Part shown: piece after piece, positions 1 through 64,000 of the stretch | Numbering within the stretch: position 1 is the first letter of the stretch | Layout of the letters: every line of letters starts with the position of its first letter | From: Patescibacteria group bacterium | Lineage (GTDB): Bacteria; Patescibacteriota; WWE3; UBA101185; UBA10185 | Assembly (NCBI GenBank): GCA_018825365.1 | Contig: JAHJEV010000004.1 | Coordinates: forward strand, 27,527-91,526 | DNA: 64,000 nucleotides | Direction of reading: 5' to 3' | Program-made: the position numbers and the translations under genes | Notes under the pieces: generated by a model | Seen by the model: the letters and a program-made list of their open reading frames with translations, nothing else | The model's database searches: none | Told to the model about the DNA's origin: nothing

Positions 1-14
1 AATGATCGGGGTTA

Positions 15-1037
15 TCATTCTTTGTCCTTCACAAAACTTTTCCCAAACTGCCTCACACACACGTTGAATAATTTAACATCTGAGTAAATACCTTCTTTTG
101 ATACTCTGGTATCAAATACGAGTCCCACTTCCCCACCCACAGTGTGAATATCCAACGATCCAAGAGTAGAATTTTTTATATGAAGTTTAGCGGGTGAATC
201 TAATTTAAGAGGCACAACATCTACCCGATCTTTTGCTATTTCAAAAAACCGATCTTCTCCAACGGATGTTTTTAATAGACATTCGACAGGACCCTCACAA
301 CAAATAAATGTTCCCACACTTTCAATGTACTTTTCCATATCTATATCCAAACTTTTATCATACATTTTCATTGATTGTACTAGTGGAAATGCGTTATTTC
401 GGTCGATATAAACATCGTAAACAGCAGGTTTTTTAATCATGTCCAATATCATAATGTAGTCTAGCTCTCTATTAAAAGTTCTCTGAAAGAATCTTCCTCC
501 GGAAAATAGTATCTTATTTTTGTTGTCAGTTTTCAAACCTGCGGGTATCCCAAGAATTATTTTTTTATCAATCTCACTTTGAATTGAAATATCATCTACT
601 ATAATGTGCGGGTAAATACAAAGATTTTCTAAAGTATCGCTTTGTTCATCGTAATTTTTTACTGCCAAGTCACCCTGATGGGAAGACATGAAAAACGAGT
701 TAGGAGTAACATGAGACTCCCCACTTATTACAACAGGAAAGTAGTTATCACAATCCCTAACCAAATCTTGTATGCCAACCTCAAGCTTTGGTTTTACGGA
801 AAATTCCGGTGGGTTATTGAAAGAGGAAACAACTAAATCGCATGCGGATGCTTTTGCTTGGTTGTTCGCAAGAACTGTATCCAATACACCTTGACAAAAC
901 TCCTTTTCTGAACATTGGTTTCCAAATAAACTCTCTGAGTAAACATAAGGAAAAGGAAAAATATTGATATGTTTCTTATCTTTTATAAAAAGAAAGCTCG
1001 CATTTGAGGTATCAAAGTAAGCAGCTAACGTGGGCAT
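15..1037 (-). CDS. hypothetical protein (340 aa), no confident family assignment
   Basis: Long uninterrupted ORF; coding-like composition; no diagnostic motif recognised by eye. Confidence 0.5.
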   Translation of the reverse strand: MPTLAAYFDTSNASFLFIKDKKHINIFPFPYVYSESLFGNQCSEKEFCQGVLDTVLANNQAKASACDLVVSSFNNPPEFSVKPKLEVGIQDLVRDCDNYFPVVISGESHVTPNSFFMSSHQGDLAVKNYDEQSDTLENLCIYPHIIVDDISIQSEIDKKIILGIPAGLKTDNKNKILFSGGRFFQRTFNRELDYIMILDMIKKPAVYDVYIDRNNAFPLVQSMKMYDKSLDIDMEKYIESVGTFICCEGPVECLLKTSVGEDRFFEIAKDRVDVVPLKLDSPAKLHIKNSTLGSLDIHTVGGEVGLVFDTRVSKEGIYSDVKLFNVCVRQFGKSFVKDKE

Positions 1038-1056
1038 GAATATATAATAACAAGGG

Positions 1057-1308
1057 TTAGATAGCGTGTCTATCAGTATAAGGCAAAAGCCCCATGTATC
1101 TTGCCTTCTTTATTTCTTTTGCTAGAAGCCTCTGATTTTTGGCAGTAAGACCACTATATTTTTGAGGAAGAACCTTTCCTCTTTCGTTTATAAATCTTCG
1201 CAAAACCAACACTTCCTTATAATCAGGTTTAGTGCCTGTTTCTGTGAAGTAACAGACTTTTGGTCTAAATATTCTTTCTCTTTTTCTTACAGTTTTTTCT
1301 TTCTTCAT
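1057..1308 (-). CDS. rpsR: 30S ribosomal protein S18
   Basis: 83 aa; '...LRRFINERGKVLPQKYSGLTAKNQRLLAKEIKKARYMGLLPY' matches the conserved S18 core; sits in the S6-SSB-S18 arrangement. Confidence 0.9.
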   Translation of the reverse strand: MKKEKTVRKRERIFRPKVCYFTETGTKPDYKEVLVLRRFINERGKVLPQKYSGLTAKNQRLLAKEIKKARYMGLLPYTDRHAI

Positions 1309-1364
1309 ATTTTAAAAAGGTCTCCCCCCGCACCTTTTAGGCACGGGGGCTAAATTCACTTAAG

Positions 1365-1862
1365 TTATTTCTTGGACTTTTTCTTGTCGTCCTTTTCGTC
1401 GCTGTCTAAATCTCCAAGATCCAAATCTCCAAGATCATCGAGATTTACACTTTCCTCCAGATTTGCTTCTTCTGACTCTGGGATTTCAACATCTATCATG
1501 TCTTCTTCAGTTCCTTCTTCTCCGGTTCTTTTTGGAGTCAAAATAATCATGTCGTCAATTACAACTTCTGTCTTGTATCTTTTCTTTCCGTCTTCCCCAA
1601 CCCAATCTCTGGTTTGAAGTCTTCCTTCAACAAAAACCTTGATGCCTTTTCTCAAAAGCTGACCACAGATTTCTGCTAGTTTATTCCAGGCAACGACGTT
1701 GTGGAAATCAACAGATTGTTTCTTTTCTCCTTGCGTAACCCACTCTCTATTTGTGGCGATTACGAAACTTGCTACTCCGTTCCCCTGAGGGGTATATCTC
1801 ATCTCAGGATCCCTTGTAAGGTTACCTATCAGCATTACTTTGTTTAGATTCCTAGATGCCAT
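1365..1862 (-). CDS. ssb: single-stranded DNA-binding protein
   Basis: OB-fold N-terminus 'MASRNLNKVMLIGNLTRDPEMRYTPQGNGVASF' plus acidic D/E-rich C-terminal tail; between rpsF and rpsR. Confidence 0.9.
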   Translation of the reverse strand: MASRNLNKVMLIGNLTRDPEMRYTPQGNGVASFVIATNREWVTQGEKKQSVDFHNVVAWNKLAEICGQLLRKGIKVFVEGRLQTRDWVGEDGKKRYKTEVVIDDMIILTPKRTGEEGTEEDMIDVEIPESEEANLEESVNLDDLGDLDLGDLDSDEKDDKKKSKK

Positions 1863-1885
1863 GGTGCCTCCTTGCCTCCTTCAGC

Positions 1886-2167
1886 TCATTTCTGGACAGT
1901 AACTAGATATCTCACTAAACCTGAAAGGAGGTTTAGCTTACCTTTAAATTTGGTTACTGCAGAGGGTTCGAGCTCGAAAACAATTACGTCGAAGTAACCC
2001 TCTGTATCGTGTTTAATCTCATATGAAAGTTTTCTTTTTCCCCAAAAGTTTTGGTCAAGAACTTTTCCACCACAGGAGGTGATTATCTCCTGCAACTTTG
2101 AGGAGAGATCTTTAGATCCCTGATCTCCAAGTGTTACTTTATAAATTGTCATTATCTCGTATTTCAT
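1886..2167 (-). CDS. rpsF: 30S ribosomal protein S6
   Basis: 93 aa, 'YEIMTIY...' S6-like start; conserved operon position upstream of ssb-rpsR. Confidence 0.8.
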   Translation of the reverse strand: MKYEIMTIYKVTLGDQGSKDLSSKLQEIITSCGGKVLDQNFWGKRKLSYEIKHDTEGYFDVIVFELEPSAVTKFKGKLNLLSGLVRYLVTVQK

Positions 2168-2336
2168 AACTATCTTGCTACAACGAAGTAATTATATATT
2201 ACAAACATTACCTGTAAACCCTCAAATTCTATCCTAGTTAGACTTTAGTAAATGTTTAAGTAAAGGAGTAGAAAGATGAAGCTTCCTGGGATAGTACATA
2301 AAATAAAGAAAAAAGGCAAATGCTTTATCAAATTGC

Positions 2337-3461
2337 CTAAACCGAGAAGTTAAAAAAAATCACATCACCATCTCTTACCACATACTGCTTTCCCTCAAGT
2401 CTTACTAAGCCCTTTTCCTTAGCTTTTTTATATGATTCAACAGTTTTTAAGACCTCAAAACTTATAACTTCGGCTGAAATAAAGCCCCTTTCGAAGTCTG
2501 TGTGTACCTTTCCAGCCGCCTGGGGAGCTCTCAAACCTTTTTTTATAGTCCAAGAATGAACTTCCTTAGGTTTCATAGTAAAATAACACTCAAGATCAAG
2601 CAGTTGGTAACACTTTTTGATTAATTTATCCAATCCAGCTTCCTTAATACCAAGCACAGAAAGGTAATCAACTCTCTCTTTTTCGTCAAAACTTGCAAGA
2701 TCCGCCTCTATTTTTGCGCAAATTCTGATTGTGTTTTCATTGTTATTAGGTCCTAAAACAGCAGTCTGATTACTTTTTTCCTTCAATTTATCCTCAGACA
2801 CATTTAAAACATAAATTACCGGTTTTGTAGAGAGTAAATTAAGGCTTTTTGATATTTCTTTTTCGTTTTCTGAAAAATCTGAGTCTGTTGGAAGAAGTCC
2901 TTTGTCCAGAAAGGCCTTTATCTTTTGTGCAACTTCTAGTTTTCTCGATGATTCTGGGGTCTTTGAAACCTTTACATCTTTTTCAAGGTTAGAAATCACC
3001 TTCTCTATTATTTGAAGGTCTGAAAGTATAAGTTCGGTACTTACAACTTGAGAGTCATTTATAGGATCGATAGAACCTGCTCTTATTACATTTGGATCTT
3101 CAAAGTCTCGAACAACGTGAGCTATCGCATCCACCTCTCTAATATGGCCTAAGAATTCATTTCCCAAACCCTCTCCTTGCGAGGCCCCTTTTACAAGACC
3201 GGCGATGTCATAGAATTTTATAACTGAGGGAACTACCTTTTCCGGAATTTGCTTATCAGTTCTTGGATTATCGTTTCTTACATACTGACATAAAAGTTCT
3301 ATTCTCTCGTCCGGGACATCAACAATACCTACATTTGGTTCTATGGTTGCAAAAGGATAGTTAGCAACAAGTGCTGCCTGCCTTTTTAGTAAAGCATTAA
3401 AAAGCGTTGATTTTCCAACATTCGGGAGCCCAATTATTCCTATGGAAAGGTGAGAATTCAT
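2337..3461 (-). CDS. ychF: ribosome-binding ATPase YchF (OLA1 family GTPase)
   Basis: P-loop 'GIIGLPNVGKSTLFNAL'; N-terminus 'ANYPFATIEPNVGIV'; C-terminal TGS-like domain; 374 aa. Confidence 0.9.
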   Translation of the reverse strand: MNSHLSIGIIGLPNVGKSTLFNALLKRQAALVANYPFATIEPNVGIVDVPDERIELLCQYVRNDNPRTDKQIPEKVVPSVIKFYDIAGLVKGASQGEGLGNEFLGHIREVDAIAHVVRDFEDPNVIRAGSIDPINDSQVVSTELILSDLQIIEKVISNLEKDVKVSKTPESSRKLEVAQKIKAFLDKGLLPTDSDFSENEKEISKSLNLLSTKPVIYVLNVSEDKLKEKSNQTAVLGPNNNENTIRICAKIEADLASFDEKERVDYLSVLGIKEAGLDKLIKKCYQLLDLECYFTMKPKEVHSWTIKKGLRAPQAAGKVHTDFERGFISAEVISFEVLKTVESYKKAKEKGLVRLEGKQYVVRDGDVIFFNFSV

Positions 3462-3925
3462 TTTACTTTCTCCATATCCTGTTCACATATATAAAGCCTA
3501 TCTACACCGTGTTTTTCAAGTTCTTTCCTATATTTTTCATAATATTCATGCACCTTATCGGGCAACCAGAAACTTTTTGCCAAGGAATATTTTTCTGAGG
3601 AAGATAGCGACTTATAGTAGTCCCTTTGCCCCAGGCGTAACTCGAGGGTTTCCCAAAACTCAAAATCGCTAAATTCACGAACTATTTCCTCTTCCCTTAG
3701 ACACAGAGAATTTTCCGGTAATCTGGATCCATGAAGATCTTCAATTAAGTCGTCAAATTCCAGCTCTACAGCTATATTCAACATATAACCCATGCCTTCT
3801 TCTAATTGTTTGAGTTTCTTTTTATTTTCTTCGGAAACCAATTCTCGCACAAAATCCCCAACCATGAATGTCAATAGAATTTCTGAAAATTTATTTTTTG
3901 TAATTTTATGTTTGTTAGTCATCAT
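3458..3925 (-). CDS. hypothetical protein (155 aa), overlaps start of ychF by 4 nt
   Basis: ORF translationally coupled to the flanking genes; no motif recognised. Confidence 0.45.
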   Translation of the reverse strand: MMTNKHKITKNKFSEILLTFMVGDFVRELVSEENKKKLKQLEEGMGYMLNIAVELEFDDLIEDLHGSRLPENSLCLREEEIVREFSDFEFWETLELRLGQRDYYKSLSSSEKYSLAKSFWLPDKVHEYYEKYRKELEKHGVDRLYICEQDMEKVK

Positions 3926-3942
3926 TAAAACCGAATACTACT

Positions 3943-4986
3943 CTATTCTAGAATATAAAACACATTCCTTCCTCCACCTCTTTTAGCAAGTACGTTATAC
4001 TTACAAAGAGTTTCTAACACTTGATATGCTGTTTTGTTGCTTACATTCAACAATTCCCTAACTTTTTTATTAGTGACTGAAGCATTTTTTCTGACATATT
4101 CAACTATCTTCATATGCTTTTCACCTAAAGCTATTTGGTTGAACCCCATATCTCGTGATTTACCTCCTGTTAACAGCATTATTTTCTTTCTTACAGCCTC
4201 TAAGCTTACATCTACACCCTCACAAAAGTATTCTAGCCATTCGGTTAATTCTCTTTTTGTAGAATTAACTGTCTTGAGTGCGGCGTAATAACCTGGTCTG
4301 TCTGAGTTATAAAAATCGTCCAAAGCAAAGAAACGTTTAGTATCAAAGCCACTTTTCAAAAGTATGTAAGTGGCTAGAATACGAGCCGTTCTGCCGTTAC
4401 CATCAATGAAAGGGTGTATTCTAACAAACTCGTAATGAACTATACCCGCAACTAATACCGGATTTAGTTTCTTAAAATCAATTTCGTTAATAAAATCGAG
4501 GAAGTCCTCCATAAGCTCGGGGACTTCCCTAGTAGCAGGAGGTTTGTATGTAATTTCACCTGTAAATCTATTCCCAACTATGACATATTGATTGCCATGT
4601 CTGTATTTGCCACTGTACTCAGGGTTATCCAATGTTTTTGTTGTAATCATTTTGTGAAGTTTCAAAATATCTTTATTCGTTATTTTCTCTACCATAATTA
4701 ACTTATCCAAGTATTTAAGCGCATCAAAGTAGTTTAGAACTTCTTGTCTGTCTTTTCCAAAAGCAGTTACTTCTCTACCTATTTCAAGATTGCTTACTTC
4801 TTCGTAGGAAAGACTGTTTCCTTCAATACTAGTACTGGCGTGAGCACTTCTTATTAGGGCTTCACGTCTTAGGTCCAATTCCCATTTCGGAACCAATGGC
4901 GCGTTTATAATCACTTCCCTTGCAGCACTGATTTTTGTGAGATGGTCTAGTATTAAATGTGTTATTTGATAGCGAGGTTTGAGCAT
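3943..4986 (-). CDS. Fic/DOC family protein (putative AMPylating toxin) with C-terminal winged-helix domain
   Basis: Canonical Fic motif 'HPFIDGNGRTARIL' (HPFx[DE]GNGR). Confidence 0.85.
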   Translation of the reverse strand: MLKPRYQITHLILDHLTKISAAREVIINAPLVPKWELDLRREALIRSAHASTSIEGNSLSYEEVSNLEIGREVTAFGKDRQEVLNYFDALKYLDKLIMVEKITNKDILKLHKMITTKTLDNPEYSGKYRHGNQYVIVGNRFTGEITYKPPATREVPELMEDFLDFINEIDFKKLNPVLVAGIVHYEFVRIHPFIDGNGRTARILATYILLKSGFDTKRFFALDDFYNSDRPGYYAALKTVNSTKRELTEWLEYFCEGVDVSLEAVRKKIMLLTGGKSRDMGFNQIALGEKHMKIVEYVRKNASVTNKKVRELLNVSNKTAYQVLETLCKYNVLAKRGGGRNVFYILE

Positions 4987-5287
4987 TAAGTAGATTGTAT
5001 ATTATTCATTACCTACATACAATAGTTTCTTTATGTTTCCATTACAACACATACATTACTATCATTACTCTATATTCTTCTCAATCGTTACCTACATTGC
5101 AACTTCTGAAGGTAGTGCCTTCACAATTCTTCCGTTCTCACCTCGTTCAACTATTACCCTACTCTTCAAAGGCTCGGGAAGTTCTATTTTTATTTTAAAA
5201 GGAATCCTTTTCTTGGAATTTCCGGGGAATAAATATTTCACTATGCTCAGTGATTCCCTATAGATAAGGACATGAGGTGATTATATC

Positions 5288-5653
5288 TTATATCGAATCG
5301 GAAATATGTACCTTACCAAAATAACCTAGTTTAAGAAGTTTCAAATCCTTTGTAATGAAAATGTCACAATTTGCCTCAGACGCAGAGTGTAATTGGACGT
5401 TGTCCTCAAAATCCGATGTGGGTCCCAAAACTGATTTTTTGGCTATAGAGGATGTGTAGTCTACAAAATTAAATGTGTTAAACATTTCTAATAAGCTGCT
5501 ATTGGGAACAAAACGTTTATATATGTATATCCAAATTTCTATGGAAATAGTTGACACAAATAAATCTTCTCCGTCCAACGCTTTTGCCAAGAGTTTATCT
5601 CTGCTTTCCATGAAATCTATATAAATATTTGCGTCAAGAAACACTTTGGCCAT
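5288..5653 (-). CDS. PIN-domain protein (VapC-like toxin)
   Basis: N-terminal 'KVFLDANIYIDF' acidic PIN signature; 121 aa; overlaps the upstream antitoxin-like ORF by 20 nt. Confidence 0.7.
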   Translation of the reverse strand: MAKVFLDANIYIDFMESRDKLLAKALDGEDLFVSTISIEIWIYIYKRFVPNSSLLEMFNTFNFVDYTSSIAKKSVLGPTSDFEDNVQLHSASEANCDIFITKDLKLLKLGYFGKVHISDSI

Positions 5654-5903
5654 ATTTCTCTTTCAAATGTTTTGCATAAATCTTTTCCCTTTCCTCATAT
5701 GTATACTGAACCTTTGAAGGTGGGACAGCTTTATGTAGTTTATTTAGTTGTTTAAGCGAGAATATTTTATTACTTTCTTCATAAGGCCCTACTACCCCTA
5801 TAACCTTCGATCTATGTAGTAGGTATGTGTTTTCCCCTCTTTTCAAAGAATCCCTCAATGCCGAGGATTTCTTCCTTAATTCTGTAGTAGAAATGTAGTT
5901 CAT
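5634..5903 (-). CDS. antitoxin-like protein (Phd/YefM-type) partner of the PIN protein
   Basis: 89 aa; 'ISTTELRKKSSALRDSLKRGENTYLLHRSKVIGVVGPYEE' resembles Phd/YefM antitoxin N-terminus; operon position 5' of the PIN gene. Confidence 0.55.
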   Translation of the reverse strand: MNYISTTELRKKSSALRDSLKRGENTYLLHRSKVIGVVGPYEESNKIFSLKQLNKLHKAVPPSKVQYTYEEREKIYAKHLKEKYGQSVS

Positions 5904-5909
5904 AGTTGG

Positions 5910-5948
5910 ATTTTATGTACATTTAAGTGTACTGTCAAGAGTACACTT
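5910..5948 (-). promoter_or_regulatory. consensus sigma70 promoter (minus strand TTGACA-17-TAAAAT) overlapped by a perfect 10-bp inverted repeat, likely TA-operon operator
   Basis: Plus-strand 'TAAGTGTACT gtcaag AGTACACTTA'; on the minus strand -35 TTGACA (5933-5938), 17-nt spacer, -10 TAAAAT (5910-5915), immediately upstream of the antitoxin start at 5903. Confidence 0.55.
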
Positions 5949-6096
5949 AGATTAATTTCGTAGTATTCATTACCTAAATGACCGGCCCACCGGCTTAGTT
6001 TTTACTATTTCTCCCCTTTCGATCATCTCAACAATAATCCTTTCTTTCAAAGACTAGAGCAATTTAATCGAAAAATGGAACTGAACTTTTTTAATA

Positions 6097-6393
6097 TTAC
6101 TGTCTATACTTTGCCTTGTATTTTTCCGACGCATCTTCTCTCACTCTATCAGCCAGGTAAATCTTAATAAGAGATTGATATGGTATGTCTAGTGCGTTTG
6201 CTTTTTCTTTCACCCTGCGCAAAATATGCTCCGGGATCCTAATAGAAACAGGTTTGGAGGTGGACTTGAGATTTGGAAAACTCGCAGGTTCTAGATCCGA
6301 AGCATTAATGTATTCGGAAAGATTAATCTTTGACCAAAATTCTCTTTCTTGATCTTCATTTTCAAATTTAGGTACTTTTATCTGTTTTTTCAT
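6097..6393 (-). CDS. brnA: BrnA antitoxin (CopG/RHH-like, BrnA family)
   Basis: 98 aa; 'EDQEREFWSKINLSEYINASDLEP...' typical of BrnA; 4-nt overlap with upstream BrnT. Confidence 0.75.
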   Translation of the reverse strand: MKKQIKVPKFENEDQEREFWSKINLSEYINASDLEPASFPNLKSTSKPVSIRIPEHILRRVKEKANALDIPYQSLIKIYLADRVREDASEKYKAKYRQ

Positions 6394-6674
6394 AAGTACA
6401 AACCTTCTTCCTTTTTGTTTAGATCACTCGCGGAAATAACTCTTACTTTGTTATTTCTCAAGGTAAAAACAATAAATAACACCCTATCAAATAATGTTTT
6501 TCCAATTAACAAATAGCGCTCTTCTTTTCCAGAATGAAACATATCTTTTACTACCTTTATCCTGTGACCAAAAAACACCTCCTCAATCTCTTCATTTGCG
6601 ACGTCATGCCCTTTCAGGTTTTTATCTATATTTCCCTTATCCCATTGGAATTCTATTGGTGAAGATAGGATCAC
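6390..6674 (-). CDS. brnT: BrnT toxin (DUF497 ribonuclease toxin)
   Basis: 94 aa; 'FQWDKGNIDKNLKGHDVANEEIEEVF...RVISASDLNKKEEGLY' matches the BrnT/DUF497 pattern (FEWDxxKxxxNxxKHGVxFEEA ... RIISARxAxxxE). Confidence 0.8.
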   Translation of the reverse strand: MILSSPIEFQWDKGNIDKNLKGHDVANEEIEEVFFGHRIKVVKDMFHSGKEERYLLIGKTLFDRVLFIVFTLRNNKVRVISASDLNKKEEGLYL

Positions 6675-6951
6675 GGTTACAATTGTATATACTAGACACT
6701 ACGTTGTCAATAGCAGGGGGTTCAATTTTAATTTGGAGTTTAGAGAAAATAGGTTTCCTAGAAACACAGGAAAATAATGCTAAACACCTAGCCCAGCTAA
6801 TAAACTCCCTCTCGCAATTTATATTTACTTTAGATATAATCCCTGTGCAATGTGGATTTTTACTCTTTAACTCAATATTAAATAGAAACCGTTAGCTCGG
6901 TTTTCTTTCGTATCATTTTTCTTAAAAAGTTAATATATTTGAAAGGATTCT

Positions 6952-8013
6952 ATGAAGGTCATTAGTCGTATAAAAACAATTGAAAATATCTTGAATAAGA
7001 TGAACGCACCACCCTACCGCAAAAGGCAGGTCTATGAGGGTATTTACAGACAACATTTGGAAACATTCAGTGATCTTACATCTGTACCGAAAGATTTAAG
7101 GGCTGCTCTTGCACAAAAACTCGGCGAGAGAGTTTTGTGTCTCACAAGTATTTGTGAAACTCAAGATAATCAAGCAGACAAAGTACTATTTGAAACACAG
7201 GATAAAAACAAAATAGAGGCTGTACTGATGACGTTTAAACCAAACGAGGAACGTACAGAAGATCACCAGTCCCTTTGCGTATCATCCCAATCCGGGTGTG
7301 CTTTGGGCTGCAGGTTTTGTGCCACGGGGGCAGTAGGATTCAAAAAGAACCTTTCGGCAGATGAGATTACAGACCAAGTATTATATTTCTTACAACAAGG
7401 CAAAGTCGTTAACAACGTCTCTTTCATGGGTATGGGCGAGCCTTTTGCCAATCCAAATCTCTTTGACGCGCTAAAGATCTTAACAGATAAGGACAAGCTA
7501 GGGTACGGGCAGCGGCATATCAGTATTTCCACAGTCGGTATAGTCCCCGGAATTCAAAGGCTACAAAAAGAGTTTCCGGGAGTTAGTCTGGCTTTTTCTT
7601 TGCACTCACCTTTTCCAAAGCAAAGACTTCAACTCATGCCTGTAACAAAAATACACCCAATAGATGCTGTCATGAAAGCGTTAAAAGATTTTGTCAACGA
7701 GACAAACAAAAAGGTTTTTATCGCCTATGTTCTTCTTGAAAATGTGAACGATTCTATCGACCACGCAAAGGAGATTGCCCATTTAATTAAAAATCAAGGT
7801 GATAAGCATTATCTGTACCATGTCAACCTGATACGGTTTAATCCGGGTTCTACCTTCGGGTTGTTTAAAAAACCATCTACGGCAAGAGTGAGTACTTTTA
7901 GAAAGGCATTAGACCGCTACGGCATTAAAAACACCCTAAGGCAGGGTTTTGGTGTAAAGATTAATGCAGCCTGTGGACAACTTTACGCTAATTATGAAAG
8001 GGCAGTTAAATGA
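6952..8013 (+). CDS. rlmN: 23S rRNA (adenine2503-C2)-methyltransferase RlmN (radical SAM)
   Basis: 'SSQSGCALGCRFCATG' radical-SAM CxxxCxxC cluster plus RlmN/Cfr family overall pattern; 353 aa. Confidence 0.9.
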   Translation: MKVISRIKTIENILNKMNAPPYRKRQVYEGIYRQHLETFSDLTSVPKDLRAALAQKLGERVLCLTSICETQDNQADKVLFETQDKNKIEAVLMTFKPNEERTEDHQSLCVSSQSGCALGCRFCATGAVGFKKNLSADEITDQVLYFLQQGKVVNNVSFMGMGEPFANPNLFDALKILTDKDKLGYGQRHISISTVGIVPGIQRLQKEFPGVSLAFSLHSPFPKQRLQLMPVTKIHPIDAVMKALKDFVNETNKKVFIAYVLLENVNDSIDHAKEIAHLIKNQGDKHYLYHVNLIRFNPGSTFGLFKKPSTARVSTFRKALDRYGIKNTLRQGFGVKINAACGQLYANYERAVK

Positions 8014-8570
8014 GAATTAACCAAATCCTCAATTTCCTCTTTCAACCCCTTGTTATGTGGAGTTTCCAAAACATAATTATAGTCGTTTTGTAACTCACTT
8101 TTTGATCTTATACTTTTCTTACCCACGACTTTCATCCCAAGTGTTTCACAAAAATGAACAACGTTGTTTGTACATCTATCTATGTACTTTGGCTCATCGG
8201 CACCGACGCACATAACTATAGCTTTCTTCTTACTAAACTCGTTCTGCTTGTTTGCAGTAAAAAAAACACTGCATCTATCCATAAAGTTTTTGAATATCCC
8301 CGGAGGCATGCCAAAGTAGTTTGGGGATACAAAAACAAATCCGTCCGCCGCCTCCATTTTCTCCATTATTTCCACCATGTCATCTTTTTGTTGGCATTCA
8401 AGGTTTTTATTACAATATTCAACACATCCCTTGCAGTGACCGACATTTCTTTTTCTCAAAAGAATCACCTCATTTTCTATTCCCTTTTCTTTAAGAAAAG
8501 ATTGGATAAACAAGACTAGAGTTTCGGAATTACCTTTCCTTGGACTCCCACAGATGCTTAAAATTTTCAC
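7992..8570 (-). CDS. NADPH-dependent FMN reductase-like / iron-sulfur flavoprotein
   Basis: 'MKILSICGSPRKGNSETL' flavodoxin-like NADPH-FMN reductase N-terminus; Cys cluster 'CKGCVEYC'. Confidence 0.7.
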   Translation of the reverse strand: MKILSICGSPRKGNSETLVLFIQSFLKEKGIENEVILLRKRNVGHCKGCVEYCNKNLECQQKDDMVEIMEKMEAADGFVFVSPNYFGMPPGIFKNFMDRCSVFFTANKQNEFSKKKAIVMCVGADEPKYIDRCTNNVVHFCETLGMKVVGKKSIRSKSELQNDYNYVLETPHNKGLKEEIEDLVNSHLTALS

Positions 8571-8891
8571 AGGAATATTTTACCACTACAGAAGGGGAAA
8601 TGGGGAGAATTGTCTATACGCCGTGGTATTTTCTATTTTAAATAGATGCACTAAATAAGCTTTGGGATATTTGGTTTAGTTAGTACATGTACTCCATTTT
8701 ACTGGTTCATGTACCAACAGGGTATGATCACCCAAACAATCGCACCTTTACAAAGCTCTAAAAATATATTACTATCGTACAGTTATGCAAAAAGTGCTTA
8801 GCAGATGGTTTCATAGATATTTTAAACCTACCGAATCGGCGGGAGTGTCGTCTGTAGTCTAATTAAGCACATTTATATCTGAGATCCAGGC

Positions 8892-8918
8892 AACCCGCTG
8901 AAAAAGGCGGGTTTTTTA
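8892..8918 (+). terminator. rho-independent terminator (AACCCGC-tgaaaaag-GCGGGTT + T6) in an ORF-free 480-nt intergenic region
   Basis: Perfect 7-bp stem, 8-nt loop, TTTTTT tract; a weak possible promoter (TTACTG-18-TATGAT) lies about 170 nt upstream; no ORF of 60 aa or more. Confidence 0.6.
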
Positions 8919-9055
8919 GTTGTCTTAAGAAGGTTTACTGGGATTTGAGCGCTATGAAGCAAATACTTTTATAAAGCTCAAAACCGGGTAAATCTAAACA
9001 GAAACCGGACTGTACCCGAATTAATCCGGCAGCACTTTAAAAAAATGGAGAAAAA

Positions 9056-10366
9056 ATGAACATCTCAATGTTGGAGTCCGATATCCATGCTCATCGCTTC
9101 GTTCTAGAACTACTAGGAAAACCAAGCGAGAAAGATTTAGGTCTGTGGATATATCAAGAAGGAGGTCCGAAAACCATAGCAGTTTTTAGTCTAGCTTCCA
9201 GCCAAATGTTTCTCAAAGTTGGGAAAAGTAAATTAGCAGACCCCCACTCTTTAAAGGCAAATATCACCATTTGGGAACAAAAAGACATGCTCCCAAAACG
9301 CGGTGAAACTGCAAAGTGGGGACAACCAACAAAAGATTGGAATAAGGCTACAAGGAAAACTGTCACCCCATCTATAATGATTAATGCGGACATATTTGTC
9401 GCTTTAAATCAAAACACAGAACTCAACGACCTAGACCTTAATAGTCTAAAGGCTCAGCTCATAAGCTTGTCGAAAGTTTCCCTACCTGCAAATACTGAGG
9501 GACGAGCCGGGCACATTGCGTATACTTGTTTACCCCAGAATCGCGTGGTATATCCATCCAAGCTCAATGCTGTCTCAAAAAACGTTGATTTTATCTGGTA
9601 TGGAACTTCTGGATCGACGAACTTGGCCGAGTTATTACTCACCCTCGCACTTGGTTTTAAGTTAGAAAAGCCTGCAAAGTTTGATAACTACGGGGCCTCT
9701 AACGAAGAAAATCTTGCCGGGCAACTGGCCATGATTGGGTTTACCGATAGTCTATCCAGAAACACTGGAATAAACTTTGATCTCACAGTAACATCCACAG
9801 CCGAATGCATTCTTGAGAAGGTCAGCAAACCCATAAAAGATATTGCATGGGAGGTTGAAAAATCGCTGAGGCATTCGGTTGGATTGTGCCATCGCCTAGG
9901 AGAAAAATCAATAGCAACTGATTCATTCTCTTGGCTAAATCAAAATGGATGGAAAACCATAAAACAGCTGCACTCTGAGGGGTATAGTTTTGGCGGGGCA
10001 ATAATTTACTGGGCGTTTTATGCTCAGTCCAAAACAGGCAACCCGCCATTCTGCGCCATATTATATGATGGCTCCAAAGGTGCGGTTCACAAGCTGGCTG
10101 CCCAGTGGATGAAACCACCACACGGCTTGTGGATTTGCCCTACCGGTAACTTCCAAATTCTCCGAAAAGGTTATAAAAACCCCTACGAAGAATTCCACAT
10201 CCCAACCTTTCTCCAAACCCTTGAGCAAAAAGGTAATACAGCTCAAGTGCTTACCCAACTTTGGGAACTGGCTCTTGAAAGAGTACCTCTATCTCCCGAA
10301 AAAGTTGGAAGCGTTGTTATCGTTTTGGTCAATAACGACGGCAGTATTGAAGTGCAAAAAAGTTGA
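9056..10366 (+). CDS. hypothetical protein (436 aa), locally higher GC
   Basis: Long ORF with RBS-like 'GGAG' upstream; no recognisable motif. Confidence 0.5.
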   Translation: MNISMLESDIHAHRFVLELLGKPSEKDLGLWIYQEGGPKTIAVFSLASSQMFLKVGKSKLADPHSLKANITIWEQKDMLPKRGETAKWGQPTKDWNKATRKTVTPSIMINADIFVALNQNTELNDLDLNSLKAQLISLSKVSLPANTEGRAGHIAYTCLPQNRVVYPSKLNAVSKNVDFIWYGTSGSTNLAELLLTLALGFKLEKPAKFDNYGASNEENLAGQLAMIGFTDSLSRNTGINFDLTVTSTAECILEKVSKPIKDIAWEVEKSLRHSVGLCHRLGEKSIATDSFSWLNQNGWKTIKQLHSEGYSFGGAIIYWAFYAQSKTGNPPFCAILYDGSKGAVHKLAAQWMKPPHGLWICPTGNFQILRKGYKNPYEEFHIPTFLQTLEQKGNTAQVLTQLWELALERVPLSPEKVGSVVIVLVNNDGSIEVQKS

Positions 10367-10486
10367 CCACTCAAAGGGAAGTCTGTTAGAGCGCAAGATA
10401 AATGCAATAACAGGCTTCCCGATGAATATTACAAATCTCAAATTAACGATCTCTGCCATAGAGCAGGATAGATCACAGAAAAACGT

Positions 10487-11191
10487 ATGAAACAGAAAAA
10501 CTTAAAAAAATTATTAATATTCAGCGCCCACCCGGACGACAACTTATCATGTGCGGGTACTGCCCTATTTCTCAAAGACGCAGGCTTTGAAATATCGGAA
10601 GTCGTATTTACTGGCGGTGAAAAAAGTATCAATTTATCGCAAAATAAGAAAACATTACCAAAAATAAGGAAAAAGGAGCTGGCAGACGCATCTAAAATAC
10701 TTGGAACAAAAAACATATACATGCTGGGGCAACCAGATAGTAACGTGGCAAGGACAACAAAACTGCTCGACAAAGTCATAAGTATTATCCGAAAAGAAAA
10801 ACCAACGATTGTTATAAGCGAAAACCCAAATGACTATCACTACGATCATCAGCAAGTCGGGAAAATTGTAACAGAAGCCGTAGAGCGTGCGGGCTGGGGA
10901 ATAAACCCAAAATTGGGTAAGAAGCATAAAACCCCAGTTGGTTTGTACATGGGAACACTCATAGAAAACGAAAGATCAGACATTCTCGTGGATATTACTA
11001 AGTACTGGAATCAGAAGATAAAGATGATGGAGACGTATGGATCACAGTTAGGGTCCGGTTCCTATGACTTTAATGAAGGACTCGCTAAGTATTTCGGATA
11101 CTACATACGTGTTAAGTATGCAGAAAGTTTCGAAATAATGAAAAACTATGCCATAAGACTCAACCAGTTGATAGAAATACTGTCCCAATGA
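10487..11191 (+). CDS. PIG-L / LmbE family N-acetylglucosaminyl deacetylase
   Basis: 'LIFSAHPDDNLSCAG' (AHPDDE-type motif) and 'HYDHQ' downstream; 234 aa. Confidence 0.8.
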   Translation: MKQKNLKKLLIFSAHPDDNLSCAGTALFLKDAGFEISEVVFTGGEKSINLSQNKKTLPKIRKKELADASKILGTKNIYMLGQPDSNVARTTKLLDKVISIIRKEKPTIVISENPNDYHYDHQQVGKIVTEAVERAGWGINPKLGKKHKTPVGLYMGTLIENERSDILVDITKYWNQKIKMMETYGSQLGSGSYDFNEGLAKYFGYYIRVKYAESFEIMKNYAIRLNQLIEILSQ

Positions 11192-12327
11192 AGGAAACCA
11201 TGGATAACAAAAACAAAATTAAAATCTTAATAACGCAGGACTGTAATCCCCTCAAAGGGACAGGTATTTCTGTGGCAACCTATGGTGTAGCGAAGGAACT
11301 AGCAAAACTAGATTTTGAAGTTACATTTGCAACATATGATGTACCAAACAAGCTTGTAAAAGATCCGGGCAGTGGTGTAAATATAGTCAAACTCAACACT
11401 ATTCAAGATCTAACACAAAAAATTAAGGGTTCTGACGTAGTGATACCGGTAGTAAGTTTTTCTTCTGTCTTTAAGGCGTTCGGCACAACCGTATCCAAAA
11501 TATGTGAGAATGAGCATAAGCCATACATGCCCTGGGTGCACACATCTCTTCAAAACAGTAAGTTCAACAATATATATAACATCAAGGATTACGTCCAAGA
11601 AACTTCGATATTTTTGATGGCTGAGATGTTTAAAAGCCCATTCTGCAAAAAAATATTGGCTGTGAGTGAAGCAGTTAGAGATTCGGTTGTATCCTTAAGC
11701 GTACCCCCAAACAAAGTAGAGGTTATACTTAACGGGCTTGATTTGGTTAAAATAGGGAAAGAGCTGGAAACCCCAATTCAGAAAACAAACGATGTGATTT
11801 GCATACAACGTCTACACCCAGAAAAAGGAAGTCCATTGACCATTGCAGTATTTGCAAATCTGAAGAAACTAATCCCTGATTTTAAAGCGATAGTAGTTGG
11901 AGATGGTGAGGATATCGATATGGTTCAGTCACTAATCAAAATGTTCGGGCTGACAAAAAATATTACTACTATCCCTACCGTCATAAACGGCGAGCTTATA
12001 AAGTTAATTCAAAAGTCAAAGGTGTTTTTAAGCACATCGCTAACCGAATCATTTGGATTAGCAATTGCTGAGAGCATGTATATAGGAACACCGGTGGTAG
12101 CACCAAATATCGAAGGTCCAAAAGAACTATTAGAAAATGGGCTAAATGGGTTTGTTTTCGACTCTGGGGACACCCTAACACCAGCTAAAATAATTGCCGG
12201 TATTCTAAATAATGAAATAGTTACTGTAGAAAAAACAAAAAATGCAGTACAAAAAATCGAGCATGACTGCGATATAACAATACAAAGTGAGAAGCTTGCG
12301 CGGTTAATTAAAAAAACCTTAACTTAA
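11188..12327 (+). CDS. glycosyltransferase family 4 (GT-B, GT1/GT4-like)
   Basis: C-terminal 'SLTESFGLAIAESMYIGTPVVAPNIEGPKELLENGLNGFVF' (EX7E-type GT4 signature); 4-nt overlap with the deacetylase gene. Confidence 0.8.
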   Translation: MKETMDNKNKIKILITQDCNPLKGTGISVATYGVAKELAKLDFEVTFATYDVPNKLVKDPGSGVNIVKLNTIQDLTQKIKGSDVVIPVVSFSSVFKAFGTTVSKICENEHKPYMPWVHTSLQNSKFNNIYNIKDYVQETSIFLMAEMFKSPFCKKILAVSEAVRDSVVSLSVPPNKVEVILNGLDLVKIGKELETPIQKTNDVICIQRLHPEKGSPLTIAVFANLKKLIPDFKAIVVGDGEDIDMVQSLIKMFGLTKNITTIPTVINGELIKLIQKSKVFLSTSLTESFGLAIAESMYIGTPVVAPNIEGPKELLENGLNGFVFDSGDTLTPAKIIAGILNNEIVTVEKTKNAVQKIEHDCDITIQSEKLARLIKKTLT

Positions 12328-12347
12328 GTTAAATCTTCTTAGGTTTC

Positions 12348-13487
12348 TTAGCGCAACGTTGCATTAAGTTTTTCCATCAACAAAGAGTAAAACCTCAGAT
12401 TGTGAATAGTCGCAAGCCGATACGCTGTCATATCTTCTATTCTAAATAGATGCGCTAAGTAGGCTCTAGAATATTTTTTACACAGTAAACAATCGCACGC
12501 TTTACTTATGGGATCCGTGTCAGTGTAATACTTTTGTTTATCCGGAACGAAATAACTATAAAACCTTTCCTTTCTAACATCTATCTCGTCCATAGAGTCG
12601 GCATTAAAAACATACAACCTTCTGTGTCTTGCATCTCTTGTTGGAAGCACACAATCGAATATGTAAAATCCTAAATCAAAACATTTAACAATCTCATCCG
12701 GTTTTCCCACTCCCAAACCATAAAGCATGTAATTCGCCGGAGAGTTTTCCGCAATTACCCTTGGAACATCAAAATTAAACTTTCCCGTATCCATAATCGG
12801 CCAACCTCCATAACCCAAACCGTCAAACCCTATTTCAACAAGCTTTTTTGTGCAGTATTCTCTTAAATCCAGAAAATCTCCTCCCTGAACAACCCCAAGC
12901 AGGTAAGGTCTTTCACTTTTCTGTAATTCCATCTCCTTGCAGATTTTTAAAAACTCATCTTTGGATCTTTTTGCCCACAAAAGTGTTCTTTCAACCGATA
13001 CTTTGGCTTGCCCATAGTTTGCTTTTGGATCCGTAAAATCATCAAGAACCACACACATATCCGGCTTAAGAAGCATTTGAAATTTAATAGAAATCTCCGG
13101 GGTTAGTTTTAGCTTTTTGTCCCCCTGAGGTTTGAATGTGACACCCTCATTTGTAACCGAACCTTTATTTTTGGATGATTTTGCCAAAGTCATAACCTGA
13201 AACCCACCAGAATCTGATATAACTGCCCCGTTCCATGACATAAATTGTCTTATTCCATTATGCTTTTCCAGTATTTTTTGACCTAAATCTCTATACAAGT
13301 GGTATGTGTTAACCAAAATTCCCGGTGTTTTGGTGCTTTCTATATCAGTTGAATCAAGTGTCCTTAAAACTGCCTTTGTGGCATCCGGAAAAAACACAGG
13401 CAGCGGAACCATGTTTTGTCTGGAACGAAACTTCAGGGTGCTTCTTTTTTCTATCTTTTTTGACTCCACATGGGAAATATTACACAT
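12348..13487 (-). CDS. tgt: queuine tRNA-ribosyltransferase (tRNA-guanine transglycosylase)
   Basis: 'LGVGKPDEIVKCFDLGFYIFDCVLPTRDARHRRLYVF' and Zn site 'CDCLLCKKYSRAYLAHLF'. Confidence 0.9.
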   Translation of the reverse strand: MCNISHVESKKIEKRSTLKFRSRQNMVPLPVFFPDATKAVLRTLDSTDIESTKTPGILVNTYHLYRDLGQKILEKHNGIRQFMSWNGAVISDSGGFQVMTLAKSSKNKGSVTNEGVTFKPQGDKKLKLTPEISIKFQMLLKPDMCVVLDDFTDPKANYGQAKVSVERTLLWAKRSKDEFLKICKEMELQKSERPYLLGVVQGGDFLDLREYCTKKLVEIGFDGLGYGGWPIMDTGKFNFDVPRVIAENSPANYMLYGLGVGKPDEIVKCFDLGFYIFDCVLPTRDARHRRLYVFNADSMDEIDVRKERFYSYFVPDKQKYYTDTDPISKACDCLLCKKYSRAYLAHLFRIEDMTAYRLATIHNLRFYSLLMEKLNATLR

Positions 13488-13535
13488 AAAGGTGAAAATG
13501 AAAAGTGAAAACTAGATCTAATCTATCAAAAAATT

Positions 13536-14150
13536 CTATCTTTCCTGGGATTTTAAAATGAATATCTTTATCGCCTCACCTTGTCTTTCTTTTTCTATTC
13601 CGTTAAGTACCATTTTCCAGTCTTTGATTAGATCTTGGAGCCTCTCATACAAAATCGCGGCTGCCTCGTTTCTGTTTTCAATTGTATTTCTACTCACTTT
13701 TGCATTGGCAAAAAGACCTGTAATTGTATGCTTGTATAAAACGGCGTTCGCTACCTTATTTACGTTTTGTCCGCCTGGGCCTCCCGCTTTGTACTGACTG
13801 TAGTCCAAATCTTCCGTTTTTATGTACGGCTCATTAAATTCAAGTGATTTTAACAACCAATCGGTATATCTATCAATATTTCTTTGATTAACTTCTGGAT
13901 TGTCTGATTTTGGAAAGTGTTCCAGAGATTTTACTACTTTGTCTTCTGCCTCTTTTCTCCTTGAGATTTCCGCATCTTCAATGTTTGATTTTGCTATTGC
14001 GGCGTTTGTTTTGCTTCGGGATGGACCCCCACCACCTCTTTTTCCTCCCCCATCTCCTCTTAATTCTTCTTCTATCTTCTCTCCAAATTCCTCCAGATCG
14101 TCTGCGGGTAAGTTTATGCTTAAGTTTGAAATCGAAAGTACTTTTGCCAT
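13536..14150 (-). CDS. peptide chain release factor-like protein (GGQ-domain only) with Gly-rich N-terminal region
   Basis: 'YKAGGPGGQNVNKVANAVLYKHTITGLFANAKVSRNTIENRNEAAAIL' matches the RF-1 domain (GGQ motif); N-terminal ~130 aa unlike RF1/RF2 domains 1-2; start taken at the internal Met (MAKVL...). Confidence 0.6.
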   Translation of the reverse strand: MAKVLSISNLSINLPADDLEEFGEKIEEELRGDGGGKRGGGGPSRSKTNAAIAKSNIEDAEISRRKEAEDKVVKSLEHFPKSDNPEVNQRNIDRYTDWLLKSLEFNEPYIKTEDLDYSQYKAGGPGGQNVNKVANAVLYKHTITGLFANAKVSRNTIENRNEAAAILYERLQDLIKDWKMVLNGIEKERQGEAIKIFILKSQER

Positions 14151-14206
14151 ATAAAAATTATAGCAATAATAAGTACCAACAAGAAACAAAAAACCGGAAT
14201 TTTGAT

Positions 14207-14470
14207 TTATTCCGGTTCAATTGGTATCCCTAATGCACCCCAATCTGGGATCTGGGCTAAATCAGGATTAGATTCCACATGGACTTTAAATTCCTCCAAA
14301 GTAAGCGGCTTTTTAAACCCCACCCACAATATGCCAAAGCCTATTCTTTGAAGAATCGCACGCATTTTCTCTTCGGAGTGAAAAACCCCGGGATTGTGGT
14401 TTAAAACAAATACCCATTTGTACAAGCCTCCGCCCCAAACAACTTTTTCCAGGTAGTTAATGATGACCAT
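14207..14470 (-). CDS. hypothetical protein (87 aa)
   Basis: ORF only. Confidence 0.3.
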   Translation of the reverse strand: MVIINYLEKVVWGGGLYKWVFVLNHNPGVFHSEEKMRAILQRIGFGILWVGFKKPLTLEEFKVHVESNPDLAQIPDWGALGIPIEPE

Positions 14471-14520
14471 GCTTCTCTCCTTCTTATATCTGATCTTGGA
14501 AACCGATTATATGTCTATAG

Positions 14521-14940
14521 TTACTCCAAATCAATAACAGCAGCTAAACATTGGGCAATATGTTTCAGATCTCTCTCTGACCCAAGTTTAGCTAAATGTA
14601 GTATCCTTCCAGGCATGGGAAATAGTCTCAACCCTCTTTTTCTTTCATTTTCCCTCTTGTAATCAAGGGTTTCTTGATTGGTAGCTGTGGTTAAATCTAT
14701 ATGAACCCACTCTTTTGTTTTGGGGTTATAAATAACACAATCTCCCCCTCCATTTAAGTCTTCCTCTTCAGCAGTCCTTCTAAAAACAATGCGGTCAAAT
14801 TCCTTTTTCTGTAATTCGTCTTCCTTGGTTACCTCTTTTAACCCGAACTTATCTTTCAAAATAGTGTATAGGTCGTCTTCTGCCTCATGACCTTTATCTA
14901 CAGCCTCCGTACTATAAACAATGCCAGCGTTATTGATCAT
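14521..14940 (-). CDS. hypothetical protein (139 aa)
   Basis: ORF with coding-like composition. Confidence 0.45.
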   Translation of the reverse strand: MINNAGIVYSTEAVDKGHEAEDDLYTILKDKFGLKEVTKEDELQKKEFDRIVFRRTAEEEDLNGGGDCVIYNPKTKEWVHIDLTTATNQETLDYKRENERKRGLRLFPMPGRILHLAKLGSERDLKHIAQCLAAVIDLE

Positions 14941-15001
14941 ACAAATAAATTAAATCATAAGCATCTTCTAATCTCAACAAAAATCCACTATTATTAACTT
15001 A

Positions 15002-16957
15002 ATGCCCAGCAAAACAAACTTTGTTAAAAAACTACTAACCCTGTCTCTTTTTTCAATCATAGGTTTGTTCCTTAGTTTTAATACCTTTGCAGCCGATATC
15101 AGCGCTCCAATAACGTCAGCAACCAAAGATCCTTCTGAGCCAAACGGTAACAATAATTGGTATGTAACACCCGTAGAAATAACATTAGAATCAACGGATC
15201 TTGGTAGCGGAGTGAAGGAAATAAACTATAAAATAGACTCACTTGCTTGGCAGAAAGTTGATTTTTCAAACTCATTAAATCTCGCCCCAAACCCATCCTT
15301 TGAATTCTCCGACGAAAATCCACCGATAAACACCAAAGACTGGGTCGTCGGAACGATAGATGAATTCGTTAATTACACAAGAGACGCATCAGAATATAAA
15401 CCGGGTTTTGAAACAACTTCTGTAAAAATAACATCGACAGGCTCATCCTGGCACTCAATAAACCATGCTGATACCTTTGCCGTTGCAACCCCATACAGCA
15501 ACATGAACGCGTATGCGTGGATTAAGACCGGTGGTGTAGCCGGTAGCGCATACTTTAAAGTTTATGCAGTCTCCCAAGATCTTTTAGGAGTAAAAACTGT
15601 AACCCCACTTGCCACAAGTTCAACACTATCCGGAACCAACGACTGGACACAAGTATCGGTAAATTTTGTCGTCAGTGTCCCAAATGCAATAGGAGTTTAC
15701 ATAGAAATAGGGCTTGATGGCACAGGAACTATTTGGACAGATGCCGTAAATATAAGCAACTCTTTAAACCCTTCAACAACTTTTACTGTCTCTTCTGATT
15801 CCGAGCTTCACACAGTTTTGTACTATGCGGTTGATAGAGCAGGAAACATTGAGGCAACAAAAACTCTAACCTTCAAGTTAGATCAGACTCCCCCGGGTAA
15901 CTGGAGAAATTCCGGAGCTGTAAGGGGACTTTTTGGATCGGATCACGAACTTTATGTATGGACCAATATAGATGATCTTACATCCGGTATATCCACTCTC
16001 ACAGACAAGTTTCAATACACAACCGACGACACTTCGGGATTTGGCATTTATACTAATTTGTTGTACTGCAACACCCCGTGGTTATCGGGTCATTGGGCCG
16101 CATTAATAAGTCCTCCCTTTATACCCGGAGTTCATTCAGCGTATTTAATTACTCCGAAAGTTGACTTTTGCAATAGCAATTGGAAAATCTGCAAATATGT
16201 TAGGTTTTATGCGGAAGATATGGCTGGAAACACAGCTGAAAAGGACATGTGTATTAATGGCCCCTGGATCAAAGTACGTGGAAAAGGAATTGTCAGATCC
16301 GATAGCACCATAGATATGCTTTCAGAAGCTGAAGATTACAACACTGATGGATTAATAGAAACCTTCGGCATGTATTCCAGCTTTTTTGACTCCTCGACAC
16401 ATTACCACGCAGCGGAAGCTCCTACCCCGCCTGATTATGACTACGATAAATTCTCAGCAATAACAACATCCTCCAAAACAACTATATCCACATCCGGAAA
16501 TTTAGTTTCTTCTTCCGGAGTTTATAAGATTGATGGAAACTACGTAGTAACGTCAGGAAAAATACCTGGCAACTATGGCAGTGCAACCTTCAATCAAATA
16601 GTTTTTGTGGACGGCGATTTGCGTATATCCAACAATATTAAGGTTGCCAGCGGTTCGACCGCACTTTTTATAGTTAAAGGAAATGTAGAAATATCTAAGA
16701 ATGTTGATAAGATAAGTGTTGGAATTATATCCAACGGAACAATATCGACAGCCTACGATATAACAGAGGGAGGGTTTTGCTCCACATTAGTAATGAAAGG
16801 TATTTTCATCGCAAATAAGTTTTTATTTACAAGAACCCTGCAAGGAACAAAAAATGATAAATACCCATCTGAAGATATAACCTACGAACCAAAATACGCA
16901 ATAAAGCTAGTTGACTATATGGGATTAAATGCCATTAAGTGGCTGTCTTCTGACTAA
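15002..16957 (+). CDS. secreted hypothetical protein (651 aa) with N-terminal signal peptide
   Basis: 'MPSKTNFVKKLLTLSLFSIIGLFLSFNTFAADIS' signal peptide; S/T-rich; no catalytic motif seen. Confidence 0.6.
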   Translation: MPSKTNFVKKLLTLSLFSIIGLFLSFNTFAADISAPITSATKDPSEPNGNNNWYVTPVEITLESTDLGSGVKEINYKIDSLAWQKVDFSNSLNLAPNPSFEFSDENPPINTKDWVVGTIDEFVNYTRDASEYKPGFETTSVKITSTGSSWHSINHADTFAVATPYSNMNAYAWIKTGGVAGSAYFKVYAVSQDLLGVKTVTPLATSSTLSGTNDWTQVSVNFVVSVPNAIGVYIEIGLDGTGTIWTDAVNISNSLNPSTTFTVSSDSELHTVLYYAVDRAGNIEATKTLTFKLDQTPPGNWRNSGAVRGLFGSDHELYVWTNIDDLTSGISTLTDKFQYTTDDTSGFGIYTNLLYCNTPWLSGHWAALISPPFIPGVHSAYLITPKVDFCNSNWKICKYVRFYAEDMAGNTAEKDMCINGPWIKVRGKGIVRSDSTIDMLSEAEDYNTDGLIETFGMYSSFFDSSTHYHAAEAPTPPDYDYDKFSAITTSSKTTISTSGNLVSSSGVYKIDGNYVVTSGKIPGNYGSATFNQIVFVDGDLRISNNIKVASGSTALFIVKGNVEISKNVDKISVGIISNGTISTAYDITEGGFCSTLVMKGIFIANKFLFTRTLQGTKNDKYPSEDITYEPKYAIKLVDYMGLNAIKWLSSD

Positions 16958-18387
16958 AACTTCTTCTTTATCTTGTAAGTTCCATCCGGTAAATCTTCGA
17001 TAATATATCCCAAATCTACAGCCTCTCTTCTCAAAACATCGGCTTTATCCCAAATTCCATTTTTCCTATACTCTTTCCTCATCTTAGCTATATCAGAAAT
17101 GTTATCCGGTATCTCATACCCAATGTGTTCATCAAGTTTTAATCCCATAAACTCATCCAGTTTCAAAATAGTATTAAGCTTAGAAGATTCGGGGATATTG
17201 CTCTTTAAAAGCTCCCAAACTACCGCCAAAGCCTCAGGCATATTCAAATCATCGTCCAGTGCATCTTTGAATTTCTTAACGTATTTTTCGGATATTTCAG
17301 CATTCGGGTCCTGTTCGTAACTTCCTATTATTTCATATATTTTTCTTAAAGAATTTTGGGCATTCTGCATTGATTCCCAAGTGAAATTAAGAGGTGCTCT
17401 ATAACTTGCGGTCATAAATAAGTATCTTAAATCCATTGCGGTGTAACCTCTCAGTTTTATATCATTTAGAGTATAAACATTACCCAAACTCTTACTCATC
17501 TTCCCCCCATCAATACTTAGAAATGCTCCATGAACCCAGTAATTTACGAATTTTTTGCCTGTTGCACACTCACTTTGAGCAATTTCGTTCTGATGGTGAA
17601 TCATTTTTAAGTCTTCTCCGCCCACATGAATATCTATGCTATCCCCAAGCTCAGCCAAAACCATAGCAGAACATTCAAGATGCCAGCCCGGGAAACCCAC
17701 GCCCCAGGGAGACTGCCATTCTTGTTGTCTCTTTTTGTCTTTCGGGGAAAATTTCCATAATGCAAAGTCTGTAGAATTTTTCTTTTCCGGATTTACTTCT
17801 ACCCTAGCACCTTCCTTGACATCTTCAACCGACAAGCCTGACAATTCTCCGTATTTTTTAAACTTGGAAGTATCAAAATATACCCCATCAGATGTTTCAT
17901 ATGTGTAGCCTTTCTCTTCAAGCGTGGCTATTAGATCTATCTGGTTGTCTATATACTCCGAAGCTTTTGTAAACTTTCTTGGTTGAGTGAGATTAAATTC
18001 TTTGTAATCACTTAAAAAGCTGTCTATATAAAATTTGGTGATTTCTTTGGCTGTTTTTCCTTCTTCCAGAGCCTGTTTTTCAACTTTATCCTCCCCGCCT
18101 TCCGGGTCATCCCCTACCTCAAAAAGATGCCCCACATCAGTCAAATTCATTATAAAATCAGTCTTTAATCCATTGAGATTTAAAACTCTATTTACTAAAT
18201 CGGCAAGTAGGTAGGTTCTCCAATTACCGATATGAGAATGTACGTAAACTGTAGGTCCACAGCAATAAATTTTCACTTTTTCCAGGTCAATCGGTTTGAA
18301 ATCTTCGACTTGTTTAGTAAGTGAGTTATAGATTCTCATATTGAGTAAAATTTTATCACAAAGACTCGAAAGATTCCTAAGTATCAA
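16954..18387 (-). CDS. cysS: cysteine--tRNA ligase
   Basis: 'CGPTVYVHSHIGNWRTY' (HIGH-type) and 'KMSKSLGN' (KMSKS) motifs; 477 aa. Confidence 0.9.
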   Translation of the reverse strand: MILRNLSSLCDKILLNMRIYNSLTKQVEDFKPIDLEKVKIYCCGPTVYVHSHIGNWRTYLLADLVNRVLNLNGLKTDFIMNLTDVGHLFEVGDDPEGGEDKVEKQALEEGKTAKEITKFYIDSFLSDYKEFNLTQPRKFTKASEYIDNQIDLIATLEEKGYTYETSDGVYFDTSKFKKYGELSGLSVEDVKEGARVEVNPEKKNSTDFALWKFSPKDKKRQQEWQSPWGVGFPGWHLECSAMVLAELGDSIDIHVGGEDLKMIHHQNEIAQSECATGKKFVNYWVHGAFLSIDGGKMSKSLGNVYTLNDIKLRGYTAMDLRYLFMTASYRAPLNFTWESMQNAQNSLRKIYEIIGSYEQDPNAEISEKYVKKFKDALDDDLNMPEALAVVWELLKSNIPESSKLNTILKLDEFMGLKLDEHIGYEIPDNISDIAKMRKEYRKNGIWDKADVLRREAVDLGYIIEDLPDGTYKIKKKF

Positions 18388-18398
18388 TTACCACTAAA

Positions 18399-19043
18399 TT
18401 ATATTTCTAATCTGCCGTCCAAAGCGCGGCTCAAAGTAATATCATCTGCATATTCAATGTCCCCTCCAACCGGAAGGCCTCTTGCAATTCGTGTTATTTT
18501 TACCTTATCTGAACCTATACCTCTTTCTCTTATTAGCTTTGCGATGTACATCGCTGTCGACTCACCTTCCATGTTCGTATTCATTGCCAATATAACCTCA
18601 ATAGTCTTCATCGCATCTACTGAGTCAAAAGAGTTCTCACTAATCAAACTTCCTAATCTGTCAAGAAGTTCTTTAATAAAAATTTCTTCCGGACCAATGT
18701 TGTTAAGAGGATCAATAATTCCATGAAGGACGTGGTAAACACCTTTGTAATTTGTTTTTTCTAAAGCAAAGGCATCTAACGGATGCGAAACAACCGCAAT
18801 TAATCTTTTTTCTCTAGTAGGATCACCACAAACTGAACATATATCATATTCTGTTACATTTTTACATATGGAACAGAGCTTGGTTCCTTTTTTTAAACCC
18901 ACCAAGGATTCACTGAATTTTTCTAATTCTTCTTGGGGAAAATGTAGCAGGAAAAATGTAAGCCTTTGAGCAGTCTTAGGACCAATACCCGGGAGTCTTT
19001 CAAAGTATTCTATTAAGCTGGATATTGGTTTAGGTAATTTCAC
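18399..19043 (-). CDS. recR: recombination protein RecR
   Basis: 'LIEYFERLPGIGPKTAQRLTFFLL' HhH N-terminus and C4 Zn finger 'CSICKN...CSVCGD', Toprim region. Confidence 0.9.
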   Translation of the reverse strand: MKLPKPISSLIEYFERLPGIGPKTAQRLTFFLLHFPQEELEKFSESLVGLKKGTKLCSICKNVTEYDICSVCGDPTREKRLIAVVSHPLDAFALEKTNYKGVYHVLHGIIDPLNNIGPEEIFIKELLDRLGSLISENSFDSVDAMKTIEVILAMNTNMEGESTAMYIAKLIRERGIGSDKVKITRIARGLPVGGDIEYADDITLSRALDGRLEI

Positions 19044-19154
19044 GTTAGTATTTTATCATACAATAAATTCAAAGATTTATTATTCCCACGTTATAAACCC
19101 CTCTCCTCCACAAAAATCCTTGGCTAGCCATTAGGGAACAAGTTTGAACTACCG

Positions 19155-19772
19155 TTAAATAAGGTTGTTAAAGAAAGAATATTCCAACTTTGAGCCAAAT
19201 ACTTCCTTAAAAACTAATTTAAGTTTTCTCGTTTCTGTTATCCCACTTTGCTTTTTCAGAAATTCAAAAAGCTTATCTTTCCCATAATTATCGACAAGAA
19301 GCTTAATGGCATTCCCGGATTCCTGATATATTCTCTTTCCGTTCAAAAACCCACTGAACTTTTTAGGCATCGGAAATCTATCTAATTGGCCTGCCACATA
19401 TATTGACACACCCTCGTTAAACCAAGTAAATTTGCTTTGTCCAAAAGCCATTTGGAAGAAGGAGTGGCCCAATTCGTGCTTGATAAGCTTTGCAATATCG
19501 TATTCCGAACCATTGTGACAGCTTTCTTTGGATATGTTTTTCGGGCTTAGAACAAAAATTGCCATTTTCCCCCAACTCCATCCTACGACCCAATTCTCAG
19601 TCCTCTCTTCTCTAAGCAAATCTATACTTTTTCTGTCATCTACTACAAACACTTTAGGAGTGTTATGAACCCACCTTTTATTGAAAAACTTATTAAGTTC
19701 CCTTATCGCTTTGTTTTTGTACCTTTGAAGTTTGGGATCAGCCAGGAGAGTAACTTTGAAGATGGAATTCAT
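19155..19772 (-). CDS. hypothetical protein with HExxH motif (possible MA-clan metallopeptidase-like)
   Basis: 'LIKHELGHSFF' HExxH; otherwise no match recognised. Confidence 0.4.
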   Translation of the reverse strand: MNSIFKVTLLADPKLQRYKNKAIRELNKFFNKRWVHNTPKVFVVDDRKSIDLLREERTENWVVGWSWGKMAIFVLSPKNISKESCHNGSEYDIAKLIKHELGHSFFQMAFGQSKFTWFNEGVSIYVAGQLDRFPMPKKFSGFLNGKRIYQESGNAIKLLVDNYGKDKLFEFLKKQSGITETRKLKLVFKEVFGSKLEYSFFNNLI

Positions 19773-19866
19773 TTTTAGATATTACATTAACAATACTGTT
19801 ATTACAATTAAAAGCTGCGGTTGCCCACAAGGAACGAGTTCTAACTATAAGTGATAAAGATTGAAA

Positions 19867-20925
19867 TTATTGTGTGGCAGACTCTAACAATTCAATTTTT
19901 CTATTTGCTGGGTCAAACTGCACCTTTATTCCTAATGGCAGTATCCATTGTGGATCGGTATGCCCAAAGTCTAGATCTGTTACAACAAGCAAGTCGTTTC
20001 TTCCGAACTCTCCCTTAATTATCTTCAAAACTGATTCCCTAAGTTTCTGATTCAGTTCATCTGTATAATCTCTAGCTCTACCAAAAACAACACCATTTAT
20101 TTGATCAAAGATTCCTTGTATACCGTAATTTCTCAGCATATATTCAATGTTAGATATAGTTGGAACATCTTCAGATGTTTCAAAAAACAAAATTTTTCCT
20201 GTCCAAAAGTCTTTGGTCGGCCAGTATTTTGTGCCCTTAAGAAACTCAAGAACTTCAATACACCCTCCAAATAAAACACCTTCGATAGCTTCTTTACCTT
20301 GTAACCAACTATAAGGAGGAGATTTTATTGATTCTTTTATCAATCCAGTGTTATTTTTATTACCCCAATCCGGATATCCATTTGAAAAGGTGTCAAACTT
20401 TGGGTAGATATAATTACTTGAGTCTCCCATTAGAAGTGTTCTAATACCTTCGTGCCAGCTTTTTGGAAAACAACTTGCCTGAGAAAAACCTGCCATGATA
20501 GAGGAACCGTTAAATGTTACTAAACCCCATGAATTCAACAATGTTGTTAATGTCGCGGTATCACTATATCCTAACAATATTTTTGGGTTATTAACTATCA
20601 CTTCCTCTTTCAAATATTCAAGAATTCTTACGGAGTCGCTGCCACCAATAGAAGTAATAATTGCTTTTATATCTTTATTTGCAAACGCATCATTAATATC
20701 TTTGGCTCTTAATTCTGGGTGGTGATAAATTTTGTCTGCAGACATTCTTGCAGTTGGGTATTCAACTATCTCAAACTTTAGTTGTTCTGATAAATATTTT
20801 AGTCCATTTTCATATATATAGGGGTAAACTGATGGACCTCCCCAAGATGGGGACATGGTAGCAACTTTATCGCCTTTTTTTAACCTTTTTGGTTTTATAA
20901 ACGTCACAATGGAATGATACCGCAA
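19867..20925 (-). CDS. LD-carboxypeptidase (peptidase S66, LdcA/MccF family)
   Basis: 'ILLGYSDTATLTTLL' (GYSDxTAL nucleophile motif) and overall S66 architecture; 352 aa. Confidence 0.8.
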   Translation of the reverse strand: MRYHSIVTFIKPKRLKKGDKVATMSPSWGGPSVYPYIYENGLKYLSEQLKFEIVEYPTARMSADKIYHHPELRAKDINDAFANKDIKAIITSIGGSDSVRILEYLKEEVIVNNPKILLGYSDTATLTTLLNSWGLVTFNGSSIMAGFSQASCFPKSWHEGIRTLLMGDSSNYIYPKFDTFSNGYPDWGNKNNTGLIKESIKSPPYSWLQGKEAIEGVLFGGCIEVLEFLKGTKYWPTKDFWTGKILFFETSEDVPTISNIEYMLRNYGIQGIFDQINGVVFGRARDYTDELNQKLRESVLKIIKGEFGRNDLLVVTDLDFGHTDPQWILPLGIKVQFDPANRKIELLESATQ

Positions 20926-21006
20926 CTCGAATTTAGTGTAAATAAAGGTAAAAATACCCGAGGGATTGGACTCTATACTATCTTCCTTTAAATCCCATTA
21001 TTATCC

Positions 21007-22635
21007 CTAACTTTTTGCAACGATAGGAAGTCCCCCATCAAAAGCCTCAAGAATAGACTTCTTATCAACACTCACAGGAATAGAAATATTCATATCAGTC
21101 AAAATTCCCGACTCGCCTTTCTTCAATTTCTTTGGTTTGTCGGCACTTATTACACACTTCGCCCCAAGGCATATCCCAAAAACCGACTTACTCAAATCCT
21201 CAAGAATTTTTCGGGTTCTCATGCTTTCCAATCTTTCTTTGTGGAACGGGTAAAAAACCTCAAGAATCAATAAATTTCCCTCAACACCAACAGGCTTGCT
21301 TGAATTTAAAAGCGCGGTCAAGGAGTGATTCAAATCTCTACTCTTCTTAACAAACATGTCCCACTTTGTCATAACTTTTTTAAGAGAAATAACCGGTTTT
21401 GTGATTTTTTCCTTTTCGACATTCTTACTTTTTTCCACCCTTTTTTCTTTCAAAGCTTTTTCGATCTCAGGAGATTTTTTTGACTCTGAAATTTTTGTTT
21501 CCCCCATCTCTTTTGACTTTGGTCCATTTTTGTCTTCGGGCCCGTCACGACCCTCTCCGCCAGTCACATCTTCATCATCATTTTTTCCACAAATCTCAAC
21601 CACGGCTAATTCAACCGGAAGCTGGGGAATAAAGGAACTTCTGATATTTTTATGAGCCTCAAGTAAAATTCCAACCGTCTTAATAAGCCACCCCATCTCA
21701 ACTTTCTTTGCCTGCTGCCTTGTCGCTTCAACAATCTCATCCGTAACCTCTGCCGTACCCTCAGGAACACCTGATTTCACAAAAAGTAACGTTCTTAAAT
21801 ACTTTAAAAGCTCCCCTACCCAAACATAAAGATCTATCCCCTCTCCGTAAACATCACTAATGATATCCAAGGCTTTAGAAGCTTTACCGGCAATAAGTAA
21901 ATCAACACATTCAATATATTTTTCTTTTGAACTGGTACTTAACAGGGAATCCACACTTATTTCTCCCTCAGCAACCTGCTGAAGTAGTGTTTCTGCGTCT
22001 CTAAAGCCCCCCAGCGACGCCTCAGCTATCTTTTTAAGCTCCACGTCGGATATCTTTATCTCCTCACTTTTTACTATTTGCTTTAACTTCTCTAGTATCT
22101 GTGGAACACTCGCCCTTTTGAATCTAAAAACCTGACATCTTGATTTTATAGTCGCTGGAACTTTATGATCCTCCGTGGTACACAAAATAAAATTGGTGTT
22201 TCTTGGTGGTTCCTCCAGGGTTTTTAACAAAGCATTGAAAGCCTCGGTAGTAAGCATATGAACTTCATCTATGATATAAACTTTTTTCTTTCCCATTGTT
22301 GGGGCTAGCTTTATCCTATCTTTTAGCTGCCTTATATCGTCAATCCCCCTGTTGCTTGCAGCGTCTATTTCAATAAGATCCACAAAAGATCCGATTTTGA
22401 TGGATTCGCAATTGCTGCATTTATCACAGGGTTCTCCGCTTGCTTTTGGTTTTAGACAATTTAAGGATTTTGCAAGAATTCTGGCAAGTGTCGTTTTACC
22501 TGTTCCTCTTGGCCCGACAAAAAGATAAGCATGCACAGTTTTTCCTGACTGCAGCTGCTTAGAAAGCACATCTGCAGCTTCGTTAGGACGACAAACTTCA
22601 CTGAATTTTTGCGGGCGATATTTTGTATAGAACAT
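21007..22635 (-). CDS. dnaX: DNA polymerase III subunit gamma/tau
   Basis: 'FVGPRGTGKTTLARILAKSLNC' Walker A, Zn module 'CDKCSNC', 'DEVHMLT' Walker B. Confidence 0.9.
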   Translation of the reverse strand: MFYTKYRPQKFSEVCRPNEAADVLSKQLQSGKTVHAYLFVGPRGTGKTTLARILAKSLNCLKPKASGEPCDKCSNCESIKIGSFVDLIEIDAASNRGIDDIRQLKDRIKLAPTMGKKKVYIIDEVHMLTTEAFNALLKTLEEPPRNTNFILCTTEDHKVPATIKSRCQVFRFKRASVPQILEKLKQIVKSEEIKISDVELKKIAEASLGGFRDAETLLQQVAEGEISVDSLLSTSSKEKYIECVDLLIAGKASKALDIISDVYGEGIDLYVWVGELLKYLRTLLFVKSGVPEGTAEVTDEIVEATRQQAKKVEMGWLIKTVGILLEAHKNIRSSFIPQLPVELAVVEICGKNDDEDVTGGEGRDGPEDKNGPKSKEMGETKISESKKSPEIEKALKEKRVEKSKNVEKEKITKPVISLKKVMTKWDMFVKKSRDLNHSLTALLNSSKPVGVEGNLLILEVFYPFHKERLESMRTRKILEDLSKSVFGICLGAKCVISADKPKKLKKGESGILTDMNISIPVSVDKKSILEAFDGGLPIVAKS

Positions 22636-22725
22636 AACTGCCTAAAAAATAGTATAGAACCTACAGATTTCCAAACCACTAATGATGGTTGAAATAAATA
22701 TTAAATGATGACGAGAAAACGGGAC

Positions 22726-23223
22726 TTAAAAAACAATTTCTGAAACTTTGCTTTTAATTTTTTCCAACTGCTCGTCAGTAAAATTTTGCAATACCCAATC
22801 ATCCGTGGGAATATTTTTATCTTCTGATTTTCCCACCCCTACCCTAATTCTCCAAAAATCCTGCGAGGAAAGTTTCTCGATAATACTTTCCACCCCCTTA
22901 TGGCCTGCGGAGCTTACACCAAGTTGTTTTTTGATTTCCCCAAACTGTAAATCTACATCATCATGAATAACTACTAAATCACTAGTATCTACTTTGTAAA
23001 AATTTAAAATCTTAAAAACGGCTTCGCCTGATTTATTCATGTAAGTCTGAGGTTTAGCTAATATAAAATCTTTTGAAACGGCTATTTCTGCGTTAAATTT
23101 TGAGGAGTTTTCCCAGGACAGTGAGTTTTTTGATGCGATTTCGTCAACAATAATAAAACCCGTGTTATGTCTGTTTTTGAAGTATTTTTCTCCGGGATTA
23201 CCCAGTCCTACAATTAGTTTCAT
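22726..23223 (-). CDS. pth: peptidyl-tRNA hydrolase
   Basis: 'MKLIVGLGNPGEKYFKNRHNTGF' canonical Pth N-terminus. Confidence 0.9.
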   Translation of the reverse strand: MKLIVGLGNPGEKYFKNRHNTGFIIVDEIASKNSLSWENSSKFNAEIAVSKDFILAKPQTYMNKSGEAVFKILNFYKVDTSDLVVIHDDVDLQFGEIKKQLGVSSAGHKGVESIIEKLSSQDFWRIRVGVGKSEDKNIPTDDWVLQNFTDEQLEKIKSKVSEIVF

Positions 23224-23549
23224 TTTTCATCCTTTGAAACTTCAGGATCTTCATGGTCTATACCTAAAAGGTGTAAAACCCCATGTCCGACTAAATCTGA
23301 TATTTCCTGCTCAACAGAATTGCCATATTCTTTGCACTGCCTCTGCGCCTGCTCTTTGTTCACGACAACATCTCCCAAATAATATGTTCCGTCCTCCTGC
23401 TCTTGGTTGATATCAAAGGATAAAACATCTGTGGGGAAATCTTTTTTTCTGTACTTATTGCTTAGTTTTTTTATTTCCTCATCACTAACAATACTCACAG
23501 AAACATACAGTTTTTTCTTCCCCAGGAAATCTTTTGCTTTTGAGTTCAT
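23220..23549 (-). CDS. ybeY: rRNA maturation RNase YbeY (short form)
   Basis: 'HGVLHLLGIDHE' (H3xH5xH Zn motif); 109 aa. Confidence 0.85.
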   Translation of the reverse strand: MNSKAKDFLGKKKLYVSVSIVSDEEIKKLSNKYRKKDFPTDVLSFDINQEQEDGTYYLGDVVVNKEQAQRQCKEYGNSVEQEISDLVGHGVLHLLGIDHEDPEVSKDEK

Positions 23550-23558
23550 AGATCTAAA

Positions 23559-23891
23559 TTACTTTCCCCTATTTGCCATTGGGTTTGGGGTTTCAAGATC
23601 AAACGGGAACAATTTAGCAAACTCCAAATAAACCCCAAGCTCTGCTTTTTCTTTTTCCAAAAGGTCGGTTCTTCCAGCCTTTTCGCATGTTTCAATGCCT
23701 TCTTTTCTGTTTTTGACCTCTTTTCTAAGTACTTTAAACACATCTTCATCAGTCATTTCTTTTTTCTGACCGAAAAGCTCAATCTCTTTGTTTTTTACCT
23801 GGGAAAAGAAAAACCTCAACACACCCAACCTTAGGGTGTCACCAGCTTTTTGATATTCTACAAGTTTAGATCTTAAATCATCTATTACCAT
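23559..23891 (-). CDS. GatB/YqeY domain protein
   Basis: 110 aa; YqeY-like helical pattern; located between ybeY and rpsU as in many bacteria. Confidence 0.7.
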   Translation of the reverse strand: MVIDDLRSKLVEYQKAGDTLRLGVLRFFFSQVKNKEIELFGQKKEMTDEDVFKVLRKEVKNRKEGIETCEKAGRTDLLEKEKAELGVYLEFAKLFPFDLETPNPMANRGK

Positions 23892-24080
23892 CTATTTATT
23901 TCTTTCCAAATAAAATCTTCTTTTTAGTTCTTTAGATTTTCTTCGTTTTACCTCACTTGGCTTAACATAATGTTCTCGATCTTTTAACTCCTGAAGTATT
24001 CCGGCTCGAAGTACCTCTTTGTTAAATCTTCTTAACGCTTGATCTAAACTCTCGCCGTGTCTTACTTTAACTTTTGTCAT
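23892..24080 (-). CDS. rpsU: 30S ribosomal protein S21
   Basis: 62 aa, 'VKVRHGESLDQALRRFNKEV...' basic S21 pattern. Confidence 0.85.
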   Translation of the reverse strand: MTKVKVRHGESLDQALRRFNKEVLRAGILQELKDREHYVKPSEVKRRKSKELKRRFYLERNK

Positions 24081-24468
24081 ATTATTTCATCAAATATTAT
24101 GCTCGAGCTTATCACTCAAAGCATCTGTTTGATATGGTCTGTAAAAACAGACCGGCAGAAAACACCTCCAAACCTTTATTTTAAATTGCTATTACAATAA
24201 ACGTACAGCACATCTCGCCTAATATTCTGTCTTCCTCTATTAGCAGTCTTTAATATTAACTGCCGCTAGATGTGACGCTAGATATTAATTTCAGTCAAAT
24301 GCGATTAGAAAATACAGTATAGAGAAATTAAATTTTCAATATACATATAAAGTATAATCACACACGTAAGACAAATGCAAAACTTATACCACGAAGATTA
24401 AATTGAAACAACAACTAATAGGTCTCCTGCTCATTTTGTTGAGATGAAAACATTTTGTGCGCAAAATA

Positions 24469-25632
24469 TTATAAAGACAGGTCTTTAAGAGTTATTAAAA
24501 GCATGAGCCCGAGAAGTATATACATACCTACTTTATGGACATTCGCCTCAAAGGAAGGTTTTACTCTCTTTCTGGTAATCATTTCGTAAACTTTAAACGC
24601 GATTCTGCCGCCGTCTAGCGCCGGGATTGGCAAAATATTGCTAAAGGCAAAACCCAAAGATATGATGGCAAGCGTATCTATTACACTTAACGCTAGTTTC
24701 GATCCACCAGCTTTAAACACACTTACCATAATATTAAAAACCCCAACCGGCCCAACCATAGTTTCCGAAACAGGCCCTACACTTTTGTCTTGAACCGAAA
24801 TTCCAATAATTTTTCCAAAGGATATCAATGAGTAGCTTAAAAGATTATATGCATGCAGGGGTCCTGAAAATATCTTCTCCAAGGTACTGTCATAAGAAAT
24901 AGATTTAGCTTCCCCGGTATAAACGCCAATAATACTGTCGCCCTCACTTGCACTCTCCGGCTTTAAGTTAGGTTTTGGAGTTACAGTGTAACTTTCTATC
25001 TTGGTGTAACTCCTATCTCTCATATCCAAAGCTTCAATCTTAACCGATAAACCTGATTTCCCCATCAAAGCTTCTCTCTCATCCTGGATATTTTTAATTT
25101 CCTGGCCGTCAATTCTAATAATCGCCTCTCCTATCTGCATACCCGCTTCCTTAGCTGCAGAATCATCCGTCATGTCAAAAATTACTGTGTTGTATGAGTG
25201 TTCGGTTCCAAATCTGAACTCATGATCAAAAATCATAGGAATATAAAAGCTTTTAAAGCCATTGACAAAGAAGAATATGTAAAACAGGAAAACTGCCACT
25301 AGGGTATTCATTATTATTCCAGCTGTTAGTATCAAAGCTTGAATTCTTGGAGGTTTTGAGATAAAGCTTCCCGGATCTTTAACATACTCTTTTTCTTCTT
25401 TGTCACTTTCGACTTCCTCTCCTGCAATTCTTACAAACCCACCTAAAGGAAGTACATTTATAGAATACAAAGTCTCACCAATCTTTCTGCCCCATATTCT
25501 TGGAGGGTACCCGATCCCAAACTCCTCCACCCTCACACCATTTTTTCTTGCAGCAATAAAGTGACCAAACTCATGTATGAGAATTAATGAAGAAAGGACC
25601 AGAATGATTAAAATAAATGTGAGAAAGGTCAT
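24469..25632 (-). CDS. rseP: RIP metalloprotease RseP (site-2 protease, M50 with PDZ)
   Basis: 'ILIHEFGHFIAARKNGVRVEEFGIGYPP' HExxH in TM1, PDZ region, C-terminal 'LNILPIPALDGG' LDG motif. Confidence 0.9.
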   Translation of the reverse strand: MTFLTFILIILVLSSLILIHEFGHFIAARKNGVRVEEFGIGYPPRIWGRKIGETLYSINVLPLGGFVRIAGEEVESDKEEKEYVKDPGSFISKPPRIQALILTAGIIMNTLVAVFLFYIFFFVNGFKSFYIPMIFDHEFRFGTEHSYNTVIFDMTDDSAAKEAGMQIGEAIIRIDGQEIKNIQDEREALMGKSGLSVKIEALDMRDRSYTKIESYTVTPKPNLKPESASEGDSIIGVYTGEAKSISYDSTLEKIFSGPLHAYNLLSYSLISFGKIIGISVQDKSVGPVSETMVGPVGVFNIMVSVFKAGGSKLALSVIDTLAIISLGFAFSNILPIPALDGGRIAFKVYEMITRKRVKPSFEANVHKVGMYILLGLMLLITLKDLSL

Positions 25633-25642
25633 AACACCAAAG

Positions 25643-26212
25643 CTAGATTGTCATTAGCTCCTCTTTTTTGTCGTTTCCAAGTTTATCCGCCTGATCAATA
25701 AAATCTTTAACGGTCTTTTCGACCTCTTCTTTCTGCTTAAATTTTTCGTCTTCGCCGATTATCTTTTCCGTAAAATCTTTTTCTATATCTTTCATTGCAT
25801 CCTGCCTAATATTTCTAATTGAGTTTTTGCAGATCTCAACTTTTTCGGACACATCTTTGGTGAATTCTTTTCTTCTTTCTTCGGTTAAGGCTGGTACTGT
25901 AACTCTTATTCTGTCGGCTTCTTTTGCCGCCCCAAGACCTAGATTACTGTTTCTCACTCCACTTATTACTGCGTCCATAGTACTTTTGTCCCACGGAATG
26001 ACAGCAAGGTTGTGTGGATCCATAACGGTTATAGAACCAATCTCTTTTATGGTCATTATGCTTCCGCTGTAAACCTCAACTGAGATATCTGCAATAAGTG
26101 CCGGAGAGACTCTTCCTGTTCTTATTTGGGAAAGTTCTGATTTTAAAAATTCAACTGACTTACTAAGTTTCGATTTTAAATCGGAGGTGTTCATATATCT
26201 GAATAATAGCAA
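25643..26212 (-). CDS. frr: ribosome recycling factor
   Basis: RRF family pattern ('...IRTGRVSPALIADISVEVYG...'); position next to tsf/rpsB. Confidence 0.85.
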   Translation of the reverse strand: MLLFRYMNTSDLKSKLSKSVEFLKSELSQIRTGRVSPALIADISVEVYSGSIMTIKEIGSITVMDPHNLAVIPWDKSTMDAVISGVRNSNLGLGAAKEADRIRVTVPALTEERRKEFTKDVSEKVEICKNSIRNIRQDAMKDIEKDFTEKIIGEDEKFKQKEEVEKTVKDFIDQADKLGNDKKEELMTI

Positions 26213-26221
26213 AAAAGGAGT

Positions 26222-26680
26222 TTATTCTCCAACAGAAAACTTCGTGAATTTCACTATTTCTATTTTCTCACCAGTTTTGGCTGAAGTTTCGTTCACAAGG
26301 TCCTGGATTTTTTTGGAGGGGTCTCTAATGTATTCAGACTCCAAAAGTTTCTCAACGCTGTCAAGGTCTTCTGTGCAAACCTGCATTGAAACCTCCTGGC
26401 AAAGCTTTTTAAAATCATCTGTTTTGGCAACAAAATCGGTCTCACAGCCAATTAAAACAAGACTTCCGACCTTCCCACCGTTGTGAATATATGAAAAAAC
26501 CAAACCATCTTTTGCCACTCTGTCTGACTTTTTAGCTGCTTTTGAAGCTGCCCTTTTCATAAGTTCCTCCTTAGCTTTATCAAAATCTCCACTGGTTTCT
26601 TCCAGCATGCTTTTGATTTCCAAAATACCAGCGCCTGTTTCTTCTCTTAAGCGTTTAAGTTTTTCAACGTCAATTGCCAT
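26222..26680 (-). CDS. tsf: elongation factor Ts (short, CPR-like form)
   Basis: 'AIDVEKLKRLREETGAGILEIKSMLEE' UBA-like EF-Ts N-terminus; immediately downstream of rpsB. Confidence 0.8.
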   Translation of the reverse strand: MAIDVEKLKRLREETGAGILEIKSMLEETSGDFDKAKEELMKRAASKAAKKSDRVAKDGLVFSYIHNGGKVGSLVLIGCETDFVAKTDDFKKLCQEVSMQVCTEDLDSVEKLLESEYIRDPSKKIQDLVNETSAKTGEKIEIVKFTKFSVGE

Positions 26681-26692
26681 AAAATCTCCTTT

Positions 26693-27610
26693 TTAAATTT
26701 TACTCACTTTTTTCTTCTTCACCACTTTCTTTTCTTCTTCCGGTTTATCTTCAGCTACCTTTGCCTTTTCTGCTTTTTCCTCTTCCAGTTTTTCAGCTAC
26801 TTCTTTTGCAATCTTTTCGGCTTCTTTAGCTATTCTTTCAACCTCTTTAGCTGCCTCTTCTGCCGCCTCTTTGGCTTCTTTTTCTCTTTGTTTTTCAAGT
26901 TTTTCAGCAGCTTTTCCAAACTCCTTATAACCTTCCTCTATCGCTTCCGATATGGCTTTAACGATAAGTGCCACTGATTTTATAGCATCATCATTTGCAG
27001 GTATCGGGTAACTTACTTCCGTTGGATTTGCGTTTGTATCGACAATGGAAACCACCGGAACATTTGATATCTTTGCCTCTCTGATTGCCGTTTTTTCCCT
27101 TTTAGGATCTATGACAAACAGGACTTGCGGGGCATCTTTAAGATCAACTATACCTCCGTATGCGATAGTTAATTTTTCAATATCTCTGTCGATCCAAAGC
27201 CTCTCCTTTTTTGTGTAAATATCAAACTTCCCCTCTTGCTTTCCTTTGATCATGTCCAAAAGTTTGCTTAAATTCTTTTTAATAGTTTCAAAATTTGTAA
27301 TGGTTCCGCCCACCCATCTTTCATTTACATATTTCGCACCGCACCTTTTTGCCTCATTTTCTATAATATCTTTAGTCTGTCTTTTTGTTCCGACAAAAAC
27401 TATTGATTTGCCTAATTTTGCCTGCTCAAATAGAAACTCACAGGCTTTTTTTAAGCATTCTTCTGTTTTTTCAAGATCAATTATGTGGGTGTTTTTGTTT
27501 ACAGAATATATATAAGGCTCCATTTTTGGATGCCATCTTCTTACTTGATGACCAAAATGAGCTCCCGCGTCGAGCAGGTCTTGGATACTAGGTATTTTAT
27601 ATTTTGGCAT
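26693..27610 (-). CDS. rpsB: 30S ribosomal protein S2 with charged (E/K-rich) C-terminal extension
   Basis: 'MPKYKIPSIQDLLDAGAHFGHQVRRWHPKM' canonical S2 start. Confidence 0.9.
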   Translation of the reverse strand: MPKYKIPSIQDLLDAGAHFGHQVRRWHPKMEPYIYSVNKNTHIIDLEKTEECLKKACEFLFEQAKLGKSIVFVGTKRQTKDIIENEAKRCGAKYVNERWVGGTITNFETIKKNLSKLLDMIKGKQEGKFDIYTKKERLWIDRDIEKLTIAYGGIVDLKDAPQVLFVIDPKREKTAIREAKISNVPVVSIVDTNANPTEVSYPIPANDDAIKSVALIVKAISEAIEEGYKEFGKAAEKLEKQREKEAKEAAEEAAKEVERIAKEAEKIAKEVAEKLEEEKAEKAKVAEDKPEEEKKVVKKKKVSKI

Positions 27611-27814
27611 TTTTTAATTTTATGAGGGAAAATGCGAAGGTGAGTGATTAGCCTTCTAATCAAATCGATCGGATTCCCCTCTTTTCCTTTTGAAACCAAC
27701 TAAATGTTTGTTTCTCACCTAAGCCCGTAAAACGGGAGAGAGATTCAGGTCAGGTGTAAGTTATCATACGAGGGTTAGTTTGGCAATGACGTTAATAAAC
27801 CCCTGCCCTCTTTC

Positions 27815-29983
27815 TTATATTAATGAGGTAACAGACTCCCTCTTCTTTCCTCTTTTTACCTTTTCACCATCCCCTTCTAGCTTTGGGTTTTTCCAGCTAC
27901 TGTAATCACAATCCGGGTATCTGCTACACCCGAAAAAGTTCCTTCTTTTGGCTTTTTTGATAACTACATCGCCCTTTCCACACTTAGGACATTTCATGCC
28001 AATCTTATCCATAAAATTCTGGGTGGTTTTACACTTGGGATAGTTACTACACGCTATAAACTTTCCAAATCTTCCCTGTTTTAAAATCATTAGACCGTCC
28101 TCGCAGTTCGGACACTTGCCATAATCCTTCTTTTCATCTTCGCCACCTCCCGTTTCCCCGGCCAAAGGTTTTGCATATTTGCAATCCGGATACCCCGAGC
28201 AACTTAGGAATTTCCCATACTTCCCAAGTTTAAAGACTAATGTTTTACCACAATCCGGACATTTTTCATCACTATCTCCAAGATTTGTGACTTCTCTTTT
28301 GGAAAGAGACTTATCTTTTTCTTCTAATATTTTGATGAAAGGTTCATAAAATTCTCTGATAAGAGGAACCCACTTTTTCTTTCCTTCCGCTACTTGATCT
28401 AGATTTGCCTCCATATCGGCGGTAAAGCTAAAATCAACAATGTTGGGAAAATGTTCGACTAAAAGGTCTACCACAACATAAGCAACATCTTTTGGTAAAA
28501 ATGCCTTGCCTTCTTTTTCAACATATCCTCTTGTCTGAATAGTCGTTAGTGTTGGAGCGTATGTAGAAGGTCTACCAACCCCAATCTCCTCCATCTTTTT
28601 TATAAGAGTTGCATCTGTGTACCTAGCCAGTGGTTGTGTGAAATGCTGTTCGGATGTTAGTGATTTTAATACCAACATGTCATTTCCTGACAAATTGGGT
28701 AATTGAATTTGAGCGTCGTCCCCATTAGACTCAATTCCCAAAAACTTCCCTACTACGTGCCACCCATCAAACTTAACTTGGGAGCCGATGGCCTTAAAAA
28801 GATACCCTTTACCTGAAATCACGCTCACTGAAGTCTGATCATAAACTACAGGCTCCATCTGACACTCAAGAGATCTTTTCCAAATAAGTGAGTAAACTTT
28901 TAACTCATCCGGCTTTAGTTTTTTGCCGCTTTTTCCCGGTATGAAAAGCACATTCGTTGGTCTTATCGCTTCATGGGCCTCTTGTGCGTTTTTGGACTTT
29001 GTTTTGTAAAAAACTCCTTTTTCAGGCAAATAACTCTTCCCAAATTGACTTCCTATAAAATCTCTCGCGCTATTTACGAAAGCTGGAGACAAACTAAGCG
29101 AGTCGGTTCTATGGTAAGTAATGTATCCCTCTTCAAACAAAGATTGTGCGGCTAACATGGTTCTTTTAGCGGTAAATCCAAAGACATTTGAGCCGGCCTG
29201 CTGCAGCGCTGATGTGCTCAAAGGAGCGTAAGGTCTTATCTCTCTTTTTGATTTTTGAATAGAAGAAACCAAAAACGTATCATCTCTTAGGTCATCCTCA
29301 AGTTTTTTTGCACTCTCTTTATTTGCTATTTCAAGTTTTTTATCCTGCTTTTCAGCTAACTGAGCTTCAAAATTCTCTTTCCCGTTGGTTTCAAAAAGAC
29401 CTTTCATTGTCCAGTATTCTTCAGGCTTAAACACCTGTCTTTCTCTTTCTCTTTCAACAACCAAGCGTACAGCAACGCTTTGAACCCTTCCGGCAGATAA
29501 TCCATACATTACTTTTTTCCATAAGAGGGGAGACAATTTGTAACCAACAAGACGATCCAGCACTCTTCTTGCCTGTTGGGCATCTACCAAATCCATATTT
29601 ATTTCACCGAGTTTTGAAAAAGCTTCTTTTACTGCGGATTCTGTTAACTCATGAAAAACTACCCTTCCGAATTTTAAATTTCCCTTTTTGGGTTTCAAAA
29701 GCTCCTCTAAATGCCACGCAATAGCCTCGCCCTCCCGATCGGGGTCTGTTGCAAGAATTATTTCCTCAGCATCCTTGGCTTGCTTTTTAAGAAGGGTGAT
29801 GGTTTTTTTGGCTTTAGCAGGGACGGCATATTCAGGTTCATAATTATGCTCAATATCAACACCTAATCCACTTTTAGGAAGATCCCTAATATGTCCCATT
29901 GACGCTTCTATTTTGTAATCCTTTGGCAGGATTGTTGATAGAGTCTTGGCCTTTGTGGGTGACTCGACAATTACCAATTTCAT
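27815..29983 (-). CDS. topA: DNA topoisomerase I with C-terminal Zn-ribbon repeats
   Basis: Toprim 'MKLVIVESPTKAKT', active-site region, multiple C4 Zn ribbons ('CPDCGK','CPNCEDG','CPKCGKG'). Confidence 0.9.
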   Translation of the reverse strand: MKLVIVESPTKAKTLSTILPKDYKIEASMGHIRDLPKSGLGVDIEHNYEPEYAVPAKAKKTITLLKKQAKDAEEIILATDPDREGEAIAWHLEELLKPKKGNLKFGRVVFHELTESAVKEAFSKLGEINMDLVDAQQARRVLDRLVGYKLSPLLWKKVMYGLSAGRVQSVAVRLVVERERERQVFKPEEYWTMKGLFETNGKENFEAQLAEKQDKKLEIANKESAKKLEDDLRDDTFLVSSIQKSKREIRPYAPLSTSALQQAGSNVFGFTAKRTMLAAQSLFEEGYITYHRTDSLSLSPAFVNSARDFIGSQFGKSYLPEKGVFYKTKSKNAQEAHEAIRPTNVLFIPGKSGKKLKPDELKVYSLIWKRSLECQMEPVVYDQTSVSVISGKGYLFKAIGSQVKFDGWHVVGKFLGIESNGDDAQIQLPNLSGNDMLVLKSLTSEQHFTQPLARYTDATLIKKMEEIGVGRPSTYAPTLTTIQTRGYVEKEGKAFLPKDVAYVVVDLLVEHFPNIVDFSFTADMEANLDQVAEGKKKWVPLIREFYEPFIKILEEKDKSLSKREVTNLGDSDEKCPDCGKTLVFKLGKYGKFLSCSGYPDCKYAKPLAGETGGGEDEKKDYGKCPNCEDGLMILKQGRFGKFIACSNYPKCKTTQNFMDKIGMKCPKCGKGDVVIKKAKRRNFFGCSRYPDCDYSSWKNPKLEGDGEKVKRGKKRESVTSLI

Positions 29984-30081
29984 AATTTTAACTTTTAAAT
30001 AATACCATGAAGTAAAAATATCAAAGCGAAGTGCTTTTTTCAGAACAATAAATATTATCAGAAAAATGCTAAAATAACGGC

Positions 30082-30618
30082 ATGGCGGTGAGAAAAGTTA
30101 TTACTACACCAAATCCAATCTTAAACAAAAAAGCTCAAAAAGTGAGTGACATTGATAATGATGTGAGAAGTATCGCCCAAGATCTTCTGGACACCATAAA
30201 GGTAGAAAAAGATCCTGAGGGCGCAGGACTTGCTGCAACACAACTTGGAGAGTCAAAAAGAATATGCGTTGTGAGGCATTTCTATGAAGATCCGATAAAC
30301 CCGGAAAAAATTCAATCAGATGATTTGGTTCTTATTAACCCAAAAATTATCTCCCACTCCAAAGAAACGCAAACCGATTGGGAAGCGTGTTTAAGTGTTC
30401 CAGATAAGTATGGTTTGGTTGAAAGATTTGAAAAGATAAAGCTAACTGCTAAAGATTTAAATGGAGATACTCTTAAGATTAAGGCCGGGAGCTTCTTTGC
30501 AAGGACTATACAGCACGAGGTTAATCATTTAGACGGCATACTTTTCACATCAAAAGTGATTGGAAAAACCATATCTGAAAAAGAGTTTGACAAAATTATA
30601 GAAATGGAGAACAAATGA
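30082..30618 (+). CDS. def: peptide deformylase
   Basis: 'GAGLAATQLG', 'EACLSVP', 'QHEVNHLDG' three PDF motifs. Confidence 0.9.
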   Translation: MAVRKVITTPNPILNKKAQKVSDIDNDVRSIAQDLLDTIKVEKDPEGAGLAATQLGESKRICVVRHFYEDPINPEKIQSDDLVLINPKIISHSKETQTDWEACLSVPDKYGLVERFEKIKLTAKDLNGDTLKIKAGSFFARTIQHEVNHLDGILFTSKVIGKTISEKEFDKIIEMENK

Positions 30619-31565
30619 AAAAAAATTTAAATGTAGTATTTTTTGGAACATCGGACAGATCAATCTCAATCTTAAAATCGCTTAAGAAAAGCTTTAACTT
30701 ACAGTTATGTGTGACAAAAACTGACACTAAAGTTGGTAGAAATCAAGAAAAAAGAGAAACTGCTGTTAAGAAATGGGCAATAAAAAATAGTATTAAGTTT
30801 GCAGAAGTCTCGTCACTAAAAGACAAGGATTTAGAGCAAGTTGCCAAACAAATTGAAAAACTAAAACCCGACTTTGGGGTAGTTACGGATTTCAGTTATA
30901 TAATCCCGCCTGAAATAATAAAGATTTTTGACACTAAACTTATAAACATACATTTTTCACTTTTACCCAAATACAGGGGGGCCAGTCCGGTCCAATTTTC
31001 GATACTAAACGGCGACGAAATGACAGGAATTACATTTTATATTGTGGATGAGAGAATGGATACTGGCAACATAATCAGCCAGATTGGGTATAAAATGTGT
31101 AGTAAAGAAACATCGGGGGAGCTTTACGACATACTTTTTAAAATCGCAGCCGACAAATTACCAGAAATTTTAGAAAAATATTCTCTTTCTCAGATCACTC
31201 CCCTTCCCCAAGATAAAGAATCGGCAACTTACACTTTCTCAAAAACACATCCTAAAAGCACATTCATTTATAAAGAAGATGCACAAATAAATTGGGTCCA
31301 AAAACCGGAAGAAATTGAAAGAATGATACGAGCGTTCAACCCATGGCCCATCGCCTGGAGCTATTTGAAAGATTTGGAAAAAACAAAATGCCTATCAAAC
31401 AGCAAAATAAATATGAAAGAAACTGTCAACAAAAACTTAAAAGTGAAAATATATAGCTCTGATGTTGTAGAGGAAAAACTAAGTATTAAAGAATTACAAA
31501 TAGAAGGGAAAAACAAAATGACCTGGGAAGATTTCAAAAACGGTTACTTAGCTCCTGTTAAATGA
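30615..31565 (+). CDS. fmt: methionyl-tRNA formyltransferase
   Basis: Formyl-transferase N-domain ('NIHFSLLPKYRGASPVQ'), C-terminal domain; 4-nt overlap with def. Confidence 0.9.
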   Translation: MKKNLNVVFFGTSDRSISILKSLKKSFNLQLCVTKTDTKVGRNQEKRETAVKKWAIKNSIKFAEVSSLKDKDLEQVAKQIEKLKPDFGVVTDFSYIIPPEIIKIFDTKLINIHFSLLPKYRGASPVQFSILNGDEMTGITFYIVDERMDTGNIISQIGYKMCSKETSGELYDILFKIAADKLPEILEKYSLSQITPLPQDKESATYTFSKTHPKSTFIYKEDAQINWVQKPEEIERMIRAFNPWPIAWSYLKDLEKTKCLSNSKINMKETVNKNLKVKIYSSDVVEEKLSIKELQIEGKNKMTWEDFKNGYLAPVK

Positions 31566-31813
31566 GCCTTGATATCTTCTTGCTGTTTGTTTGCTGAAGC
31601 GGCCAATAACTCTCTTTCTTCCTTTACTATCCTCTTTAAGCACGAGGAACAAAGTCTAAATTTAACTTTCACACCATTTATTAAAAATCTTTTAATCCTA
31701 AGATTTGCAGATTTTCTGTTGATGGTTCTTCTGGAAACACGATTGCCAATCCCTCTATGAACTAAATTTCCTTTTTGATAAGTTTTTCCGCAGATTTCAC
31801 ACACTCTTGACAT
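31544..31813 (-). CDS. rpmB: 50S ribosomal protein L28
   Basis: 'MSRVCEICGKTYQKGNLVHRGIGNRVSRRTINRKSANL' L28 pattern. Confidence 0.75.
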   Translation of the reverse strand: MSRVCEICGKTYQKGNLVHRGIGNRVSRRTINRKSANLRIKRFLINGVKVKFRLCSSCLKRIVKEERELLAASANKQQEDIKAHLTGAK

Positions 31814-31930
31814 AACATTGTGAATTAAAGCACATAGGGAGTTTAAAAGTCAACCAATTTTGACGCTTATGGGCAAAAATAAAGGTCGGATTTAAAGAAA
31901 TATCCGACCTTTTAGATCGCTAACCACTAT

Positions 31931-32221
31931 TTATGGTAACGATCCCTCCTCGAATCTTATAAAAATTCCGCAGTAGTCAGGACCGGCACACGATCTGCTG
32001 GCAGAGCACGTATCTCGAAATTGACATGTTTGCATGGGATCCGTTTCTGCCTCGGGCTTCTCGCATTCAAAATGCACACCAGCAGCGGGGGTCCCAAATA
32101 TTTGTTTCAGTTCCCTCCACAACCCCTCTGACTTGTAAGACTTTTTGCGATTTTCCTTCTTCCCCATTCTGAAAGAATCTCCACTGACACTTCCCTTTTT
32201 CCTACTACCTTTCTTTTTCAT
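31931..32221 (-). CDS. hypothetical small protein, Lys-rich N-terminus and Cys-rich C-terminus (or mis-called GC-rich non-coding segment)
   Basis: 96-aa ORF; locally GC-rich with many inverted repeats; no homology recognised. Confidence 0.3.
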   Translation of the reverse strand: MKKKGSRKKGSVSGDSFRMGKKENRKKSYKSEGLWRELKQIFGTPAAGVHFECEKPEAETDPMQTCQFRDTCSASRSCAGPDYCGIFIRFEEGSLP

Positions 32222-32383
32222 TTTTTCTCTCCTTTTCTAATCAGAATAGTTGGTCCAAACATAGTAACACCAAAACGTTGTCAAATCAACTTATTAAAAC
32301 TTTTCCCTATCAAAAAATACAAAAATAAGTTAATATGCTAAAATCTTAAAGCAGGGGCTACCTTGATAATTAAGCGTAGATTG

Positions 32384-32458
32384 GCCGTCTTAGCTCAACG
32401 GTAGAGCAGACGCTTTGTAAGCGCCAGGTTGTGAGTTCGATTCTCACAGACGGCTCCA
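32384..32458 (+). tRNA. tRNA-Thr (anticodon UGU), CCA encoded
   Basis: Cloverleaf: acceptor GCCGTCT/AGACGGC, D-arm GCTC..GAGC, anticodon loop TTTGTAA, T-arm GTGAG-TTCGATT-CTCAC, 3' CCA. Confidence 0.8.
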
Positions 32459-32487
32459 GTTTAAATTTCGAAAGAAGGTAGAAAAAT

Positions 32488-32787
32488 GTGAAAGGTTTTA
32501 TTGATTTTATTAGAAAACAAGGAGTAGTAGGCCTCGCAGTAGGTTTTATATTGGGCGGTGCTGTATCGGGTCTTGTCTCATCCATCGTTATGGATCTAAT
32601 CAATCCATTAATAGGTTTAGTGCTTGGGAAAGCCGGTAATCTTCAAACTGCTTTCATCAGTGTTGGATCCGCAAAACTAATGGTAGGAAATTTCATAGCT
32701 ACATTAATTGACTTTATAGTCATAGCTTTAGTCGTTTACTTTGGTGTTAAGTCTCTGGGTCTGGATAAACTAGACAAGAAAGACTAA
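32488..32787 (+). CDS. mscL: large-conductance mechanosensitive channel
   Basis: 'FIDFIRKQGVVGLAVGFILGGAVSGLVSSIVMDLINPLIG' canonical MscL TM1; GTG start. Confidence 0.85.
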   Translation: MKGFIDFIRKQGVVGLAVGFILGGAVSGLVSSIVMDLINPLIGLVLGKAGNLQTAFISVGSAKLMVGNFIATLIDFIVIALVVYFGVKSLGLDKLDKKD

Positions 32788-32803
32788 ATTGACAAAACAC
32801 AGT

Positions 32804-32878
32804 GCCTGGGTAGTTCAGTGGTAGAACGCTTCCATGGTAAGGAAGAAGTCGAGAGTTCGACTCTCTCCCCAGGCTCCA
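32804..32878 (+). tRNA. tRNA-Thr (anticodon GGU), CCA encoded
   Basis: Acceptor GCCTGGG/CCCAGGC, anticodon stem CTTCC/GGAAG with loop ATGGTAA, T-arm GAGAG-TTCGACT-CTCTC, CCA. Confidence 0.75.
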
Positions 32879-32978
32879 TTATTTGTATCTTTGTTTGCTT
32901 TTTTTAAATATCAAAAAATCCGAGTAGTTAATTGAGGTATTTAAATTACTTTAACCCAGCATCCAAATATCCCATAGC

Positions 32979-33007
32979 TTGACAATGAAAATTAGAAAAG
33001 ATATAAT
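32979..33007 (+). promoter_or_regulatory. perfect-consensus sigma70 promoter TTGACA-17-TATAAT
   Basis: -35 TTGACA at 32979-32984, 17-nt spacer, -10 TATAAT at 33002-33007; no ORF downstream on this strand. Confidence 0.6.
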
Positions 33008-33013
33008 CCTGGT

Positions 33014-33219
33014 ACCTTGAATAGGTAGCTCGCTTCTGCATTACCAAGTTTGTAAGGGTTAAATGGGGTGATTGAACCAGGCTTTAGTAGCTTTAGTGGT
33101 GTATTTACTAGTAGTGATTTAGTGTCAACCTACCCCATCCCCACGGCAATGGCAATGTATGAGCTACCTTAAAAGAATTCGACCGTGTACATATCTGCTC
33201 TTTGTATACGGTCTTTTTT
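33014..33219 (+). ncRNA. candidate ~205-nt small non-coding RNA (consensus promoter to intrinsic terminator), family unknown
   Basis: Bounded by the promoter above and the terminator GACCGTGTACA...TGTATACGGTC + T6 (33181-33219); no ORF of 60 aa or more; internal pairing CCTGGT/ACCAGG. Confidence 0.4.
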
Positions 33220-33323
33220 GTTTCTCCCCCGATAACAATCGCTTTTAAACCTTCCCCTACTCTAATTTTGTACAAAAAAATCCGGCCTTTGAAAAATTAA
33301 TTCCAAAAAGCCGGATGGTGAGG

Positions 33324-33686
33324 TTAAGAAGATTCTCCGTTCTCCTCTTCCTCTTCATTCCCGTCTTTTTTCTTTTTTGTAAGCTTGATTTTCGAGCCCC
33401 CAAACATTTGACCGATTGATAGCCCAATGGGAATCATACGAACTATCAACTCGAATCTCAGATGCTGGAAGTCCTTCGTGTACAAACCAGCCAACCAAGA
33501 AGGGCTTACAGAAAAGCTACAAAAAAAGACAAACACCAAGATGAGGATGGCCCATCTTAGTCTGATATCGGGGTTTAATAATTTCCCGATAATAATGTAC
33601 CCCAAAAGAAAGGATGCTACCAAAACCAGCAAACCCCCTAAGGATACCGCAAGAGCCCCTTTCCCAATAAGTAAGAATGCGTCCAT
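33324..33686 (-). CDS. small integral membrane protein (120 aa, ~3-4 TM helices, acidic C-terminal tail)
   Basis: Hydrophobic segments; ORF. Confidence 0.5.
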   Translation of the reverse strand: MDAFLLIGKGALAVSLGGLLVLVASFLLGYIIIGKLLNPDIRLRWAILILVFVFFCSFSVSPSWLAGLYTKDFQHLRFELIVRMIPIGLSIGQMFGGSKIKLTKKKKDGNEEEEENGESS

Positions 33687-33767
33687 CTTTTCTCTCCTTT
33701 ATTTTATAGGATATAGCAATTGTAAGCCAAAACAGCCTTTTTGTCGAAACTATGGGACTATGCTAGT

Positions 33768-33803
33768 AATTGAAAAAAAGAAAAACCTCGCAATTGCGAG
33801 GTT
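33768..33803 (-). terminator. intrinsic terminator/attenuator hairpin (AACCTCGC-aatt-GCGAGGTT + T-rich tract on minus strand) inside a ~370-nt structured leader
   Basis: Perfect 8-bp palindrome at 33784-33803, followed on the minus strand by TTTTTCTTTTTTT; upstream minus-strand GNRA hairpin CGAAAC-GAAA-GTTTCG and other helices. Confidence 0.5.
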
Positions 33804-34054
33804 ATAATATCTCCCCGATGTGTCGATCCACCAAGATCGGATCTCCGTTTGAGTTTAGATGGGTTCCAAGAATCGAAACTTTCGTTTCGAGAACTTTAGA
33901 TCCCGCTCGAAGATCTAACGATGGAAGATACTACACGACCTTCGGTTTACCCGAGCACACCAGGTTTGCTCGTTTGAGCATTAATAAAATCTTAGCAACA
34001 TCAAGGACATTTGTCAATCTTGCCGTCTTTAGTATTTGCCTTTATAAAGGGAGA

Positions 34055-34657
34055 TTATAACCCTAGTAATTTCATTGATAAATCAACCAAAGGTGACAGT
34101 ATAAGAGAGGTCGTATTCGTGAAAACTAGAAACAACAAAATGAACATTCCATACCTTTGGATCTCTTGCCACTGTATAGCTAAATTCATGGGAAGAAATC
34201 CATACACAATTTTATTTCCATCTAAAGGACCAACTGGAATTAAGTTAAAAATTCCTAAAATAAGATTATAAAAAACTACTAAGTACAAAAAACCTCCGAG
34301 TAAACTACCTGCGCTGACAAGTCTTATTATTAGCGAAGCAGTAATTGCCAATATAAAATTAGAGGCTGGTCCGGCAAGAGAAATGAGTGCGGCATCCCTT
34401 CTTGGATTTTTTAAATTTAAAGGGTTAAAAGGAACAGGCTTTCCCCAACCAAACCTTGCAACAAGAAGAAATAGTGTACCCAAAGGATCTAAATGCGCGA
34501 GTGGGTTTAACGTTAATCTCCCCATGTTTTTCGCGGTCGGGTCACCAAGCTTATCAGCAACAAAAGCATGTGAAAACTCATGGAAAGTCAAAGACACTAT
34601 TAAGGCTACCATTAATAGTATTCCCAACTGCGGATTTTGAGTAAAAATATCTAGCAT
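34055..34657 (-). CDS. site-2 protease family membrane metallopeptidase (M50B-like)
   Basis: 'FHEFSHAFVADKLGDPTAKNMGRLTLNPLAHLDPLGT' HExxH within TM and downstream 'NPLAHLD' motif typical of the SpoIVFB/S2P family. Confidence 0.75.
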   Translation of the reverse strand: MLDIFTQNPQLGILLMVALIVSLTFHEFSHAFVADKLGDPTAKNMGRLTLNPLAHLDPLGTLFLLVARFGWGKPVPFNPLNLKNPRRDAALISLAGPASNFILAITASLIIRLVSAGSLLGGFLYLVVFYNLILGIFNLIPVGPLDGNKIVYGFLPMNLAIQWQEIQRYGMFILLFLVFTNTTSLILSPLVDLSMKLLGL

Positions 34658-34671
34658 ATCCTTCCAGCATT

Positions 34672-34706
34672 ATATCATTGAGCTTAAAAAAGAATCATGC
34701 TAAAAT
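34672..34706 (+). promoter_or_regulatory. sigma70-like promoter (TTGAGC-17-TAAAAT) for the secE-nusG-rplK-rplA cluster
   Basis: Good -35/-10 with 17-nt spacing; overlaps the ORF-caller's upstream ATG, so the true secE start is probably at or after 34705. Confidence 0.45.
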
Positions 34707-34899
34707 GTGCGGCGTGAGCAAGGTCATTAAATTCTTCAACCAGTCATTAGAAGAACTGAAAAAAATTCAGTGGCCCAGTAAGAAAGAAACCGTCCGACTT
34801 ACAGGCCTCGTCATTGGAATCAGCGCATTCGCTGGTTTGGTGATAATGTTATTTGACTATATATTTAAAAGGTTGTTGACCTTGCTACTTACAAAATAA
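34705..34899 (+). CDS. secE: preprotein translocase subunit SecE
   Basis: Single C-terminal TM 'LTGLVIGISAFAGLVIMLFDYIF' preceded by 'KIQWPSKKETV'; immediately upstream of nusG. Confidence 0.75.
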   Translation: MCGVSKVIKFFNQSLEELKKIQWPSKKETVRLTGLVIGISAFAGLVIMLFDYIFKRLLTLLLTK

Positions 34900-34901
34900 A
34901 T

Positions 34902-35633
34902 ATGGATCAAAACATGGACCAAACAAATCCAAATACAAATGATCAAAGTACCGATCAAAACGATCAGGTTAGCCCCGCTGTACCTGAAGAAACTACTGTT
35001 GAACAGCCTGAAAATAAAACGGAGGAAAAAGAGGCAGGTGAAGTAGAGGAAGAAAAGGAAGAAGAAGCTGATGAAGAAACTGTCATTGTTGTAAACAAAG
35101 ATGTAGCAGAAAGTGCTCATTGGTACGTTGTCCACACATATTCTGGACACGAAAGCAAGGTTGCTGTGACACTAAAAGAAAGGGTTGTAGCGTCGGGTCA
35201 TTCAGATAAAGTGTTTAAAATTTTTGTTCCCCACCAGCAAAAAATAGTTGTGTCAGAAGGCAAAAAAAGATCGGTTGATGAAAAACTTTTCCCCGGGTAC
35301 TTAATGATACTGATGACCATGGATGACGAAAGCTGGTACATAGTAAGATCGACACCAGGGGTAACGGGATTTGTAGGCATGGGCTCAGAACCCACTCCCC
35401 TTCCTGAATCAGAAGTGCGAACCTTAATGAAATTTGCTAAGATGGAGGCTCCGAAATTTGAAGCCAAATTTAGAGTCGGAGATTCTGTAAAAGTAAACGA
35501 CGGACCTTTTAAAGATTTCTTGGGTAAGGTGGATGAGGTTAACGAAGAACAAGGAAAAGTAAGAGTGTTGATTTCAGTTTTTGGAAGGGAAACTCCGCTG
35601 GAATTGGACTTCGCCCAAGTCTCCCAACTTTAA
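34902..35633 (+). CDS. nusG: transcription termination/antitermination factor NusG with acidic N-terminal extension
   Basis: NGN domain 'WYVVHTYSGHESKV' and KOW motif 'FRVGDSVKVNDGPFKDFLGKV'. Confidence 0.9.
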   Translation: MDQNMDQTNPNTNDQSTDQNDQVSPAVPEETTVEQPENKTEEKEAGEVEEEKEEEADEETVIVVNKDVAESAHWYVVHTYSGHESKVAVTLKERVVASGHSDKVFKIFVPHQQKIVVSEGKKRSVDEKLFPGYLMILMTMDDESWYIVRSTPGVTGFVGMGSEPTPLPESEVRTLMKFAKMEAPKFEAKFRVGDSVKVNDGPFKDFLGKVDEVNEEQGKVRVLISVFGRETPLELDFAQVSQL

Positions 35634-35653
35634 TTTGATAGAGGAAATAAAAT

Positions 35654-36094
35654 ATGCCGACAGTTAAAAAAGGTAAAAAAATAAAAGCAATAGTAAAACT
35701 TGCAATTGAAGCCGCAAAAGCAACCCCGGCACCTCCGGTTGGCCCCGCACTTGGCCAACATGGAGTTCCTATTATGGAATTTTGCAAGGAATTTAACGCC
35801 AGAACAACAAAAATGGAAGGCAACGTTATACCAGTTTTGTTAACTGTTTTTGAAGACAGGACTTTCAAATTTATAACAAAAACTCCGGTTTCTACGCACT
35901 TAATCAAAAAGGCGTTACAAATTCAAAAAGGTTCCGCAACCCCCAACAAGGAAAAAGTTGGAAAACTTACAAAGTCACAGCTTGAAGAAATCGCAAAAGT
36001 AAAAATGCCGGATTTAAATACTAAAACATTGGAAGAAGCCGTAAAAATAATTGAAGGGACCGCAAAGTCCATGGGAATTGAGGTTGAAAAATGA
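35654..36094 (+). CDS. rplK: 50S ribosomal protein L11
   Basis: '[36 protein letters not shown]' canonical L11. Confidence 0.9.
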
Positions 36095-36735
36095 AAAAAG
36101 AAAGAGAATCACAAGCATACCCAGTTGGCGAAGCTATCAAAAAAGTAAAAGCCGGATCAAAGGCTAAGTTTGATGCAACAGTTGAACTTCACATAAATCT
36201 TGATATTGATCCTGTTAAACAAAATGTCAGATTTCAAGCCAACCTTCCACATGGAACAGGAAAGACAAAGAAAGTTGCAGTTTTATCTTCTAAAAAAGTT
36301 CCCACCGCGGACATTTCTCTTAGCGAAACAGACCTTCCGAAAATTGAAAGCGGGGAAATCAAACCAAAAATCGATTTTGAAGTTCTTATAACAGAACCAA
36401 AGTACATGCCAATACTTGCAAAATATGCAAAAGTTCTTGGTCCCGCAGGTGTAATGCCAAATCCCAAAAACGGAACTGTCTCAGATGACGTTGAAAAAGC
36501 TATAGAGCAAATCAAAAAAGGGAAAGTGGACATTAAAACCGAAAAGGATGCCCCGATAATCCACACTATAGTAGGTAAAGTTAATTTCGAAGATAAAGCT
36601 TTAGAAGAAAACCTGATGGAAGTTATAAATATCCTGAAACAGAATAAGCCTCCAAAGACAAACCCGATCTGGATTAAAAGTATCTACATCGCCTCTTCGA
36701 TGGGACCGTCAGTTAAAGTTGCTTTGGAACTATAA
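36091..36735 (+). CDS. rplA: 50S ribosomal protein L1
   Basis: L1 pattern; 4-nt overlap with rplK. Confidence 0.9.
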
Positions 36736-36747
36736 ATTCAACCTCAT

Positions 36748-37014
36748 CTAAATTCCGATATAGATATCAACTTTGTTAGCTATTACGTATAAAACGCCTT
36801 TTTCAAAATCAAATCTTTTTTCTGTAGGAAGCCCCTTATCGATAATGACGTAGTCCCTCACTAACGTAATAAAATTAGTATGCAGTAAGAGAATGTCAAA
36901 AACACCACTTTCATTCTTTGAGGTCAGTGTTAATACATTGCCGTCATAGAGTATCTTATTTTTTGATTTTATAGAAACATATAATTGCTTTGATTTGCCC
37001 AAAACATCTGTCAT
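36748..37014 (-). CDS. atpC: F1Fo ATP synthase subunit epsilon
   Basis: 88 aa directly downstream of atpD; 'SGVFDILLLHTNFITLV' beta-sandwich region. Confidence 0.7.
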   Translation of the reverse strand: MTDVLGKSKQLYVSIKSKNKILYDGNVLTLTSKNESGVFDILLLHTNFITLVRDYVIIDKGLPTEKRFDFEKGVLYVIANKVDIYIGI

Positions 37015-37018
37015 GGTG

Positions 37019-39275
<2,257 letters not shown>

Positions 39276-39279
<4 letters not shown>

Positions 39280-40781
39280 GGTCTAACTTTCTCCAAATAA
39301 TCTATAATTTCCTTGTGTTGAGCACTAATCTTACCCAATAGCTGGTTAAAATCCTCGCAGGAATCTATTAGTTTTTTAACCTTCCCTTTGAAAACGGGAT
39401 CTTTGTCATACAGTTTCTGCGCTTGTGACTTGTAAAACCCAATCTTACCCTGAGTTTCCTCTCTCAAAACGCCAGACCATATGAGAACAAAGAGAACTAT
39501 CTGGACATCAGTCGAGTATATTTCCTCGGTTGTCTGGTCAAAAAATTGATTGAGCCTCTTTCCCATTTCTAAAGTCGACTTAATACCCTCATTAAGCTCC
39601 GCTCCGAAGTGAATAAACCTTTCAGTTTTACTATGCAAATAGAAAAAGCTTGAAAGCTCTCTATTAATACCCCATCTGACTTTGTTTTGAGTTTGCCTGC
39701 CAACTCTAGTGACGGAAAGGAAATAATTAATAGCGGGCCTTTTCCCCTCCCTGTAAACAGCCTGGTCGAAAAAAATATGCCCGTCTGTTATAGACATCAA
39801 ATTGGTTTGAATGTAGCCGGTTATGTCACCTTCTATCGCCTCGGCAAGAGGGAGACATGTTATGGATGCAGCTTTGTTGTTCCCAATTTTGAAATTCCCC
39901 GCGCGTTCCAAAAGTCTTGAGTGTGCGTAAAATACATCTCCAGGATATGAGTCTCGTCCAGGAAACTTTTTTGAAATAAGTGACAATTCCCTATAATACT
40001 TAGCATGAGTAGACAAATCATCCAAAATTACTAGGACATCTTTACCTTTATCTCGAAAATATTCAGCTATTGTCATAGCAGTATAAGGTGTTAGGTATAT
40101 GTATCCAATTGGATCCGATGAAGCAGAGCCTACAATTATTACCCTATCTCGTAAACCAAGATTCTTCAGCTGTTCTTCAATTTTTTTAATTGAGTGTTTC
40201 TTCTTCCCGATTGCAGCATAAATACAAATTGTTCCAAGTTTTGCCTGAGACATGAGAGTTTGCAAAACAAAGGTAGTTTTACCGGTATTTCGGTCTCCTA
40301 TAATAAGCTCTCTCTGACCCTTACCCAGCGGTATTAGAAAATCAACCATCGAAACTCCGGTTTCCATGGAAACACTAATCCTTTGTCTCATATCAATTGT
40401 TGGCGGTACAGAATCAATGTTTCTGTGCTCTTCTATGCCAACAATAACTTTGTTTTCATAAAGAGACTCGCCCAAAGAGTTTAATACTCCCCCCAAAAGT
40501 CCCTCCCCCACCGGAATTTGAAGTATCTCGGCAGACCGTGATACCTGTGTCCCAACAGAAACCGCCTCGCTACTAAAAACCATAATCTCAACATAGTCAT
40601 CCAAAAGAGAGGTTACAACACCCATACACCCAGATTCAAAATAAACTAGTTCCGAAAGTCTCGCATTAGGCAAACCATTAACATAGACAACGGGATGCTT
40701 GACTTCCTCAACAAACCCAGTTTCCTTTGTTTTATCTAAACACGCAGCATATTTTTCCTTATAAGTATTGGTTAATGACAT
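39276..40781 (-). CDS. atpA: F1Fo ATP synthase subunit alpha
   Basis: 'IGDRNTGKTTFVLQTL' alpha-type P-loop; 501 aa. Confidence 0.9.
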
Positions 40782-41259
40782 CTTTTGTCCTAAGATAATT
40801 AGCGATAACTGAATTAAATGTTAAATTGACATACTTACCACCAATAAAAAACTTCGCCCCACCTTTAAGTTTGGGGTTTAATTCAATATCCAACACAAAG
40901 TTTCCAAAACCAGACTCCTTTATTGTTTCGTGGGCTTCGTTTATAAAATCCTGTGACGGTTCGAATGCAATTTCTATTTTTACAAGTTCAGCCCCAGACA
41001 CCAGCTTTGTTAACTCCTCAAGCACTGCTCTAACGGACTTGGGACTCACATTTCCTGAGATCTGCCTGCAGATTTTTTCAAACCACAAAGGTTTAACTTT
41101 GTACTCTGCCTTTAACACAGCCTCACTAATGCATTTATCTACAATGTTTTTATCAAACTTCTCAGTCCCATACGTTTTTTCTATTACCATGCCAGCAAAT
41201 TCATAAAATTCATTCGCCTCATCTTTTGTTTTTATCAGAGATATAAAATCTTCCTTCAT
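40759..41259 (-). CDS. atpH: F1Fo ATP synthase subunit delta (OSCP)
   Basis: 166 aa upstream of atpA in operon order. Confidence 0.65.
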   Translation of the reverse strand: MKEDFISLIKTKDEANEFYEFAGMVIEKTYGTEKFDKNIVDKCISEAVLKAEYKVKPLWFEKICRQISGNVSPKSVRAVLEELTKLVSGAELVKIEIAFEPSQDFINEAHETIKESGFGNFVLDIELNPKLKGGAKFFIGGKYVNLTFNSVIANYLRTKDVINQYL

Positions 41260-41310
41260 AATCTTTAAACCTGTCTTCTGGTCCGCAATTTGTGAAATAT
41301 TGTTACAAAA

Positions 41311-42099
41311 TTACTTACCAGCACCAGGACGAACTGCTTCTCTCATCCCGGATTTCCTAAGTTCTTCCTTCAACATGCTTATTACTAACTTTTCTTGCTT
41401 AACTTGGTCCAAATCTTGCTTTATCACTTCGGCATATACGTTCGCCAGAATATCGAATATCCTGTTGTTAAGGTTTTTTAACTTCTCTGCCTTATATGCC
41501 TCTATTTCCTGCTCAATGGTTGCATATTCAGCCTGGACCTTGTCTTCAAGTTGACCCGTAGCCTCCAGGGTCTCTTTTTTGATAGCCTCTTTAAAATCTG
41601 TTACACCTTTCAAAGCCTCCTTTTTCATTGATTCCGTAGCCTCGTACAGTGTTCTGATATTATCTTCCTTGCCCTCTTCCACCGCATTTTTGTATGAATT
41701 AAGCAAATCTTTTGATAAATCCGCTAGAGATTTTTCCTGTTTTTCATATATGTTGTAAAGGTTATTATCGAGTTTTTCTTTACTTTCTTTGGATATCGTA
41801 TATGTGCTATTCAAAATACTCTGCGCCTTTGATTGGGCCCTTCCTAAGATCTTTAGAGAGTCTGCTTTAGCCCTATCTAATATCTTCAAGGCATCTTGAT
41901 AAGCACCTGCGCTTAAATTCTCACCCTCACATGATCCCCTGTTAAGTTTTCTCCTGCCCATTTTCTTACCTTTAGCAACAAGCAAGGAATAAGCTAAAAG
42001 AAGAAATCCTGTAAACAATAAGGCTAGCGCCAAAGTATCAAAATCAGCTCGACCGGAAACTATTATTTTGTCAGAAAATATAAAGGGCAGTGATTTCAT
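41311..42099 (-). CDS. atpF: F1Fo ATP synthase subunit b (long form)
   Basis: Single N-terminal TM followed by a long charged coiled coil; operon position. Confidence 0.6.
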   Translation of the reverse strand: MKSLPFIFSDKIIVSGRADFDTLALALLFTGFLLLAYSLLVAKGKKMGRRKLNRGSCEGENLSAGAYQDALKILDRAKADSLKILGRAQSKAQSILNSTYTISKESKEKLDNNLYNIYEKQEKSLADLSKDLLNSYKNAVEEGKEDNIRTLYEATESMKKEALKGVTDFKEAIKKETLEATGQLEDKVQAEYATIEQEIEAYKAEKLKNLNNRIFDILANVYAEVIKQDLDQVKQEKLVISMLKEELRKSGMREAVRPGAGK

Positions 42100-42153
42100 A
42101 AGAATATTATATCTATGACTTTAGTTAATGCAAAGGTTAAATAAAAATCAATA

Positions 42154-43005
<852 letters not shown>

Positions 43006-44099
43006 TCAATATCATTAGTGAACTGCAATTAAAATGTTCGAATAAACAACAGACACACAACTACGATGCACAAACAGGAAATAAACAGAAATATAAAAAT
43101 TAATACAACAATGCCCTCAGTAAAAACTTTACCAAATATTGTCACTACGATATTTGGTAGGGTTGAAAATAACCCACAAAATACTGAAACAACTATAAAA
43201 TTATAAAATCCGAACAAAAAATACACCGAAAACTAAAAATACTCCAGCAACAAGAAAAAATCGAGTCAAAAGTATCTTATAGCCACTAAAATCTCTCTAC
43301 TTATGCTATAAGCCTACAAATTTTGACCGCATAAATTTACTATGAACCCCTACATTATTGATGGGCTTGAAAAATAAATACTCATTACTCACTAACTCAA
43401 CATTGATATAAAAAACATCTCGTAAATTATTGCAACCACAACCAACACACAAGTTAACGTTCCGGTTTCAAAATTAAGGCCGCAGAATGCCCTATTTTGA
43501 ATTTATTTGCAATTCTGGACCCAATATACCTTCAAACATAAAACACGGGATTTTAGAGGGCAAAAATCACCGCGATTTTTCAGAAAACTAAAAAAGTACC
43601 GGTGTTTCTACCGAGGCTAACAATGGGTCAATTATCTAAACAAAATAAGGAACTACTAAGATCTGAGCAATGTAAATATATATAAACAAAATTGCATATA
43701 AACTAATTTTTAATATTTTTGCCAAGTGCATTAAAAACAACCCCAACAAACGAATATTTGAATTTGAGTATTTAAATTATCCGATAAAATGCATCAGAAA
43801 ATAAAAAATTAAACCTTGTTATTTATTAACATAATAGCAACATACCCCACTCTACCAAGGTTGTTTTATGCTCCCAAGCAACGTATTTAGAATAACCATT
43901 CGAACCTTGCTTTTTATTGTAACAAAAGCAAAATGCCCCACTCTAACAAAGTAGTGTGTATACTTCTAAACCAAGGTTTTTGATACAAAACACATTTTAG
44001 AAATTATCTATAACGAACTAATAGAAAACATAGCAAAAGTGGTATGAGTAAAATCGTATCCCAAAACCTTATCAAATGTTATCACATAAAGAAAAGTAC

Positions 44100-44128
44100 T
44101 TGACATTGACACTGAATATTACTAAAAT
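44100..44128 (+). promoter_or_regulatory. perfect-consensus sigma70 promoter TTGACA-17-TAAAAT driving the giant gene
   Basis: -35 TTGACA (44100-44105), 17-nt spacer, -10 TAAAAT (44123-44128), ~55 nt upstream of the 44182 start; end of a 1.2-kb AT-rich non-coding region. Confidence 0.6.
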
Positions 44129-44181
44129 ATTTATAACATTACTAAACATCATTGTAGCAATATTTAGTAAGGTTTTTTTCA

Positions 44182-47100
44182 ATGAGCCTGCCTGCCCAAG
44201 AAAACGCACAAAGAAATAATGACACAAAGTATGACTTCCAAAGATTTGGAAGTTTAAAAGTTTCTCAAGCCGCAAAAATTTTAGGTATATCCCCTTCCTC
44301 ACTTAGACGCTTCGAAAAAGAAGAAAGAATTACCTCGGAAAGAGCCCCCGGAAATAACTATAGAACCTACAGATTGGATCTAGTAAACAGGCTAAAAGCC
44401 GAGCTACAAAACGATGGTACCAACAAACAGCTTCTGGTCAAGAGGAAAAAACTTAGAAAAACTCAGAAATACTCCCCAGAAAAAATAAATACAGGTCTAA
44501 TAAAAACCAAACCAGGGATAATACCTTCCCCAGCCCCAGTATTTAACATGGATATACCTTCGGCGCCATACCATGTCAAACCTTATGTACCAGTATCCCC
44601 CTCGCTAGAAAAACTAGACGAATCGATTAAGACAAAGGGTGACAAAGAGGAAAACTTGAACTTACCGGAGGTAGTTCCTTCATATGAAAAAATAGTCACA
44701 TACAAACCAGCAGTAGCCAAATTAAGTTTAGGCAGAGTTTTCGCCTTGATATCTACTCTCGTACTAGTATCCACAATCCTTATTTTCCCCGTGAACTTTT
44801 CAAAAGTTCTTTCAGATTTTAGATCTAAAGTTCAAAACGGACTTGTCAACGCTAAGAATCTGTCAAATGTTCTTAGTACTTTAAACTTTGGATCAAAAAA
44901 GCTAGCTGAAAAGAAATCAACTGCCCCAAGTGAACTTTTGGCAAATGTACTTGCCGCAAGTGCCCGAGTTTCAAATTACGTTTACAACATCAATATTCCA
45001 GTATTTTTCAAAAAACCAGCAACATTTGAAGACACCCTAACGGCAGAGCAGCTGGCAACTTTCAACGCCGCTATTACCACAACCAATGTAACTTTCAAAG
45101 GCACCGGTTTAATAAATAACCTTTTAGGTATTGATGTAGTAACAAAAACCACACTCGAAAGAGACTTGGATATTGACGGACAGATAACAAGCACAGGAAT
45201 GGGAGACACGGTAATAAGCAAGGGAATTATAACAGGACCGATGCTCAATTCAAACATAACATATTCCGGTAAATTTAATTTTTCAGGAACAATTGCACTA
45301 AAAGGAACAACAATTACATCAACAGCAGCCGAGCTTAATCAACTGGCAGGACTTTCATATGAAAGCGGCGGCATATTTTACGGAGACGGGACCGGATTTT
45401 ATCAGGATACTTCTTATCTGTTTTGGGACAGCACAAACAAAAATCTAGGTATAGGAACTAGTTCTCCCACTGCAACTCTAGAAATAATAAGCTCGGGAAC
45501 AGGTACCTCTACGTCAACTTTATGGACTAAGAATTCTACTGGAACAACAGGTTTATTTGTACAAAATAGTGGGAATGTGGGTGTCGGAACTACAGCCCCG
45601 GCCACAGCTTTGGAAATCGGTGGAAGCGGAAATCTAAGAATAGGAGGATTAACTGCTTTATCCGGTGTATATACAGATGCTGACAAAACCCTGGTCTCTA
45701 CCCCACCTACTTCAGGAACTTTAGGCTATTGGCAAAGAAACGGAACTTATGTTTCTCCAGCGACAATCACTGACAATGTAGGTATTGGTACCACCGCTCC
45801 TTCAGCACTTCTTGAAGTAAACGGTACCTCATGGCTTCGAGGTGGAACAGCACCTACTTCAGGTTTGTTCGTAAATTCAAGTGGCAACGTCGGCATCGGA
45901 ACAACAAACCCGGGAGCTAAACTGGACGTACGGGGAGGATTGAATACTGGAACCAATGGAACAGAATTTACAGTTTCTGACACTGGTATAGTTACTGCAG
46001 CCACCTCATTTCTAGCTCCAACTTTTGATACTGCTACCGGAGTGGCTATGAATATCGGAACTGCCACTCAAACTGCCCTCACCCTTGGTAGGGCGGGAGC
46101 AACCACAACCATTAACGGTTCCGGCTTAACGGTTGGGCCAACCGCTTGGACCGCAACTCCAACTATCTCCGGACTGATTACCGCTACCTCCGGCTTAACT
46201 GCCAATGGAGCTTTAACCGCTAACAGCACTTTCACGCTTGGAGATGATGGAGACCTCGGATCGATTGATACTTCTGACTGGAATATCACAACAACTGGAG
46301 CAATGACCGGAATTTCAGGAATTGCTAATGATGGTGCCTACACTCAATCAGGAACATCGGCTAACACTTTTACTGGAACCTCAACTTTTTCCAATGCCAC
46401 CTACTCCGCCTTTTTTACCGGTGGTAACGTAGGTATCGGCACGACAGAGCCAGGCAGCAAGTTGGAAGTTGCGGGAACCTTTACCGTTTCCGGCAGCAAC
46501 CTAACCACTCTCGGAGGCAATCTGACAGTTACCGGTACTACTTGGACAGCCACCCCGACAATTTCCGGTTTAGTAACCATGACCTCAGGTTTTGACAGCA
46601 ACGCCGCCTCAACCGTCTCTTCCTTAACCATAGATGCCAACACTGGAAATGCTCTAACTATTTCCGGAACCGGTTTTACCACTGACATTACCCTCCAAAA
46701 CGGGGAAACAATTGACAATGACACTGACGGCACAATCTTACTCACCGCTCCCACCACTAAAACTTCAGGCAATCTGTATGCGGGAACATCAGGGACAGGA
46801 ACAATCACCTCAGGTTTAATTAACGGTCAAACTATATCCTCCGCCGCTAATTTCACCGGCACCGGAATTTTTGCTTCAACTCTAACTGCTTCCAATGGCT
46901 TAACTTTAACTACCGGAGCTTTGAATTTGACATCAACTTCCGGCACAGTTAACCTAGCAACGACTTTTAACCAAGTGGGCGCTACAACCATCAACACTTC
47001 AGGCACTGCCAACACTACTATCGGCAATACCGCAGGCGGGACAATCACAATCGGTGCCGCCTCCGGAAGCGATCTTGCCTTAAATGACGCCCAATGGTCA

Positions 47101-50100
47101 ATTACCGGGGCCGGAGCGGCCAACTTTACTGGTTTAACTTCATCAGGAACAATTACCTTTTCCGGCTTGACCGCTTCAAGAGGAGTATTTACCGCTACCG
47201 GAGGGCAATTAGCTACTTCGGCTACTTCCCAATACCTAATTGACTCTCTTTCCGACGAAACAGGGTCGGGAGCTTTGGTCTTTAGTAACAGCCCGGCAAT
47301 TACCACCCCGACCATCACCACTTCAGCTACCGTGCCTTTATTAATTGGTGGTACAGCTGCCAACAGCACTTTGACTTTGAGATCCACTTCGGGTACGGGC
47401 ATAACCGGAGCTGACATTCTTTTCCAGACCGGTAACAACGGGGCTACTGAAGCCATGAGAATTTTGAACTCGGGCAATGTGGGTATTGGGACGACCAATC
47501 CACAGTATGCTCTTGAAGTAGGAGGAAGCGGGAATGTGAGAATCGGAGGACTTAGTGCCTCAATGGGAGTATATACCGATGCAAATAAGCAGCTAACTTC
47601 CACTCCTCCTACCTCCGGGGGTTTAGGATACTGGACAAGAAGTGGTACTACTCTTTGGCCTACCGCAAATACGGATAATCTAACCACTCTTGGCAACATT
47701 GGCATAGGCACCACCTCCCCCACCTCTTCTCTTCATCTTAATGCGTCTGCCCCCAGTGGCATTATATTTAATCTTGCCTATGGTGCATCCACAGTAATTG
47801 ACAACGATCTTACCGGCGCCAAGTTTAACCTTGATGACGGCACAGTCGTTGCAACCAACCAGAATATCACAGGCTTGGAGGTAAAGTTGCCAACCGTCAC
47901 CAACACCCATACAACAGGCACCAAAACGCTCAAAGGATTTTATGTAAACTTCGGAACCGGATCAGGCTTAAACCAAACCGGCGTCGGCGGCACCACCACC
48001 TACAATGCCCTTCACGTGGATCTTCCCGCCCTTACCCAAACGGCCGGAACGTTAAACATTAATGGTTTGTATGTGAACTCTCCGTCCAGTATCACAACCG
48101 GCGGTACGGCAAGCGGTCTTTATATAAACTCCACAGGAGTTAATGCAGGCGCGCTGTACGGGGTGAATGTAAGTAATATAACGGCAGGCGCGGGAACCGA
48201 ACGGGCGATTAACATAGGGAGTGGCTGGGACAGCGTTTTAGCAGTAAACGGTACCGTGATAATAAGCGGCTCGGGAGTAACCCAAACAGCCGGCGGCGGC
48301 ACCGGTTTTTCCACGTATACCAAAGGAGATGTCCTATACTCGGACGCGGCCAACTCGCTTGCTAAACTTGGCATTGGCACTGTCAATCAAGTTCTCTCCG
48401 TTACCGCAGGAGGAGTGCCGGGTTGGGGAACTATGGACGGTACAAGCTGTGTCAACTGTCTTATTAGCAACCCCACCGGAGATCAAATCATTGCTCCTAC
48501 CGGACAGGGTACGACAGGACTAGTTGTTCGCCAGACCTCAACCTCCTCTCCTACCGATGATATTTTTGCTGTTACCAATAGCGCCGGTGATAATAAATAT
48601 TTTTATGTTGACTACGCGGGCGTTGTCAATATCCCAAGTATCGGCTCCTCCAGCGGAGACCAGCTAACTATTGAACCAGGAACAGACAAATACGCCCTTA
48701 AACTTCTGGGCACCAATGTGGCGGCAAACAGCCTTCAGCTTATTGACAGCTACAACACTTCGGGCACCATTTTTGATCTTGACTACCCAGCGGCAAGAAC
48801 GCTTTCAGGCGCACTTGTTGGTATGGATATTGACCTTTCCACCAATCTAACAGTAACAAACCAAAGCGTAACCGCTCAAAAAATTACTTTACCCACTTTT
48901 ACCAATACAAATACCACAGGTACCAAGTCGTATTTGGGTATGCAAATTGCTCCCCCGGGAGCTGGCGGTGTTAACCAAAATGGTATTGGTGGAACAAGCG
49001 AGTACATTTTGGCGGATCTTACCATGCCTGCTCTTACCCAAACAGCAGGAACGCTTAATGCCTACGGGGTCAAAATCATAACACCTTCGTCCATCACCAC
49101 CGGCGGTACTGCTTATGGGGTTAATATAAACGCAAGCGGAGTCGGAGCAGGCACGCTTTACGGGATGAATGTAAGTAATATAGCGGCAGGCGCGGGAACC
49201 GAACGGGCGATAAACATCGGCACAGGCTGGGATTATGGTATCTACTCGGAAACCACAGGCAACTCCTACTTTGCAGGCAGTGTTGGCATCGGAACAACAA
49301 ATCCCACCGCAGCTCTTGATGTTGCTGGAGGAATAAAAGCAACTACATTTAATGGCAATATTATCTCCACAGGTACTGGAACTTTAACACTGGGGGCTTC
49401 AAAAACTTTAACTGTTAATGATTCCACTGTTTTGAATACTAATACCGTTACCTTCGGAGGAACAGAAATATTAACTTTAACCGCAGGAAAGAATGTAACC
49501 TTTGCTGATTCCTTTACCACCTCGGGATCAAATTCTCTCACACTAACAACTACCGGGTCAACCAATACAACCCTGCCAACCACAGGAACTCTTGCTACCT
49601 TAGCCGGAATAGAAACATTCAGCAGCAAAACATTTAGCGGAAATACATACTTTCCTGGATCTGGTATCTGGGATGCAGGAGGCAACATCGGCATCGGGAC
49701 GACAGCTCCGAAGAACAAGCTAGATGTATTTGGTGCTATGGCTATAGGGTCATACGCAGGTGTGAATACGGCACCGAGCAACGGGATGATAATATCTGGC
49801 AACGTCGGCATCGGGACGACGGGACCGGGGGCGACCCTGCACGTTCAAAAAGGTGCTGGTGTAACGGCGGTATCAGACAGCAACGCAGTGTTTCAACTCA
49901 CATCTGATGGTAATGCATCAAATATGTGGTTTAACATTAAGACAGGAGCCAATGGTGGAACCAATGGGACATTTGGATTTGCTGAAGCTGGGACTATTAA
50001 GGGCGGAATATTATGGGACGTGGCAAACGCCTCATTTAATTTATCTAGTGACGTAAACACTACAGCGACTTCAAGGCAAGTGATTATTAAAGCAGGCAAC

Positions 50101-53100
50101 GTCGGCATCGGGACGACGGGTCCCGTGGCCAATTTACACATTGTTGGCTCAACCTTGTTTGGCTCCTTAGCCGTGGCCGACAAGGTCACTGGCGGAAACA
50201 TCGGTACCGCCGCTGCCACCGTTGATATATATACCAGCTTCAATCTGTCCCAGGCCACCGCGGGCCAAACCATTACCCTGCCCGATCCAACTAATACCAC
50301 GGCCGGCAGATTAGTCTATCTTTCCAATACCGGTTCGGCCACCTTTACTTTTTACAACTCCACGGTTAAAGTCGGCGATACCACCGCGGCCATTTGGGAC
50401 AGTGACTCCTGGAACCTGGCCGGCGGCGGCGGTTTGGCTCAAGGCACGGTTGATAATGCTACTTTAAGATGGAACAACTCAACCACTCAGTGGGTGGAAA
50501 ATACCAGTATTCTTACCGCGTTAAATCCAACAGCCGTAGGTTCTTATGGGTTGTCAGTTGGCAATTCTGGCGCTGTTGCCGGAACCGGATATGGCATTTA
50601 CACCACAAAGACCGGGGGCTCAACTACTAATGTAGCTTTGTATGCATCGGCATCCGGTGGCGCTGCAAATTATGCTGCCATTTTTGATTCAGGAAATGTC
50701 GGCATCGGGACAACTGCTCCCACATATAAACTGGATACCCAACTGGCAAGTAATGGAATAATTGCAAGATTTTCAGCAACAGATGCAAGTTTACTTATAG
50801 GAGCAGATGCTAGTGGTGGATATATACAACCAGGAACAGTAGATAAAACTACAATATATCAATCAAACGGCACATCAGCAGTAGTAACTGTAGACGCTAA
50901 CAAAGTAGGTATAGGAACGACTGCTCCATCAACAAAATTAGATGTGAATGGCACGATTACCAGCCAGACCGGAGCTGTAAACTCCAATGTGGCTGACTCT
51001 TCAACCGCCATCGCCTTTTTACTGGCATCCAATAATACTTTATCCACCCAGGGCGCCAAACTCCTTTCTTTGAAAAACGCCTCAACGGAAAAGTTTTACA
51101 TTGACAAAGACGGCAATCTCTATACGGCCGGCACCATTCTGGCCGGCAATGGCACCGGCATACTGATGATTAACAAATCCGGCGGCACGGTCGCTAAGCG
51201 CAGTTTAGTCGTCATTGACATCACCACCAACTCCGCCTTTGCCACTACCACCACCGCCTACGCCAAATCCAGTTTTGGCGTGATTACCGGCGTCGGGCTT
51301 GGAGTAGCCTATGACGCCGATGGCGACGGCGCGTGCGACGCCGAAGATGTCTGCATGGTGGCGGTTGGCGGCGAAGTGGAAGTTCTTCTGACCAACGCGT
51401 CTACCGCCGTTAAAGGCGACTATATTTATACCTCGGCCACGGCCGGTTCGGGCGTGTCCAGCGCCAAGCAGTTTGACGGCCTTATCGGCATCGTCAGCAA
51501 CACGGCCGGCTCTGCTTCCGGCTATGGCAAAATGATTTTTAAAGTCCAGCCCCAGGTCTCCGGCTCGCAGTTTTTAACTAAAGAAGACACAGCTTTGGCT
51601 AATGGCGGTTATGTGGAGATAGTCCACAATCAGAGCACTAATGATGTGGTGACCAATGGGTGGGTGTACAACACAACCACCAGTAAATGGGAAATAGTTG
51701 GTGATAGTGGGGATGCAATTGGTGGAACAGTAACATATAAAGATGGATATACCATCCATACATTTACCAGTAGCGGAACCTTCACGCCAGTTAGTGCTGG
51801 AAATGTTGAAGTTTATGCTTGGGGTGGTGGCGCAGGTGGTGGGTATAACGCCGGTGCCGGAGGTGGTGGAGGAGCAGCTAATGGTACAGTAACAGTTGCG
51901 GCATCTTCTTATGTTGTTACTGTTGGTGGCGGTGGATTATCTAGGGCACCGGATGCTGGTCCTGGACCAGCAGTTGTTGGTGGAGGTGGTTTAGCAGGTA
52001 ATCTTGGTTATGGTGGTCAAGGCGGAGGTTTATCTGGAATTTTTATAGGATCTTCTTCTCAAGTCAATGCTCGCTTAATGGCTGGTGGGGGCGGTGGTGG
52101 TGCTTACGAAGGTGCTAATGGCGGTGCTGGAGGCGGCACTAATGGCGTTGCTGGTGGCAACGGTTTAGATGCTGGTGGTGGTGGAGGAACACAATCTGCT
52201 GGTGGCACATCTGTTTCCTCTACCGGTTCTGCGCTACAGGGAGGTTCTTCTGGTGCTCAAGGTGATGGTGGCGGTAGCGGTGGTGGAGGTGGTGGTTATT
52301 GGGGTGGAGGAGCTGGTAGTAATACCAATCCTGGTTCTGCTGGTGGTGGCGGTGCAGGATTTTATAACCCAACTTATGCTTCCTCTGTAACATTAACTGC
52401 AGGTTCTGGAACAACACCTGGTGATTCAGGTAATTCTTTAAGAGGTTCTGCTGGTAATGGAGGTGCGGCTGGTAATAATGCAGGTACAGCCGGCATTGTC
52501 ATTGTTAGATATCTGACGAATTCGTTGAGCGCTTTCAAAATCACCCAGCAGGATACCAATACGGTTCGGCTTTATAATTATTCCGGCGCGACGCAATATG
52601 TCAGGTTAAATGTTATTCCTTCCGGCGGCGGCGGTTCGCCGGGCGGCGGCGCCGGGCTCTACACCAATAACAACGCCTCCGTTGCCAACGGCTCCTACAT
52701 CGACGTGGCGCACAACCAGAACACCGCCGACCTGGTAAGCAACGGGTGGATTTACAATACAGCTACTAGCAAATGGGAACAGATTGACAAAGATAGTAGT
52801 GATGCCACTGGCGGAACAATAACATATAGCGGTGGATATACCATTCATACTTTTACAAGTAGCGGAACATTCACACCACCAAATAATGGAAATGTTGAAT
52901 ATCTTGTGGTTGGAGGAGGAGGAGGAGGTCATACGGGAGGTGGTGGGGCGGGTGGATATTTGACTGGAACAGATTCATTATCCGCAACCTCTTACAATGT
53001 TATAGTTGGAGCAACAGTGGGCGCATATACAACTGGAAACAATAGTTCATTCAATGGCAAAATAGCTTCTGGCGGAGGTCTTGGAGGAAATGTAGGTGAA

Positions 53101-56076
53101 GCAGGGGGAGATGGAGGTTCGGGTGGTGGTGCGGGTGCGGGTGGTGGTGTGTATGCACATGGTCACGCAACTGGTACTCCGAGTAGCCAAGGTCATGATG
53201 GGGGCATAAACTATAATAGCTCTCCTTATCCTGCTGGTGGTGGCGGTGGCGCAGATACAGTAGGTTCAGATGGAACGTCTAATGGAGGTGGAAATGGGGG
53301 CGCAGGACTAACATCAAGTATTAGTGGAAGTTCAGTAGGTTATGCAGGTGGGGGTGGGGGTTATAGTCAAGATACAAAACCTCCAGGAACTGCGTCCCAT
53401 GGAGGAGGAGCAGGAGTAGGGCAAACGGGCACTCCCAATGCTGGCACACCTAATACTGGCGGAGGCGGCGGCGGCGGACAGAATGGTGGTGCAGGTGGTT
53501 CCGGCATTGTCATTGTCAGATATTTAACCAATTCTTTAAGTGCTTTCAAAATCACCCAGCTCGATACCAACACGGTACGGCTCTACAACTACTCCGGTAC
53601 TACTCAAAACTTACGGCTTGATGTCATTACCGGAGGATTGGGCCGAAACGCCGGCACCGTGTCTTTGGCGCCGGCTGCCGCCGACGTTGACAGCCAGGAT
53701 AACTCCAACAGCATCTGGATCAACAAAACCGGAGCCGGGGGCTTGCTGCTCAAGCTCCAATCTGCGGCTGCGGATGTTCTCACTTTGGCCAAGAGCGGCC
53801 TGATGACCTTGGCCGGCAGTTTCGTTCCCGCTACCAACGATACCTATGATTTGGGTTCGGACGCCTTGAGATGGCAGTCTGCCTACATCGGGCCCGGGAC
53901 AGTGCACATTGGCACCTCCACCGCTGATGAGTACACTATGTCATATGACACAACTAACAACCGCTTGGGTTTCAATGTCAACGGTTCGGGCGATGCGGAA
54001 ATCGTCTTTGATTCCTCCGGCAACGTCGGCATCGGGACGACGGGACCAGAATCTAAACTACATGTTATGTTTAATAGCGCAGGTACAATCACAGGTTTTT
54101 CCGACGCATTAATTGTTGAAAACAACGCGAATGCTTATTTGAACCTCATTGGTTCAACTTCTGGAATAAAGGCGATTACTTTTGGAGACCCAACTGCCGG
54201 TGTGGTAGATGGTCAAATCACCTACAATGCCCTCGCTACTGACATGCTTGACTTTCGTGTTGCTGGTAATTCTGTAAAGATGGTGATTGACTCTTCCGGC
54301 AACGTCGGCATCGGGACGACGACGCCTGCAGCTAGAACACACATAGTCAATACTACAGCTACCGCACTAAGGTTGGATGTAAATGATGCATTTTCTTATG
54401 CGGAGTTTTATACTGGTGCAACATATCGTGGAAATATAACATATCAGGCGGCAAGTACTGCTTTGCGATTGACTGCTGGAACAGCACAGAACTTACTCTT
54501 AACTGCTGCGGATAGTAATGATAAAGGGATATTTATAAAAACAGACGGCAATGTCGGCATCGGTACAACAGCTCCGAAGAACAAGCTAGATGTATTTGGT
54601 GCTATGGCTATAGGGTCATACGCAGGTGTGAATACGGCACCGAGCAACGGGATGATAATATCTGGCAACGTCGGCATCGGGACGACGGGGCCGGGGGGCA
54701 AGTTAAGCATTTATGATACGTCAGCCGGTGCTAACGATAGGGTACAGATAGTCAGCGATCTAAGTTCGAGCGTGGACCAGTTGGTACTCCATCATTATGG
54801 GACGGCAGGAACTCAGCTTGCGTCATTTTGGAGAGGCAGGGGCACTTTCTCTTCACCAACAGCTTTATCGAATGGTGATGCAATCGGTCAATTTAATTTC
54901 GTAGGATATGACACAAGTAACACGGCTCAGACAGGGGCAGGATTCGGGGCAGTAGTAGATGCGGCTCCAGGAGCTGGAAGCGTTCCTATTGCAATAAGAT
55001 TTTTAACAGGTACCACAGGAGGTGGGACGGAACGGGTCAGAATTGATAGTACCGGCAACGTCGGCATCGGGACGACGGGGCCAGTGAGCTCGCTAGAAAT
55101 AAAAGGTCCGAACACTGTAAATACTCCGCGCTTAACGCTCAACCAACTTTATAACGCAGGAGCGTCGGCGTGGGGTATTGATTTCACTCGCACCTACGAC
55201 ACCGGTGGTGACGGACAAAACGCGGGGTACATTCGTATTGGCCGTGCCGGGGGAACCTCAAATTCGGGTATGTTTTTTGGGCTTGGTGACCAAGGTACAG
55301 TCGCAGATAGAATGACTATTCTTCCAAGCGGCAACGTCGGCATCGGGACGACAGGTCCAGGGTATACATTAACAGTTGCAGGTACTGCCTGGGTTACAAG
55401 CGGCGCCTGGTCTGGTTCGGATGTTAGATGGAAAGAAAATATTCAGCCTATAGCAGGAGCCTTGGACAAAGTACTGCAACTCTCCGGAGTTTTCTATAAC
55501 TGGAGAAAAGACGAGTTTCCAGAAAATAAATTTGATGACAAAACTCACTTGGGGTTAATTGCTCAGGATGTAGAAAAAATTGTTCCCGAACTGGTAACCA
55601 CAGGACCAGACGGCTATAAAGGTCTTGATTATAATGGATTAGCGCCTCTTTTAATTGGGGCCGTACAGGAACAGCAGGGGCAAATCTCGCTGCTGTCAGG
55701 ACAGCTGGTAAGCTTATCAAATATCGTCCGTGTTGAAGGCTCGTGCGTTACCGGTGACACATTGCTTCCCATCCGCCGCCGACGCAAAAGTCTAAGTGGT
55801 CTGGAATCCGAGGACGACAATGGGTTATTTGATTACCTGTTGATCCGTATCGATGAAATACTACCTGGCGATGAAGTCTCGTCCTTAAATGAGTTTACAG
55901 GCTCTCTAGAATGGCATAAAATAAATGCCTCGATGGATATGGATATTAAGGAAGTTTTTGAGCTTACAACCAAATCAGGAAAAGTAATCAGGACAACAGC
56001 CAAGCATCCTTACTTAACTTTGTTGGAAGATAAATTGGAAGGTAACCCTGTAGTTAGTAAAGAAGGAATAAAATAA
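44182..56076 (+). CDS. giant (3964 aa) cell-surface protein: N-terminal HTH, single TM, tail-fibre-like 'GNVGIGTTxP' repeat array, tandem Gly-rich modules, peptidase-S74 intramolecular chaperone domain, C-terminal split-intein N-fragment
   Basis: Single uninterrupted ORF. HTH 'LKVSQAAKILGISPSSLRRFEKEERI' (aa 22-50). TM 'RVFALISTLVLVSTILIFPV' (aa ~184-204). Many 'SGNVGIGTT(A/N/G)P..KL(D/E)V' repeats. S74 motif 'SDVRWKENIQPIAGALDKVLQLSGVFYNWRKDE...LIAQDVEKIVPELV'. Final 110 aa 'CVTGDTLL...VIRTTAKHPYLT...' are intein blocks A and B. Confidence 0.85.
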   Translation: MSLPAQENAQRNNDTKYDFQRFGSLKVSQAAKILGISPSSLRRFEKEERITSERAPGNNYRTYRLDLVNRLKAELQNDGTNKQLLVKRKKLRKTQKYSPEKINTGLIKTKPGIIPSPAPVFNMDIPSAPYHVKPYVPVSPSLEKLDESIKTKGDKEENLNLPEVVPSYEKIVTYKPAVAKLSLGRVFALISTLVLVSTILIFPVNFSKVLSDFRSKVQNGLVNAKNLSNVLSTLNFGSKKLAEKKSTAPSELLANVLAASARVSNYVYNINIPVFFKKPATFEDTLTAEQLATFNAAITTTNVTFKGTGLINNLLGIDVVTKTTLERDLDIDGQITSTGMGDTVISKGIITGPMLNSNITYSGKFNFSGTIALKGTTITSTAAELNQLAGLSYESGGIFYGDGTGFYQDTSYLFWDSTNKNLGIGTSSPTATLEIISSGTGTSTSTLWTKNSTGTTGLFVQNSGNVGVGTTAPATALEIGGSGNLRIGGLTALSGVYTDADKTLVSTPPTSGTLGYWQRNGTYVSPATITDNVGIGTTAPSALLEVNGTSWLRGGTAPTSGLFVNSSGNVGIGTTNPGAKLDVRGGLNTGTNGTEFTVSDTGIVTAATSFLAPTFDTATGVAMNIGTATQTALTLGRAGATTTINGSGLTVGPTAWTATPTISGLITATSGLTANGALTANSTFTLGDDGDLGSIDTSDWNITTTGAMTGISGIANDGAYTQSGTSANTFTGTSTFSNATYSAFFTGGNVGIGTTEPGSKLEVAGTFTVSGSNLTTLGGNLTVTGTTWTATPTISGLVTMTSGFDSNAASTVSSLTIDANTGNALTISGTGFTTDITLQNGETIDNDTDGTILLTAPTTKTSGNLYAGTSGTGTITSGLINGQTISSAANFTGTGIFASTLTASNGLTLTTGALNLTSTSGTVNLATTFNQVGATTINTSGTANTTIGNTAGGTITIGAASGSDLALNDAQWSITGAGAANFTGLTSSGTITFSGLTASRGVFTATGGQLATSATSQYLIDSLSDETGSGALVFSNSPAITTPTITTSATVPLLIGGTAANSTLTLRSTSGTGITGADILFQTGNNGATEAMRILNSGNVGIGTTNPQYALEVGGSGNVRIGGLSASMGVYTDANKQLTSTPPTSGGLGYWTRSGTTLWPTANTDNLTTLGNIGIGTTSPTSSLHLNASAPSGIIFNLAYGASTVIDNDLTGAKFNLDDGTVVATNQNITGLEVKLPTVTNTHTTGTKTLKGFYVNFGTGSGLNQTGVGGTTTYNALHVDLPALTQTAGTLNINGLYVNSPSSITTGGTASGLYINSTGVNAGALYGVNVSNITAGAGTERAINIGSGWDSVLAVNGTVIISGSGVTQTAGGGTGFSTYTKGDVLYSDAANSLAKLGIGTVNQVLSVTAGGVPGWGTMDGTSCVNCLISNPTGDQIIAPTGQGTTGLVVRQTSTSSPTDDIFAVTNSAGDNKYFYVDYAGVVNIPSIGSSSGDQLTIEPGTDKYALKLLGTNVAANSLQLIDSYNTSGTIFDLDYPAARTLSGALVGMDIDLSTNLTVTNQSVTAQKITLPTFTNTNTTGTKSYLGMQIAPPGAGGVNQNGIGGTSEYILADLTMPALTQTAGTLNAYGVKIITPSSITTGGTAYGVNINASGVGAGTLYGMNVSNIAAGAGTERAINIGTGWDYGIYSETTGNSYFAGSVGIGTTNPTAALDVAGGIKATTFNGNIISTGTGTLTLGASKTLTVNDSTVLNTNTVTFGGTEILTLTAGKNVTFADSFTTSGSNSLTLTTTGSTNTTLPTTGTLATLAGIETFSSKTFSGNTYFPGSGIWDAGGNIGIGTTAPKNKLDVFGAMAIGSYAGVNTAPSNGMIISGNVGIGTTGPGATLHVQKGAGVTAVSDSNAVFQLTSDGNASNMWFNIKTGANGGTNGTFGFAEAGTIKGGILWDVANASFNLSSDVNTTATSRQVIIKAGNVGIGTTGPVANLHIVGSTLFGSLAVADKVTGGNIGTAAATVDIYTSFNLSQATAGQTITLPDPTNTTAGRLVYLSNTGSATFTFYNSTVKVGDTTAAIWDSDSWNLAGGGGLAQGTVDNATLRWNNSTTQWVENTSILTALNPTAVGSYGLSVGNSGAVAGTGYGIYTTKTGGSTTNVALYASASGGAANYAAIFDSGNVGIGTTAPTYKLDTQLASNGIIARFSATDASLLIGADASGGYIQPGTVDKTTIYQSNGTSAVVTVDANKVGIGTTAPSTKLDVNGTITSQTGAVNSNVADSSTAIAFLLASNNTLSTQGAKLLSLKNASTEKFYIDKDGNLYTAGTILAGNGTGILMINKSGGTVAKRSLVVIDITTNSAFATTTTAYAKSSFGVITGVGLGVAYDADGDGACDAEDVCMVAVGGEVEVLLTNASTAVKGDYIYTSATAGSGVSSAKQFDGLIGIVSNTAGSASGYGKMIFKVQPQVSGSQFLTKEDTALANGGYVEIVHNQSTNDVVTNGWVYNTTTSKWEIVGDSGDAIGGTVTYKDGYTIHTFTSSGTFTPVSAGNVEVYAWGGGAGGGYNAGAGGGGGAANGTVTVAASSYVVTVGGGGLSRAPDAGPGPAVVGGGGLAGNLGYGGQGGGLSGIFIGSSSQVNARLMAGGGGGGAYEGANGGAGGGTNGVAGGNGLDAGGGGGTQSAGGTSVSSTGSALQGGSSGAQGDGGGSGGGGGGYWGGGAGSNTNPGSAGGGGAGFYNPTYASSVTLTAGSGTTPGDSGNSLRGSAGNGGAAGNNAGTAGIVIVRYLTNSLSAFKITQQDTNTVRLYNYSGATQYVRLNVIPSGGGGSPGGGAGLYTNNNASVANGSYIDVAHNQNTADLVSNGWIYNTATSKWEQIDKDSSDATGGTITYSGGYTIHTFTSSGTFTPPNNGNVEYLVVGGGGGGHTGGGGAGGYLTGTDSLSATSYNVIVGATVGAYTTGNNSSFNGKIASGGGLGGNVGEAGGDGGSGGGAGAGGGVYAHGHATGTPSSQGHDGGINYNSSPYPAGGGGGADTVGSDGTSNGGGNGGAGLTSSISGSSVGYAGGGGGYSQDTKPPGTASHGGGAGVGQTGTPNAGTPNTGGGGGGGQNGGAGGSGIVIVRYLTNSLSAFKITQLDTNTVRLYNYSGTTQNLRLDVITGGLGRNAGTVSLAPAAADVDSQDNSNSIWINKTGAGGLLLKLQSAAADVLTLAKSGLMTLAGSFVPATNDTYDLGSDALRWQSAYIGPGTVHIGTSTADEYTMSYDTTNNRLGFNVNGSGDAEIVFDSSGNVGIGTTGPESKLHVMFNSAGTITGFSDALIVENNANAYLNLIGSTSGIKAITFGDPTAGVVDGQITYNALATDMLDFRVAGNSVKMVIDSSGNVGIGTTTPAARTHIVNTTATALRLDVNDAFSYAEFYTGATYRGNITYQAASTALRLTAGTAQNLLLTAADSNDKGIFIKTDGNVGIGTTAPKNKLDVFGAMAIGSYAGVNTAPSNGMIISGNVGIGTTGPGGKLSIYDTSAGANDRVQIVSDLSSSVDQLVLHHYGTAGTQLASFWRGRGTFSSPTALSNGDAIGQFNFVGYDTSNTAQTGAGFGAVVDAAPGAGSVPIAIRFLTGTTGGGTERVRIDSTGNVGIGTTGPVSSLEIKGPNTVNTPRLTLNQLYNAGASAWGIDFTRTYDTGGDGQNAGYIRIGRAGGTSNSGMFFGLGDQGTVADRMTILPSGNVGIGTTGPGYTLTVAGTAWVTSGAWSGSDVRWKENIQPIAGALDKVLQLSGVFYNWRKDEFPENKFDDKTHLGLIAQDVEKIVPELVTTGPDGYKGLDYNGLAPLLIGAVQEQQGQISLLSGQLVSLSNIVRVEGSCVTGDTLLPIRRRRKSLSGLESEDDNGLFDYLLIRIDEILPGDEVSSLNEFTGSLEWHKINASMDMDIKEVFELTTKSGKVIRTTAKHPYLTLLEDKLEGNPVVSKEGIK
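49705..49824 (+). repeat. ~120-nt perfect intragenic direct repeat, copy 1 (copy 2 at 54571-54690)
   Basis: Identical stretch 'gctccgaagaacaagctagatgtatttggtgctatggctatagggtcatacgcaggtgtgaatacggcaccgagcaacgggatgataatatctggcaacgtcggcatcgggacgacggg' at both sites. Confidence 0.8.
54571..54690 (+). repeat. ~120-nt perfect intragenic direct repeat, copy 2
   Basis: See copy 1; 4.87 kb apart in the same reading frame, encoding 'APKNKLDVFGAMAIGSYAGVNTAPSNGMIISGNVGIGTTGPG'. Confidence 0.8.
55417..55743 (+). other. peptidase S74 / intramolecular chaperone auto-processing domain (sub-feature of the giant CDS)
   Basis: 'SDVRWKENI...FYNWRKDEFPENKFDDKTHLGLIAQDVEKIVPELV' matches the tail-spike/endosialidase C-terminal chaperone domain (SDxRxK Ser-Lys dyad region). 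Confidence 0.7.
55744..56073 (+). other. split-intein N-terminal fragment (Int-N; Hint blocks A and B), DnaE-split-intein-like
   Basis: Block A 'CVTGDTLL' at the extein/intein junction (…VEGS|C); block B 'GKVIRTTAKHPYLT', close to the cyanobacterial DnaE Int-N block B 'GSVIRATSDHRFLT' as recalled; ORF stops 20 aa later, as in natural Int-N. Confidence 0.75.
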
Positions 56077-56201
56077 ATGAGTAAATTTTTAAACAGTTTT
56101 TTAACTAAATATCTCACGATTACAAGAGGAAGTGCCAAAATTTCCCAAACTAGTGAGATTGGGACCTCGCCAATCCGTGAGATGGGGGAGACTAAAAATC
56201 T

Positions 56202-56780
56202 ATGAAAATTAACCAAAATATGAAAAAATTCCAAAAAACTCTGGAATTAAAAGGCAAAACGGCTGTCCTCATTGATTGGGCTAACGTTCACGGATGGGCA
56301 GAATTGGGTCACTCTGAAGTTAATCTAAAAAAGTTGTTTAAATACTTAAGAGGGTACAAAAAGATTAAAGCAATAAATCTATATTTCGGTAAGGATACTC
56401 ATCCAAAATCAAAAAAGTTTTTAGGTGAAGCGAAGAAAATAGGTTTTAAGGTAATCACAAAACCAGTTAAATATATCAAGGTGGCTGTATTCCAAAATAA
56501 ACCAATTTTCCGACGAAAGTGCGACTTTGATATGGAAATTTGTATTGATATTCACAAACATTTAAGCCAAAATTATGATAGTTTCATTTTCTTTTCTGGC
56601 GATGGGGACTTTGAGCCTCTTTATAGACTATTAATCGAAAGACATAAACAGGTTATTGTAATATATGGACAAGGCCATCTGGGAAGGGAGATTTACTCAA
56701 TAAAACAGGGGTTATATAAACTCGATATTAATAAGTTGGGGTCAGTAAAAAATGACCCCCCGGTTTCCCGGAGGGCGTGA
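56202..56780 (+). CDS. NYN-domain (LabA/YacP-like) protein
   Basis: 'KTAVLIDWANVHG' N-terminal acidic motif and 'FFSGDGDFEPL' NYN signature; 192 aa. Confidence 0.7.
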   Translation: MKINQNMKKFQKTLELKGKTAVLIDWANVHGWAELGHSEVNLKKLFKYLRGYKKIKAINLYFGKDTHPKSKKFLGEAKKIGFKVITKPVKYIKVAVFQNKPIFRRKCDFDMEICIDIHKHLSQNYDSFIFFSGDGDFEPLYRLLIERHKQVIVIYGQGHLGREIYSIKQGLYKLDINKLGSVKNDPPVSRRA

Positions 56781-56906
56781 TTAAAAGTATGTTAACAAAA
56801 CTAGCCAGAAAAGTCAAATTAGGAAAGATCGGCAAAGACCGCTTAACTCAGGAATTTATACCTGGCGATCAGCGATTCGAGCCGATTAGTAGGTAAAGGA
56901 TAACGT

Positions 56907-58232
56907 ATGTCTAAATTTTTATCAAATATTTTTAATTTAATGAAGGCCCATAAACCTGGGGTCCCCGACCTCGCTAAATCGCCTATAGGTGGTGATGTAC
57001 CAACTACACCGAACAAGCAAGACGGACATCTCACCTCCGCTCAGGGCAAGCCCATAATGGACTCTTTTGCCTGCCCTTACTGCGCAAGCAAACACTTTGT
57101 CAGAAGAGGTTTTAGACAGAAAAAAATGGAAAAAGTCCAGCTTTATCTTTGCCTGGAGTGCAACAAAACCTTTACCCAGCATATAACCCGCGGCAAACAC
57201 TATCCTTTACCGGTTGTTTTCGATGCTATCAGCACTTATAATCTTGGGTATTCTCTGGAAGAAACCTGCAGGATAATTAATAGCCGCACCGCCGGCGTTA
57301 CGTCAGCAGTTTCCGAGGCAGGTCCCGCACTTTCGGCATCGACTTTATCAAATTGGCTTAATGAAACATCAGAGCTCTGCCGATTTGAGCGCATGCGCGA
57401 ATATGCCCTGAAAAAATACTCGCCAGAAAATATGGTTGTTACCGCAACTCTCGCCCACCGACAGCTTTACCGCTACCGCTTCCATAGAGCCAAATGCGAA
57501 CTTATCATCACTGAAGATTTTAAACACCACCGCTTCGGGCCTTTGCAGGAATTTCTAGAAATGGTGCCCAGTGAGTGTCCGCACCAATATTTCCAAGAAG
57601 GCTTAAGGGCCAGTGAAGTGCCTTTGACCTTTTCCAAAACCCAAATGATCGTCAGAAGCAAGCAAAACTACGCCACTGCGCTTGCCACCTTTATCCTGCA
57701 GTCGGTCAAGGATAGAAAACTGCGCCATGACGCTATACAAAAATTTATGCTGGCCAACGACACGGTAACTGTCGCCACTGAAGTACCGGTTTACTTAACC
57801 CACGATGATTTGGAGCATTTGCAGACACAGCTAGGGTTTGAAATATATGACTCCCCCATTAAAGGAGCCCGTTCGGCCGCCTTGGAAGTGTGTACCGACC
57901 TGCCAAAATTAATCACTGGCCACATTGACATACTGCAAATAAGAAACGGCCAGATTCATATTTTGGATTTTAAACCTGACGCCGCAAAAGAACAGCCGAT
58001 TGAACAGCTGACTTTGTATGCTATGGCGCTGTCCAGACTTACCGGTTTAAGATTATTCGAGTTTAAATGCGCTTGGTTTGATGAAAAAGACTATTTTGAA
58101 TTTTATCCATTACATGTTTTACTTAAAACAAAGAAAAGTCAGAGACGCCGAAAAGTCTATACCATGGAAGGAGTTTATAAAATTAATCAGGATGAAAGAA
58201 AGGTAACAGAAATTAAACCTATACACCTATGA
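56907..58232 (+). CDS. Zn-ribbon + PD-(D/E)xK nuclease-fold protein (candidate free-standing homing endonuclease)
   Basis: N-terminal 'CPYCASKH...CLECNKTF' C4 ribbon; C-terminal 'ITGHIDILQIRNGQIHILDFKPD' (D...D/ExK-like core); locally higher GC than the genome. Confidence 0.55.
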   Translation: MSKFLSNIFNLMKAHKPGVPDLAKSPIGGDVPTTPNKQDGHLTSAQGKPIMDSFACPYCASKHFVRRGFRQKKMEKVQLYLCLECNKTFTQHITRGKHYPLPVVFDAISTYNLGYSLEETCRIINSRTAGVTSAVSEAGPALSASTLSNWLNETSELCRFERMREYALKKYSPENMVVTATLAHRQLYRYRFHRAKCELIITEDFKHHRFGPLQEFLEMVPSECPHQYFQEGLRASEVPLTFSKTQMIVRSKQNYATALATFILQSVKDRKLRHDAIQKFMLANDTVTVATEVPVYLTHDDLEHLQTQLGFEIYDSPIKGARSAALEVCTDLPKLITGHIDILQIRNGQIHILDFKPDAAKEQPIEQLTLYAMALSRLTGLRLFEFKCAWFDEKDYFEFYPLHVLLKTKKSQRRRKVYTMEGVYKINQDERKVTEIKPIHL

Positions 58233-58645
58233 CCTATCAAAAATCATACAGCCCTAAAAGACCGGTGAAAAGCTTCCAGGATTTGGAAGTGTACCAAAAG
58301 TTATTGGCTCTCTCAGTTGCTGTAGCCAAAAGAGTCAAATCCGAAAAAGTGACTGCCATTGCCTTAGATTTGCCGGTTAAGATAGCCACAGCTCACTCAT
58401 CGAGATTTGGTGATCAGACAAAGGCAATTTACGCTCTGGATGAAGTAATGCTTAATTGCAATCTGCTTGTTGTTTATTTGGAACAATACCGGGATATTGA
58501 AAATCCGTCTGCTAAAGAGGCAGAGAAGATTGAATCTGAATTTTTTGAGGAGCAGATTAAAAGTCTTTTGTCAGTCAGAATGAAAATTTTACATTTACAA
58601 AATTCGTGGAAGAAATTCGCCAAAGAATATGCCAAACAAAAATAA
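58229..58645 (+). CDS. four-helix-bundle protein (23S rRNA intervening-sequence protein family, TIGR02436-like)
   Basis: 'FQDLEVYQKLLALSVAVAKRV...' matches the four-helix-bundle/IVS protein N-terminus (FxDLxVWQKA); 138 aa; 4-nt overlap with upstream gene. Confidence 0.7.
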   Translation: MTYQKSYSPKRPVKSFQDLEVYQKLLALSVAVAKRVKSEKVTAIALDLPVKIATAHSSRFGDQTKAIYALDEVMLNCNLLVVYLEQYRDIENPSAKEAEKIESEFFEEQIKSLLSVRMKILHLQNSWKKFAKEYAKQK

Positions 58646-58883
58646 CAAGAAAAATTTAATAGACACCCACCCTGTAGGCAGGATCTTTAATATTGGCAAG
58701 GAAAAGGCCGTCTGGAAAAGAGTAACCGAGCTAAAACCCGGGGTAAAAATTGCTGTCGAAAAAGATGGAAACCTCGCTTGGGATGAAATTGTTGAAATAA
58801 AATCCGTCGGCCTCGAAAGAGTCTGGGACATTGAAGTTGAAGGCACGCATAACTTTGTCGGCAACGGTATCATCGCCCACAAT
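58629..58883 (+). other. Int-C portion (blocks F/G) of the split intein
   Basis: 'VWDIEVEGTHNFVGNGIIAHN' similar to the DnaE Int-C '[22 protein letters not shown]' as recalled; splice junction at 58883/58884. Confidence 0.75.
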
Positions 58884-60638
58884 ACTTTTCTCAACGATCT
58901 TGTTGGGATAGGAACTACAAATCCAGCAGATACAACCTTAAACTTATCAAGTACAAGCCCGTCTAGTATAAATATGCTGGATGTTGACGGAGTAATAAGA
59001 ATCAACCAATCAGTAGTCACCGACACAGTTTCAAACACCTTATACAACAACTCGGATGTATTAATGTGGAATGATAAACAAATATCAGCCGGACCTAACC
59101 TGTACTCGATAAACGGATCCGTTTCCAACGATGAGTATTTATCGCTACAACACAAACAGGGTACAACTGACATACTGGTCACAGCATGGGTAAACGACGG
59201 AACAAAATGGGTAAAGATTGCAAATCTAGGAGACCCGTCAGATACAACCGGGGATTACTACTTCACTACACCGGACAGCGATACGGTCCGTTTACACAAT
59301 AAATCCGGAAACTCACAGTCATTAAAACTAGACATATTCGTATCCGGAGCTAATGTTGCAGAGTGGTACACACTCGATAACACATTTGCTGACACTAGCA
59401 CAGCTTCAGATGTTTCAGATATCTCAGACACTTCGGATACTTCAGATGTTATAACTACCGGTACATCCCCAAGCACTGAAATTACCCTACCAGGTTCATC
59501 ACCTGATACCTCAATCACCGAGTCTACGTCCGTACCTAATACTGAAATTACTAAAATTGAATCCGGTGATGTTGTTGCACTATCTACAAATATTGACGAT
59601 TACGGAATGCCGATGATTAGAAAAACAAGCACCTATTACGACTCGAGTTTATTTGGAGTAGTTACTACAAGTGCCAGCCACGAAATGGGAATACAAAGAG
59701 ATGGAAGAAAACTTGTTGCCCTGTCAGGTAGAGTCCCTGTAAAGATAGATCCCGCTTCTTCAGATATTAAACCCGGAGACTTCATTACAGCATCATCTCT
59801 TGAGGGACATGCAACCAAAGCTGAAATGCCGGGAAGAGTCATTGGTACAGCGCTGCAGTCGTGGAATAAAAATTCCGGTGACAAAAAGGTACTGGTTTTA
59901 GTCAATCCAACATACAACTCACCTACCGCCCAAGCACTCACATCAGCTTTATCATCTGACAGCTCTACATCTGGAGATATTTCAAATGAAATGCTAACTC
60001 TAAGAGATCAGATAGTTGCCCTATCTAACAATCTTAAGGACACACTATCTTCCCTTGGGATGACATTAACTAAGGATGAGGTTTCAGAAAAAGACACGCT
60101 GGCTATTAACTCAGACATGCACATACTTGGGGATGTGACACTTACTAACCTGACCGTAACTGGCGATATTCAGGCAGGAATGGTCACAATTGACACACTT
60201 TCTAACTCAGTAGACGTGCTTGGATCTTCCTGCTATAACTCAGAAACTAATACAATCAATGACACATTATGTAATGATCAGGCTTTACATCTTCAAAAAT
60301 CTGGCTCCGGTATGATTGACATGTTCGACGGAAAGATAGTTGCCAAACCAAACGGAACATTGGTTATAGAAAACTCCATAGAAACCAAGAAACTTGTCAT
60401 CAACACATCTGATGTAGAATCCGCAGCTGCAGGAAAAACAACCATCAAAGCCGGTGACACCAGTATCACAATAGATACGAGCGCTGTAAATGACAAATCC
60501 ATAATCATGATAACTCCGGAAAGACCGGCTACTGTCGGAAGCAAATACAAGCAGGAAGGAAAGTTTGAAATAGTCTTGAAGGAGGCTCAGGCGGAGGATC
60601 TTGATATAAGCTGGATAATTGTGGATAGAAAAGATTAA
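58629..60638 (+). CDS. split-intein C-terminal fragment (Int-C, 85 aa) fused to the C-terminal extein of the tail-fibre-like surface protein (669 aa total)
   Basis: 'RVWDIEVEGTHNFVGNGIIAHN|TFLNDLVGIGTTNP...' carries intein blocks F and G ending in HN with +1 Thr; extein resumes the GIGTT repeat type of the upstream giant protein; S/T/D-rich linker; C-terminal globular region. Confidence 0.8.
   Translation: MPNKNNKKNLIDTHPVGRIFNIGKEKAVWKRVTELKPGVKIAVEKDGNLAWDEIVEIKSVGLERVWDIEVEGTHNFVGNGIIAHNTFLNDLVGIGTTNPADTTLNLSSTSPSSINMLDVDGVIRINQSVVTDTVSNTLYNNSDVLMWNDKQISAGPNLYSINGSVSNDEYLSLQHKQGTTDILVTAWVNDGTKWVKIANLGDPSDTTGDYYFTTPDSDTVRLHNKSGNSQSLKLDIFVSGANVAEWYTLDNTFADTSTASDVSDISDTSDTSDVITTGTSPSTEITLPGSSPDTSITESTSVPNTEITKIESGDVVALSTNIDDYGMPMIRKTSTYYDSSLFGVVTTSASHEMGIQRDGRKLVALSGRVPVKIDPASSDIKPGDFITASSLEGHATKAEMPGRVIGTALQSWNKNSGDKKVLVLVNPTYNSPTAQALTSALSSDSSTSGDISNEMLTLRDQIVALSNNLKDTLSSLGMTLTKDEVSEKDTLAINSDMHILGDVTLTNLTVTGDIQAGMVTIDTLSNSVDVLGSSCYNSETNTINDTLCNDQALHLQKSGSGMIDMFDGKIVAKPNGTLVIENSIETKKLVINTSDVESAAAGKTTIKAGDTSITIDTSAVNDKSIIMITPERPATVGSKYKQEGKFEIVLKEAQAEDLDISWIIVDRKD
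60486..60638 (+). repeat. 3'-terminal ~150 nt of the Int-C/extein gene (master copy of a thrice-repeated segment)
   Basis: Sequence 'taaatgacaaatccataatcatgataactccggaaagaccggctactgtcggaagcaaatacaagcaggaaggaaagtttgaaata...ctggataattgtggatagaaaagattaa' recurs at 62003-62152 and partly at 63579-63600. Confidence 0.8.
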
Positions 60639-60736
60639 ACTACTCAAAAAGCCACTGAATAGAAAACTTGGTTTTTGGTCTACTTTACTACTCATCACTT
60701 ATATTTAAGGTTGAGATAGTAAAATCTCCCGCAGAC

Positions 60737-61930
60737 TTACGTTGGATTATTTTCCGAGAGTATGCCAAATCTTCCCAAAATTAGCGGTAATTTTTCCATG
60801 TTGATAACTTCAACCGGAAGATGATATAGGGAAGTGAAAGCCTTAGATTTAGACGAACTCTTTGACCATTTTATCTCAAAAGCTTGTATTTCCCCTTTTG
60901 AATTTTTTACCACCAAGTCAACCTCGCTATTGTTTCTCGAACGCCAATAATAAAGCACACTTTGTTTGCCTAACAAAAGATTCCTCTTAGCAAATTCCGC
61001 AATAACCCAGTTTTCCCAAAGTTTACCGATATCTCCTCTATTGTTATTTTCCTGCATCTCACCAATCAGGGCATTCCTTACTCCTGTATCCCAAAAATAG
61101 ATTTTATTGCTTTTGGAAATTTCCTTTCGGGGATTGGTACTATACGCAGGTAGTTGAAAAATAACAAAAGTTTCTTCCAACAGATCTAGATATTTTACGA
61201 CTGTTTGTCTGGAAATACCCAAACTTCCAGCAATTTCATTAATCGAAACAACTGACCCAACTTGATAAGCTAAAAGAAGCAGAAGCTTTCTTAAGGTCCC
61301 CGGGCTTTTTACTAAACCAACTTGCAGGATATCTTTTAGAAGATAGTCAGAAATTAAATTATTAAGATACTCCCGTTTATCTAAAGTTTTAACTGCCTCA
61401 GGATAACTACCATAAATAAGACTGGTAAATAAAATTGAATCTGTTTGATCCCGAAAATTCCCTTTATCCAATCTCAATTCCGGCTGGTACCAGCTTTGGG
61501 AGGAAATTATCTCCGAAAAAGTTAATGGCGGCAAAAATAATTTAATATTTCTGCCGGTCAAAGTTTCTGCAGATTGATCAAGTAAATTCAAGCTAGACGA
61601 TCCTGACAGAATTATTTTGGTTGTAACCCCGAAATCGTACCATCCTTTCACTACTCTACTAATTTCGGGTACCCTCTGCGCCTCATCTACAATTAGAATT
61701 TCGGGGGAACCCAAAAGAGATAGGGAGGATTTCGGATCCAAGGGCACGGACGACAACAGCCTTTGTCTGTCAACCTCAATATCTAAATTAAGATAAGTAG
61801 TTCTTTCCAGCTTGAAGGCATTTTTCAAAAGCGTGGTTTTTCCAACCTGCCTAGCACCCAACAGCAACAGAACTTTTCCCGAGTCAAACCACTTCTTTAA
61901 ATTATCTTCTGCTAAGCGACTTATGTACAT
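60737..61930 (-). CDS. AAA+ ATPase (AAA_14 + DUF4143-type 'ATP-binding protein')
   Basis: Walker A 'LLLGARQVGKTTLL', Walker B 'ILIVDEAQ'; 397 aa. Confidence 0.8.
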   Translation of the reverse strand: MYISRLAEDNLKKWFDSGKVLLLLGARQVGKTTLLKNAFKLERTTYLNLDIEVDRQRLLSSVPLDPKSSLSLLGSPEILIVDEAQRVPEISRVVKGWYDFGVTTKIILSGSSSLNLLDQSAETLTGRNIKLFLPPLTFSEIISSQSWYQPELRLDKGNFRDQTDSILFTSLIYGSYPEAVKTLDKREYLNNLISDYLLKDILQVGLVKSPGTLRKLLLLLAYQVGSVVSINEIAGSLGISRQTVVKYLDLLEETFVIFQLPAYSTNPRKEISKSNKIYFWDTGVRNALIGEMQENNNRGDIGKLWENWVIAEFAKRNLLLGKQSVLYYWRSRNNSEVDLVVKNSKGEIQAFEIKWSKSSSKSKAFTSLYHLPVEVINMEKLPLILGRFGILSENNPT

Positions 61931-62002
61931 ATTTTGATAACTGCAGTTTACAATATATGTATCTATTTTGTCAAGTGTATGTAATCATAATCAGGATCTA
62001 TA

Positions 62003-62152
62003 AATGACACGTCCATAATCATGATAACTCCGGAAAGACCGGCTACTGTCGGAAGCAAATACAAGCAGGAAGGAAAGTTTGAAATAATCTTAAAAGAGGC
62101 TCAAACGGAGGATCTTGATATAAGCTGGATAATTGTGGATAGAAAAGATTAG
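62003..62152 (+). repeat. orphan near-identical copy of the last ~50 codons of the 58629..60638 gene
   Basis: Few substitutions relative to 60486-60638; in-frame translation preserved ('...MITPERPATVGSKYKQEGKFEIILKEAQTEDLDISWIIVDRKD*'). Confidence 0.8.
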
Positions 62153-62209
62153 AAAACTTAAGAGAAAATATATTAAAAGCCAAACCAGCGTTCCCCCGAT
62201 TAGTCTAAC

Positions 62210-63472
62210 TTAGAACTGCAGGTTATTCCCACTCACCAAACTATAAAATGGAAGAAAGTAAACACGAGTGCCACCTATTGTGGTTTCTTTGCTTTCACCA
62301 AGGTGAATAATATAACCCGCTTTTGGCTTATATTTCGCCAGAAAATTTCTAAACGAACGCGGAATTTCTATTTTTGAAATCTTCGCGTACTTAGCCTCCA
62401 TTGGTAACACATCCAGCCCTTTTTCTAAAACAAAATCCACTTCAGCCTGATCCCGTGTTCGCCAGAAGTGTATCTGAGTTGGTGAAAGCCCTAAACGCTC
62501 TCTCAGTAAATTAAAAACAACGTTTTCAAACAAGTGTCCGCCCAAATGGGCGGGAATCTCAGATAAGCCAAAAAGGCCCAGGAGCCAGTTTCGAAGCCCT
62601 GTATCATAAAAATAATAGGTGGGAGTCTTAGTAATTTCTTTTCGGGTGTTACGATAATATGGGGTAACTTTCTTGATGATGAAAGTCTGCTCTAAGTAGT
62701 ATAGGTAATGCTTAATGGTTCTTTCGTTAAGATCAACGGTTGAGGAAAGTTCAGCTATATTGACAAGACTTCCGATTTGGGAAGCAACTATTTTAAGAAG
62801 CTTGGTAAATGCATCTGTTTTCTCCAAGTTCAAAAGATCACGAATGTCTCGTTCGACATAGCTTCTGTAAATCTCCTGCATTTCTTCTTGTTTTGAAGTA
62901 ACTGAATCAGCAAGAACTACCCGCGGGTATCCTCCAAAAACCATGTATTCGGAAAAAAGACGCTCCGTCTTACCCTTTTCCAGCTCAAAAAAGTCTTGTA
63001 ATTTACCCTCATATAAATAATCGGTTCTAAAATTGACAAACTCCTCAAAGCTTATGGGCTCAATGCTAAACAGCCGCTTTCTGCCGGCCATCGACTCCAG
63101 AATCTTTGCTTTAAGCTCTAAACTGCCAGAGCCAGAAATAATGAACTTAAGAGGTAAGTTCATATCAAAAATACCTTTTAAAAAAAGCCCGACATTTTCC
63201 TTGCGTTGTATTTCATCAATGAAAACAAACGCCTTTTCTTTCCCTACTGCAAGCTCAATATGAGATAGCAATGTCGCCTGAGAGGTGAACTTAACCTTGT
63301 CCTCATCGTTATCCAAGCTCAACCAAACTGTTTTTTTGCCTTCTTCTTCTAGCTTCTTCTTCAAAATACGCATGAGGTATGTCTTACCAACCTGCCTCGG
63401 ACCAATAAGAATAGTCATTTGATCTGACCCCAGATGTTCTTCCAACCTAGTAAGTATTTTCCTCTTTATCAT
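62210..63472 (-). CDS. AAA+ ATPase (AAA_14 + DUF4143-type), paralogue of 60737..61930
   Basis: Walker A 'ILIGPRQVGKTYLM', Walker B 'FVFIDEIQ'; 420 aa. Confidence 0.8.
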   Translation of the reverse strand: MIKRKILTRLEEHLGSDQMTILIGPRQVGKTYLMRILKKKLEEEGKKTVWLSLDNDEDKVKFTSQATLLSHIELAVGKEKAFVFIDEIQRKENVGLFLKGIFDMNLPLKFIISGSGSLELKAKILESMAGRKRLFSIEPISFEEFVNFRTDYLYEGKLQDFFELEKGKTERLFSEYMVFGGYPRVVLADSVTSKQEEMQEIYRSYVERDIRDLLNLEKTDAFTKLLKIVASQIGSLVNIAELSSTVDLNERTIKHYLYYLEQTFIIKKVTPYYRNTRKEITKTPTYYFYDTGLRNWLLGLFGLSEIPAHLGGHLFENVVFNLLRERLGLSPTQIHFWRTRDQAEVDFVLEKGLDVLPMEAKYAKISKIEIPRSFRNFLAKYKPKAGYIIHLGESKETTIGGTRVYFLPFYSLVSGNNLQF

Positions 63473-63578
63473 ATATTACTATTTTAGTACCTTATTTATG
63501 GTAGTCAAGTACTAGAAAGGTCGCCCACTTTGGGATCTGGCAAAGTCTTTCCTGAGAATCTTGGCATAAACTGAGTAA

Positions 63579-63600
63579 TTGCGGATAGAAAAGATTAAGA
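63579..63600 (+). repeat. third, short degenerate copy of the gene 3' end ('AATTGCGGATAGAAAAGATTAAG')
   Basis: Matches 'AATTGTGGATAGAAAAGATTAA' at 60617-60638 and 62131-62152. Confidence 0.6.
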
Positions 63601-63875
63601 AACTCAAAGTGCTGTTTATTCCCCTGCCTCATAGACACACTCCCCCAAATTGTCAGGTTATAGGGATTAACAGTCCCTGTAATTGGAACATTACGGGGAC
63701 TTTAAATAACATTGGAAGTCGTAAATATTCCGACCTGCGATTATGTTTTTGCATTATGAAAGACAGTCTATTACCTAGAAACGGTTATATAAAAAAACTA
63801 GAATCATATCCTCAACCAAATAATCGTTTCATCTATCGACTCATTATGATGCGGTAATGCATATTGGTTAAAATC

Positions 63876-64000
63876 CTAAAGCGAGGAAACGATCTTCTTA
63901 AATAACTTCATCTTTTGTGTATCCTCCGGAGAAAATAAAAAGGGCTCCAATTTATGATAAAAACTTTCCGGAACTCCCTCAACTTTTAATTTCTCGGAAG
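63876..64000 (-). CDS. possible 3' end of a third minus-strand gene continuing beyond the window
   Basis: Open frame from the window edge to a TAG at 63876-63878; same relative position after the third repeat copy as the two AAA+ genes; cannot be verified. Confidence 0.2.
   Translation of the reverse strand, partial: SEKLKVEGVPESFYHKLEPFLFSPEDTQKMKLFKKIVSSL

Follow-up and report, generated by a model that had tools for sequence, protein, structure and literature searches.

The genes for phage tail fibres and receptor-binding proteins, such as those of the T-even gp37/gp38 type, are mosaics that evolve by module exchange, and interspecies recombination in Neisseria and Streptococcus has produced mosaic penicillin-binding-protein genes, which are recognised by blocks of atypical composition or divergence. 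Moreover, Dassa et al. reportedly described in 2009 fractured genes that combine split inteins with an intervening free-standing nuclease gene. Patescibacteria (CPR) have tiny genomes and many of them live attached to other cells; to our knowledge, the way in which they recognise their partners is largely unknown. Cellular fibres have been described in Bdellovibrio bacteriovorus: Its MAT (mosaic adhesive trimer) fibres, which belong to an S74 subfamily, are surface-exposed and constitute phage-like chimeras (Caulton et al. 2024, PMC10769870). A compositional mosaic is not mentioned in that work ('GC content' occurs 0 times), and our literature search yielded nothing specific on giant fibre genes of CPR bacteria or on intragenic mosaics in GC3, the GC content of third codon positions.

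We analysed a giant gene of a Patescibacteria bacterium within a window of 64,000 nucleotides, i.e., the whole stretch of DNA under study (Table 1). The gene belongs to a cellular genome, where the atp operon and rplJ lie on either side of it and no phage genes were found nearby; an exact-protein look-up returned no identical records for its ORF or the ORF upstream. Its GC content is 0.48 (GC1 0.49, GC2 0.54, GC3 0.41) and varies along the gene between 45 and 52%, compared with 34–42% in the window background. This elevation is carried by GC1 and GC2 (0.49/0.54 vs ~0.46/0.33 in the neighbours) because Gly, Thr, Ala and Ser are abundant in the protein. The MerR-type N-terminus is common to many members of the family (PF12728, PF00376 or PF13411 matches in homologues), and the hydrophobic stretch VFALISTLVLVSTILIFPV behind it would form a membrane anchor with one transmembrane helix. 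The helix is followed by ~3500 residues of phage-tail-fibre-like modules, with matches to the PHROG tail-fibre families phrog_9942 and phrog_33119, by a Peptidase_S74 chaperone domain and by an N-terminal intein fragment. The S74 stretch is also covered by the PDB matches 6f45 and 7dc3 and contains, as SDVRWK (aa 3746–3751, 55417–55434), the SDxxxK motif that marks S74 fibre proteins and is defined as the catalytic motif at the S74 cleavage site (PMC10769870). Going by its predicted domains, the gene product can be identified as a membrane-anchored, phage-tail-fibre-like surface fibre, which would most likely be used for contact with host or partner cells.

Table 1. Features of the giant gene and its downstream region (positions in the window; HMM, three-state segmentation on third codon positions).
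Feature	Position	Strand	Basis or remark
Giant ORF, 3964 aa	44182..56076	+	Single open reading frame
MerR-type helix-turn-helix, aa 26–72, predicted cytoplasmic	44257..44397	+	PF13411, E=5.8e-6
Hydrophobic stretch VFALISTLVLVSTILIFPV, aa 186–204	44737..44793	+	Read off translation
Fifth GC3-HIGH segment, GC3 0.57	47812..48357	+	HMM; outside the range of the preliminary description
156-nt intragenic repeat, copy 1	49676..49831	+	Independent Logan contig ends inside
Exact 23-mer GGCAACGTCGGCATCGGGACGAC (GNVGIGTT)	49798..49820	+	One of 7 exact copies
Patch A, GC3-HIGH 0.67	50095..50430	+	HMM; starts exactly at a GNVGIGTT 23-mer
GC3-LOW segment, 0.08	50746..50943	+	HMM; GIGTT motifs at both ends
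Patch B, GC3-HIGH 0.64	50944..51681	+	HMM; carries the invariant EKFYIDKDGNLY motif
Glycine-rich domain copy 1, GC3-LOW 0.17	51682..52512	+	HMM; placed after ...TSKWE
Patch C, GC3-HIGH 0.73	52513..52755	+	HMM
Glycine-rich domain copy 2, GC3-LOW 0.20	52756..53418	+	HMM
Patch D, GC3-HIGH 0.70	53551..54042	+	HMM; ends at a GNVGIGTT 23-mer (54019)
156-nt intragenic repeat, copy 2	54542..54697	+	96% identical to copy 1
Peptidase_S74 intramolecular-chaperone domain, aa 3746–3806	55417..55599	+	PF13884, E=7.9e-17, 61.7 bits vs cut-off 22
N-terminal intein fragment, from Cys3855 (S|CVTGDTLLP)	55744..56073	+	ORF stops inside intein; L001 identity begins here
Two genes between the intein halves	56202..58232	+	NYN-domain protein 56202–56780; zinc-ribbon and PD-(D/E)XK nuclease-like protein 56907–58232
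ORF with C-terminal intein block, then 584-aa fibre-like C-extein	58629..60638	+	...IIAHN ends 58883; Thr at 58884

A 3-state HMM (LOW, MID, HIGH) that was run over the third codon positions of the giant ORF placed 12 compositional borders, all of them within one unbroken frame of 3964 codons. The preliminary description had flagged four patches in this gene as much richer in GC than the remainder of gene and genome, with G/C-ending codons and a return to AT-rich usage in between. These patches, A to D, are real and coincide with GC3-HIGH segments: Their GC3 amounts to 0.64–0.73 vs 0.355 ± 0.07 in the neighbours (other ORFs: mean 0.355, sd 0.074, maximum 0.58 in 375 sixty-codon windows). When synonymous codons were shuffled within the gene with the protein fixed, the GC3 spread, which surpasses that of every other gene in the window, gave z = 17.7, and each patch reached z = 4.7–8.0 for GC3 and total GC; the windowed GC, GC3 and codon-usage analysis that had been proposed as a check thus returns a significant deviation, and neither chance nor amino-acid composition explains the patches. 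The preference for G/C-ending codons is borne out as well, C being the chief ending (GGC 0.63, ACC 0.58, GCC 0.58). The alleged excess over the rest holds at third positions but was overstated for total GC, which is only 0.53–0.57 in the patches (200-nt peaks 0.585–0.605) within a gene of 45–52%; the contrast therefore resides in codon choice. GC1 (0.48–0.50) and GC2 (0.47–0.56) of the HIGH segments are not above those of MID segments. Similarly, the reversion between patches is true of third positions (GC3 0.08–0.20) but not of total GC, which is 50–57% in the two glycine-rich inter-patch segments because their GC1 and GC2 are 0.6–0.7.

The GC3 switches fall on protein-domain borders. A sharp change of dialect, from ...aaattagatgtg to aatggcacgattacc, ends the LOW segment in front of patch B. 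In copy 1 of the glycine-rich domain (35% Gly, GC1 0.63, GC2 0.70) the non-Gly codons are likewise AT-ending (0.16). Copy 2 matches Gly_rich_2 (PF21722; ~52855–53523, E=7e-16, 59.4 bits vs a cut-off of 24.3, profile positions 1–225 of 226) as well as phrog_2295; copy 1, which gave no Pfam match when scanned alone, is a paralogue of copy 2, since phrog_2295 matches two stretches and the DNA repeats are 75–77% identical. Both low-GC3 Gly_rich_2 domains are nested between the halves of a high-GC3 β-domain: Patch C runs from the second half of β-domain copy 1 (FKITQQDTNTVRLYNYSG...) across a linker into the first half of copy 2 (...NGWIYNTATSKWE), and patch D starts directly past the end of Gly_rich_2 (IVIVRY...FKITQL). 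The β-domain that is split here is uninterrupted in the downstream C-extein (59079–59348, GC3 0.44) and holds a different insert of 302 aa in the relative L010, while the HIGH/LOW border between SKWE and IVRY..FKITQ recurs in both tandem copies, in L010 and in the relative L011. Part of the HIGH/LOW alternation, namely that in 51.6–53.7 kb, thus arises because a low-GC3 Gly_rich_2 domain sits in a loop of the β-domain and this unit occurs twice in tandem. Two other candidate explanations of the third-position pattern were rejected. Avoidance of G runs as the cause of the LOW state is at odds with the equally AT-ending non-Gly codons and with Gly-rich stretches elsewhere, which are not systematically GC3-low. 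Local GC homeostasis, in which GC3 would offset GC1 and GC2, agrees with a total-GC spread equal to the shuffle expectation, but the correlation between GC12 and GC3 is gone without the Gly-rich windows (r = +0.13) and absent in L010.

Patch B is shared with L021, another Patescibacteria genome. The patch and positions 11056–11793 of L021 are 88.5% identical in nucleotides and 91% in amino acids, with a four-fold-site identity of 0.81, whereas the remainder of the two genes, N-termini included, is unalignable and the flanks are at random identity. Identity rises at ~50940 and drops at ~51700, and these breakpoints coincide with GC3 borders in both genes; the L021 copy also resides in a low-GC host and is equally anomalous there. 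Among the homologues of patch B, 41 columns are invariant. As their GC3 is host-like in L006 (0.35) and L008 (0.38), the HIGH state is no inherent property of the module. On the evidence of its breakpoints, patch B is a recombination cassette. Only for this patch did we find that the similarity to a distant genome exceeds that of the flanks and ends at defined breakpoints: The separate search for relatives of each patch that had been suggested gave best matches of 68–77% in amino acids for A, C and D, and the protein search with patch D returned just 4 distant fragments. The earlier idea that domain cassettes were moved by recombination is therefore upheld by the patch B breakpoints and by a replaced fibre end in the sister strain L001, although no donor was found. 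Swapping of fibre tips, in turn, does not describe the four patches, and the term is inaccurate because their modules are internal and precede the S74 end by 1700–2000 residues.

Relatives that come from other studies and have hosts of ~37–41% GC display the same LOW/MID/HIGH mosaic: L010/L009/L025 (three records, 99–100% identical to one another), L021, L011 and L007. A further record, L266 ('Collierbacteria'), is the gene of L010/L025 ('Roizmanbacteria') at 99.8–100% identity and was not counted as independent. Patches A, B and D have homologues in low-GC hosts, and these lie above host GC3 (0.49–0.67 vs 0.36–0.41), except for those of patch B in L006 and L008; in the higher-GC hosts L022, L026 and L265, the homologues match it. 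For instance, the homologue of patch A has a GC3 of 0.50 in L006 (host 0.37) and of 0.59 in L022 (55% GC host, 0.55), and that of patch D has 0.60 in L010 (host 0.37) and 0.63 in L011 (0.49). Codon usage of the HIGH segments correlates with that of the host at r = -0.34 vs r = 0.49–0.69 with that of higher-GC relatives (~50–60% GC). In L265, ordinary flanking genes use GGC, ACC and GCC as the patches do, i.e., the C-ending dialect is native there; the C-over-G asymmetry is 0.71 in the patches vs 0.83–0.87 in L265. With 52–66% amino-acid identity over the patches, L265, L026 and L022 (~50–55% GC, matching dialect) are a candidate class, not donors. The higher-GC donor (phage or other bacterium) that the preliminary description had invoked is hence plausible by virtue of this dialect, but our searches found neither a donor or near-identical higher-GC copy of any patch, the closest being L021 from a low-GC host, nor close phage relatives: The viral scan with the protein gave only 50–58% matches over 50–80 aa.

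As to the direction and source of transfer, we infer that the cassettes most likely came from, or circulated via, a pool shared with Patescibacteria of ~50–55% GC, because the GC3-rich dialect is native to these lineages. Taken as a whole, we consider it probable that recombination has assembled the DNA of the gene from domain-sized cassettes and that the HIGH patches stem from, or passed through, a shared pool that includes higher-GC lineages. The gene is written in three codon dialects, one host-like (GC3 ~0.37–0.40), one GC3-rich and C-ending (0.57–0.73) and one strongly AT-ending (0.08–0.20); the four flagged patches would be cassettes in the GC3-rich dialect, and cassettes would enter and leave at domain borders by homologous or illegitimate recombination. 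Domain-sized pieces with differing codons, together with one piece shared nearly intact, argue that the gene evolves by cassette swapping, as phage tail fibres do.

When the window is compared with most homologues, four-fold sites are saturated, but both sides have retained the HIGH state, so that either repeated imports or a maintaining force are needed. Such a force could act on synonymous sites in situ: The GC3-rich state would be made or kept within the low-GC lineage, without a higher-GC donor, by selection for C-ending accuracy-optimal codons in the structural modules with the highest conservation or by GC-biased gene conversion in the most-recombining ones. No other modules are as conserved or as widely shared as the HIGH patches, as the invariant columns of patch B illustrate, the SKWE border is repeated in both tandem copies, L010 and L011 despite saturated synonymous divergence, and in 115 viral loci GNVGIGTT codons have a higher GC3 than their flanks (see below). 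However, the host-like homologues of patch B in L006 and L008 speak against this explanation, as do Gly-rich domains, which are not universally GC3-low, and host genes with high expression, those for ATP synthase and ribosomal proteins, which lack a C-ending preference (GC3 0.30–0.38); moreover, the C-over-G asymmetry fits the native usage of higher-GC relatives. The effects of accuracy selection or GC-biased gene conversion known to us are also far smaller than a shift from 0.35 to 0.70. Overall, we regard in-situ forces as an unlikely cause of the mosaic.

The assembly itself could be chimeric if populations that live together but differ in GC had contributed fibre-gene fragments that were joined at shared repeats, and the gene does contain the 156-nt repeat and seven identical 23-mers. 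Three other assemblies break in or near it (the Logan contig ends at ~49731, within the repeat; L001 begins 1.1 kb upstream of the intein and L002 at 58246), and among the assemblies searched there was no independent copy of 49.7–55.7 kb. On the other hand, the frame is unbroken across the 12 borders, most of which have no repeat at all, and the collections hold no contig or protein at least 95% identical to any patch, as a second parent should be (best 88% in nucleotides). Furthermore, the same mosaic and domain borders recur in independently assembled relatives, one of these genes having been recovered three times, and an independent contig (L020) confirms the fifth HIGH segment with 100% identity, all of which renders a chimera highly improbable. 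That the patches are GC-rich merely through a Gly/Ala/Pro-rich protein might be suspected from the GC1/GC2 elevation of the whole gene and from the string that the preliminary description quoted as an example (52622–52665, within patch C), which encodes PSGGGGSPGGGAGLYT. This explanation is refuted by the position of the patches 4.7–8 sd above expectation in the protein-fixed shuffle, and it is contradicted by the unremarkable GC1/GC2 of the HIGH segments and by the LOW GC3 of the truly Gly-rich ones. An equally negligible probability attaches to antisense or alternative-frame genes that would force G or C at sense third positions: Short antisense ORFs of 73–135 aa exist in or beside some patches, but they are expected anyway in GC-richer DNA, none spans any patch, and no ORF of at least 70 aa overlaps patch B (738 nt).

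Within the patchwork of cassettes that we favour, the GNVGIGTT motif deserves separate consideration. Besides the 23-mer in Table 1, exact copies occur at 50095, 54019, 54298, 54664, 55054 and 55330; they are GC3-saturated islands (motif mean 0.75 vs 0.36 in the flanks), and 4 of the 12 GC3 borders lie at such copies (P ~0.03). This sequence is also present in L001 and L010, and it recurs in more than 120 viral contigs, where most of its 172 instances lie in surroundings of low GC3 (median of the flanks 0.35). Across 115 viral loci sampled without bias, the codons of the motif have a GC3 of 0.38 vs 0.26 in the flanks (p ~1e-4). Because the motif is a GC3 island even in LOW context, here and in viral contigs, nucleotide-level forces besides donor composition must act. 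One could speculate that 23–26 nt of GNVGIGTT DNA (GGCAACGTCGGCATCGGGACGACG) are synonymously frozen as a universal recombination joint and that the gene is one node of a plug-and-play pool from which different lineages draw their fibre modules. Such short identical anchors would allow cassette exchange within the gene, between Patescibacteria of very different GC and with phages, and if this were true, the mosaic of codon dialects would directly record the traffic of fibre modules. We consider this quite unlikely, as the proven cassette, patch B, lacks the motif at its junctions in L021.

In the sister strain L001, one allele of the fibre end has been replaced: The strain is 98.7% identical from the intein on but has a different fibre C-terminus (64% in amino acids), with the breakpoint at the intein start. 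The intein is a feature in its own right that stands beside the flagged mosaic. Its N-terminal block, with Cys3855 as first residue, scores below threshold (PF14890 22.3 vs 35.8, TIGR01445 17.6 vs 24.5), and the C-terminal block, which ends in ...IIAHN before Thr, reaches 35.3 bits vs 15.6 with TIGR01443. The fibre gene would hence be a fractured gene with a putative split intein.

The window appears to encode a giant membrane-anchored, phage-fibre-like protein that has been rebuilt by exchange of domain cassettes between lineages of different base composition. Such a pattern is to be expected of a device for host recognition that evolves quickly; phage receptor-binding proteins and the MAT fibres of Bdellovibrio are examples. 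On the practical side, GC3 segmentation of such genes marks domain and cassette borders without structural data, and it flags where metagenome assemblies break and strains differ. No new principle is involved because mosaic fibre and adhesin genes as well as compositional footprints of recombination are well known: The gene exemplifies a familiar mode of evolution in a giant variant from CPR bacteria that is as yet uncharacterised.

With phage tail fibres, the gene shares fibre modules, PHROG matches, an S74 chaperone at the C-terminus, the exchange of cassettes at sharply defined breakpoints and short conserved Gly-containing motifs that recur between variable segments; unlike them, it is cellular, encodes 3964 aa with an N-terminal HTH and a transmembrane anchor, and has no close viral relatives that we could find. 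The likeness to MAT fibres extends to the sequence of β-helical fibre modules with solved structures (8ol4, E=8.3e-8, aa 3530–3646; 8ond/Bd2133, E=9.6e-7, aa 1949–2058, at patch A; also 8oml and 8on4), to the S74 domain with SDxxxK and likely to a role in recognising another cell. However, the signal peptide and the conserved ~130-aa β-rich N-terminal domain typical of the MAT family are absent from the giant protein, which starts with the MerR HTH and transmembrane helix and gave no PDB or Pfam match to the MAT N-domain; it is also several times longer (the highest MAT residue number cited is K1031, in Bd2133) and has a fractured intein. Like mosaic penicillin-binding-protein genes, the giant gene contains sharp-bordered blocks with foreign codon usage in an intact ORF, one of them shared with a distant genome, but these blocks are whole or nested domains from a diverse pool rather than homologous replacements of the same gene by a sister species. 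Finally, the layout corresponds to that of fractured genes in that an N-intein ends one ORF, a C-intein starts a downstream ORF and nuclease-type genes (NYN, PD-(D/E)XK) lie between them, whereas the extein belongs to a surface-fibre gene instead of DNA metabolism, the N-block match stays below the Pfam threshold and splicing is predicted only.

Total GC is 45–52% in the giant gene and 34–42% in the remainder of the window. When GC was computed by codon position in 60-codon windows along the gene, most of this gene-wide rise was carried by the first and second positions (GC1/GC2 = 0.49/0.54), because Gly, Thr, Ala and Ser abound in the encoded protein. Third-position GC (GC3) ranges from 0.08 to 0.75 along the gene, compared with 0.355 ± 0.074 and a maximum of 0.58 in the other ORFs of the window (n = 375 sixty-codon windows). 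Against a null model in which synonymous codons were permuted inside the gene with the protein fixed, the GC3 spread exceeds expectation by 17.7 sd and each patch by 4.7–8.0 sd, for GC3 and total GC alike; amino-acid composition was thereby rejected as the cause of the patches. A three-state hidden Markov model (HMM) run on third codon positions segments the gene into HIGH, MID and LOW states, and the four GC-rich patches (A–D) of the preliminary description match its last four HIGH segments nearly to the base. Since their GC3 lies far beyond that of other ORFs and beyond the permutation, the observation stands. The label "GC-rich" holds in part: the patches are distinct in codon choice, but their total GC (0.53–0.57) is little above that of the glycine-rich stretches between them (0.50–0.57), and the mosaic has three states and reaches past the interval originally flagged.

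Features of the giant gene and of the region downstream of it (GC3 of segments from the three-state HMM)
Feature	Position	Strand	Detail
Giant ORF	44182..56076	+	3964 codons; encloses flagged interval entirely
MerR-type HTH	44257-44397	+	aa 26-72; Pfam
Hydrophobic helix (TM)	44737-44793	+	aa 186-204
HIGH segment	47812-48357	+	GC3 0.57
HIGH segment, patch A	50095-50430	+	GC3 0.67
LOW segment	50746-50943	+	GC3 0.08
HIGH segment, patch B	50944-51681	+	GC3 0.64
LOW segment	51682-52512	+	GC3 0.17
HIGH segment, patch C	52513-52755	+	GC3 0.73
LOW segment	52756-53418	+	GC3 0.20
HIGH segment, patch D	53551-54042	+	GC3 0.70
GNVGIGTT 23-mers	49798, 50095, 54019, 54298, 54664, 55054, 55330	+	
Peptidase_S74		+	aa 3746-3806; Pfam
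Two nuclease-type genes	56202-58232		NYN; zinc-ribbon + PD-(D/E)XK; after giant ORF
ORF with C-terminal intein block at start	58629-60638		"...IIAHN/T"; after nuclease-type genes

In the giant gene, composition changes where domains and recombined segments meet. One cassette, patch B, is shared with another genome: 50944–51681 is 88.5% identical in nucleotides and 91% in amino acids to a segment of L021, a Patescibacteria MAG contig (JBDRMC010000013.1), with a four-fold-site identity of 0.81 (100/123 sites). In the pairwise alignment, DNA identity is random before ~50940, 0.8–0.98 until ~51700 and near-random afterwards; outside the cassette the two proteins do not align, and their HTH regions are unrelated. 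The L021 copy is likewise HIGH (GC3 0.67) with MID blocks on either side. A second line of evidence comes from a beta-domain ("...NGSYIDVAHNQ..NGWxYNTxTSKWE" followed by "FKITQxDxNTVRLYNYSG..LRLDVI") that is unbroken in the downstream C-extein ORF (59079–59348). The giant gene contains two such domains in tandem, each with a Gly_rich_2 domain inserted behind its SKWE, and the Roizmanbacteria relative L010 carries a different 302-aa insert at the same site. The host-domain halves are HIGH (GC3 0.50–0.75); the inserted guests are LOW in the giant gene (0.17–0.20), the L010 insert having a GC3 of 0.31. At each of the two TSKWE sites (51679–51699 and 52765–52785), or just ahead of it, a LOW segment begins (51682 and 52756, respectively), and the start at 51682 coincides with the right-hand breakpoint of L021 identity.

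From 55732 to its end, the window is 98.7% identical to the sister strain L001 (GCA_043824185.1). Upstream of this stretch, the fibre end of L001 differs (64% amino-acid identity over the S74 region) and has no nucleotide match to the giant gene, which is a strain-level replacement of the fibre end. Identity switches at the first intein residue, amounting to 0.8–0.93 within the intein and 0.98–1.0 thereafter. The giant ORF itself terminates inside this N-terminal intein fragment (55744–56073; first residue Cys3855; weak Pfam match), and the C-terminal block runs on into a fibre-like C-extein of 584 aa, which opens with a GIGTT motif; the arrangement at 55744–60638 is that of a putative fractured intein. 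A 164-nt direct repeat (93% identical; 60484–60647 and 61998–62161) flanks the first member of a pair of paralogous AAA_14/DUF4143 ATPase genes (60737–61930); the C-extein ORF has the first repeat copy as its 3′ terminus. The repeat looks like the footprint of an ATPase gene duplication or insertion. Together, the cassette shared with L021, the breakpoints on GC3 borders, the nested insertions and the L001 replacement bear out the recombination of cassettes that had been proposed. The interpretation as a whole is partly supported, as swapping at the fibre tip does not apply to these four patches, which are internal modules 1700–2000 residues before the S74 end.

Whether the HIGH state is foreign was judged from its synonymous-codon usage, or dialect. 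HIGH segments favour C-ending codons (GGC 0.63, ACC 0.58, GCC 0.58, TCC 0.52), and LOW segments T-/A-ending ones, as markedly in non-Gly as in Gly codons (0.16–0.20), so that LOW is a regional state and no glycine effect. Codon usage correlates with that of host genes at r = −0.34 for HIGH, 0.68 for LOW and 0.78 for MID. Homologues of patch B exceed their hosts in GC3 in L021 (flanking genes ~0.40; 0.67 vs 0.40), in the near-identical records L010/L009/L025 (0.63 vs 0.36) and in L007/L024 (0.49 vs 0.36), are host-like in L006 (0.35 vs 0.37) and L008 (0.38 vs 0.40), and reach 0.59 in a contig from Falkowbacteria with 52% GC. Those of patches A and D show the same behaviour (L006, 0.50 vs 0.37; L010, 0.60 vs 0.37; L011, 0.63 vs 0.49; L022, a contig of 55% GC, 0.59 vs 0.55). 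In L265, a contig of 50% GC from the same MAG series, the fibre gene is nearly all HIGH (GC3 0.62), ordinary flanking genes have a GC3 of 0.52–0.62, and both use GGC/ACC/GCC as the patches do. Some higher-GC relatives thus use this dialect natively, and to the host of the giant gene it is foreign; this fits import from a higher-GC pool and makes the suggested higher-GC donor plausible. These relatives have just 52–66% amino-acid identity, none being close; four-fold sites are saturated between the window and most homologues, the HIGH state nonetheless being kept in both; and the nearest copy of patch B (L021) resides in a low-GC host. For these reasons, direction and source of the transfer can only be inferred.

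Synonymous sites are conserved in the DNA coding for GNVGIGTT, seven exact copies of which (GGCAACGTCGGCATCGGGACGAC) occur in the giant gene; L001 and L010 contain the same exact string. Motif and flanking GC3 are 0.75 and 0.36 in the giant gene (mean) and 0.96 and 0.28 in L010 (5762–14801). The exact 23-mer is found in >120 IMG/VR contigs, with a median flanking-codon GC3 of 0.35 at 172 instances, and a degenerate, unbiased viral scan (237 instances, 115 loci) gave 0.38 for the motif and 0.26 for its flanks (per-locus Wilcoxon, p ~1e-4). GC3-saturated motif islands in a low-GC3 context are seen in the giant gene, its relatives and hundreds of instances in the viral loci L029–L263. Copies lie at 4 of the 12 GC3 borders of the giant gene (P ~0.03), and the data are compatible with the motif DNA being a recombination anchor or in concerted evolution; against an anchor role, copies are not present at the edges of the proven patch B cassette in L021.

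This motif behaviour, as well as the recurrence of one and the same border in diverged copies, favours some force acting in situ, which could maintain the HIGH state through selection on the codons of conserved modules or through GC-biased conversion of modules that are often exchanged. We consider this unlikely: L006 and L008 hold host-like copies, the C-ending preference is absent from highly expressed host genes, the GC3 shift is very large, and HIGH matches native usage in higher-GC relatives. Antisense ORFs as a cause of the patches and GC homeostasis as a cause of the mosaic were rejected on testing, as was G-run avoidance.

The other serious rival is a chimeric assembly, for which a 156-nt repeat (96% identical; 49676–49831 and 54542–54697) would offer a joint; an independent Logan contig (100% identical, 27019–48434) stops within its first copy, and 49.7–55.7 kb is uncovered by any sequence in the collections searched. 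A chimera is nevertheless highly improbable, as the reading frame is unbroken over 12 borders, most of them lack any repeat, a second parent of at least 95% identity was not found in anything searched, and relatives from other studies carry the same mosaic and domain logic, the gene of one having been obtained three times at 99–100% identity. All other public assemblies of the locus (the Logan contig L020, L001 and L002) end in or beside the giant gene, which therefore is a systematic assembly-breaking and strain-variable spot. Among the relatives, L266 (LCMI01000015.1, "Collierbacteria GWA2_46") and L010/L025 (LBPR01000003.1, "Roizmanbacteria GWC2_34_23") are 99.8–100% identical over 12 kb, one giant gene filed under two candidate phyla, with five indels of ~106–133 nt disrupting the ORF in L266. 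This double filing is likely due to mis-binning or assembly error, and the records are therefore not to be counted as independent.

The giant gene has a cellular setting, flanked by the atp operon and rplJ, and we infer that its product is a putative membrane-anchored surface fibre for cell contact. A MerR-type DNA-binding HTH is joined via a single TM helix to a 3700-aa putative extracellular fibre. PHROG matches are to tail-fibre families, with phrog_2295 across both glycine-rich modules, the second of which is a full-length Gly_rich_2 (PF21722, E = 7e-16). Sequence matches in the PDB comprise Bdellovibrio MAT fibres (8ol4, 8ond/Bd2133, 8oml, 8on4) and S74-type chaperones (6f45, 7dc3), and the catalytic motif SDxxxK, reported in S74 MATs (PMC10769870), is found as SDVRWK. 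Homologues are giant Patescibacteria proteins (source names Collierbacteria, Levybacteria, Falkowbacteria, Roizmanbacteria and "Patescibacteria group bacterium"), many with the HTH N-terminus (PF12728/PF00376/PF13411) and S74 end in common. An upstream 272-aa membrane protein (42154–42972, −) has a short motif in common with patch B (pairwise E = 0.009), a similarity too weak for homology.

Recombination footprints seen as compositional blocks are a classic phenomenon, and the giant gene behaves as do the mosaic receptor-binding fibres of phages and the MAT fibres of Bdellovibrio, with which latter it has fibre modules in common. Its S74 domain and SDxxxK motif place the giant protein among the S74 tail-fibre-like proteins; at the N-terminus it departs from the MATs, because an HTH and a TM helix replace their signal peptide and beta-rich domain. 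The novelty lies in the setting, an uncharacterised giant HTH-TM-fibre-S74 gene family in Patescibacteria that combines three codon dialects with domains nested inside others and, where strains diverge, a putative fractured intein at the breakpoint.

Follow-up and report, generated by a model that had tools for sequence, protein, structure and literature searches.

Can a surface protein whose gene is divided between two open reading frames (ORFs) still be made as a single chain? This question is raised by a 64,000-nt stretch of DNA (the window) from the metagenome-assembled genome of an uncultured, ultra-small Patescibacteria bacterium. A preliminary description of the window had proposed that a split, DnaE-like intein divides a giant surface-protein gene. 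We favour, with a probability of roughly 0.75, the reading that this is a fractured gene, in which the protein is produced in two pieces through a naturally split class-1 intein and would be rejoined by trans-splicing. Under this reading, which we draw from sequence comparisons, piece 1 would consist of the N-extein and Int-N and piece 2 of Int-C and the C-extein, both encoded in one tightly coupled chain of genes on one strand.

Two ORFs carry complementary halves of an intein

The upstream ORF (44182..56076, + strand, 3964 aa) encodes a 3854-aa N-extein (44182..55743, +) followed by the 110-aa Int-N and a TAA stop (55744..56076, +; coding 55744-56073). It ends ...VRVEGS/CVTGDTLL...VIRTTAKHPYLTLLEDKLEGNPVVSKEGIK (the slash marks a splice junction here and below), and the Cys1 codon is 55744-55746. 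Within Int-N, block A (CVTGDTLL) precedes a basic insert, after which come block B (TTAKHPYL) and a 17-aa tail. The next large ORF on the same strand (58629..60638, +, 669 aa) begins with the 85-aa Int-C (58629..58883, +), which comprises a 28-aa leader (MPNKNNKKNLIDTHPVGRIFNIGKEKAV) and a 57-aa core (WKRVTELKPG...VWDIEVEGTHNFVGNGIIAHN). Across the Int-C/C-extein junction this ORF reads MPNKNNKKNLIDTHPVGRIFNIGKEKAVWKRVTELKPG...VWDIEVEGTHNFVGNGIIAHN/TFLNDLVGIGTTNP, with the terminal Asn codon at 58881-58883 and the Thr+1 codon at 58884-58886. The preliminary description had thus placed both halves correctly to the base, including the +1 Thr after blocks F/G, and its 2.5-kb separation corresponds to 2552 nt between the Int-N stop and the Int-C ATG. 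The stop, which it put 20 aa past block B, is in fact 18 aa after HPYLT.

Profile searches matched each half to intein models. Int-N aligned to positions 10-74 of 155 in Pfam Intein_splicing (E 7e-6) and to TIGR01445 (E 3e-4). Int-C aligned to positions 112-155 of the Pfam model (E 6.5e-10, above the curated cutoff) and to TIGR01443 (35.3 bits, cutoff 15.6). When joined, the halves matched the Npu DnaB mini-intein 4o1r (E 1e-16), with query 41-93 covering residues 29-81 and query 139-195 covering residues 84-142 of 142. Only 2 residues fall between these segments, so the joined sequence lacks no part of the fold. A single-sequence AlphaFold prediction for it was uninformative (pLDDT 34). The break lies two residues past the block-B strand, and we know of no characterised split intein that is cut directly after block B.

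The label "DnaE-like" fits neither the sequence nor the split site. DnaE inteins match marginally (E about 1e-3 to 1e-2, compared to 1e-16 for DnaB mini-inteins), and the closest solved sequences are the DnaB mini-inteins Npu DnaB 4o1r and Ssp DnaB 1mi8. Those are contiguous (engineered or natural) and reside in a helicase, whereas the intein described here is split and has a basic 20-aa insert after block A that they do not share. As in Npu and Ssp DnaE, this is a class-1 intein, split by nature, that has Cys1 and ends in HN, and its halves would be expected to associate and then trans-splice. However, the host is not DnaE. A stretch of 2.5 kb on one strand separates the halves, which in the DnaE case are encoded at distant loci; the split falls some 20-25 residues closer to the N-terminus, and Int-C has 85 aa instead of about 36 aa.

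The exteins would form one surface protein if ligated

The N-extein contains a MerR-type HTH (aa 26-72), one TM segment (about aa 183-205), a Peptidase_S74 chaperone domain (aa 3746-3806) and 19 GNVGIGTT-type repeats (motif G[IV]G[TI][TSA]). The C-extein (58884..60638, +, 584 aa from Thr+1) opens with another such repeat, GIGTTNP, directly 3' of Thr+1, in agreement with the earlier remark that both sides have the same repeat chemistry. Ligation would restore a single repeat motif, to which the extein residues flanking the junction on both sides contribute. The C-extein ends with the conserved C-terminal domain of the surface-protein family (...DISWIIVDRKD), the same domain that closes unfractured family members. 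This canonical domain is absent from the N-extein ORF and is supplied by the downstream ORF only. No signal peptide was found on the C-extein; lacking its own export signal, this module could reach the surface only within the ligated chain.

We propose that, once translated, the intein halves meet in the cytoplasm and together form a complete Hint fold, which then trans-splices by Cys1 attack, trans-esterification at Thr+1 and cyclisation of the terminal Asn. The predicted product is 4438 aa long (3854 + 584 aa), with the junction ...VRVEGS-TFLNDLVGIGTT... and a Ser(-1)-Thr(+1) bond. The expectation that trans-splicing adds ~585 aa therefore holds for the length, with the splicing itself only expected. 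The host is an exported protein with an N-terminal membrane anchor, so splicing would have to be over before the C-terminus leaves the cytoplasm, a requirement that counts against our reading.

A nuclease cassette fills the gap between the halves

The gap is occupied by a translationally coupled chain encoding an NYN protein, a 441-aa nuclease and a 138-aa helical protein, and the junctions along the chain are TAAATG, ATGA, ATGA and a 17-nt overlap. No terminator-like site was found on the + strand between the halves. Directly after Int-N come 42 codons left over from the original 5' end of the PD-(D/E)XK gene (56077..56205, +), recognised from repeat D5 and the L003 ORF; this remnant begins MSKFLNSFLTKYLTITRGSAKISQTSEIGTSPIREM..., and the 414-aa ORF of L003 begins MNNFLNNFLTKFLTITRVSAKISQTSEIGTPPIREM. 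The remnant ATG abuts the Int-N stop (TAAATG), and its TGA overlaps the ATG (ATGA) of a free-standing gene for a 192-aa NYN-domain (PIN-like nuclease) protein (56202..56780, +; PF01936, 76 bits, cutoff 24.2). In this genome the NYN gene is an additional insertion that interrupts the PD-(D/E)XK gene in its 5' end.

The 441-aa predicted nuclease (56907..58232, +) combines an IS1-type C4 Zn ribbon, an HTH and a RecB/Cas4-like PD-(D/E)XK nuclease domain, and is a candidate free-standing homing endonuclease. The helical gene (58229..58645, +) shares ATGA with the nuclease stop at its start, and its last 17 nt lie within the beginning of the Int-C ORF. Its product is a divergent relative of the 23S_rRNA_IVP (23S-rRNA-IVS) four-helix-bundle family, and the gene adjoins the nuclease gene in every locus whose contig extended beyond the nuclease gene. 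These features suggest that a two-gene cassette (the Zn-ribbon/HTH/PD-(D/E)XK nuclease and the IVS-type four-helix protein) invaded the intein coding sequence just past block B and caused the break, donating the upstream stop and the downstream start; the nuclease would probably be the homing endonuclease of this element. It is this cassette that qualifies the locus as a fractured gene as Dassa et al. (2009; PMC2677866) used the term, and that explains the origin of the break.

The fractured intein recurs across Patescibacteria

The locus is not a one-off but a member of a large Patescibacteria family. The same layout is present in at least 26 other Patescibacteria loci: the order Int-N ORF, PD-(D/E)XK gene, helical gene and Int-C ORF was seen in L003, L004 and 24 of the 80 loci from species-representative genomes, and four further loci have one half at a contig edge. 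A layout that recurs in many related genomes indicates that the pieces are most likely joined after translation. Cys1, block B (TT..HP.L), the penultimate His, the terminal Asn and Thr+1 are kept in all 24 aligned loci, even though five have a 35-45-aa insert before block G, where AHN/T is still kept. Together with the profile matches and the completeness of the joined fold, this recurrence supports the original proposal that a naturally split intein fractures the surface-protein gene.

Loci sharing the break have a mean identity of about 53%. Between loci pS is 0.5-1.0, over the Jukes-Cantor limit in most pairs, and pN is 0.13-0.45. For both halves omega is about 0.08-0.32, estimable in roughly one-fifth of pairs, which in those pairs points to purifying selection on both halves. 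Int-N and Int-C co-diverge significantly but modestly (Spearman 0.27, a value reached by 2 of 2000 permutations). N-extein ORFs are open up to the locus edge, as far as 1857 aa, and C-extein ORFs of 340-1670 aa are intact in 23 of the 28 listed loci, namely those with a contig that reaches the stop. About 50 of the 80 cassette loci are outside inteins, directly past the stop codon of similar surface-protein genes, so the association of the cassette with these genes may not be simple intein homing.

Alternative explanations

The source is a metagenome-assembled genome and the gene is repetitive; assemblies often break at its relatives. Nevertheless, we consider it extremely improbable that the ORFs are truly contiguous or derive from different genomes: the identical 669-aa Int-C ORF product is on 3 independent contigs (NCBI and JGI data), the junctions are reproduced in the near-identical but distinct strain contig L001 (98.7% over 8.3 kb), and the architecture recurs in dozens of other genomes. 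The arrangement is neither an artefact nor chance. A multi-copy, mobile-looking cassette located exactly within an intein, which here took a second insertion (the NYN gene), could instead have inactivated a cis-splicing intein, leaving a truncated protein with a useless Int-N tail and a decaying or unrelated downstream ORF. We judge such a dead gene to be quite unlikely, as the diverged loci share the break with all catalytic residues kept, the long C-extein ORFs are intact, their start codons occupy corresponding positions, omega is well under 1 in those pairs that allow an estimate, and only the downstream ORF has the canonical C-terminal domain.

The Hint halves might also act without ligation, in BIL- or PT-HINT-like autoprocessing or docking, so that they only cleave or hold the pieces non-covalently and provide variant surface-protein ends. 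BIL and pretoxin-HINT domains of variable secreted or surface proteins are said, from work by Amitai et al. in 2003 and Zhang et al. in 2012, usually to cleave and not to splice, and like them the present Hint domain is within a large, repetitive, strain-variable surface protein. Consistent with this possibility, P0026 has a weak PT-HINT match (20.5 bits, below cutoff), and two near-identical strains have different N-exteins at the intein boundary. However, all 24 aligned loci keep Thr as the +1 nucleophile together with the HN dipeptide, the blocks are of the intein type, the top hits are to true inteins (DnaB mini-inteins, TIGR01443, PF14890) rather than to PT-HINT, and the junction flanks make up a single motif. 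Non-ligating halves therefore seem unlikely, and we retain the trans-spliced fractured gene as the preferred reading.

Comparison with known fractured genes and nucleases

The fractured-gene arrangement itself is already known. [quoted passage not shown] Our locus has the same order on one strand (host-N with Int-N, nuclease gene(s), Int-C with host-C), an insert that donates stop and start and whose 3' end extends into the Int-C ORF, retention of all five splicing residues, and in-frame fusion intermediates among its related loci. What is new is the host class (an exported, non-enzymatic giant surface protein), the lineage (a cellular Patescibacteria genome), the break point and the nuclease cassette. 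Instead of a single GIY-YIG or Vsr-like gene, the insert comprises the two cassette genes plus the NYN gene, TAAATG replaces the 27-51 nt spacer, Int-C is 85 aa with the break right after block B rather than 33-54 aa, and the +1 residue is Thr.

In L057 and L077 the Int-N ORF continues in frame into the nuclease, and these fusions are intermediates toward a nested endonuclease. The 441-aa nuclease resembles the I-Bth0305I group, free-standing or intron/intein-associated homing enzymes that are reportedly Vsr-like/EDxHD (Taylor et al., NAR 2011), in having a restriction-endonuclease fold. It differs from that group in belonging to the RecB/Cas4 type (D...DxK...QxxxY) and in carrying an IS1-type Zn ribbon plus an HTH, and it showed no detectable sequence relation to Vsr.

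Contiguous relatives share the extein context (...KLHVEGx/C...AHN/TYISGNxGIGTT). P0044 is continuous across the same site, while P0026, P0033 and P0050 nest a nuclease-type domain between block B and block F, as canonical inteins nest LAGLIDADG/HNH endonucleases. In P0026 and P0033 the domain nested at this site is NYN (PIN-like), unlike in canonical inteins, and our literature search found no description of an NYN domain nested in inteins. The nested NYN domain precedes the W-K-K-V strand. Read against the alignment of the joined halves, this site would be earlier than the Ssp DnaB endonuclease site, which we take to be marked by the deletion after residue ~106 in the 1mi8 mini-intein.

Two intein halves together match a complete mini-intein

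Judging from its sequence, the locus is best explained as a fractured gene for a giant surface protein, with a naturally split intein that is functional. The 3964-aa giant ORF (44182-56076, + strand) ends with ...VRVEGS/CVTGDTLLPIRRRRKSLSG...KVIRTTAKHPYLTLLEDKLEGNPVVSKEGIK and a stop codon, and the 669-aa ORF (58629-60638, + strand) opens with MPNKNNKKNLIDTHPVGRIFNIGKEKAVWKRVTELKPGVKIAVEKDGNLAWDEIVEIKSVGLERVWDIEVEGTHNFVGNGIIAHN/TFLNDLVGIGTTNP... (slashes mark intein boundaries). The boundaries in the preliminary description proved exact, as the Cys1 codon starts at 55744 and the codon for the terminal Asn ends at 58883. Class-1 splicing blocks are present in both halves. Block A starts with Cys1 (codon 55744-55746), block B reads TTAKHPYL in the window, and blocks F and G read VWDIEVEGTHNFVGNGIIAHN/T. 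In the 24 related fractured loci that we aligned, Cys1, block B (TT..HP.L) and AHN/T are kept in 24/24. G-D-T in the N-half (Int-N) and W, G..IAV, DEI and V.DIEV..THNF in the C-half (Int-C) are also invariant or nearly so.

Pfam Intein_splicing matched the N piece at profile positions 10-74 and the C piece at 112-155, and the NCBIfam intein_Nterm and intein_Cterm matches cover the same stretches. The expectation that intein profiles would recognize both halves held for the C-half, which scored above curated cutoffs (PF14890, 39.5 bits, cutoff 35.8; TIGR01443, 35.3 bits, cutoff 15.6). The N-half alone fell just below them (26.3, cutoff 35.8; 21.8, cutoff 24.5), as expected for half a domain. 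Inteins of contiguous relatives score 60-71 bits with the curated intein profiles. An alignment of the joined halves with 4o1r, the mini-intein of Npu DnaB, gave E 1e-16 and covers its residues 29-81 and 84-142 (of 142), so the two halves make up a complete mini-intein. The N-terminal stretch of 4o1r with block A lies outside the printed alignment, and the likeness of block A was judged by eye: CVTGDTLL in the window resembles DnaB block A, which we take to be CISGDSLI. An AlphaFold model of the joined halves, made without an alignment, was uninformative (pLDDT 34). HPYLTL and WKRV stand on either side of the break, which is 2 residues past the block-B strand; in DnaB mini-inteins, just two residues lie between the equivalent strands. 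With corrections to its details, the proposal that a split intein divides the giant gene is supported by profiles, joined-fold alignment and conservation.

A chain of overlapping genes separates the halves

The gap between Int-N and Int-C is 2552 nt long and is tightly packed with genes, all on one strand. A 42-codon ORF (56077-56205, + strand) beginning MSKFLNSFLTKYLTITRGSAKISQTSEIGTSPIREM... has its ATG directly after the Int-N stop (TAAATG), and its TGA overlaps the ATG of a 192-aa NYN-domain gene (ATGA; 56202-56780, + strand; PF01936, 76 bits, cutoff 24.2). After a spacing of 127 nt comes a 441-aa predicted nuclease ORF (56907-58232, + strand) that matches PDDEXK_1 at threshold level and has a zinc ribbon of the IS1 type (NF050000). 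The stop of this ORF overlaps the start of a 138-aa helical-protein ORF (ATGA; 58229-58645, + strand), the 3' end of which overlaps the Int-C ATG by 17 nt. We refer to the nuclease and helical-protein genes as the cassette.

The nuclease of L003, a related fractured locus, begins MNNFLNNFLTKFLTITRVSAKISQTSEIGTPPIREM. As this start matches the 42-codon ORF of the window, that ORF is what remains of the nuclease gene's original 5' end, which was cut off when the NYN gene inserted there secondarily. A similar MSKFL... sequence forms the new start of the 441-aa ORF (56907-56932), and this repeated start suggests a partial duplication at the insertion site.

The fractured arrangement recurs and is conserved

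The identical 669-aa product is found on three contigs, which come from a JGI metagenome and from an NCBI MAG labelled 'Patescibacteria group bacterium'. L001, from a non-identical strain (GCA_043824185.1), shares the gene order and the junctions and is 98.7% identical across 8.3 kb. An assembly artefact is therefore excluded for practical purposes. The same Int-C (M..F.DTHPIGRIF.LG...VWKRV...AHN/TYISGNVGIGTT) opens many Patescibacteria proteins. L003 has a 1861-aa ORF ending in Int-N, a 414-aa PD-(D/E)XK protein, a 137-aa protein, a 184-aa ORF and the Int-C ORF; the order in another related locus, L004, is Int-N, a 430-aa protein, a 131-aa protein and the Int-C ORF. The two intervening proteins, nuclease and helical protein, are 66-78% and 59-78% identical, respectively, to those of the window.

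A scan with the nuclease alignment, limited to one genome per species, returned 139 relatives, and 80 loci were fetched. All 80 come from MAGs or uncultured-bacterium bins, most of them named CPR/Patescibacteria; about one-tenth have bin labels of Gammaproteobacteria or Bdellovibrionales. By tblastn, Int-N lies upstream and Int-C downstream of the cassette in 24 of the 80, and in 4 further loci a single intein half is present at the edge of the contig. Wherever the contig reached past the nuclease gene, that gene is paired with the helical gene. The fractured-gene order (host N-terminal part with Int-N, predicted nuclease, Int-C with host C-terminal part, one strand) is thus seen in the window, in L003, in L004 and in 24 genome loci. 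Five of these (L008, L010, L014, L048 and L073) have a 35-45-aa insert in Int-C, between block F (THNFVAGH) and block G (GGI.AHN/T).

Between fractured loci, pS is 0.5-1.0 and pN 0.13-0.45 for both halves. Since pS is beyond Jukes-Cantor correction in most pairs, omega could be estimated in roughly one-fifth of them, where it ranges from 0.08 to 0.32 in both halves. The frames of the N-exteins, the surface-protein parts upstream of Int-N, are open up to the locus edge (at most 1857 aa). The C-exteins, downstream of Int-C, are intact (340-1670 aa) in 23 of the 28 loci listed, those whose contig reaches a stop; four others run off the contig and L011 was not extractable. Pairwise divergences of Int-N and Int-C correlate modestly (Spearman 0.27, reached by 2 of 2000 permutations), and those of the nuclease and helical genes correlate strongly (0.77). 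As all fractured loci have a common break point and a common cassette, the halves have been kept split through long divergence, and this long maintenance argues for function. A homologue search with Int-N as the sole query gave 13 matches from 24 candidates that passed the word filter; all were gene calls cut at contig ends, and the search carries no information on the ratio of split to contiguous inteins.

The cassette encodes a predicted RecB/Cas4-like nuclease and is also found without an intein

The intervening genes encode a predicted RecB/Cas4-like nuclease with DNA-binding domains, which is a candidate homing endonuclease, and an NYN protein. The 441-aa product has the D ... (D/E)xK ... 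QxxxY pattern, with D341, D354-x-K356 and Q367...Y371 invariant across 56 nuclease sequences, and PDDEXK_1 matched 23 of 24 family members (best E 9e-7). An alignment-based AlphaFold model reached a mean pLDDT of 68 (nuclease core about 75-88), and its Foldseek matches were weak and of the same kind. In profile searches against PDB sequences, the nuclease alignment matched through its zinc ribbon alone (Rpb9/TFIIS type), and the helical-protein alignment had no match. The 23S_rRNA_IVP profile (PF05635) matched 8 of 23 orthologues of the helical protein (best E 8e-6) and did not match the window copy. Known members of this family occur in the intervening sequences of rRNA genes, CPR bacteria included (PMC11270868).

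The nuclease family comprises at least 2072 clusters at 90% identity, mostly on short contigs. Several diverged cassette copies occur in single genomes, such as L032/L036/L037 (84-87% nucleotide identity) and L047/L052 (about 74%). One scan of IMG/VR with narrow peptide patterns found no relative of the nuclease. In two loci, L057 (ORF ending at 2124) and L077 (ORF ending at 2854), the Int-N frame runs stop-free into the PD-(D/E)XK nuclease. Their predicted N precursor, N-extein-IntN-nuclease, is an intermediate between a free-standing and a nested endonuclease.

In about 50 of the 80 loci (L012, L015, L018-L021, L024-L032 and about 35 further), the cassette is not within an intein and lies directly past the stop codon of a similar surface-protein gene. 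These surface proteins have the same C-terminal domain (...NWWIVN or ...FNWLIVK), and the cassettes often adjoin NYN, MazF-like (assigned by eye from printed translations) or other four-helix(-bundle) genes. The association of the cassette with surface-protein genes is therefore broader than intein homing.

NYN domains are nested in contiguous inteins

NYN domains also lie in frame, right after block B, in three uninterrupted inteins of the same family as that of the window. These are in two surface proteins, P0026 (intein 401-718, NYN 470-621) and P0033 (intein 206-537, NYN 278-422), and in P0050, an SMC-type ATPase with its intein in the P-loop (intein 64-378, NYN 138-276). Another relative, P0044, is continuous across the break site. 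The free-standing NYN of the window is 30% identical to the nested NYN of P0026. Elsewhere, NYN ORFs occur after the helical gene (L008, L010), between both cassette genes (L048) or twice (L054). NYN may be an undescribed intein-associated, perhaps homing, nuclease. In the open-access literature, we found no paper tying NYN domains to inteins and no description of inteins in CPR surface proteins.

Alternative explanations and comparison with known systems

Several other readings of the 2552-nt gap were rejected. As to promoter or terminator signals of its own, the gap has no + strand terminator-like site, and promoter-like sites are no commoner than in shuffles. As to an intron or ribozyme, Rfam gave no match at E<=1 in 55000-59500. 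As to a classical IS or transposon, the 2.5-kb insert is flanked by neither terminal inverted repeats nor a target-site duplication, and the repeat search gave chance-level 17-26-nt matches only. The four-helix protein could be read as Avd-like and the locus as a diversity-generating retroelement; this was rejected since no reverse-transcriptase domain was found in the gap ORFs (Pfam/NCBIfam) or among the L001 genes called over the locus and beyond its downstream end.

Other classes of split or Hint-domain protein were also considered. The preliminary description had called the intein DnaE-like, a label that we withdraw: the host is not DnaE, DnaE inteins match at E 1e-3 or worse (DnaB is far closer), and the break 2 residues after the block-B strand differs from the DnaE-type split at the canonical endonuclease site, which gives an Int-N of about 102-123 aa and an Int-C of about 36 aa (85 aa in the window). 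A BIL or PT-HINT domain is ruled out because Thr+1, the first C-extein residue, and intein-type blocks are conserved. The PT-HINT profile reached 20.5 bits in P0026 (cutoff 27.7) and did not match the window halves. A polymorphic toxin, with a Hint domain followed by a toxin and orphan cassettes downstream, was also rejected, since here the main ORF has half a Hint domain only, +1 Thr is conserved and the C-extein is the normal C-terminal module of the family.

The closest likeness of the split intein is to fractured genes. Dassa et al. 2009 (PMC2677866) predicted that the insert donates stop and start codons and overlaps the downstream ORF, and the window shares this arrangement, including the donated codons and the overlap. 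It differs in nuclease cassette and break point, in having no 5' spacer and in its 85-aa Int-C (33-54 aa in theirs). Their hosts are conserved DNA-metabolism enzymes, mostly of phages, whereas here the host is a giant membrane-anchored surface protein on a Patescibacteria chromosome. By our proposal, the split was generated by the mobile PD-(D/E)XK/IVS-type nuclease cassette that accompanies it, and the cassette was in turn invaded by the NYN gene; trans-splicing, nuclease activity and homing are what we infer from these features.

Natural split inteins are few and are prized for protein ligation. Those that we know of are in replication/repair or other intracellular enzymes, many of them in phages or virus-like elements. 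The present family is large, conserved and found in cellular organisms, and its host is an exported, non-enzymatic giant surface protein, which raises the question of whether trans-splicing or membrane translocation comes first. The intein is broken at an unused point immediately past block B, its Int-C is long and its +1 residue is Thr. The fractured-gene model is extended by a new nuclease cassette of two genes, by Int-N-nuclease fusions that occur naturally and in frame, by contiguous relatives with a nested NYN domain and by the secondary invasion of the cassette by an NYN gene. Together, these four extensions place several steps of the proposed intein/endonuclease evolutionary cycle in one lineage. 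The family also marks the giant surface proteins of Patescibacteria, likely structures of host contact, as places where selfish elements are especially active and where modules may be swapped. The case should interest both intein and CPR specialists.

Strain comparison and module exchange

DNA homology between the window and L001 begins at 55732 (L001 position 1131), 12 nt before the intein. Identity climbs gradually through Int-N from about 85% to more than 97%, resembling a conversion tract, and then stays at about 98.7% to the window end. The two N-exteins are about 51% identical as proteins. It is possible that the N-extein end was swapped by recombination at the intein boundary, and also possible that the short end of the L001 contig derives from a paralogue.

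A broader reading, which we consider unlikely, is that split intein and PD-(D/E)XK/IVS-type cassette form a widespread, undescribed mobile system specialized on Patescibacteria giant surface-protein genes. Beyond tolerating breakage, such a system would drive modular segment exchange, by nuclease-triggered gene conversion at the intein boundary or by trans-splicing of alternative partners, and NYN would represent a new class of homing nuclease, either nested in inteins or free-standing. This reading is put forward because unrelated N-exteins meet exactly at the intein start in 98.7%-identical strains, because the cassette adjoins surface-protein genes even without an intein, and because genomes have several diverged copies.

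Exteins and the ends of the surface protein

The N-extein has an N-terminal MerR-type HTH (aa 26-72), a single TM segment (about aa 183-205), 19 GNVGIGTT-type repeats and a Peptidase_S74 intramolecular-chaperone domain (aa 3746-3806). As had been noted, the repeat chemistry is the same on either side of the intein: at the start of the C-extein, another GIGTTNP repeat follows Thr+1 immediately. The junction in other loci (...KLHVEG[SNHQ]/C...AHN/TY[IV][ST]GN.GIGTT.P) likewise lies between two repeat copies. The C-extein ends (...DISWIIVDRKD) in the domain with which unfractured family members also end (...NWWIVN, ...FNWLIVK), and it has no signal peptide. Ligation would yield a 4438-aa protein of canonical architecture and is presumably the sole route to export for the C-terminal module.

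The MerR-type HTH is placed in the cytoplasm, before the TM segment, and it is unusual for a giant extracellular fibre to have a DNA-binding head. The L003 orthologue has Phage_int_SAM-type domains at its N-terminus, where the window protein (44182-44800) has the HTH. GC content of the giant gene is 0.47-0.52 (46000-56000), compared to 0.35-0.40 elsewhere in the window; this rise may come from Gly/Thr/Ala-rich repeats, the alternative being foreign origin. Peptidase_S74 is usually at the extreme C-terminus of phage fibres, where the domain cleaves itself off. In the giant ORF it is internal (55417-55599), as in the related protein P0009. Autocleavage, should it occur, would release the spliced-on 584-aa C-extein along with the domain.

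The last ~155 nt of the C-extein gene (60484-60647; ...EDLDISWIIVDRKD and a stop codon) recur at 61998-62161 (93-98% identity), 1514 nt downstream. A third, degenerate copy (63554-63598, 84%) lies 1446 nt further on. Copies 1 and 2 each precede a minus-strand AAA_14/DUF4143 ATPase gene (60737-61930 and 62210-63472), and the third copy is located past the second of these genes. This looks like tandem duplication of a unit consisting of the C-extein gene 3' end and the ATPase gene.

Follow-up and report, generated by a model that had tools for sequence, protein, structure and literature searches.

The locus raises the question of why a Peptidase_S74 domain, described in the first-pass annotation as the extreme C-terminus of phage tail spikes, lies here upstream of an intein and of a further stretch of protein, and what its autoproteolysis would release. 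The window, i.e., the whole 64,000-nucleotide stretch of DNA that was analyzed, contains an ORF of 3964 aa (44182..56076, + strand) that encodes a fibre protein (Table 1). The N-extein of this protein carries a MerR-type HTH at aa 26–72 (nt 44257–44397), one TM-like segment at aa 181–207 (nt 44722–44802), 19 fibre motifs of the form G[IVLM]G[TI][TS], and two glycine-rich modules (about nt 51745–52518 and 52855–53523). We propose that, in a Patescibacteria cell, this giant host protein would form a trimeric fibre whose N-terminus is anchored in the membrane.

Table 1. Features of the fibre locus (positions in the window).
Feature	Position	Strand	Details
N-extein of giant fibre protein	44182..55743	+	aa 1–3854
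Predicted S74 scissile site (between G3745 and S3746) and motif S3746-D-V-R3749-W-K3751	55414..55434	+	alignment to 7dc3, 6f45
Peptidase_S74 / intramolecular chaperone autocleavage (ICA) domain	55417..55743	+	aa 3746–3854, 109 aa, including C-terminal coiled-coil helix
Int-N half and stop codon TAA	55744..56076	+	aa 3855–3964; C1, block B TTAKH; coding 55744–56073, stop 56074–56076
NYN-domain ORF, variable cassette cargo	56202..56780	+	192 aa
ORF with IS1-like Zn ribbon and RecB/Cas4-like PD-(D/E)XK nuclease, conserved cassette gene	56907..58232	+	441 aa
Conserved cassette gene	58229..58645	+	138 aa; overlaps Int-C ORF start
Int-C half	58629..58883	+	85 aa; blocks F, G ...VWDIEVEGTHNFVGNGIIAHN, then +1 Thr
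C-extein and stop	58884..60638	+	584 aa; first part is a fibre repeat (TFLNDLVGIGTTNP)
Peptidase_G2-like second intramolecular-chaperone module	59343..59918	+	
Long predicted helices	59922..60053	+	C-extein aa 347–390
C-terminal beta domain	60396..60635	+	C-extein aa 505–584, pLDDT about 90

The S74-like domain proposed to precede Int-N was confirmed by a Pfam Peptidase_S74 match at aa 3746–3806 (E 7.9e-17; bit score 61.7, cutoff 22), by alignments to PDB entries, and by an AF2 model. The match starts exactly at the first residue of SDVRWKENI, and the domain ends in ...SNIVRVEGS, with S3854 at nt 55741–55743. In phmmer searches against the PDB, aa 3746–3851 matched residues 92–200 of the 204-residue 6f45 chain, the C-terminal chaperone from the long tail fibre of phage S16, and the MyRF ICA domain (7dc3) aligned with both S74 and its upstream GNVGIGTT stalk. 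The model of aa 3707–3854 had a mean pLDDT of 87.9, with values of at least 92 in each 10-residue block across S74. Its closest PDB structure was MyRF ICA (Foldseek E 1.5e-6, TM 0.66–0.71), with the endoNF CIMCD (3gw6) and the GA-1 IMC (3gud) also among the top matches. As modelled, the domain is of a MyRF-like type without long tentacles. The Ser/Lys dyad, S3746 and K3751, is intact, and Y3772 (55495–55497) and W3774 (55501–55503) are the counterparts of MyRF Y615 and Y617; the roles of these two residues and of MyRF S587/K592 have been described (PMC8326128; see also PMC4690869 for S74 residues). The S, D, and K of the motif were invariant in an alignment of 69 sequences. All testable residues (S, D, R, K, and both aromatics) are kept in the fibre protein, and the check named in the first-pass annotation, loss of Ser/Lys as in a degenerate domain, did not refute its reading.

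Directly behind S74, Int-N begins at C3855 (CVTGDTLLP...TTAKHPY). The upstream ORF stops at the end of this half, so the intein is split; the break falls right after block B, an unusual place. The complementary half forms the first 85 aa of ORF 58629..60638, and the residue following VWDIEVEGTHNFVGNGIIAHN is T. When joined in silico, the two halves align as a single complete HINT domain to 4o1r (E 1.2e-16), the structure of a DnaB (“Replicative DNA helicase”) intein. The splicing residues (C1, TxxH, terminal HN, and +1 Thr) are all intact, and the window contains one Int-N and one Int-C, pointing to putative trans-splicing. Three inserted ORFs separate the halves, and the fibre locus is a “fractured gene”. 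The 441-aa ORF is a candidate homing nuclease of the intein cassette, and no family match was found for the 138-aa ORF.

The same fractured layout, with homologous cassette ORFs, was observed in another WWE3 locus (L001) and in L002. The NYN ORF is absent in L001 and its position is occupied by a PemK toxin in L002. Identity to L001 reaches 63% for Int-N, 68% for Int-C, and 66–67% for the two common cassette ORFs, and 47% and 29% for the host parts, S74 and C-extein, respectively. Members of the same intein family were found at many non-S74 sites, behind plain GNVGIGTT..LHVEG repeats, with up to five copies in one protein. On these sequence relationships, the intein halves and cassette have the character of a selfish mobile unit, not of an S74-linked maturation device.

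The internal position of S74 can be addressed through P0237, a homologue without intein. P0237 and the protein spliced in silico align collinearly straight over the junction (513/825 identities, 62% over 825 aa), with only “EGSTFLN” extra in the window, and P0237 contains S74 followed by the same tail of ~560 aa. This collinearity marks the internal position as a property of the host protein, apparently inherited with the gene. An origin of the internal position in the intein, or a tie to it, is ruled out by the same layout in this intein-free homologue.

More broadly, the view of S74 as the extreme C-terminus holds as a rule in phages, where PHROG tail-fibre profiles matched S74 at their C-terminal ends, and 130 of the ~190 domains collected were terminal; it is not universal, as MYRF and the Tal protein of oenophage X27 illustrate. 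MYRF cleaves despite a long downstream region (PMC3742443, PMC8326128), and one IMC of X27 Tal lies internally (PMC12403621). Among the top 150 relatives, about 40 contain an internal S74 without an adjoining intein, and many relatives carry two S74 domains in series or 200–600 aa beyond S74. Retention of S-x4-K is similar in internal (60/61) and terminal (130/131) domains, suggesting purifying selection on the dyad, a signal that could partly reflect structure. In P0003, an internal S74 has Glu at the Ser position. In the relatives with serial double S74, as in X27 Tal, internal copies may stay uncleaved.

The further extein announced by the first-pass annotation is real and part of the same protein, with a length of 584 aa instead of 585. 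A small beta-domain at C-extein aa 77–155 (nt 59112–59348) has two further copies in the N-extein, and the C-extein therefore belongs to the fibre. The G2-like module opens with the cleavage-site motif SGA-N-VAEWY (nt 59343–59369), in which Asn replaces an Asp conserved without exception (111/111) among relatives; the P0237 module also lacks this Asp. A Ser/Thr-rich insert of 60 aa (nt 59379–59555) precedes a beta core (nt 59556–59918, pLDDT 88–97) that resembles phage capsid decoration proteins in Foldseek. The G2-module profile matches phi29 gp12 exactly at S691/D692, and the relative P0272 exceeds the Pfam Peptidase_G2 cutoff; the copy in the window reached no Pfam threshold. The module has probably lost its own cleavage through the change from Asp to Asn. 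The predicted helices that follow likely form a coiled coil, and the C-terminal beta domain tentatively resembles an H-type lectin or a tail-fibre tip, with a weak H_lectin match in the relative P0005; the scores behind the G2 and lectin assignments are weak (E about 0.006; Foldseek E above 1e-3). The first-pass annotation suggested a processed, possibly secreted C-terminal product; carrying the G2-like chaperone module and, tentatively, a lectin-like tip, the C-terminal tail has the look of a working distal part of the fibre rather than of waste. A lectin-like tip is most sensible if attached to the fibre, and cleavage with release would sever it.

We propose that a mobile split intein was inserted directly behind S74, where the next fibre repeat starts, bringing a conserved two-gene cassette (the nuclease and the 138-aa protein) and variable cargo, here NYN, and thereby fracturing the gene. 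Both halves would be translated, and Int-N and Int-C would associate and trans-splice through C3855, TxxH, the terminal HN, and the +1 Thr. Splicing would regenerate ...VRVEGS-TFLNDLVGIGTT... in a protein of 4438 aa (in silico), with the predicted junction peptide ...VRVEGSTFLNDLVGIGTTNPADT... Topology is a point against this scheme: the ORF of Int-C and C-extein has no signal or TM segment and the N-extein should be exported, so the C-terminal end could leave the cell only after splicing. The S74 coiled coil would then trimerise, and the Ser3746/Lys3751 dyad would cut between G3745 and S3746, parting a 3745-aa anchored shaft from a distal piece composed of S74, the small beta-domain, the G2-like module, the coiled coil, and the lectin-like tip. 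From S3746 to the spliced end, this piece measures 109 + 584 = 693 aa, in agreement with the fragment of roughly 700 aa originally predicted, and the putative cleavage is plausible. In this scheme S74 would be both an intramolecular chaperone and a node of autocleavage placed in line within the fibre, with its start 693 aa ahead of the true C-terminus. Taken as a whole, we consider this explanation, from an inherited internal S74 and a mobile split intein to splicing and then cleavage, rather probable.

Alternatively, the internal S74 may serve only as a trimerisation and folding nucleus, uncleaved or cleaved but bound, with the lectin-like tip staying distal. The tip-like domain and coiled coil downstream of S74 favor this reading, as do the many relatives with serial pairs or long extensions past S74, and this possibility has also been raised for X27 Tal by the authors who described it (PMC12403621). 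The Glu in P0003 indicates that non-cleaving internal copies exist, and the loss of Asp from the neighbouring G2-like module, in both the window and P0237, means that internal chaperone modules do lose cleavage. However, the catalytic and aromatic residues are all kept in the window, S-x4-K persists in internal domains at the rate seen in terminal ones, and the closest structure, the MyRF-type ICA, cleaves despite its long downstream region. We regard this alternative as possible, if somewhat doubtful.

A coupled two-step maturation, in which splicing gates or orders S74 cleavage or loads chosen cargo onto the S74 fragment, appears improbable. S74 followed by an intein was found in about 18 further clusters (50% identity), although the query was S74 + Int-N itself and such matches are enriched by design. 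With the single exception of P0277, these clusters terminate in a split Int-N, with two conserved junction types, and P0272 similarly shows a split Int-N behind a chaperone module of the G2 type. Against coupling, intein-free P0237 has the same extein architecture, the window holds a single Int-C partner, and a cassette nuclease is a hallmark of homing elements (PMC2677866). The exteins are also far less conserved than the intein and cassette, and the intein family occupies many sites without S74; on these two points, “splice then cleave” as a designed pathway was not upheld, and the order is imposed by a parasitic element needing removal. A dead intein in a truncated gene, where S74 would effectively be near-terminal and shed a stub of 219 aa (S74 and Int-N), with an independent or decaying ORF downstream, could be suspected from the unusual split site, the long Int-C (85 aa), and the broken upstream frame in one related contig (L003), but is very improbable given the intact splicing residues, five open ORFs, halves 63–68% identical to a distant WWE3 locus, and one unbroken alignment of C-extein and S74 to contiguous P0237 at 62% identity.

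Among the closest known systems, the ICA of MYRF, a eukaryotic membrane-bound transcription factor, is the best structural match. Both domains are internal, with hundreds of residues downstream, the upstream stalk and SDxRxK motif are alignable, and the Ser/Lys dyad and two aromatics are conserved, without long beta-hairpin tentacles. In MYRF, however, the ICA adjoins the DNA-binding domain, which cleavage releases from a TM anchor located further downstream, whereas the HTH and sole TM segment of the fibre protein lie ~3500 aa upstream of S74 and no TM segment lies downstream of it; what cleavage would set free here is a distal part of the fibre and not a transcription factor. Phage CIMCDs (endoNF 3gw6, T5 pb1, S16 6f45, GA-1 3gud) share PF13884, SDxRxK, the preceding fibre repeats, and a coiled-coil helix ending the domain. 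These domains form the very end of their proteins and are lost once cleaved off, whereas the distance from cleavage site to end is here 693 aa spliced and 219 aa unspliced. Tal of Oenococcus phage X27 / Vinitor 162 contains two consecutive beta-prism-IMC motifs (PMC12403621); here too a MyRF-like IMC that keeps its Ser-Lys dyad is internal, and a further fibre segment comes after it. Unlike the protein described here, X27 Tal is a phage tail protein without intein, and a second S74 closes its downstream segment instead of a G2-like module and lectin-like tip. For the G2-like module, the “ADLAE[YW]” start aligns with S691-D692-FAEYFE of the phi29 gp12 Peptidase_G2 (PF11962; 3gqh, 6qz9), a known maturation site, residue 691 being the last of mature gp12* (PMC6542822); the copy in the window differs in its internal position, sub-threshold Pfam score, Asn for Asp, and Ser/Thr insert. 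Finally, the gene arrangement corresponds to the fractured genes reported in 2009 (PMC2677866), with Int-N closing the upstream ORF, Int-C opening the downstream one in the same orientation, a nuclease gene in between, and gene-control or cargo elements brought along. There the hosts, mainly from phages, are enzymes of DNA synthesis and repair, and the nuclease family is Vsr-like, whereas the present case involves a repetitive surface fibre in a cellular CPR genome, a Zn-ribbon and RecB/Cas4-like PD-(D/E)XK nuclease, two conserved cassette genes with variable cargo, and a split right after block B.

The 3964-aa ORF forming the upstream half of the fractured giant fibre gene carries its S74-coding region at the 3' end, where Peptidase_S74 (PF13884) was detected with Pfam at aa 3746–3806 (E 7.9e-17; 61.7 bits against a cutoff of 22; profile positions 1–58 of 58). 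[quoted passage not shown] PHROG tail-fibre profiles matched S74 at their extreme C-terminal ends. An AF2 monomer model of aa 3707–3854 reached a mean pLDDT of 87.9, with at least 92 per 10-residue block across S74, and included a helix at 111–147. The closest PDB folds in Foldseek were MyRF ICA 7dc3 (E 1.5e-6, TM 0.66–0.71), endoNF CIMCD 3gw6 and GA-1 IMC 3gud (probability 0.98–1.00). The model is predicted to represent an IMC fold ending in a C-terminal helix, the trimerising element of such folds. The S74 domain placed here by the first-pass annotation is thus real, both by its Pfam score and by its confidently modelled fold.

The Ser of the SDVRWKENI motif (residue 3746) and K3751 aligned with the catalytic positions of both 7dc3 and 6f45. 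They correspond by alignment to MyRF S587/K592, which are equivalent to endoNF S911/K916 and T5 pb1 S1264/K1269 (PMC8326128; PMC4690869). Additionally, R3749 corresponds to MyRF R590, and Y3772 and W3774 to the aromatic pair Y615/Y617 of 7dc3. The S, D and K positions were all invariant across the 69-sequence S74 alignment, and among all S74 domains collected S-x4-K was retained in 130 of 131 terminal and 60 of 61 internal copies. Loss of the Ser/Lys dyad had been the first-pass annotation's own test of its proposal; the dyad is intact and, since it is kept in the window protein and its relatives, the domain is not degenerate.

The usual place of a phage S74/CIMCD domain is the extreme C-terminus, and it is discarded once cleaved. 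The window domain breaks this rule, as a 584-aa C-extein comes after it following splicing; apart from the 'terminal and discarded' feature, it is a bona fide member of the S74/ICA family. Exhaustive phmmer, queried with S74 plus Int-N, recovered P0237, a 1966-aa homologue without any intein. Once the window protein is spliced in silico, the two are collinear in a single alignment across the splice junction (513/825 identities). The window junction reads ...SLSNIVRVEGS(intein)TFLNDLVGIGTTNPADT..., P0237 reads ...SLSSAVQI-------DLVGIGTTNPADI... at the same place, and its empty site is ...AVQIDLVGIGTT.... Because P0237 is contiguous across the junction, each extein is one half of a single protein. 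The same alignment shows that S74 is internal, ~560 aa before the end, in the uninterrupted gene, and that in the intein allele a small number of additional residues (EGS/TFLN) flank the intein. The motif ...HVEG[SQ] stands before related Int-N sequences and TY[IL]... after the Int-C sequences of the comparison loci L001 and L002, so similar flanks travel with the intein elsewhere.

S74 ends at ...SNIVRVEGS (S3854), and the next residue, C3855, opens Int-N (CVTGDTLLP...TTAKHPY), so that the upstream ORF closes with block A (Cys1) and block B (TxxH). Int-C, the first 85 aa of the downstream ORF, ends ...VWDIEVEGTHNFVGNGIIAHN before T; it was matched by PF14890 (39.5 bits, cutoff 35.8; profile 112–155 of 155) and contains blocks F and G and the terminal His-Asn, with Thr following at +1 (...GIIAHN/T). 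Joined in silico, the halves form one complete HINT domain when compared with the DnaB-type ('Replicative DNA helicase') intein 4o1r, covering chain residues 29–81 and 84–142, so that the break falls right after block B. The predicted spliced junction is VEGS-TFLNDLVGIGTT. An Int-N after S74 followed by a further extein of 585 aa had been anticipated from the first reading; this order was borne out, with a measured extein length of 584 aa and an intein split over two ORFs. On these features the locus is assigned to the fractured-gene class, as a split intein predicted to trans-splice. The 441-aa ORF between the halves combines an IS1-type Zn ribbon with a PD-(D/E)XK match at 22.6 bits, barely over the cutoff of 22, and is kept together with the intein.

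Features of the fractured fibre locus, with identity to the corresponding part of L001 where compared
Feature	Position (nt)	Strand	Identity to L001 (%)
Upstream ORF, 3964 aa	44182–56076	+	
MerR-type HTH (aa 26–72) to TM-like segment (aa 181–207)	44257–44802	+	
First glycine-rich module	~51745–52518	+	
Second glycine-rich module	52855–53523	+	
S74 (from S3746)	from 55417	+	47
Int-N			63
Stop codon after Int-N	56074–56076	+	
Cassette plus cargo, window	56202–58645	+	
Cassette plus cargo, L001	960–2788		
Cassette plus cargo, L002	1115–3330		
NYN-domain ORF (Pfam)	56202–56780	+	
IS1-type Zn ribbon + PD-(D/E)XK candidate nuclease ORF, 441 aa	56907–58232	+	67
138-aa protein, no family match, overlapping Int-C start	58229–58645	+	66
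Int-C/C-extein ORF	58629–60638	+	
Int-C			68
C-extein			29
Small beta-domain (C-extein aa 77–155)	59112–59348	+	
SGANVAEWY (C-extein aa 154–162)	59343–59369	+	
AAA_14 + DUF4143 ATPase genes	60737–61930, 62210–63472	-	

L001 (candidate division WWE3, GCA_002789015.1) and L002 share the order S74-Int-N, optional PemK, 433–477-aa ORF, 132–152-aa ORF and Int-C-extein. The cargo beside the cassette varies: the window has NYN, L002 has PemK and L001 has no cargo. In a third locus, L003 (the contig of P0009), the upstream frame is broken, which made it uninformative for comparison. Intein and cassette are far more conserved than the host gene, as expected of a horizontally spreading element and not of a device co-evolved with S74. 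The cassette acts as a mobile unit; its two genes, one for a Zn ribbon with a RecB/Cas4-like PD-(D/E)XK candidate nuclease and one for the protein of no family, appear to move inside the split intein. The two-step, splice-then-cleave maturation that the first-pass annotation raised as a possibility is improbable as a dedicated device in this light. With the same layout in the intein-free P0237 and an intein and cassette more conserved than their host, it resolves into two independent layers, a host fibre protein using S74 as an internal node and a selfish split intein that happens to adjoin S74.

Downstream of the junction, the C-extein opens with a fibre repeat, followed by a small beta-domain that is uninterrupted there; two more copies occur in the N-extein, each broken by a glycine-rich insert. 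The second glycine-rich module is Pfam Gly_rich_2 (59.8 bits), and the first, found by sequence motif alone, had no Pfam match. Each module seems to interrupt one copy of the beta-domain. The C-extein beta-domain is followed by a conserved module common to the few C-extein homologues; the profile of this module matches the autochaperone of phi29 gp12 precisely where gp12 is matured (S691/D692-FAEYFE vs xADLAE[YW]; 3gqh, 6qz9; E ~0.006) and also a tailspike chaperone domain. Mature phi29 gp12* ends at residue 691 (PMC6542822). The module family comprises more than 1000 proteins; in the top members the module forms a C-terminal 138-aa domain starting GG[AS]DLAEPF, and all 111 related C-terminal modules carry Asp at the position equivalent to gp12 D692. 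The window protein and P0237 carry Asn there (SGANVAEWY) together with a 60-aa Ser/Thr insert; its presence in P0237 indicates that Asp-to-Asn is a stable lineage feature. In the L001 C-extein the motif is canonical, AADYAEYF.

Direct family assignment of the C-extein gave nothing significant in Pfam, NCBIfam or PHROGs, and Pfam Peptidase_G2 (PF11962) did not match it even at E<=1. The G2 link is made through the family profile and a bridging relative, P0272 (644 aa), which matches Peptidase_G2 at 27.6 bits (Pfam cutoff 25) with an internal, canonical GADYAEYF. C-terminal to this G2 domain, P0272 carries a coiled coil, then a fibre repeat and a split Int-N from the same intein family, which makes it the G2 equivalent of the S74-to-Int-N arrangement in the window. 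The AF2 model of the C-extein was confident in two regions only. The structural neighbours of aa 221–345 in Foldseek were phage capsid decoration proteins, and those of aa 505–584 were H-type lectins and tail-fibre or tailspike C-termini at E >1e-3, for which reason the lectin or tip assignment is tentative. A weak H_lectin match was also seen in P0005, a related protein.

No TM-like segment was found after S74 or in the Int-C/C-extein ORF. As that ORF lacks any hydrophobic segment, splicing would be cytoplasmic, before the C-terminal end is exported. Trans-splicing would restore a 4438-aa protein, the S74 coiled coil would trimerise, and Ser3746/Lys3751 are predicted to cut between G3745 and S3746. 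The cut would leave an anchored shaft of 3745 aa and a distal piece of 693 aa, in which the G2-like node has probably lost the ability to cleave. We consider this account as a whole reasonably probable, and for actual cleavage with release we see the chances as evenly balanced. Its main rival takes S74 to be a structural node without release, a question that the authors of the X27 Tal study confront for an internal IMC (PMC12403621); in MYRF the same fold does cleave with a long region following it (PMC3742443; PMC8326128). Alleles with and without the intein form a natural pair on which internal IMC cleavage can be tested directly. A scheme of 'alternative tips', in which one Int-N would be served by several Int-C genes, was rejected for the window, where the search found one Int-N, one Int-C and no further copies of either.

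Among homologues from the word-index search, S74 was terminal in nearly every case, the protein ending −18 to +32 aa beyond it. In the exhaustive search, the closest 150 relatives included ~40 with 60–600 aa after S74 and no adjacent intein, and several with two S74 domains. A further ~18 clusters had S74 followed by an intein, a set enriched because the query was S74 plus Int-N; all except P0277 end in a split Int-N. Two types of S74-intein junction were observed, ...HVEG[SQ]/CVTGDT[LM]LPI and ...GVLSVGPDVNAQ/CV[VT]GDT[RK]LRR. The few known internal intact S74 cases (MYRF, X27 Tal) are thereby extended by a large set of cellular (CPR) proteins, and the S74 position alone is a lineage-wide architecture with precedents. 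Separately, P0069 and P0099 have Peptidase_S74 annotated with PF18962, a T9SS C-terminal sorting domain, and ~87–93 aa after S74; they may represent another non-terminal kind. P0018 (275 aa, metagenomic), with a radical-SAM N-terminus joined to a C-terminal S74 half 69% (BLASTP) or 80% (phmmer) identical to the window, is probably a chimeric assembly or gene-call artefact.

The C-extein ORF matched a protein from a 'Patescibacteria group bacterium' MAG at 100% identity. At its N-terminal end, the giant protein has a cytoplasmic MerR-type HTH and a single TM-like segment, a start common to several relatives. An HTH-like start was observed in P0229, P0270, P0286 and P0323, with a TM-like segment in the first three and not in P0323. 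The surface fibre of the window thus starts with a domain of the DNA-binding type. Other related proteins (P0005–P0008, P0226, P0274) share an N-terminal 'YQGKL..G....Y...F.LY' region, which in P0005 reached 55.8 bits, under the cutoff of 60, with the NCBIfam profile for the Bdellovibrio mosaic-adhesive-trimer fibre N-domain. This similarity hints at an analogy between these CPR fibres and the fibres by which predators adhere. The two ATPase genes that come directly after the fibre locus are paralogous.

The more unusual biology is a fibre-dwelling family of split and contiguous inteins. Classical intein hosts are replication and repair enzymes, and inteins are unusual in repetitive extracellular structural proteins. 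The family was also found behind plain fibre repeats with no S74 nearby (P0011–P0016), and up to five contiguous copies occur in a single protein (P0224, 5631 aa). Giant fibre proteins with repeated contiguous inteins, or pieces starting with Int-C and ending with Int-N as in multiply fractured genes, were observed in P0224, P0227, P0231, P0232, P0015 and P0263. A literature search, with most subscription papers outside its scope, found no report of inteins in CPR/Patescibacteria fibre proteins or adjoining S74/intramolecular chaperone domains. An intein family residing in repeat motifs of extracellular fibres, and often fractured with a conserved cassette that encodes a candidate nuclease, is of interest to intein biology and a source of new split inteins. 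As a wider and unlikely extrapolation, giant Patescibacteria fibres could consist of successive segments linked through self-cleaving chaperone nodes (S74, G2-like), in which S74 cleavage after trans-splicing deliberately sheds or hands over a 693-aa lectin-tipped trimer, for instance as a host-binding factor that an epibiont releases; in parallel, fibre-specialised inteins (contiguous, split or multiply split, with the nuclease cassette) could interrupt the genes at repeat motifs, so that distal segments might recombine or be exchanged.

Among known systems, S74 would work most like a MyRF-type ICA. [quoted passage not shown] The intein locus has the fractured-gene layout of Dassa et al. 2009 (PMC2677866) and fits that class, but the host type differs from theirs and the candidate nuclease is not of their Vsr-like family.

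Follow-up and report, generated by a model that had tools for sequence, protein, structure and literature searches.

What separates the two parts of a giant fibre gene in a patescibacterial genome, and how could a complete fibre protein still be made from them? The window, that is, the whole stretch of DNA analysed, comprises 64,000 nt of contig JAHJEV010000004.1 (positions 27,527-91,526, forward strand) from assembly GCA_018825365.1 of a Patescibacteria group bacterium.

Layout of the broken fibre gene

The fibre coding region consisted of two ORFs on the same strand, an upstream gene of 3964 aa (44182-56076) and a downstream gene of 669 aa (58629-60638). The N-extein (44182-55743, + strand), an ORF for the N-terminal portion of the giant fibre protein, had a MerR-type HTH domain (MerR_1) at its N terminus, 17 'GIGTT' repeats and a Peptidase_S74 chaperone domain at about 55417-55599 (E 2e-18), directly ahead of the intein. 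It was followed by the Int-N half of a split intein (55744-56076, + strand), which comprised 110 aa plus a stop codon and matched PF14890 and TIGR01445. The Int-C half (58629-58883, + strand; 85 aa) contained blocks F and G ('...VWDIEVEGTHNFVGNGIIAHN') and matched PF14890 (E 6.5e-10) and TIGR01443 (E 9e-9). The C-extein (58884-60638, + strand) ran from 'TFLNDLVGIGTTNP...' to '...DISWIIVDRKD', the end of the fibre C-terminal domain. This domain was homologous to the ends of intein-free fibre genes, for example that of locus L025, which ends '...NWWVVN'.

Three intact ORFs on the + strand lay between the intein halves, as the first-pass annotation had proposed in taking the region for genes and not for spacer: a NYN-domain nuclease gene of the PIN-like, LabA/DUF88 type (56202-56780; 192 aa; PF01936), a predicted site-specific nuclease gene (56907-58232; 441 aa) and a gene for a four-helix-bundle partner (58229-58645; 138 aa), the start and stop of which overlap its neighbours. 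The overlaps were 4 nt (ATGA) between the 441-aa and 138-aa genes and 17 nt between the 138-aa gene and the downstream fibre gene. The tight packing described at first pass was confirmed, but one of the two apparent gaps of about 125 nt (56077-56205, + strand) was occupied by a mini-ORF of 42 codons (MSKFLNSFLTKYLTITRGSAKISQTSEIGTSPIREMGETKNL*), a relic of the original 5' leader of the nuclease gene. The identical layout, mini-ORF included, was found in three further independent assemblies from NCBI, ENA and JGI sources, and it is therefore not an assembly artefact. Consensus promoter and terminator sites for the module were no commoner than in shuffled sequence. An Rfam scan of the window returned two tRNA-Thr genes only, and no group I or II intron and no IVS.

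Both intein halves matched the Intein_splicing, intein_Nterm and intein_Cterm models. Int-N started with Cys1 at 55744 ('CVTGDTLLPIRRRRK...') and read 'CVTGDTLL...TAKHPYL', with 'TAKHPYL' as block B, while Int-C ended '...GIIAHN/T', with the +1 Thr at 58884. When joined, the halves covered a complete mini-intein that aligned to DnaB mini-inteins (4o1r, E 1e-16; 1mi8, E 7e-13). The Npu and Ssp DnaB mini-inteins (PDB 4o1r, 1mi8) are the closest solved relatives, and their class 1 residues (Cys1, TxxH, HN) recur in the window intein. Unlike them, the window intein is naturally split, has a long Int-C and a stretch of basic residues, 'RRRRK', immediately behind block A, uses Thr as the +1 residue and resides in a fibre protein. 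Nor does the window show a canonical endonuclease-containing intein, as stop codons and separate ORFs lie between the splicing blocks. The Int-N family was present in 33 loci. Cys1 was found in all 32 of these with a readable Int-N start and the block-B His in 33/33, and Int-C ended in AHN followed by the +1 Thr wherever the C terminus was readable. The splicing residues were kept although the mean pairwise identity between loci was about 50-64%.

The intein insertion point was a fibre repeat boundary (..KLHVxGx / TYISGNVGIGTT..), and the expected spliced junction peptide of the window fibre is VRVEGS-TFLNDLVGIGTT. A pattern scan of metagenomes, the search recommended at first pass for intein-free fibre alleles, found 10 uninterrupted junctions of the form '..KLHVEGN TYISGNVGIGTT..', while a regex search of the 90 loci fetched for this study found none. 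Loci L022 and L025 were considered as a precise empty-site pair and rejected, the sequences being too divergent, and no pair of close relatives was found in which one genome has the element at a given site and the other lacks it. L099 has a divergent nuclease gene without partner and, 1.4 kb away from it, an uninterrupted junction-like site. Because this site stands uninterrupted near a nuclease, the protein motif of the junction is probably not by itself the nuclease target, or else the L099 copy is inactive. The C-exteins varied widely in size (669, 937, 3166 and 3536+ aa).

The nuclease, its partner and the NYN gene

The 441-aa protein was composed of a disordered leader, a C4 zinc ribbon (C56, C59, C82, C85), a helical/HTH region and a RecB/Cas4-type PD-(D/E)xK core. 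Its Zn domain was of the IS1/IS1595 type (NF050000, 30.6 bits, cut-off 28). The match to PDDEXK_1 (PF12705) reached 22.6 bits, just above the gathering threshold of 22, and many homologues carry a precomputed PF12705 match. Among 94 homologues C59, C82 and C85 were invariant and C56 was kept in at least 90%; E292, D341 (GHID), D354-x-K356 (LDFK), Q367 and Y371 were likewise invariant. The best fold matches were PD-(D/E)xK-containing proteins, and the alpha-beta-beta-beta-alpha-beta core fold was recognized. The combination of a C4 zinc ribbon with a PD-(D/E)xK core, originally read from the letters of the sequence, was thus upheld by profile matches, by the proposed structure check and by the conserved E/D/D-x-K motif set. 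An affiliation with the Vsr/EDxHD type of fractured-gene endonucleases had to be given up: the EDxHD motif was not found, and the motif set was that of RecB/Cas4. Sequence searches for solved relatives yielded none beyond generic Zn ribbons. An IS1/IS1595 transposase was also considered and rejected; the full model, with a cut-off of 100 bits, scored 28 and covered the N-terminal 110 positions only, and the catalytic part is PD-(D/E)xK, not DDE.

The nuclease family comprised more than 2000 homologues. It was present in 220 of 185,579 species genomes with a patchy and broad distribution that included many CPR lineages, and identities across lineages were 50-78%. The raised GC content noted at first pass was a property of the nuclease gene only (0.44 against a background of 0.375), whereas the NYN gene (0.34) and the 138-aa gene (0.376) did not share it. 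It was not accepted as a sign of foreign origin, since the GC of the nuclease gene followed that of the host (r = 0.78, 53 loci). The sequence conservation, unusual in a selfish gene, together with the host-tracking GC suggests long residence or a role beneficial to the host. Copies in L028, L033, L039, L081 and L099 may be frameshifted (overlapping, split matches) or truncated. Many copies lay on short contigs, owing to the repetitive fibre gene upstream. A phage origin was considered and rejected, as neither IMG/VR contigs nor GenBank phages yielded a relative. PADLOC gave weak single-domain matches only (NYN 1e-8, Cas4-like 2.7e-4, DruK 0.026), with no system-level match and no match of any kind for the four-helix protein.

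The four-helix-bundle gene directly followed the nuclease gene in 86 of the 90 loci, and its family numbered 1527 homologues. The 138-aa protein itself gave no match to PF05635 (E <= 1), while 11 of 31 family members did (best E 7.7e-6). Its AF2 model consisted of four helices (17-35, 39-58, 63-94, 103-137; pLDDT 88), and Foldseek ranked 2rld, 2gsc and Avd chains at the top (TM scores 0.5-0.79), but with E values of 0.08-0.7. A search by sequence found no solved relatives. The family membership supposed at first pass thereby gained support, and by transitive homology the protein is probably a divergent member of the 23S-rRNA-IVP/DGR-Avd four-helix-bundle family. Like the 23S rRNA-IVP and Avd proteins (PF05635; PDB 2rld, 2gsc, 4dwl, 8ub7), it is a small bundle (about 120-140 aa) in or beside selfish intervening elements and has its motifs at equivalent helix positions. 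Its subfamily differs in 'AHSxRF', at a position where the classical 23S rRNA-IVP family presumably has 'AEGxxR'. Avd acts as the oligomeric partner of a nucleic-acid enzyme; unlike Avd, the 138-aa protein is associated with a nuclease and not with a reverse transcriptase.

The NYN domain was recognized with an E value of 5.8e-21 (PF01936). The protein contained LIDWAN (D25), CDFDMEICID (D108, D110, D116) and SGDGDF (D134, D136), which we take to be the conserved acidic motifs of the NYN family. NYN genes were found in 13 of the 90 loci at variable positions and occur in many unrelated contexts. The 42-codon relic begins right after the Int-N stop codon, overlaps the NYN start and was 76% identical to the N terminus of the L001 nuclease. 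Today's nuclease leader differs (24% identity), homology resumes at 'GKPIMDSFACPYC', and D4, the sole repeat of significance around the module, is the duplicated nuclease start. These sequence traces mark the NYN gene of the window as a later, secondary insertion in the 5' end of the nuclease gene, by which the original leader was orphaned. The idea that the three genes form one cassette was accordingly abandoned in favour of a nuclease and four-helix-bundle pair. Other cargo between intein halves included a classical 23S_rRNA_IVP gene (L003), a 184-aa ORF (L001) and further stretches of 0.3-1.1 kb. The minimal content was the nuclease and its partner alone, in 1.7-1.9 kb.

Contexts of the nuclease and partner pair

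Both flanks were readable in 68 of the 90 loci. The pair was situated between split-intein halves in 30 of these and outside any intein in 38. Intein loci with one half only did not occur, the two halves always being kept together. At 28 of the 38 non-intein loci the same strand carried, no more than about 3 kb upstream, a fibre gene with the same type of repeat, and fibre genes were almost absent within about 9.4 kb downstream. Several copies in one genome each followed their own fibre paralogue (L038, L044, L046). The non-intein loci were rich in MazF/PemK, RelE, HicAB, HepT-MNT and IS200-like genes. On the nuclease tree the intein and non-intein contexts were interleaved, which implies repeated moves and suggests that the element is mobile. 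Pairwise distances of nuclease, partner and intein halves correlated weakly (0.11-0.45) and were uninformative on co-evolution.

According to the first-pass annotation, finding the same three genes in unrelated, non-intein contexts would refute its reading of the module. This was observed in part: 38 of 68 pairs lay outside inteins and NYN genes were found in unrelated contexts, but 28 of the 38 pairs were close to a fibre gene of the same type. For this reason, and because Dassa et al. also saw stand-alone inserts, the homing role is not refuted by the non-intein loci.

In fractured genes (Dassa et al. 2009, NAR 37:2560; PMC2677866) a host ORF is present in two same-strand parts, and endonucleases also occur as stand-alone inserts. 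The host genes described encode DNA-metabolism enzymes (gp41, NrdA/J, IMPDH, DnaE, ligase and terminase) and come mainly from phage, the insert is one GIY-YIG or Vsr-like gene, and the arrangement was proposed as a route for endonucleases into inteins and for intein splitting (PMC2677866). The resemblance pointed out at first pass was confirmed, as two same-strand ORFs with Int-N and Int-C ends enclose a separate PD-(D/E)xK ORF. Judged by its sequence, the window locus matches what Dassa et al. called a fractured gene, with a broken same-strand host ORF and a predicted endonuclease gene between the halves. It differs from their examples in that the broken gene encodes a giant surface fibre, rich in repeats, in cellular Patescibacteria, with none found in viral collections, the insert is a RecB/Cas4-type nuclease with an Avd-like partner and optional cargo (NYN), and the site is a repeated motif and not a unique active-site motif. 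The intermediates expected under their gene-breaking model were also seen: in L006 the same host gene carries a contiguous intein belonging to this family, in L036, L048, L050, L064 and L067 Int-N reads in frame into the nuclease, and free-standing modules lie downstream of intein-less fibre genes. In L062 a NYN domain was present in frame within a contiguous intein.

Cas4, RecB, AddB and Dna2 (PF12705) gave the best profile and fold matches and have the same order of catalytic motifs as the window nuclease. Unlike these enzymes, it has no visible Fe-S cysteine cluster and no helicase or CRISPR context, and its N-terminal DNA-binding module is different. I-Ssp6803I is a homing endonuclease built on the PD-(D/E)xK superfamily fold. 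I-Bth0305I and the EDxHD (Vsr-like) homing endonucleases, a family found in fractured genes, have this superfamily fold as well (PMC3239194). The window nuclease differs from I-Bth0305I in its RecB/Cas4 motifs (GhID ... hhD-x-K ... Q..Y), its N-terminal IS1-type Zn ribbon/HTH and its tie to an obligate second gene. In collaborative or intronless homing (T4 seg/mob genes; cyanophage psbA intron and F-CphI) a free-standing nuclease gene lies beside its target gene, and the carrier is protected by an intervening sequence where the cut would fall; this sequence, if there is one, is a group I intron. The predicted nuclease of the window likewise stands free beside a candidate target gene; here, the intervening sequence at the putative cut site is an intein.

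Proposed mechanism and competing explanations

The reading we favour, with a probability of roughly 0.55, is a selfish two-gene module of homing type that occupies the endonuclease slot of a DnaB-like intein, the fibre being restored by trans-splicing. The intein at the fibre repeat boundary would have been split by this free-standing module in the usual position of a homing endonuclease. The block would be transcribed together with the fibre gene, in keeping with the overlapping start and stop codons. The nuclease would then cut element-free fibre DNA at or near the repeat junction, probably aided in assembly or targeting by an oligomer of the four-helix bundle, and repair would copy intein and module into the cut allele. 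The host would lose nothing, because Int-N and Int-C would trans-splice the two fibre halves. As the module consists of two genes, it could not become an in-frame intein domain, and the intein would stay split. Immediately downstream of fibre genes that lack an intein, the module could also persist on its own as a homing gene. The NYN gene, a later arrival, would be a small mobile gene in its own right.

A rather unlikely alternative is that the pair is a passenger without homing, a selfish or addiction/defence pair such as a nuclease toxin with its inhibitor, which accumulates in the intein slot and the 3' flank of fibre genes as in a safe harbour, much as NYN, classical IVP and toxin-antitoxin genes do. 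The varied cargo between the halves, the abundance of toxin-antitoxin-type and IS200-like genes (MazF/PemK to HepT-MNT) at non-intein loci, the tight overlap of nuclease and partner, which recalls toxin-antitoxin pairs, and the weak PADLOC matches to Cas4-like and DruK nucleases would fit such a passenger. However, PADLOC gave nothing at the level of a system, and both the Zn ribbon and HTH module for DNA binding and the strict same-strand place 3' of one gene type suit a targeted element better than a passenger inserted at random. The nuclease gene also comes before the small partner, and large first, small second is the less common order in toxin-antitoxin operons. That the module has been domesticated for recombination, with breaks at repeat boundaries promoting exchange of C-terminal (tip) modules and the split intein joining independently evolving N- and C-modules as protein, seems to us decidedly improbable. 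Its constant tie to fibre-gene 3' regions with or without intein, the very high nuclease conservation, the diversity of C-extein sizes and the position of same-genome copies behind their own paralogues all agree with it. Avd-type proteins, moreover, take part in tail-fibre diversification in DGRs, and 8ub7 and 4dwl were among the Foldseek matches. On the other hand, only about 220 of the scanned species genomes carry the module, which is therefore dispensable, some copies are possibly frameshifted or truncated, and the surroundings of the window locus showed neither a reverse transcriptase nor a template repeat nor silent cassettes.

Two further readings are very remote. A site-specific transposon, whose transposase would unite a DNA-binding domain of the IS1 type with a catalytic domain of the PD-(D/E)xK type, could account for the IS1/IS1595/IS256-type Zn-binding domain and for the many copies on short contigs. 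The latter are attributable to the repetitive fibre gene, though, and the context of the module is restricted. Apart from D4, a repeat search at 55500-59000 found short direct and inverted repeats at chance level only, none bracketing the module, so that terminal inverted repeats or target duplications did not rise above chance; in many loci the overlap of start and stop codons with the intein halves is also exact. It is scarcely credible, too, that the fibre gene is dead, broken by insertions, with its halves not rejoined and the intein halves decaying. An N-terminal product might function alone, given the S74 autoprocessing domain right before the break, but the retention of splicing residues in diverged loci, the constant presence of both intein halves, the intact long C-extein ORFs and the same layout in independent assemblies argue against decay.

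With this locus the fractured-gene arrangement, hitherto described for phage-type DNA-metabolism enzymes, extends to cellular CPR bacteria, to non-enzymatic giant surface proteins and to a repeated motif. In the literature covered, which was incomplete, no paper was found that connects Patescibacteria with split inteins or the NYN domain with inteins. A tentative extension, more doubtful than the favoured reading itself, is that the nuclease acts together with its Avd-like partner as a homing endonuclease of two subunits, in a family new to that role, that NYN domains of the L062 type are an undescribed intein endonuclease domain, and that Patescibacteria, with split inteins at repeat boundaries, exchange and re-join fibre modules. 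The pairing of a RecB/Cas4-type nuclease with an Avd/IVS-type bundle could make the function of such bundles outside DGRs testable. The family is large (>2000 nuclease and >1500 partner homologues, 220 species genomes) and annotated throughout as hypothetical proteins. The contiguous intein, the Int-N-nuclease fusions, the free-standing module and the NYN-bearing intein together document how inteins become split. The many natural split inteins of these loci, with Cys1 and a +1 Thr, might also prove useful to protein engineers.

The split intein and its fibre host

The upstream fibre gene (44182-56076, +; 3964 aa) ends with the split-intein half Int-N (55744-56073), which begins at a Cys (55744) and reads 'CVTGDTLLPIRRRRK...TAKHPYL'. 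The downstream gene (58629-60638, +; 669 aa) carries Int-C at its start; this half (58629-58883) comprises 85 aa, terminates in 'GIIAHN' and is followed by Thr. Both halves were matched by Pfam and NCBIfam models, and when joined they aligned across both parts with solved DnaB mini-inteins (4o1r, E 1e-16). Between them lie an NYN-domain ORF (56202-56780, +; 192 aa), a nuclease ORF (56907-58232, +; 441 aa) and an ORF for a four-helix-bundle protein (58229-58645, +; 138 aa), all three as described in the first-pass annotation. The nuclease and 138-aa ORFs share an ATGA overlap, and the latter runs 17 nt into the next gene.

The genome is cellular, as judged from neighbouring genes for ATP synthase subunits and two tRNA-Thr, and a 98%-identical nuclease is annotated in a Patescibacteria MAG. 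As the NCBI, ENA and JGI assemblies share the gene order, an assembly artefact was excluded. Two paralogous AAA_14 + DUF4143 ATPase genes (60737-61930, -; 62210-63472, -) lie directly 3' of the fibre gene; in a sister assembly (L112) they are followed by an AbiEii gene.

The host protein is a giant fibre with 17 'GIGTT' repeats and an N-terminal MerR-type HTH (aa 26-72; region 44182-45081, +), an odd architecture in that a fibre approaching 4000 aa is headed by a DNA-binding domain. Relatives have Phage_int_SAM-type N-termini. A hydrophobic stretch at aa ~184-205 (LGRVFALISTLVLVSTILIFPV), read by eye, is a possible transmembrane segment. The GC content of the fibre gene is 0.47-0.52 over window positions 46000-54000, compared with a background of 0.375, and is likely due to the Gly/Thr/Ala-rich repeats rather than to foreign origin. 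In phage fibres the Peptidase_S74 (S74) intramolecular-chaperone domain is normally C-terminal and self-cleaving. The S74 domain of the window (55417-55599, +) is internal and immediately 5' of the intein, which is followed by a 584-aa C-extein; unlike the window, the related loci L019 and L039 have the intein just upstream of S74.

Proteins encoded between the intein halves

The NYN protein matched PF01936 (E 5.8e-21) and contains LIDWAN, CDFDMEICID and SGDGDF, which we take to be the conserved acidic motifs of the family. The nuclease carries an IS1/IS1595-type Zn-binding domain (NF050000, over the cut-off), and its PDDEXK_1 match was barely over the gathering threshold. In alignments with 23 and 94 homologues three Zn-ribbon Cys were invariant and C56 was conserved in at least 90%. 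E292, D341 (GHID), D354-x-K356 (LDFK), Q367 and Y371 were likewise invariant in both alignments, and these residues constitute the RecB/Cas4 motif set. A search for a solved structure related by sequence to the nuclease yielded none. The AlphaFold model was moderate overall (pLDDT 63.6), with 10-residue block means of 74-89 in the Zn-ribbon region (51-90) and 73-85 in the core (331-400). Five homologues (P0016, P0021, P0052, P0062 and P0072) have in-frame insertions of variable length, up to ~90 aa, in two linker regions (columns ~180-290 and 465-525 of nuclease alignment A1); several contain a similar peptide ('GVDPPGVEPGRLGLSVQSSEP...'), as would result from in-frame insertion of a small repeat element.

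The 138-aa protein itself had no Pfam match, and 11 of 31 relatives matched PF05635 (23S_rRNA_IVP; best E 7.7e-6). It was modelled with confidence as a four-helix bundle (pLDDT 88), whose top Foldseek matches include 2rld and 2gsc, both solved IVP-family proteins, and DGR Avd, with E-values that are weak, as usual with helical bundles. Profile, motif and model evidence thus bore out the domains originally assigned to the three proteins, namely NYN, Zn-ribbon PD-(D/E)xK and four-helix bundle.

For comparison, 89 related loci were fetched and scanned together with the window using local profiles (90 loci). The conserved unit is the nuclease and four-helix-bundle gene pair, a homologue of the 138-aa protein following the nuclease in 86 of the 90 loci. 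NYN was found in only 13, at varying positions: 3' of the four-helix gene, between the genes of the pair, or 5' of the nuclease, the last of these among split-intein loci in the window only. What had been proposed as a three-gene cassette is therefore a conserved pair to which NYN does not belong.

The 125 nt 3' of the Int-N stop are not a spacer and encode MSKFLNSFLTKYLTITRGSAKISQTSEIGTSPIREMGETKNL and a stop. This mini-ORF of 42 codons (56077-56205, +) starts immediately after the Int-N stop, was called as a 42-aa gene by gene callers in other assemblies, and is 76% identical to the usual N-terminal leader of the nuclease of L001, a related locus in which the nuclease begins directly at the Int-N stop. 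The leader of the window nuclease is unrelated to that of L001, homology being picked up at 'GKPIMDSFACPYC'. The mini-ORF is thus the nuclease's original N-terminal leader, now orphaned. The relic and the replaced leader together show that ~860 nt with NYN entered the nuclease gene at its 5' end; the inserted segment (about 56188-57049) comprises the NYN gene and the new leader. The insertion is later than the layout seen in L001, L006 and L010. Stand-alone genes of the same NYN family (728 matches) occur in many contexts: 5' of S74 fibre genes, among PemK, HepT-MNT and IVP genes, beside SmpB, and in metabolic neighbourhoods.

Insertion site and intein variants

In most loci the N-extein terminates in '..IGTTxPxxKLHVxG(S/N/Q/H)' and the C-extein opens with 'T(Y)ISGNVGIGTT..'. 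The intein therefore lies at a repeat-unit boundary of the fibre itself, and this accounts for the presence of two inteins in one gene in L006 and L062. The window exteins read '..VRVEGS' on the N side and 'TFLNDLVGIGTTNP' on the C side, and the junction peptide expected from splicing is ...VRVEGS-TFLNDLVGIGTT.... None of the 90 loci had an uninterrupted junction. A degenerate-codon scan of metagenome contigs returned 10 stretches encoding '..GIGTTxPxQKLHVEGN TYISGNVGIGTT..'. Natural uninterrupted sites include those of L095 and L099. In L099, one of the 10, the junction-like site is followed 1.4 kb downstream by a divergent nuclease homologue (1812-3008; GC 0.31) without a four-helix partner. 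This locus also has a truncated second copy of the nuclease C-terminus (4883-5083), with RelE-like and HEPN/nucleotidyltransferase (toxin-antitoxin) genes between the two copies. Contiguous intein-free fibre alleles across the junction of S74 and the C-terminal domain were found in L046, L054, L055 and L025; this linker is poorly conserved.

Inteins normally have a homing endonuclease in the slot between their splicing parts. Intermediate forms occur in several loci. In L006 the same host gene carries an intein of the window's family, 357 aa long and contiguous. L062 has a contiguous single-ORF intein of this family (5378-6649, +) with an in-frame NYN domain in the endonuclease position, reading 'CVTGDTKLRRRRRKS ... 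NYN ... IVAHN|TYISGNLG'. A literature search of incomplete coverage returned no papers linking NYN domains to inteins or split inteins to Patescibacteria. In L036, L048, L050, L064 and L067 Int-N continues into the nuclease without a stop (446-569 aa in frame), and an N-extein-Int-N-nuclease fusion may be made. Wherever readable, Int-C ended in AHN+Thr. In six loci (L003, L018, L036, L048, L053 and L079) Int-C contains a 25-40-aa insertion after 'THNFVAGH..', before the final '..FGGIxAHN|T' strand. In every Int-N that is readable at this point (all but the 5'-truncated L064), four to six consecutive Arg/Lys residues (e.g. 'RRRRK') come after block A, and they may be relevant to association of the halves; in the window Int-N (55744-55790) they are followed by an acidic patch, ESEDD.

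Distribution and interpretation of the nuclease pair

The pair lay between Int-N and Int-C in 30 of the 90 loci, and neither half was present in 38 with both flanks readable; inspection of ten of the latter confirmed the absence of the intein. No locus among the 90 had a single half. The non-intein sites are mostly non-random: in 28 of the 38 a same-strand GIGTT-repeat fibre gene is found 0.2-2.8 kb upstream, its S74 domain often being ~1-1.5 kb from the pair, and such a gene was almost never present in the ~9.4 kb downstream flank. A few (L089, L077) are toxin-antitoxin or IS200-like islands. In WWE3-type loci the nuclease is separated from the intein-less fibre gene by a 140-aa ORF with large polyvalent protein-associated domain 3 (LPD3; L025, 1129-1548; L023, 1121-1555). 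Intein and non-intein contexts were interleaved on a neighbour-joining nuclease tree, indicating repeated switches. The nuclease family has more than 2072 matches (2315 clusters at 50% identity), the best 150 of which are all at most 594 aa, and had no members in IMG/VR or among GenBank phages. Matches with a lineage name in the source belong to CPR/Patescibacteria lineages; some third-party MAG records are titled Gammaproteobacteria or Bdellovibrionales, labels as deposited.

On the most parsimonious account, the nuclease together with the four-helix-bundle protein makes up a selfish module of the homing type that is linked to fibre genes. Where the module occupies the endonuclease slot of the intein, the intein must stay split, as the module consists of two genes. 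Promoter and terminator signals of the module were not above chance, which together with the start/stop overlaps suggests co-expression with the fibre gene. The conserved splicing residues suggest that trans-splicing of the halves restores the fibre, and they contradict the view that the fibre is a dead gene. We infer cleavage, its target, the nuclease-partner interaction and splicing alike. Three observations weigh against a purely selfish element: the nuclease is conserved to an unusual degree, its GC content tracks the host, and in L099 a junction-like site coexists with a nuclease gene. The pair might instead be a safe-harbour passenger or an addiction pair, a domesticated recombination module for the exchange of fibre tips, or a site-specific transposon, for which element ends were looked for and none were found.

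The likeness to 'fractured genes' drawn in the first-pass annotation held for the organisation, which is of the same kind as that reported by Dassa et al. 2009 (PMC2677866); the interpretation as a whole was partly supported. Those authors also found the endonucleases of fractured genes as stand-alone inserts, and proposed fractured genes as the way in which inteins acquire endonucleases and become split. The host here is a giant repeat-containing fibre from cellular CPR bacteria, whereas theirs are phage DNA enzymes, and the nuclease is of the RecB/Cas4 type with an IS1-type DNA-binding head instead of GIY-YIG or Vsr/EDxHD. Unlike those fractured genes, the present module has an obligate Avd/IVP-like second gene and its loci have extra cargo, and the insertion motif is repeated, while theirs is unique.
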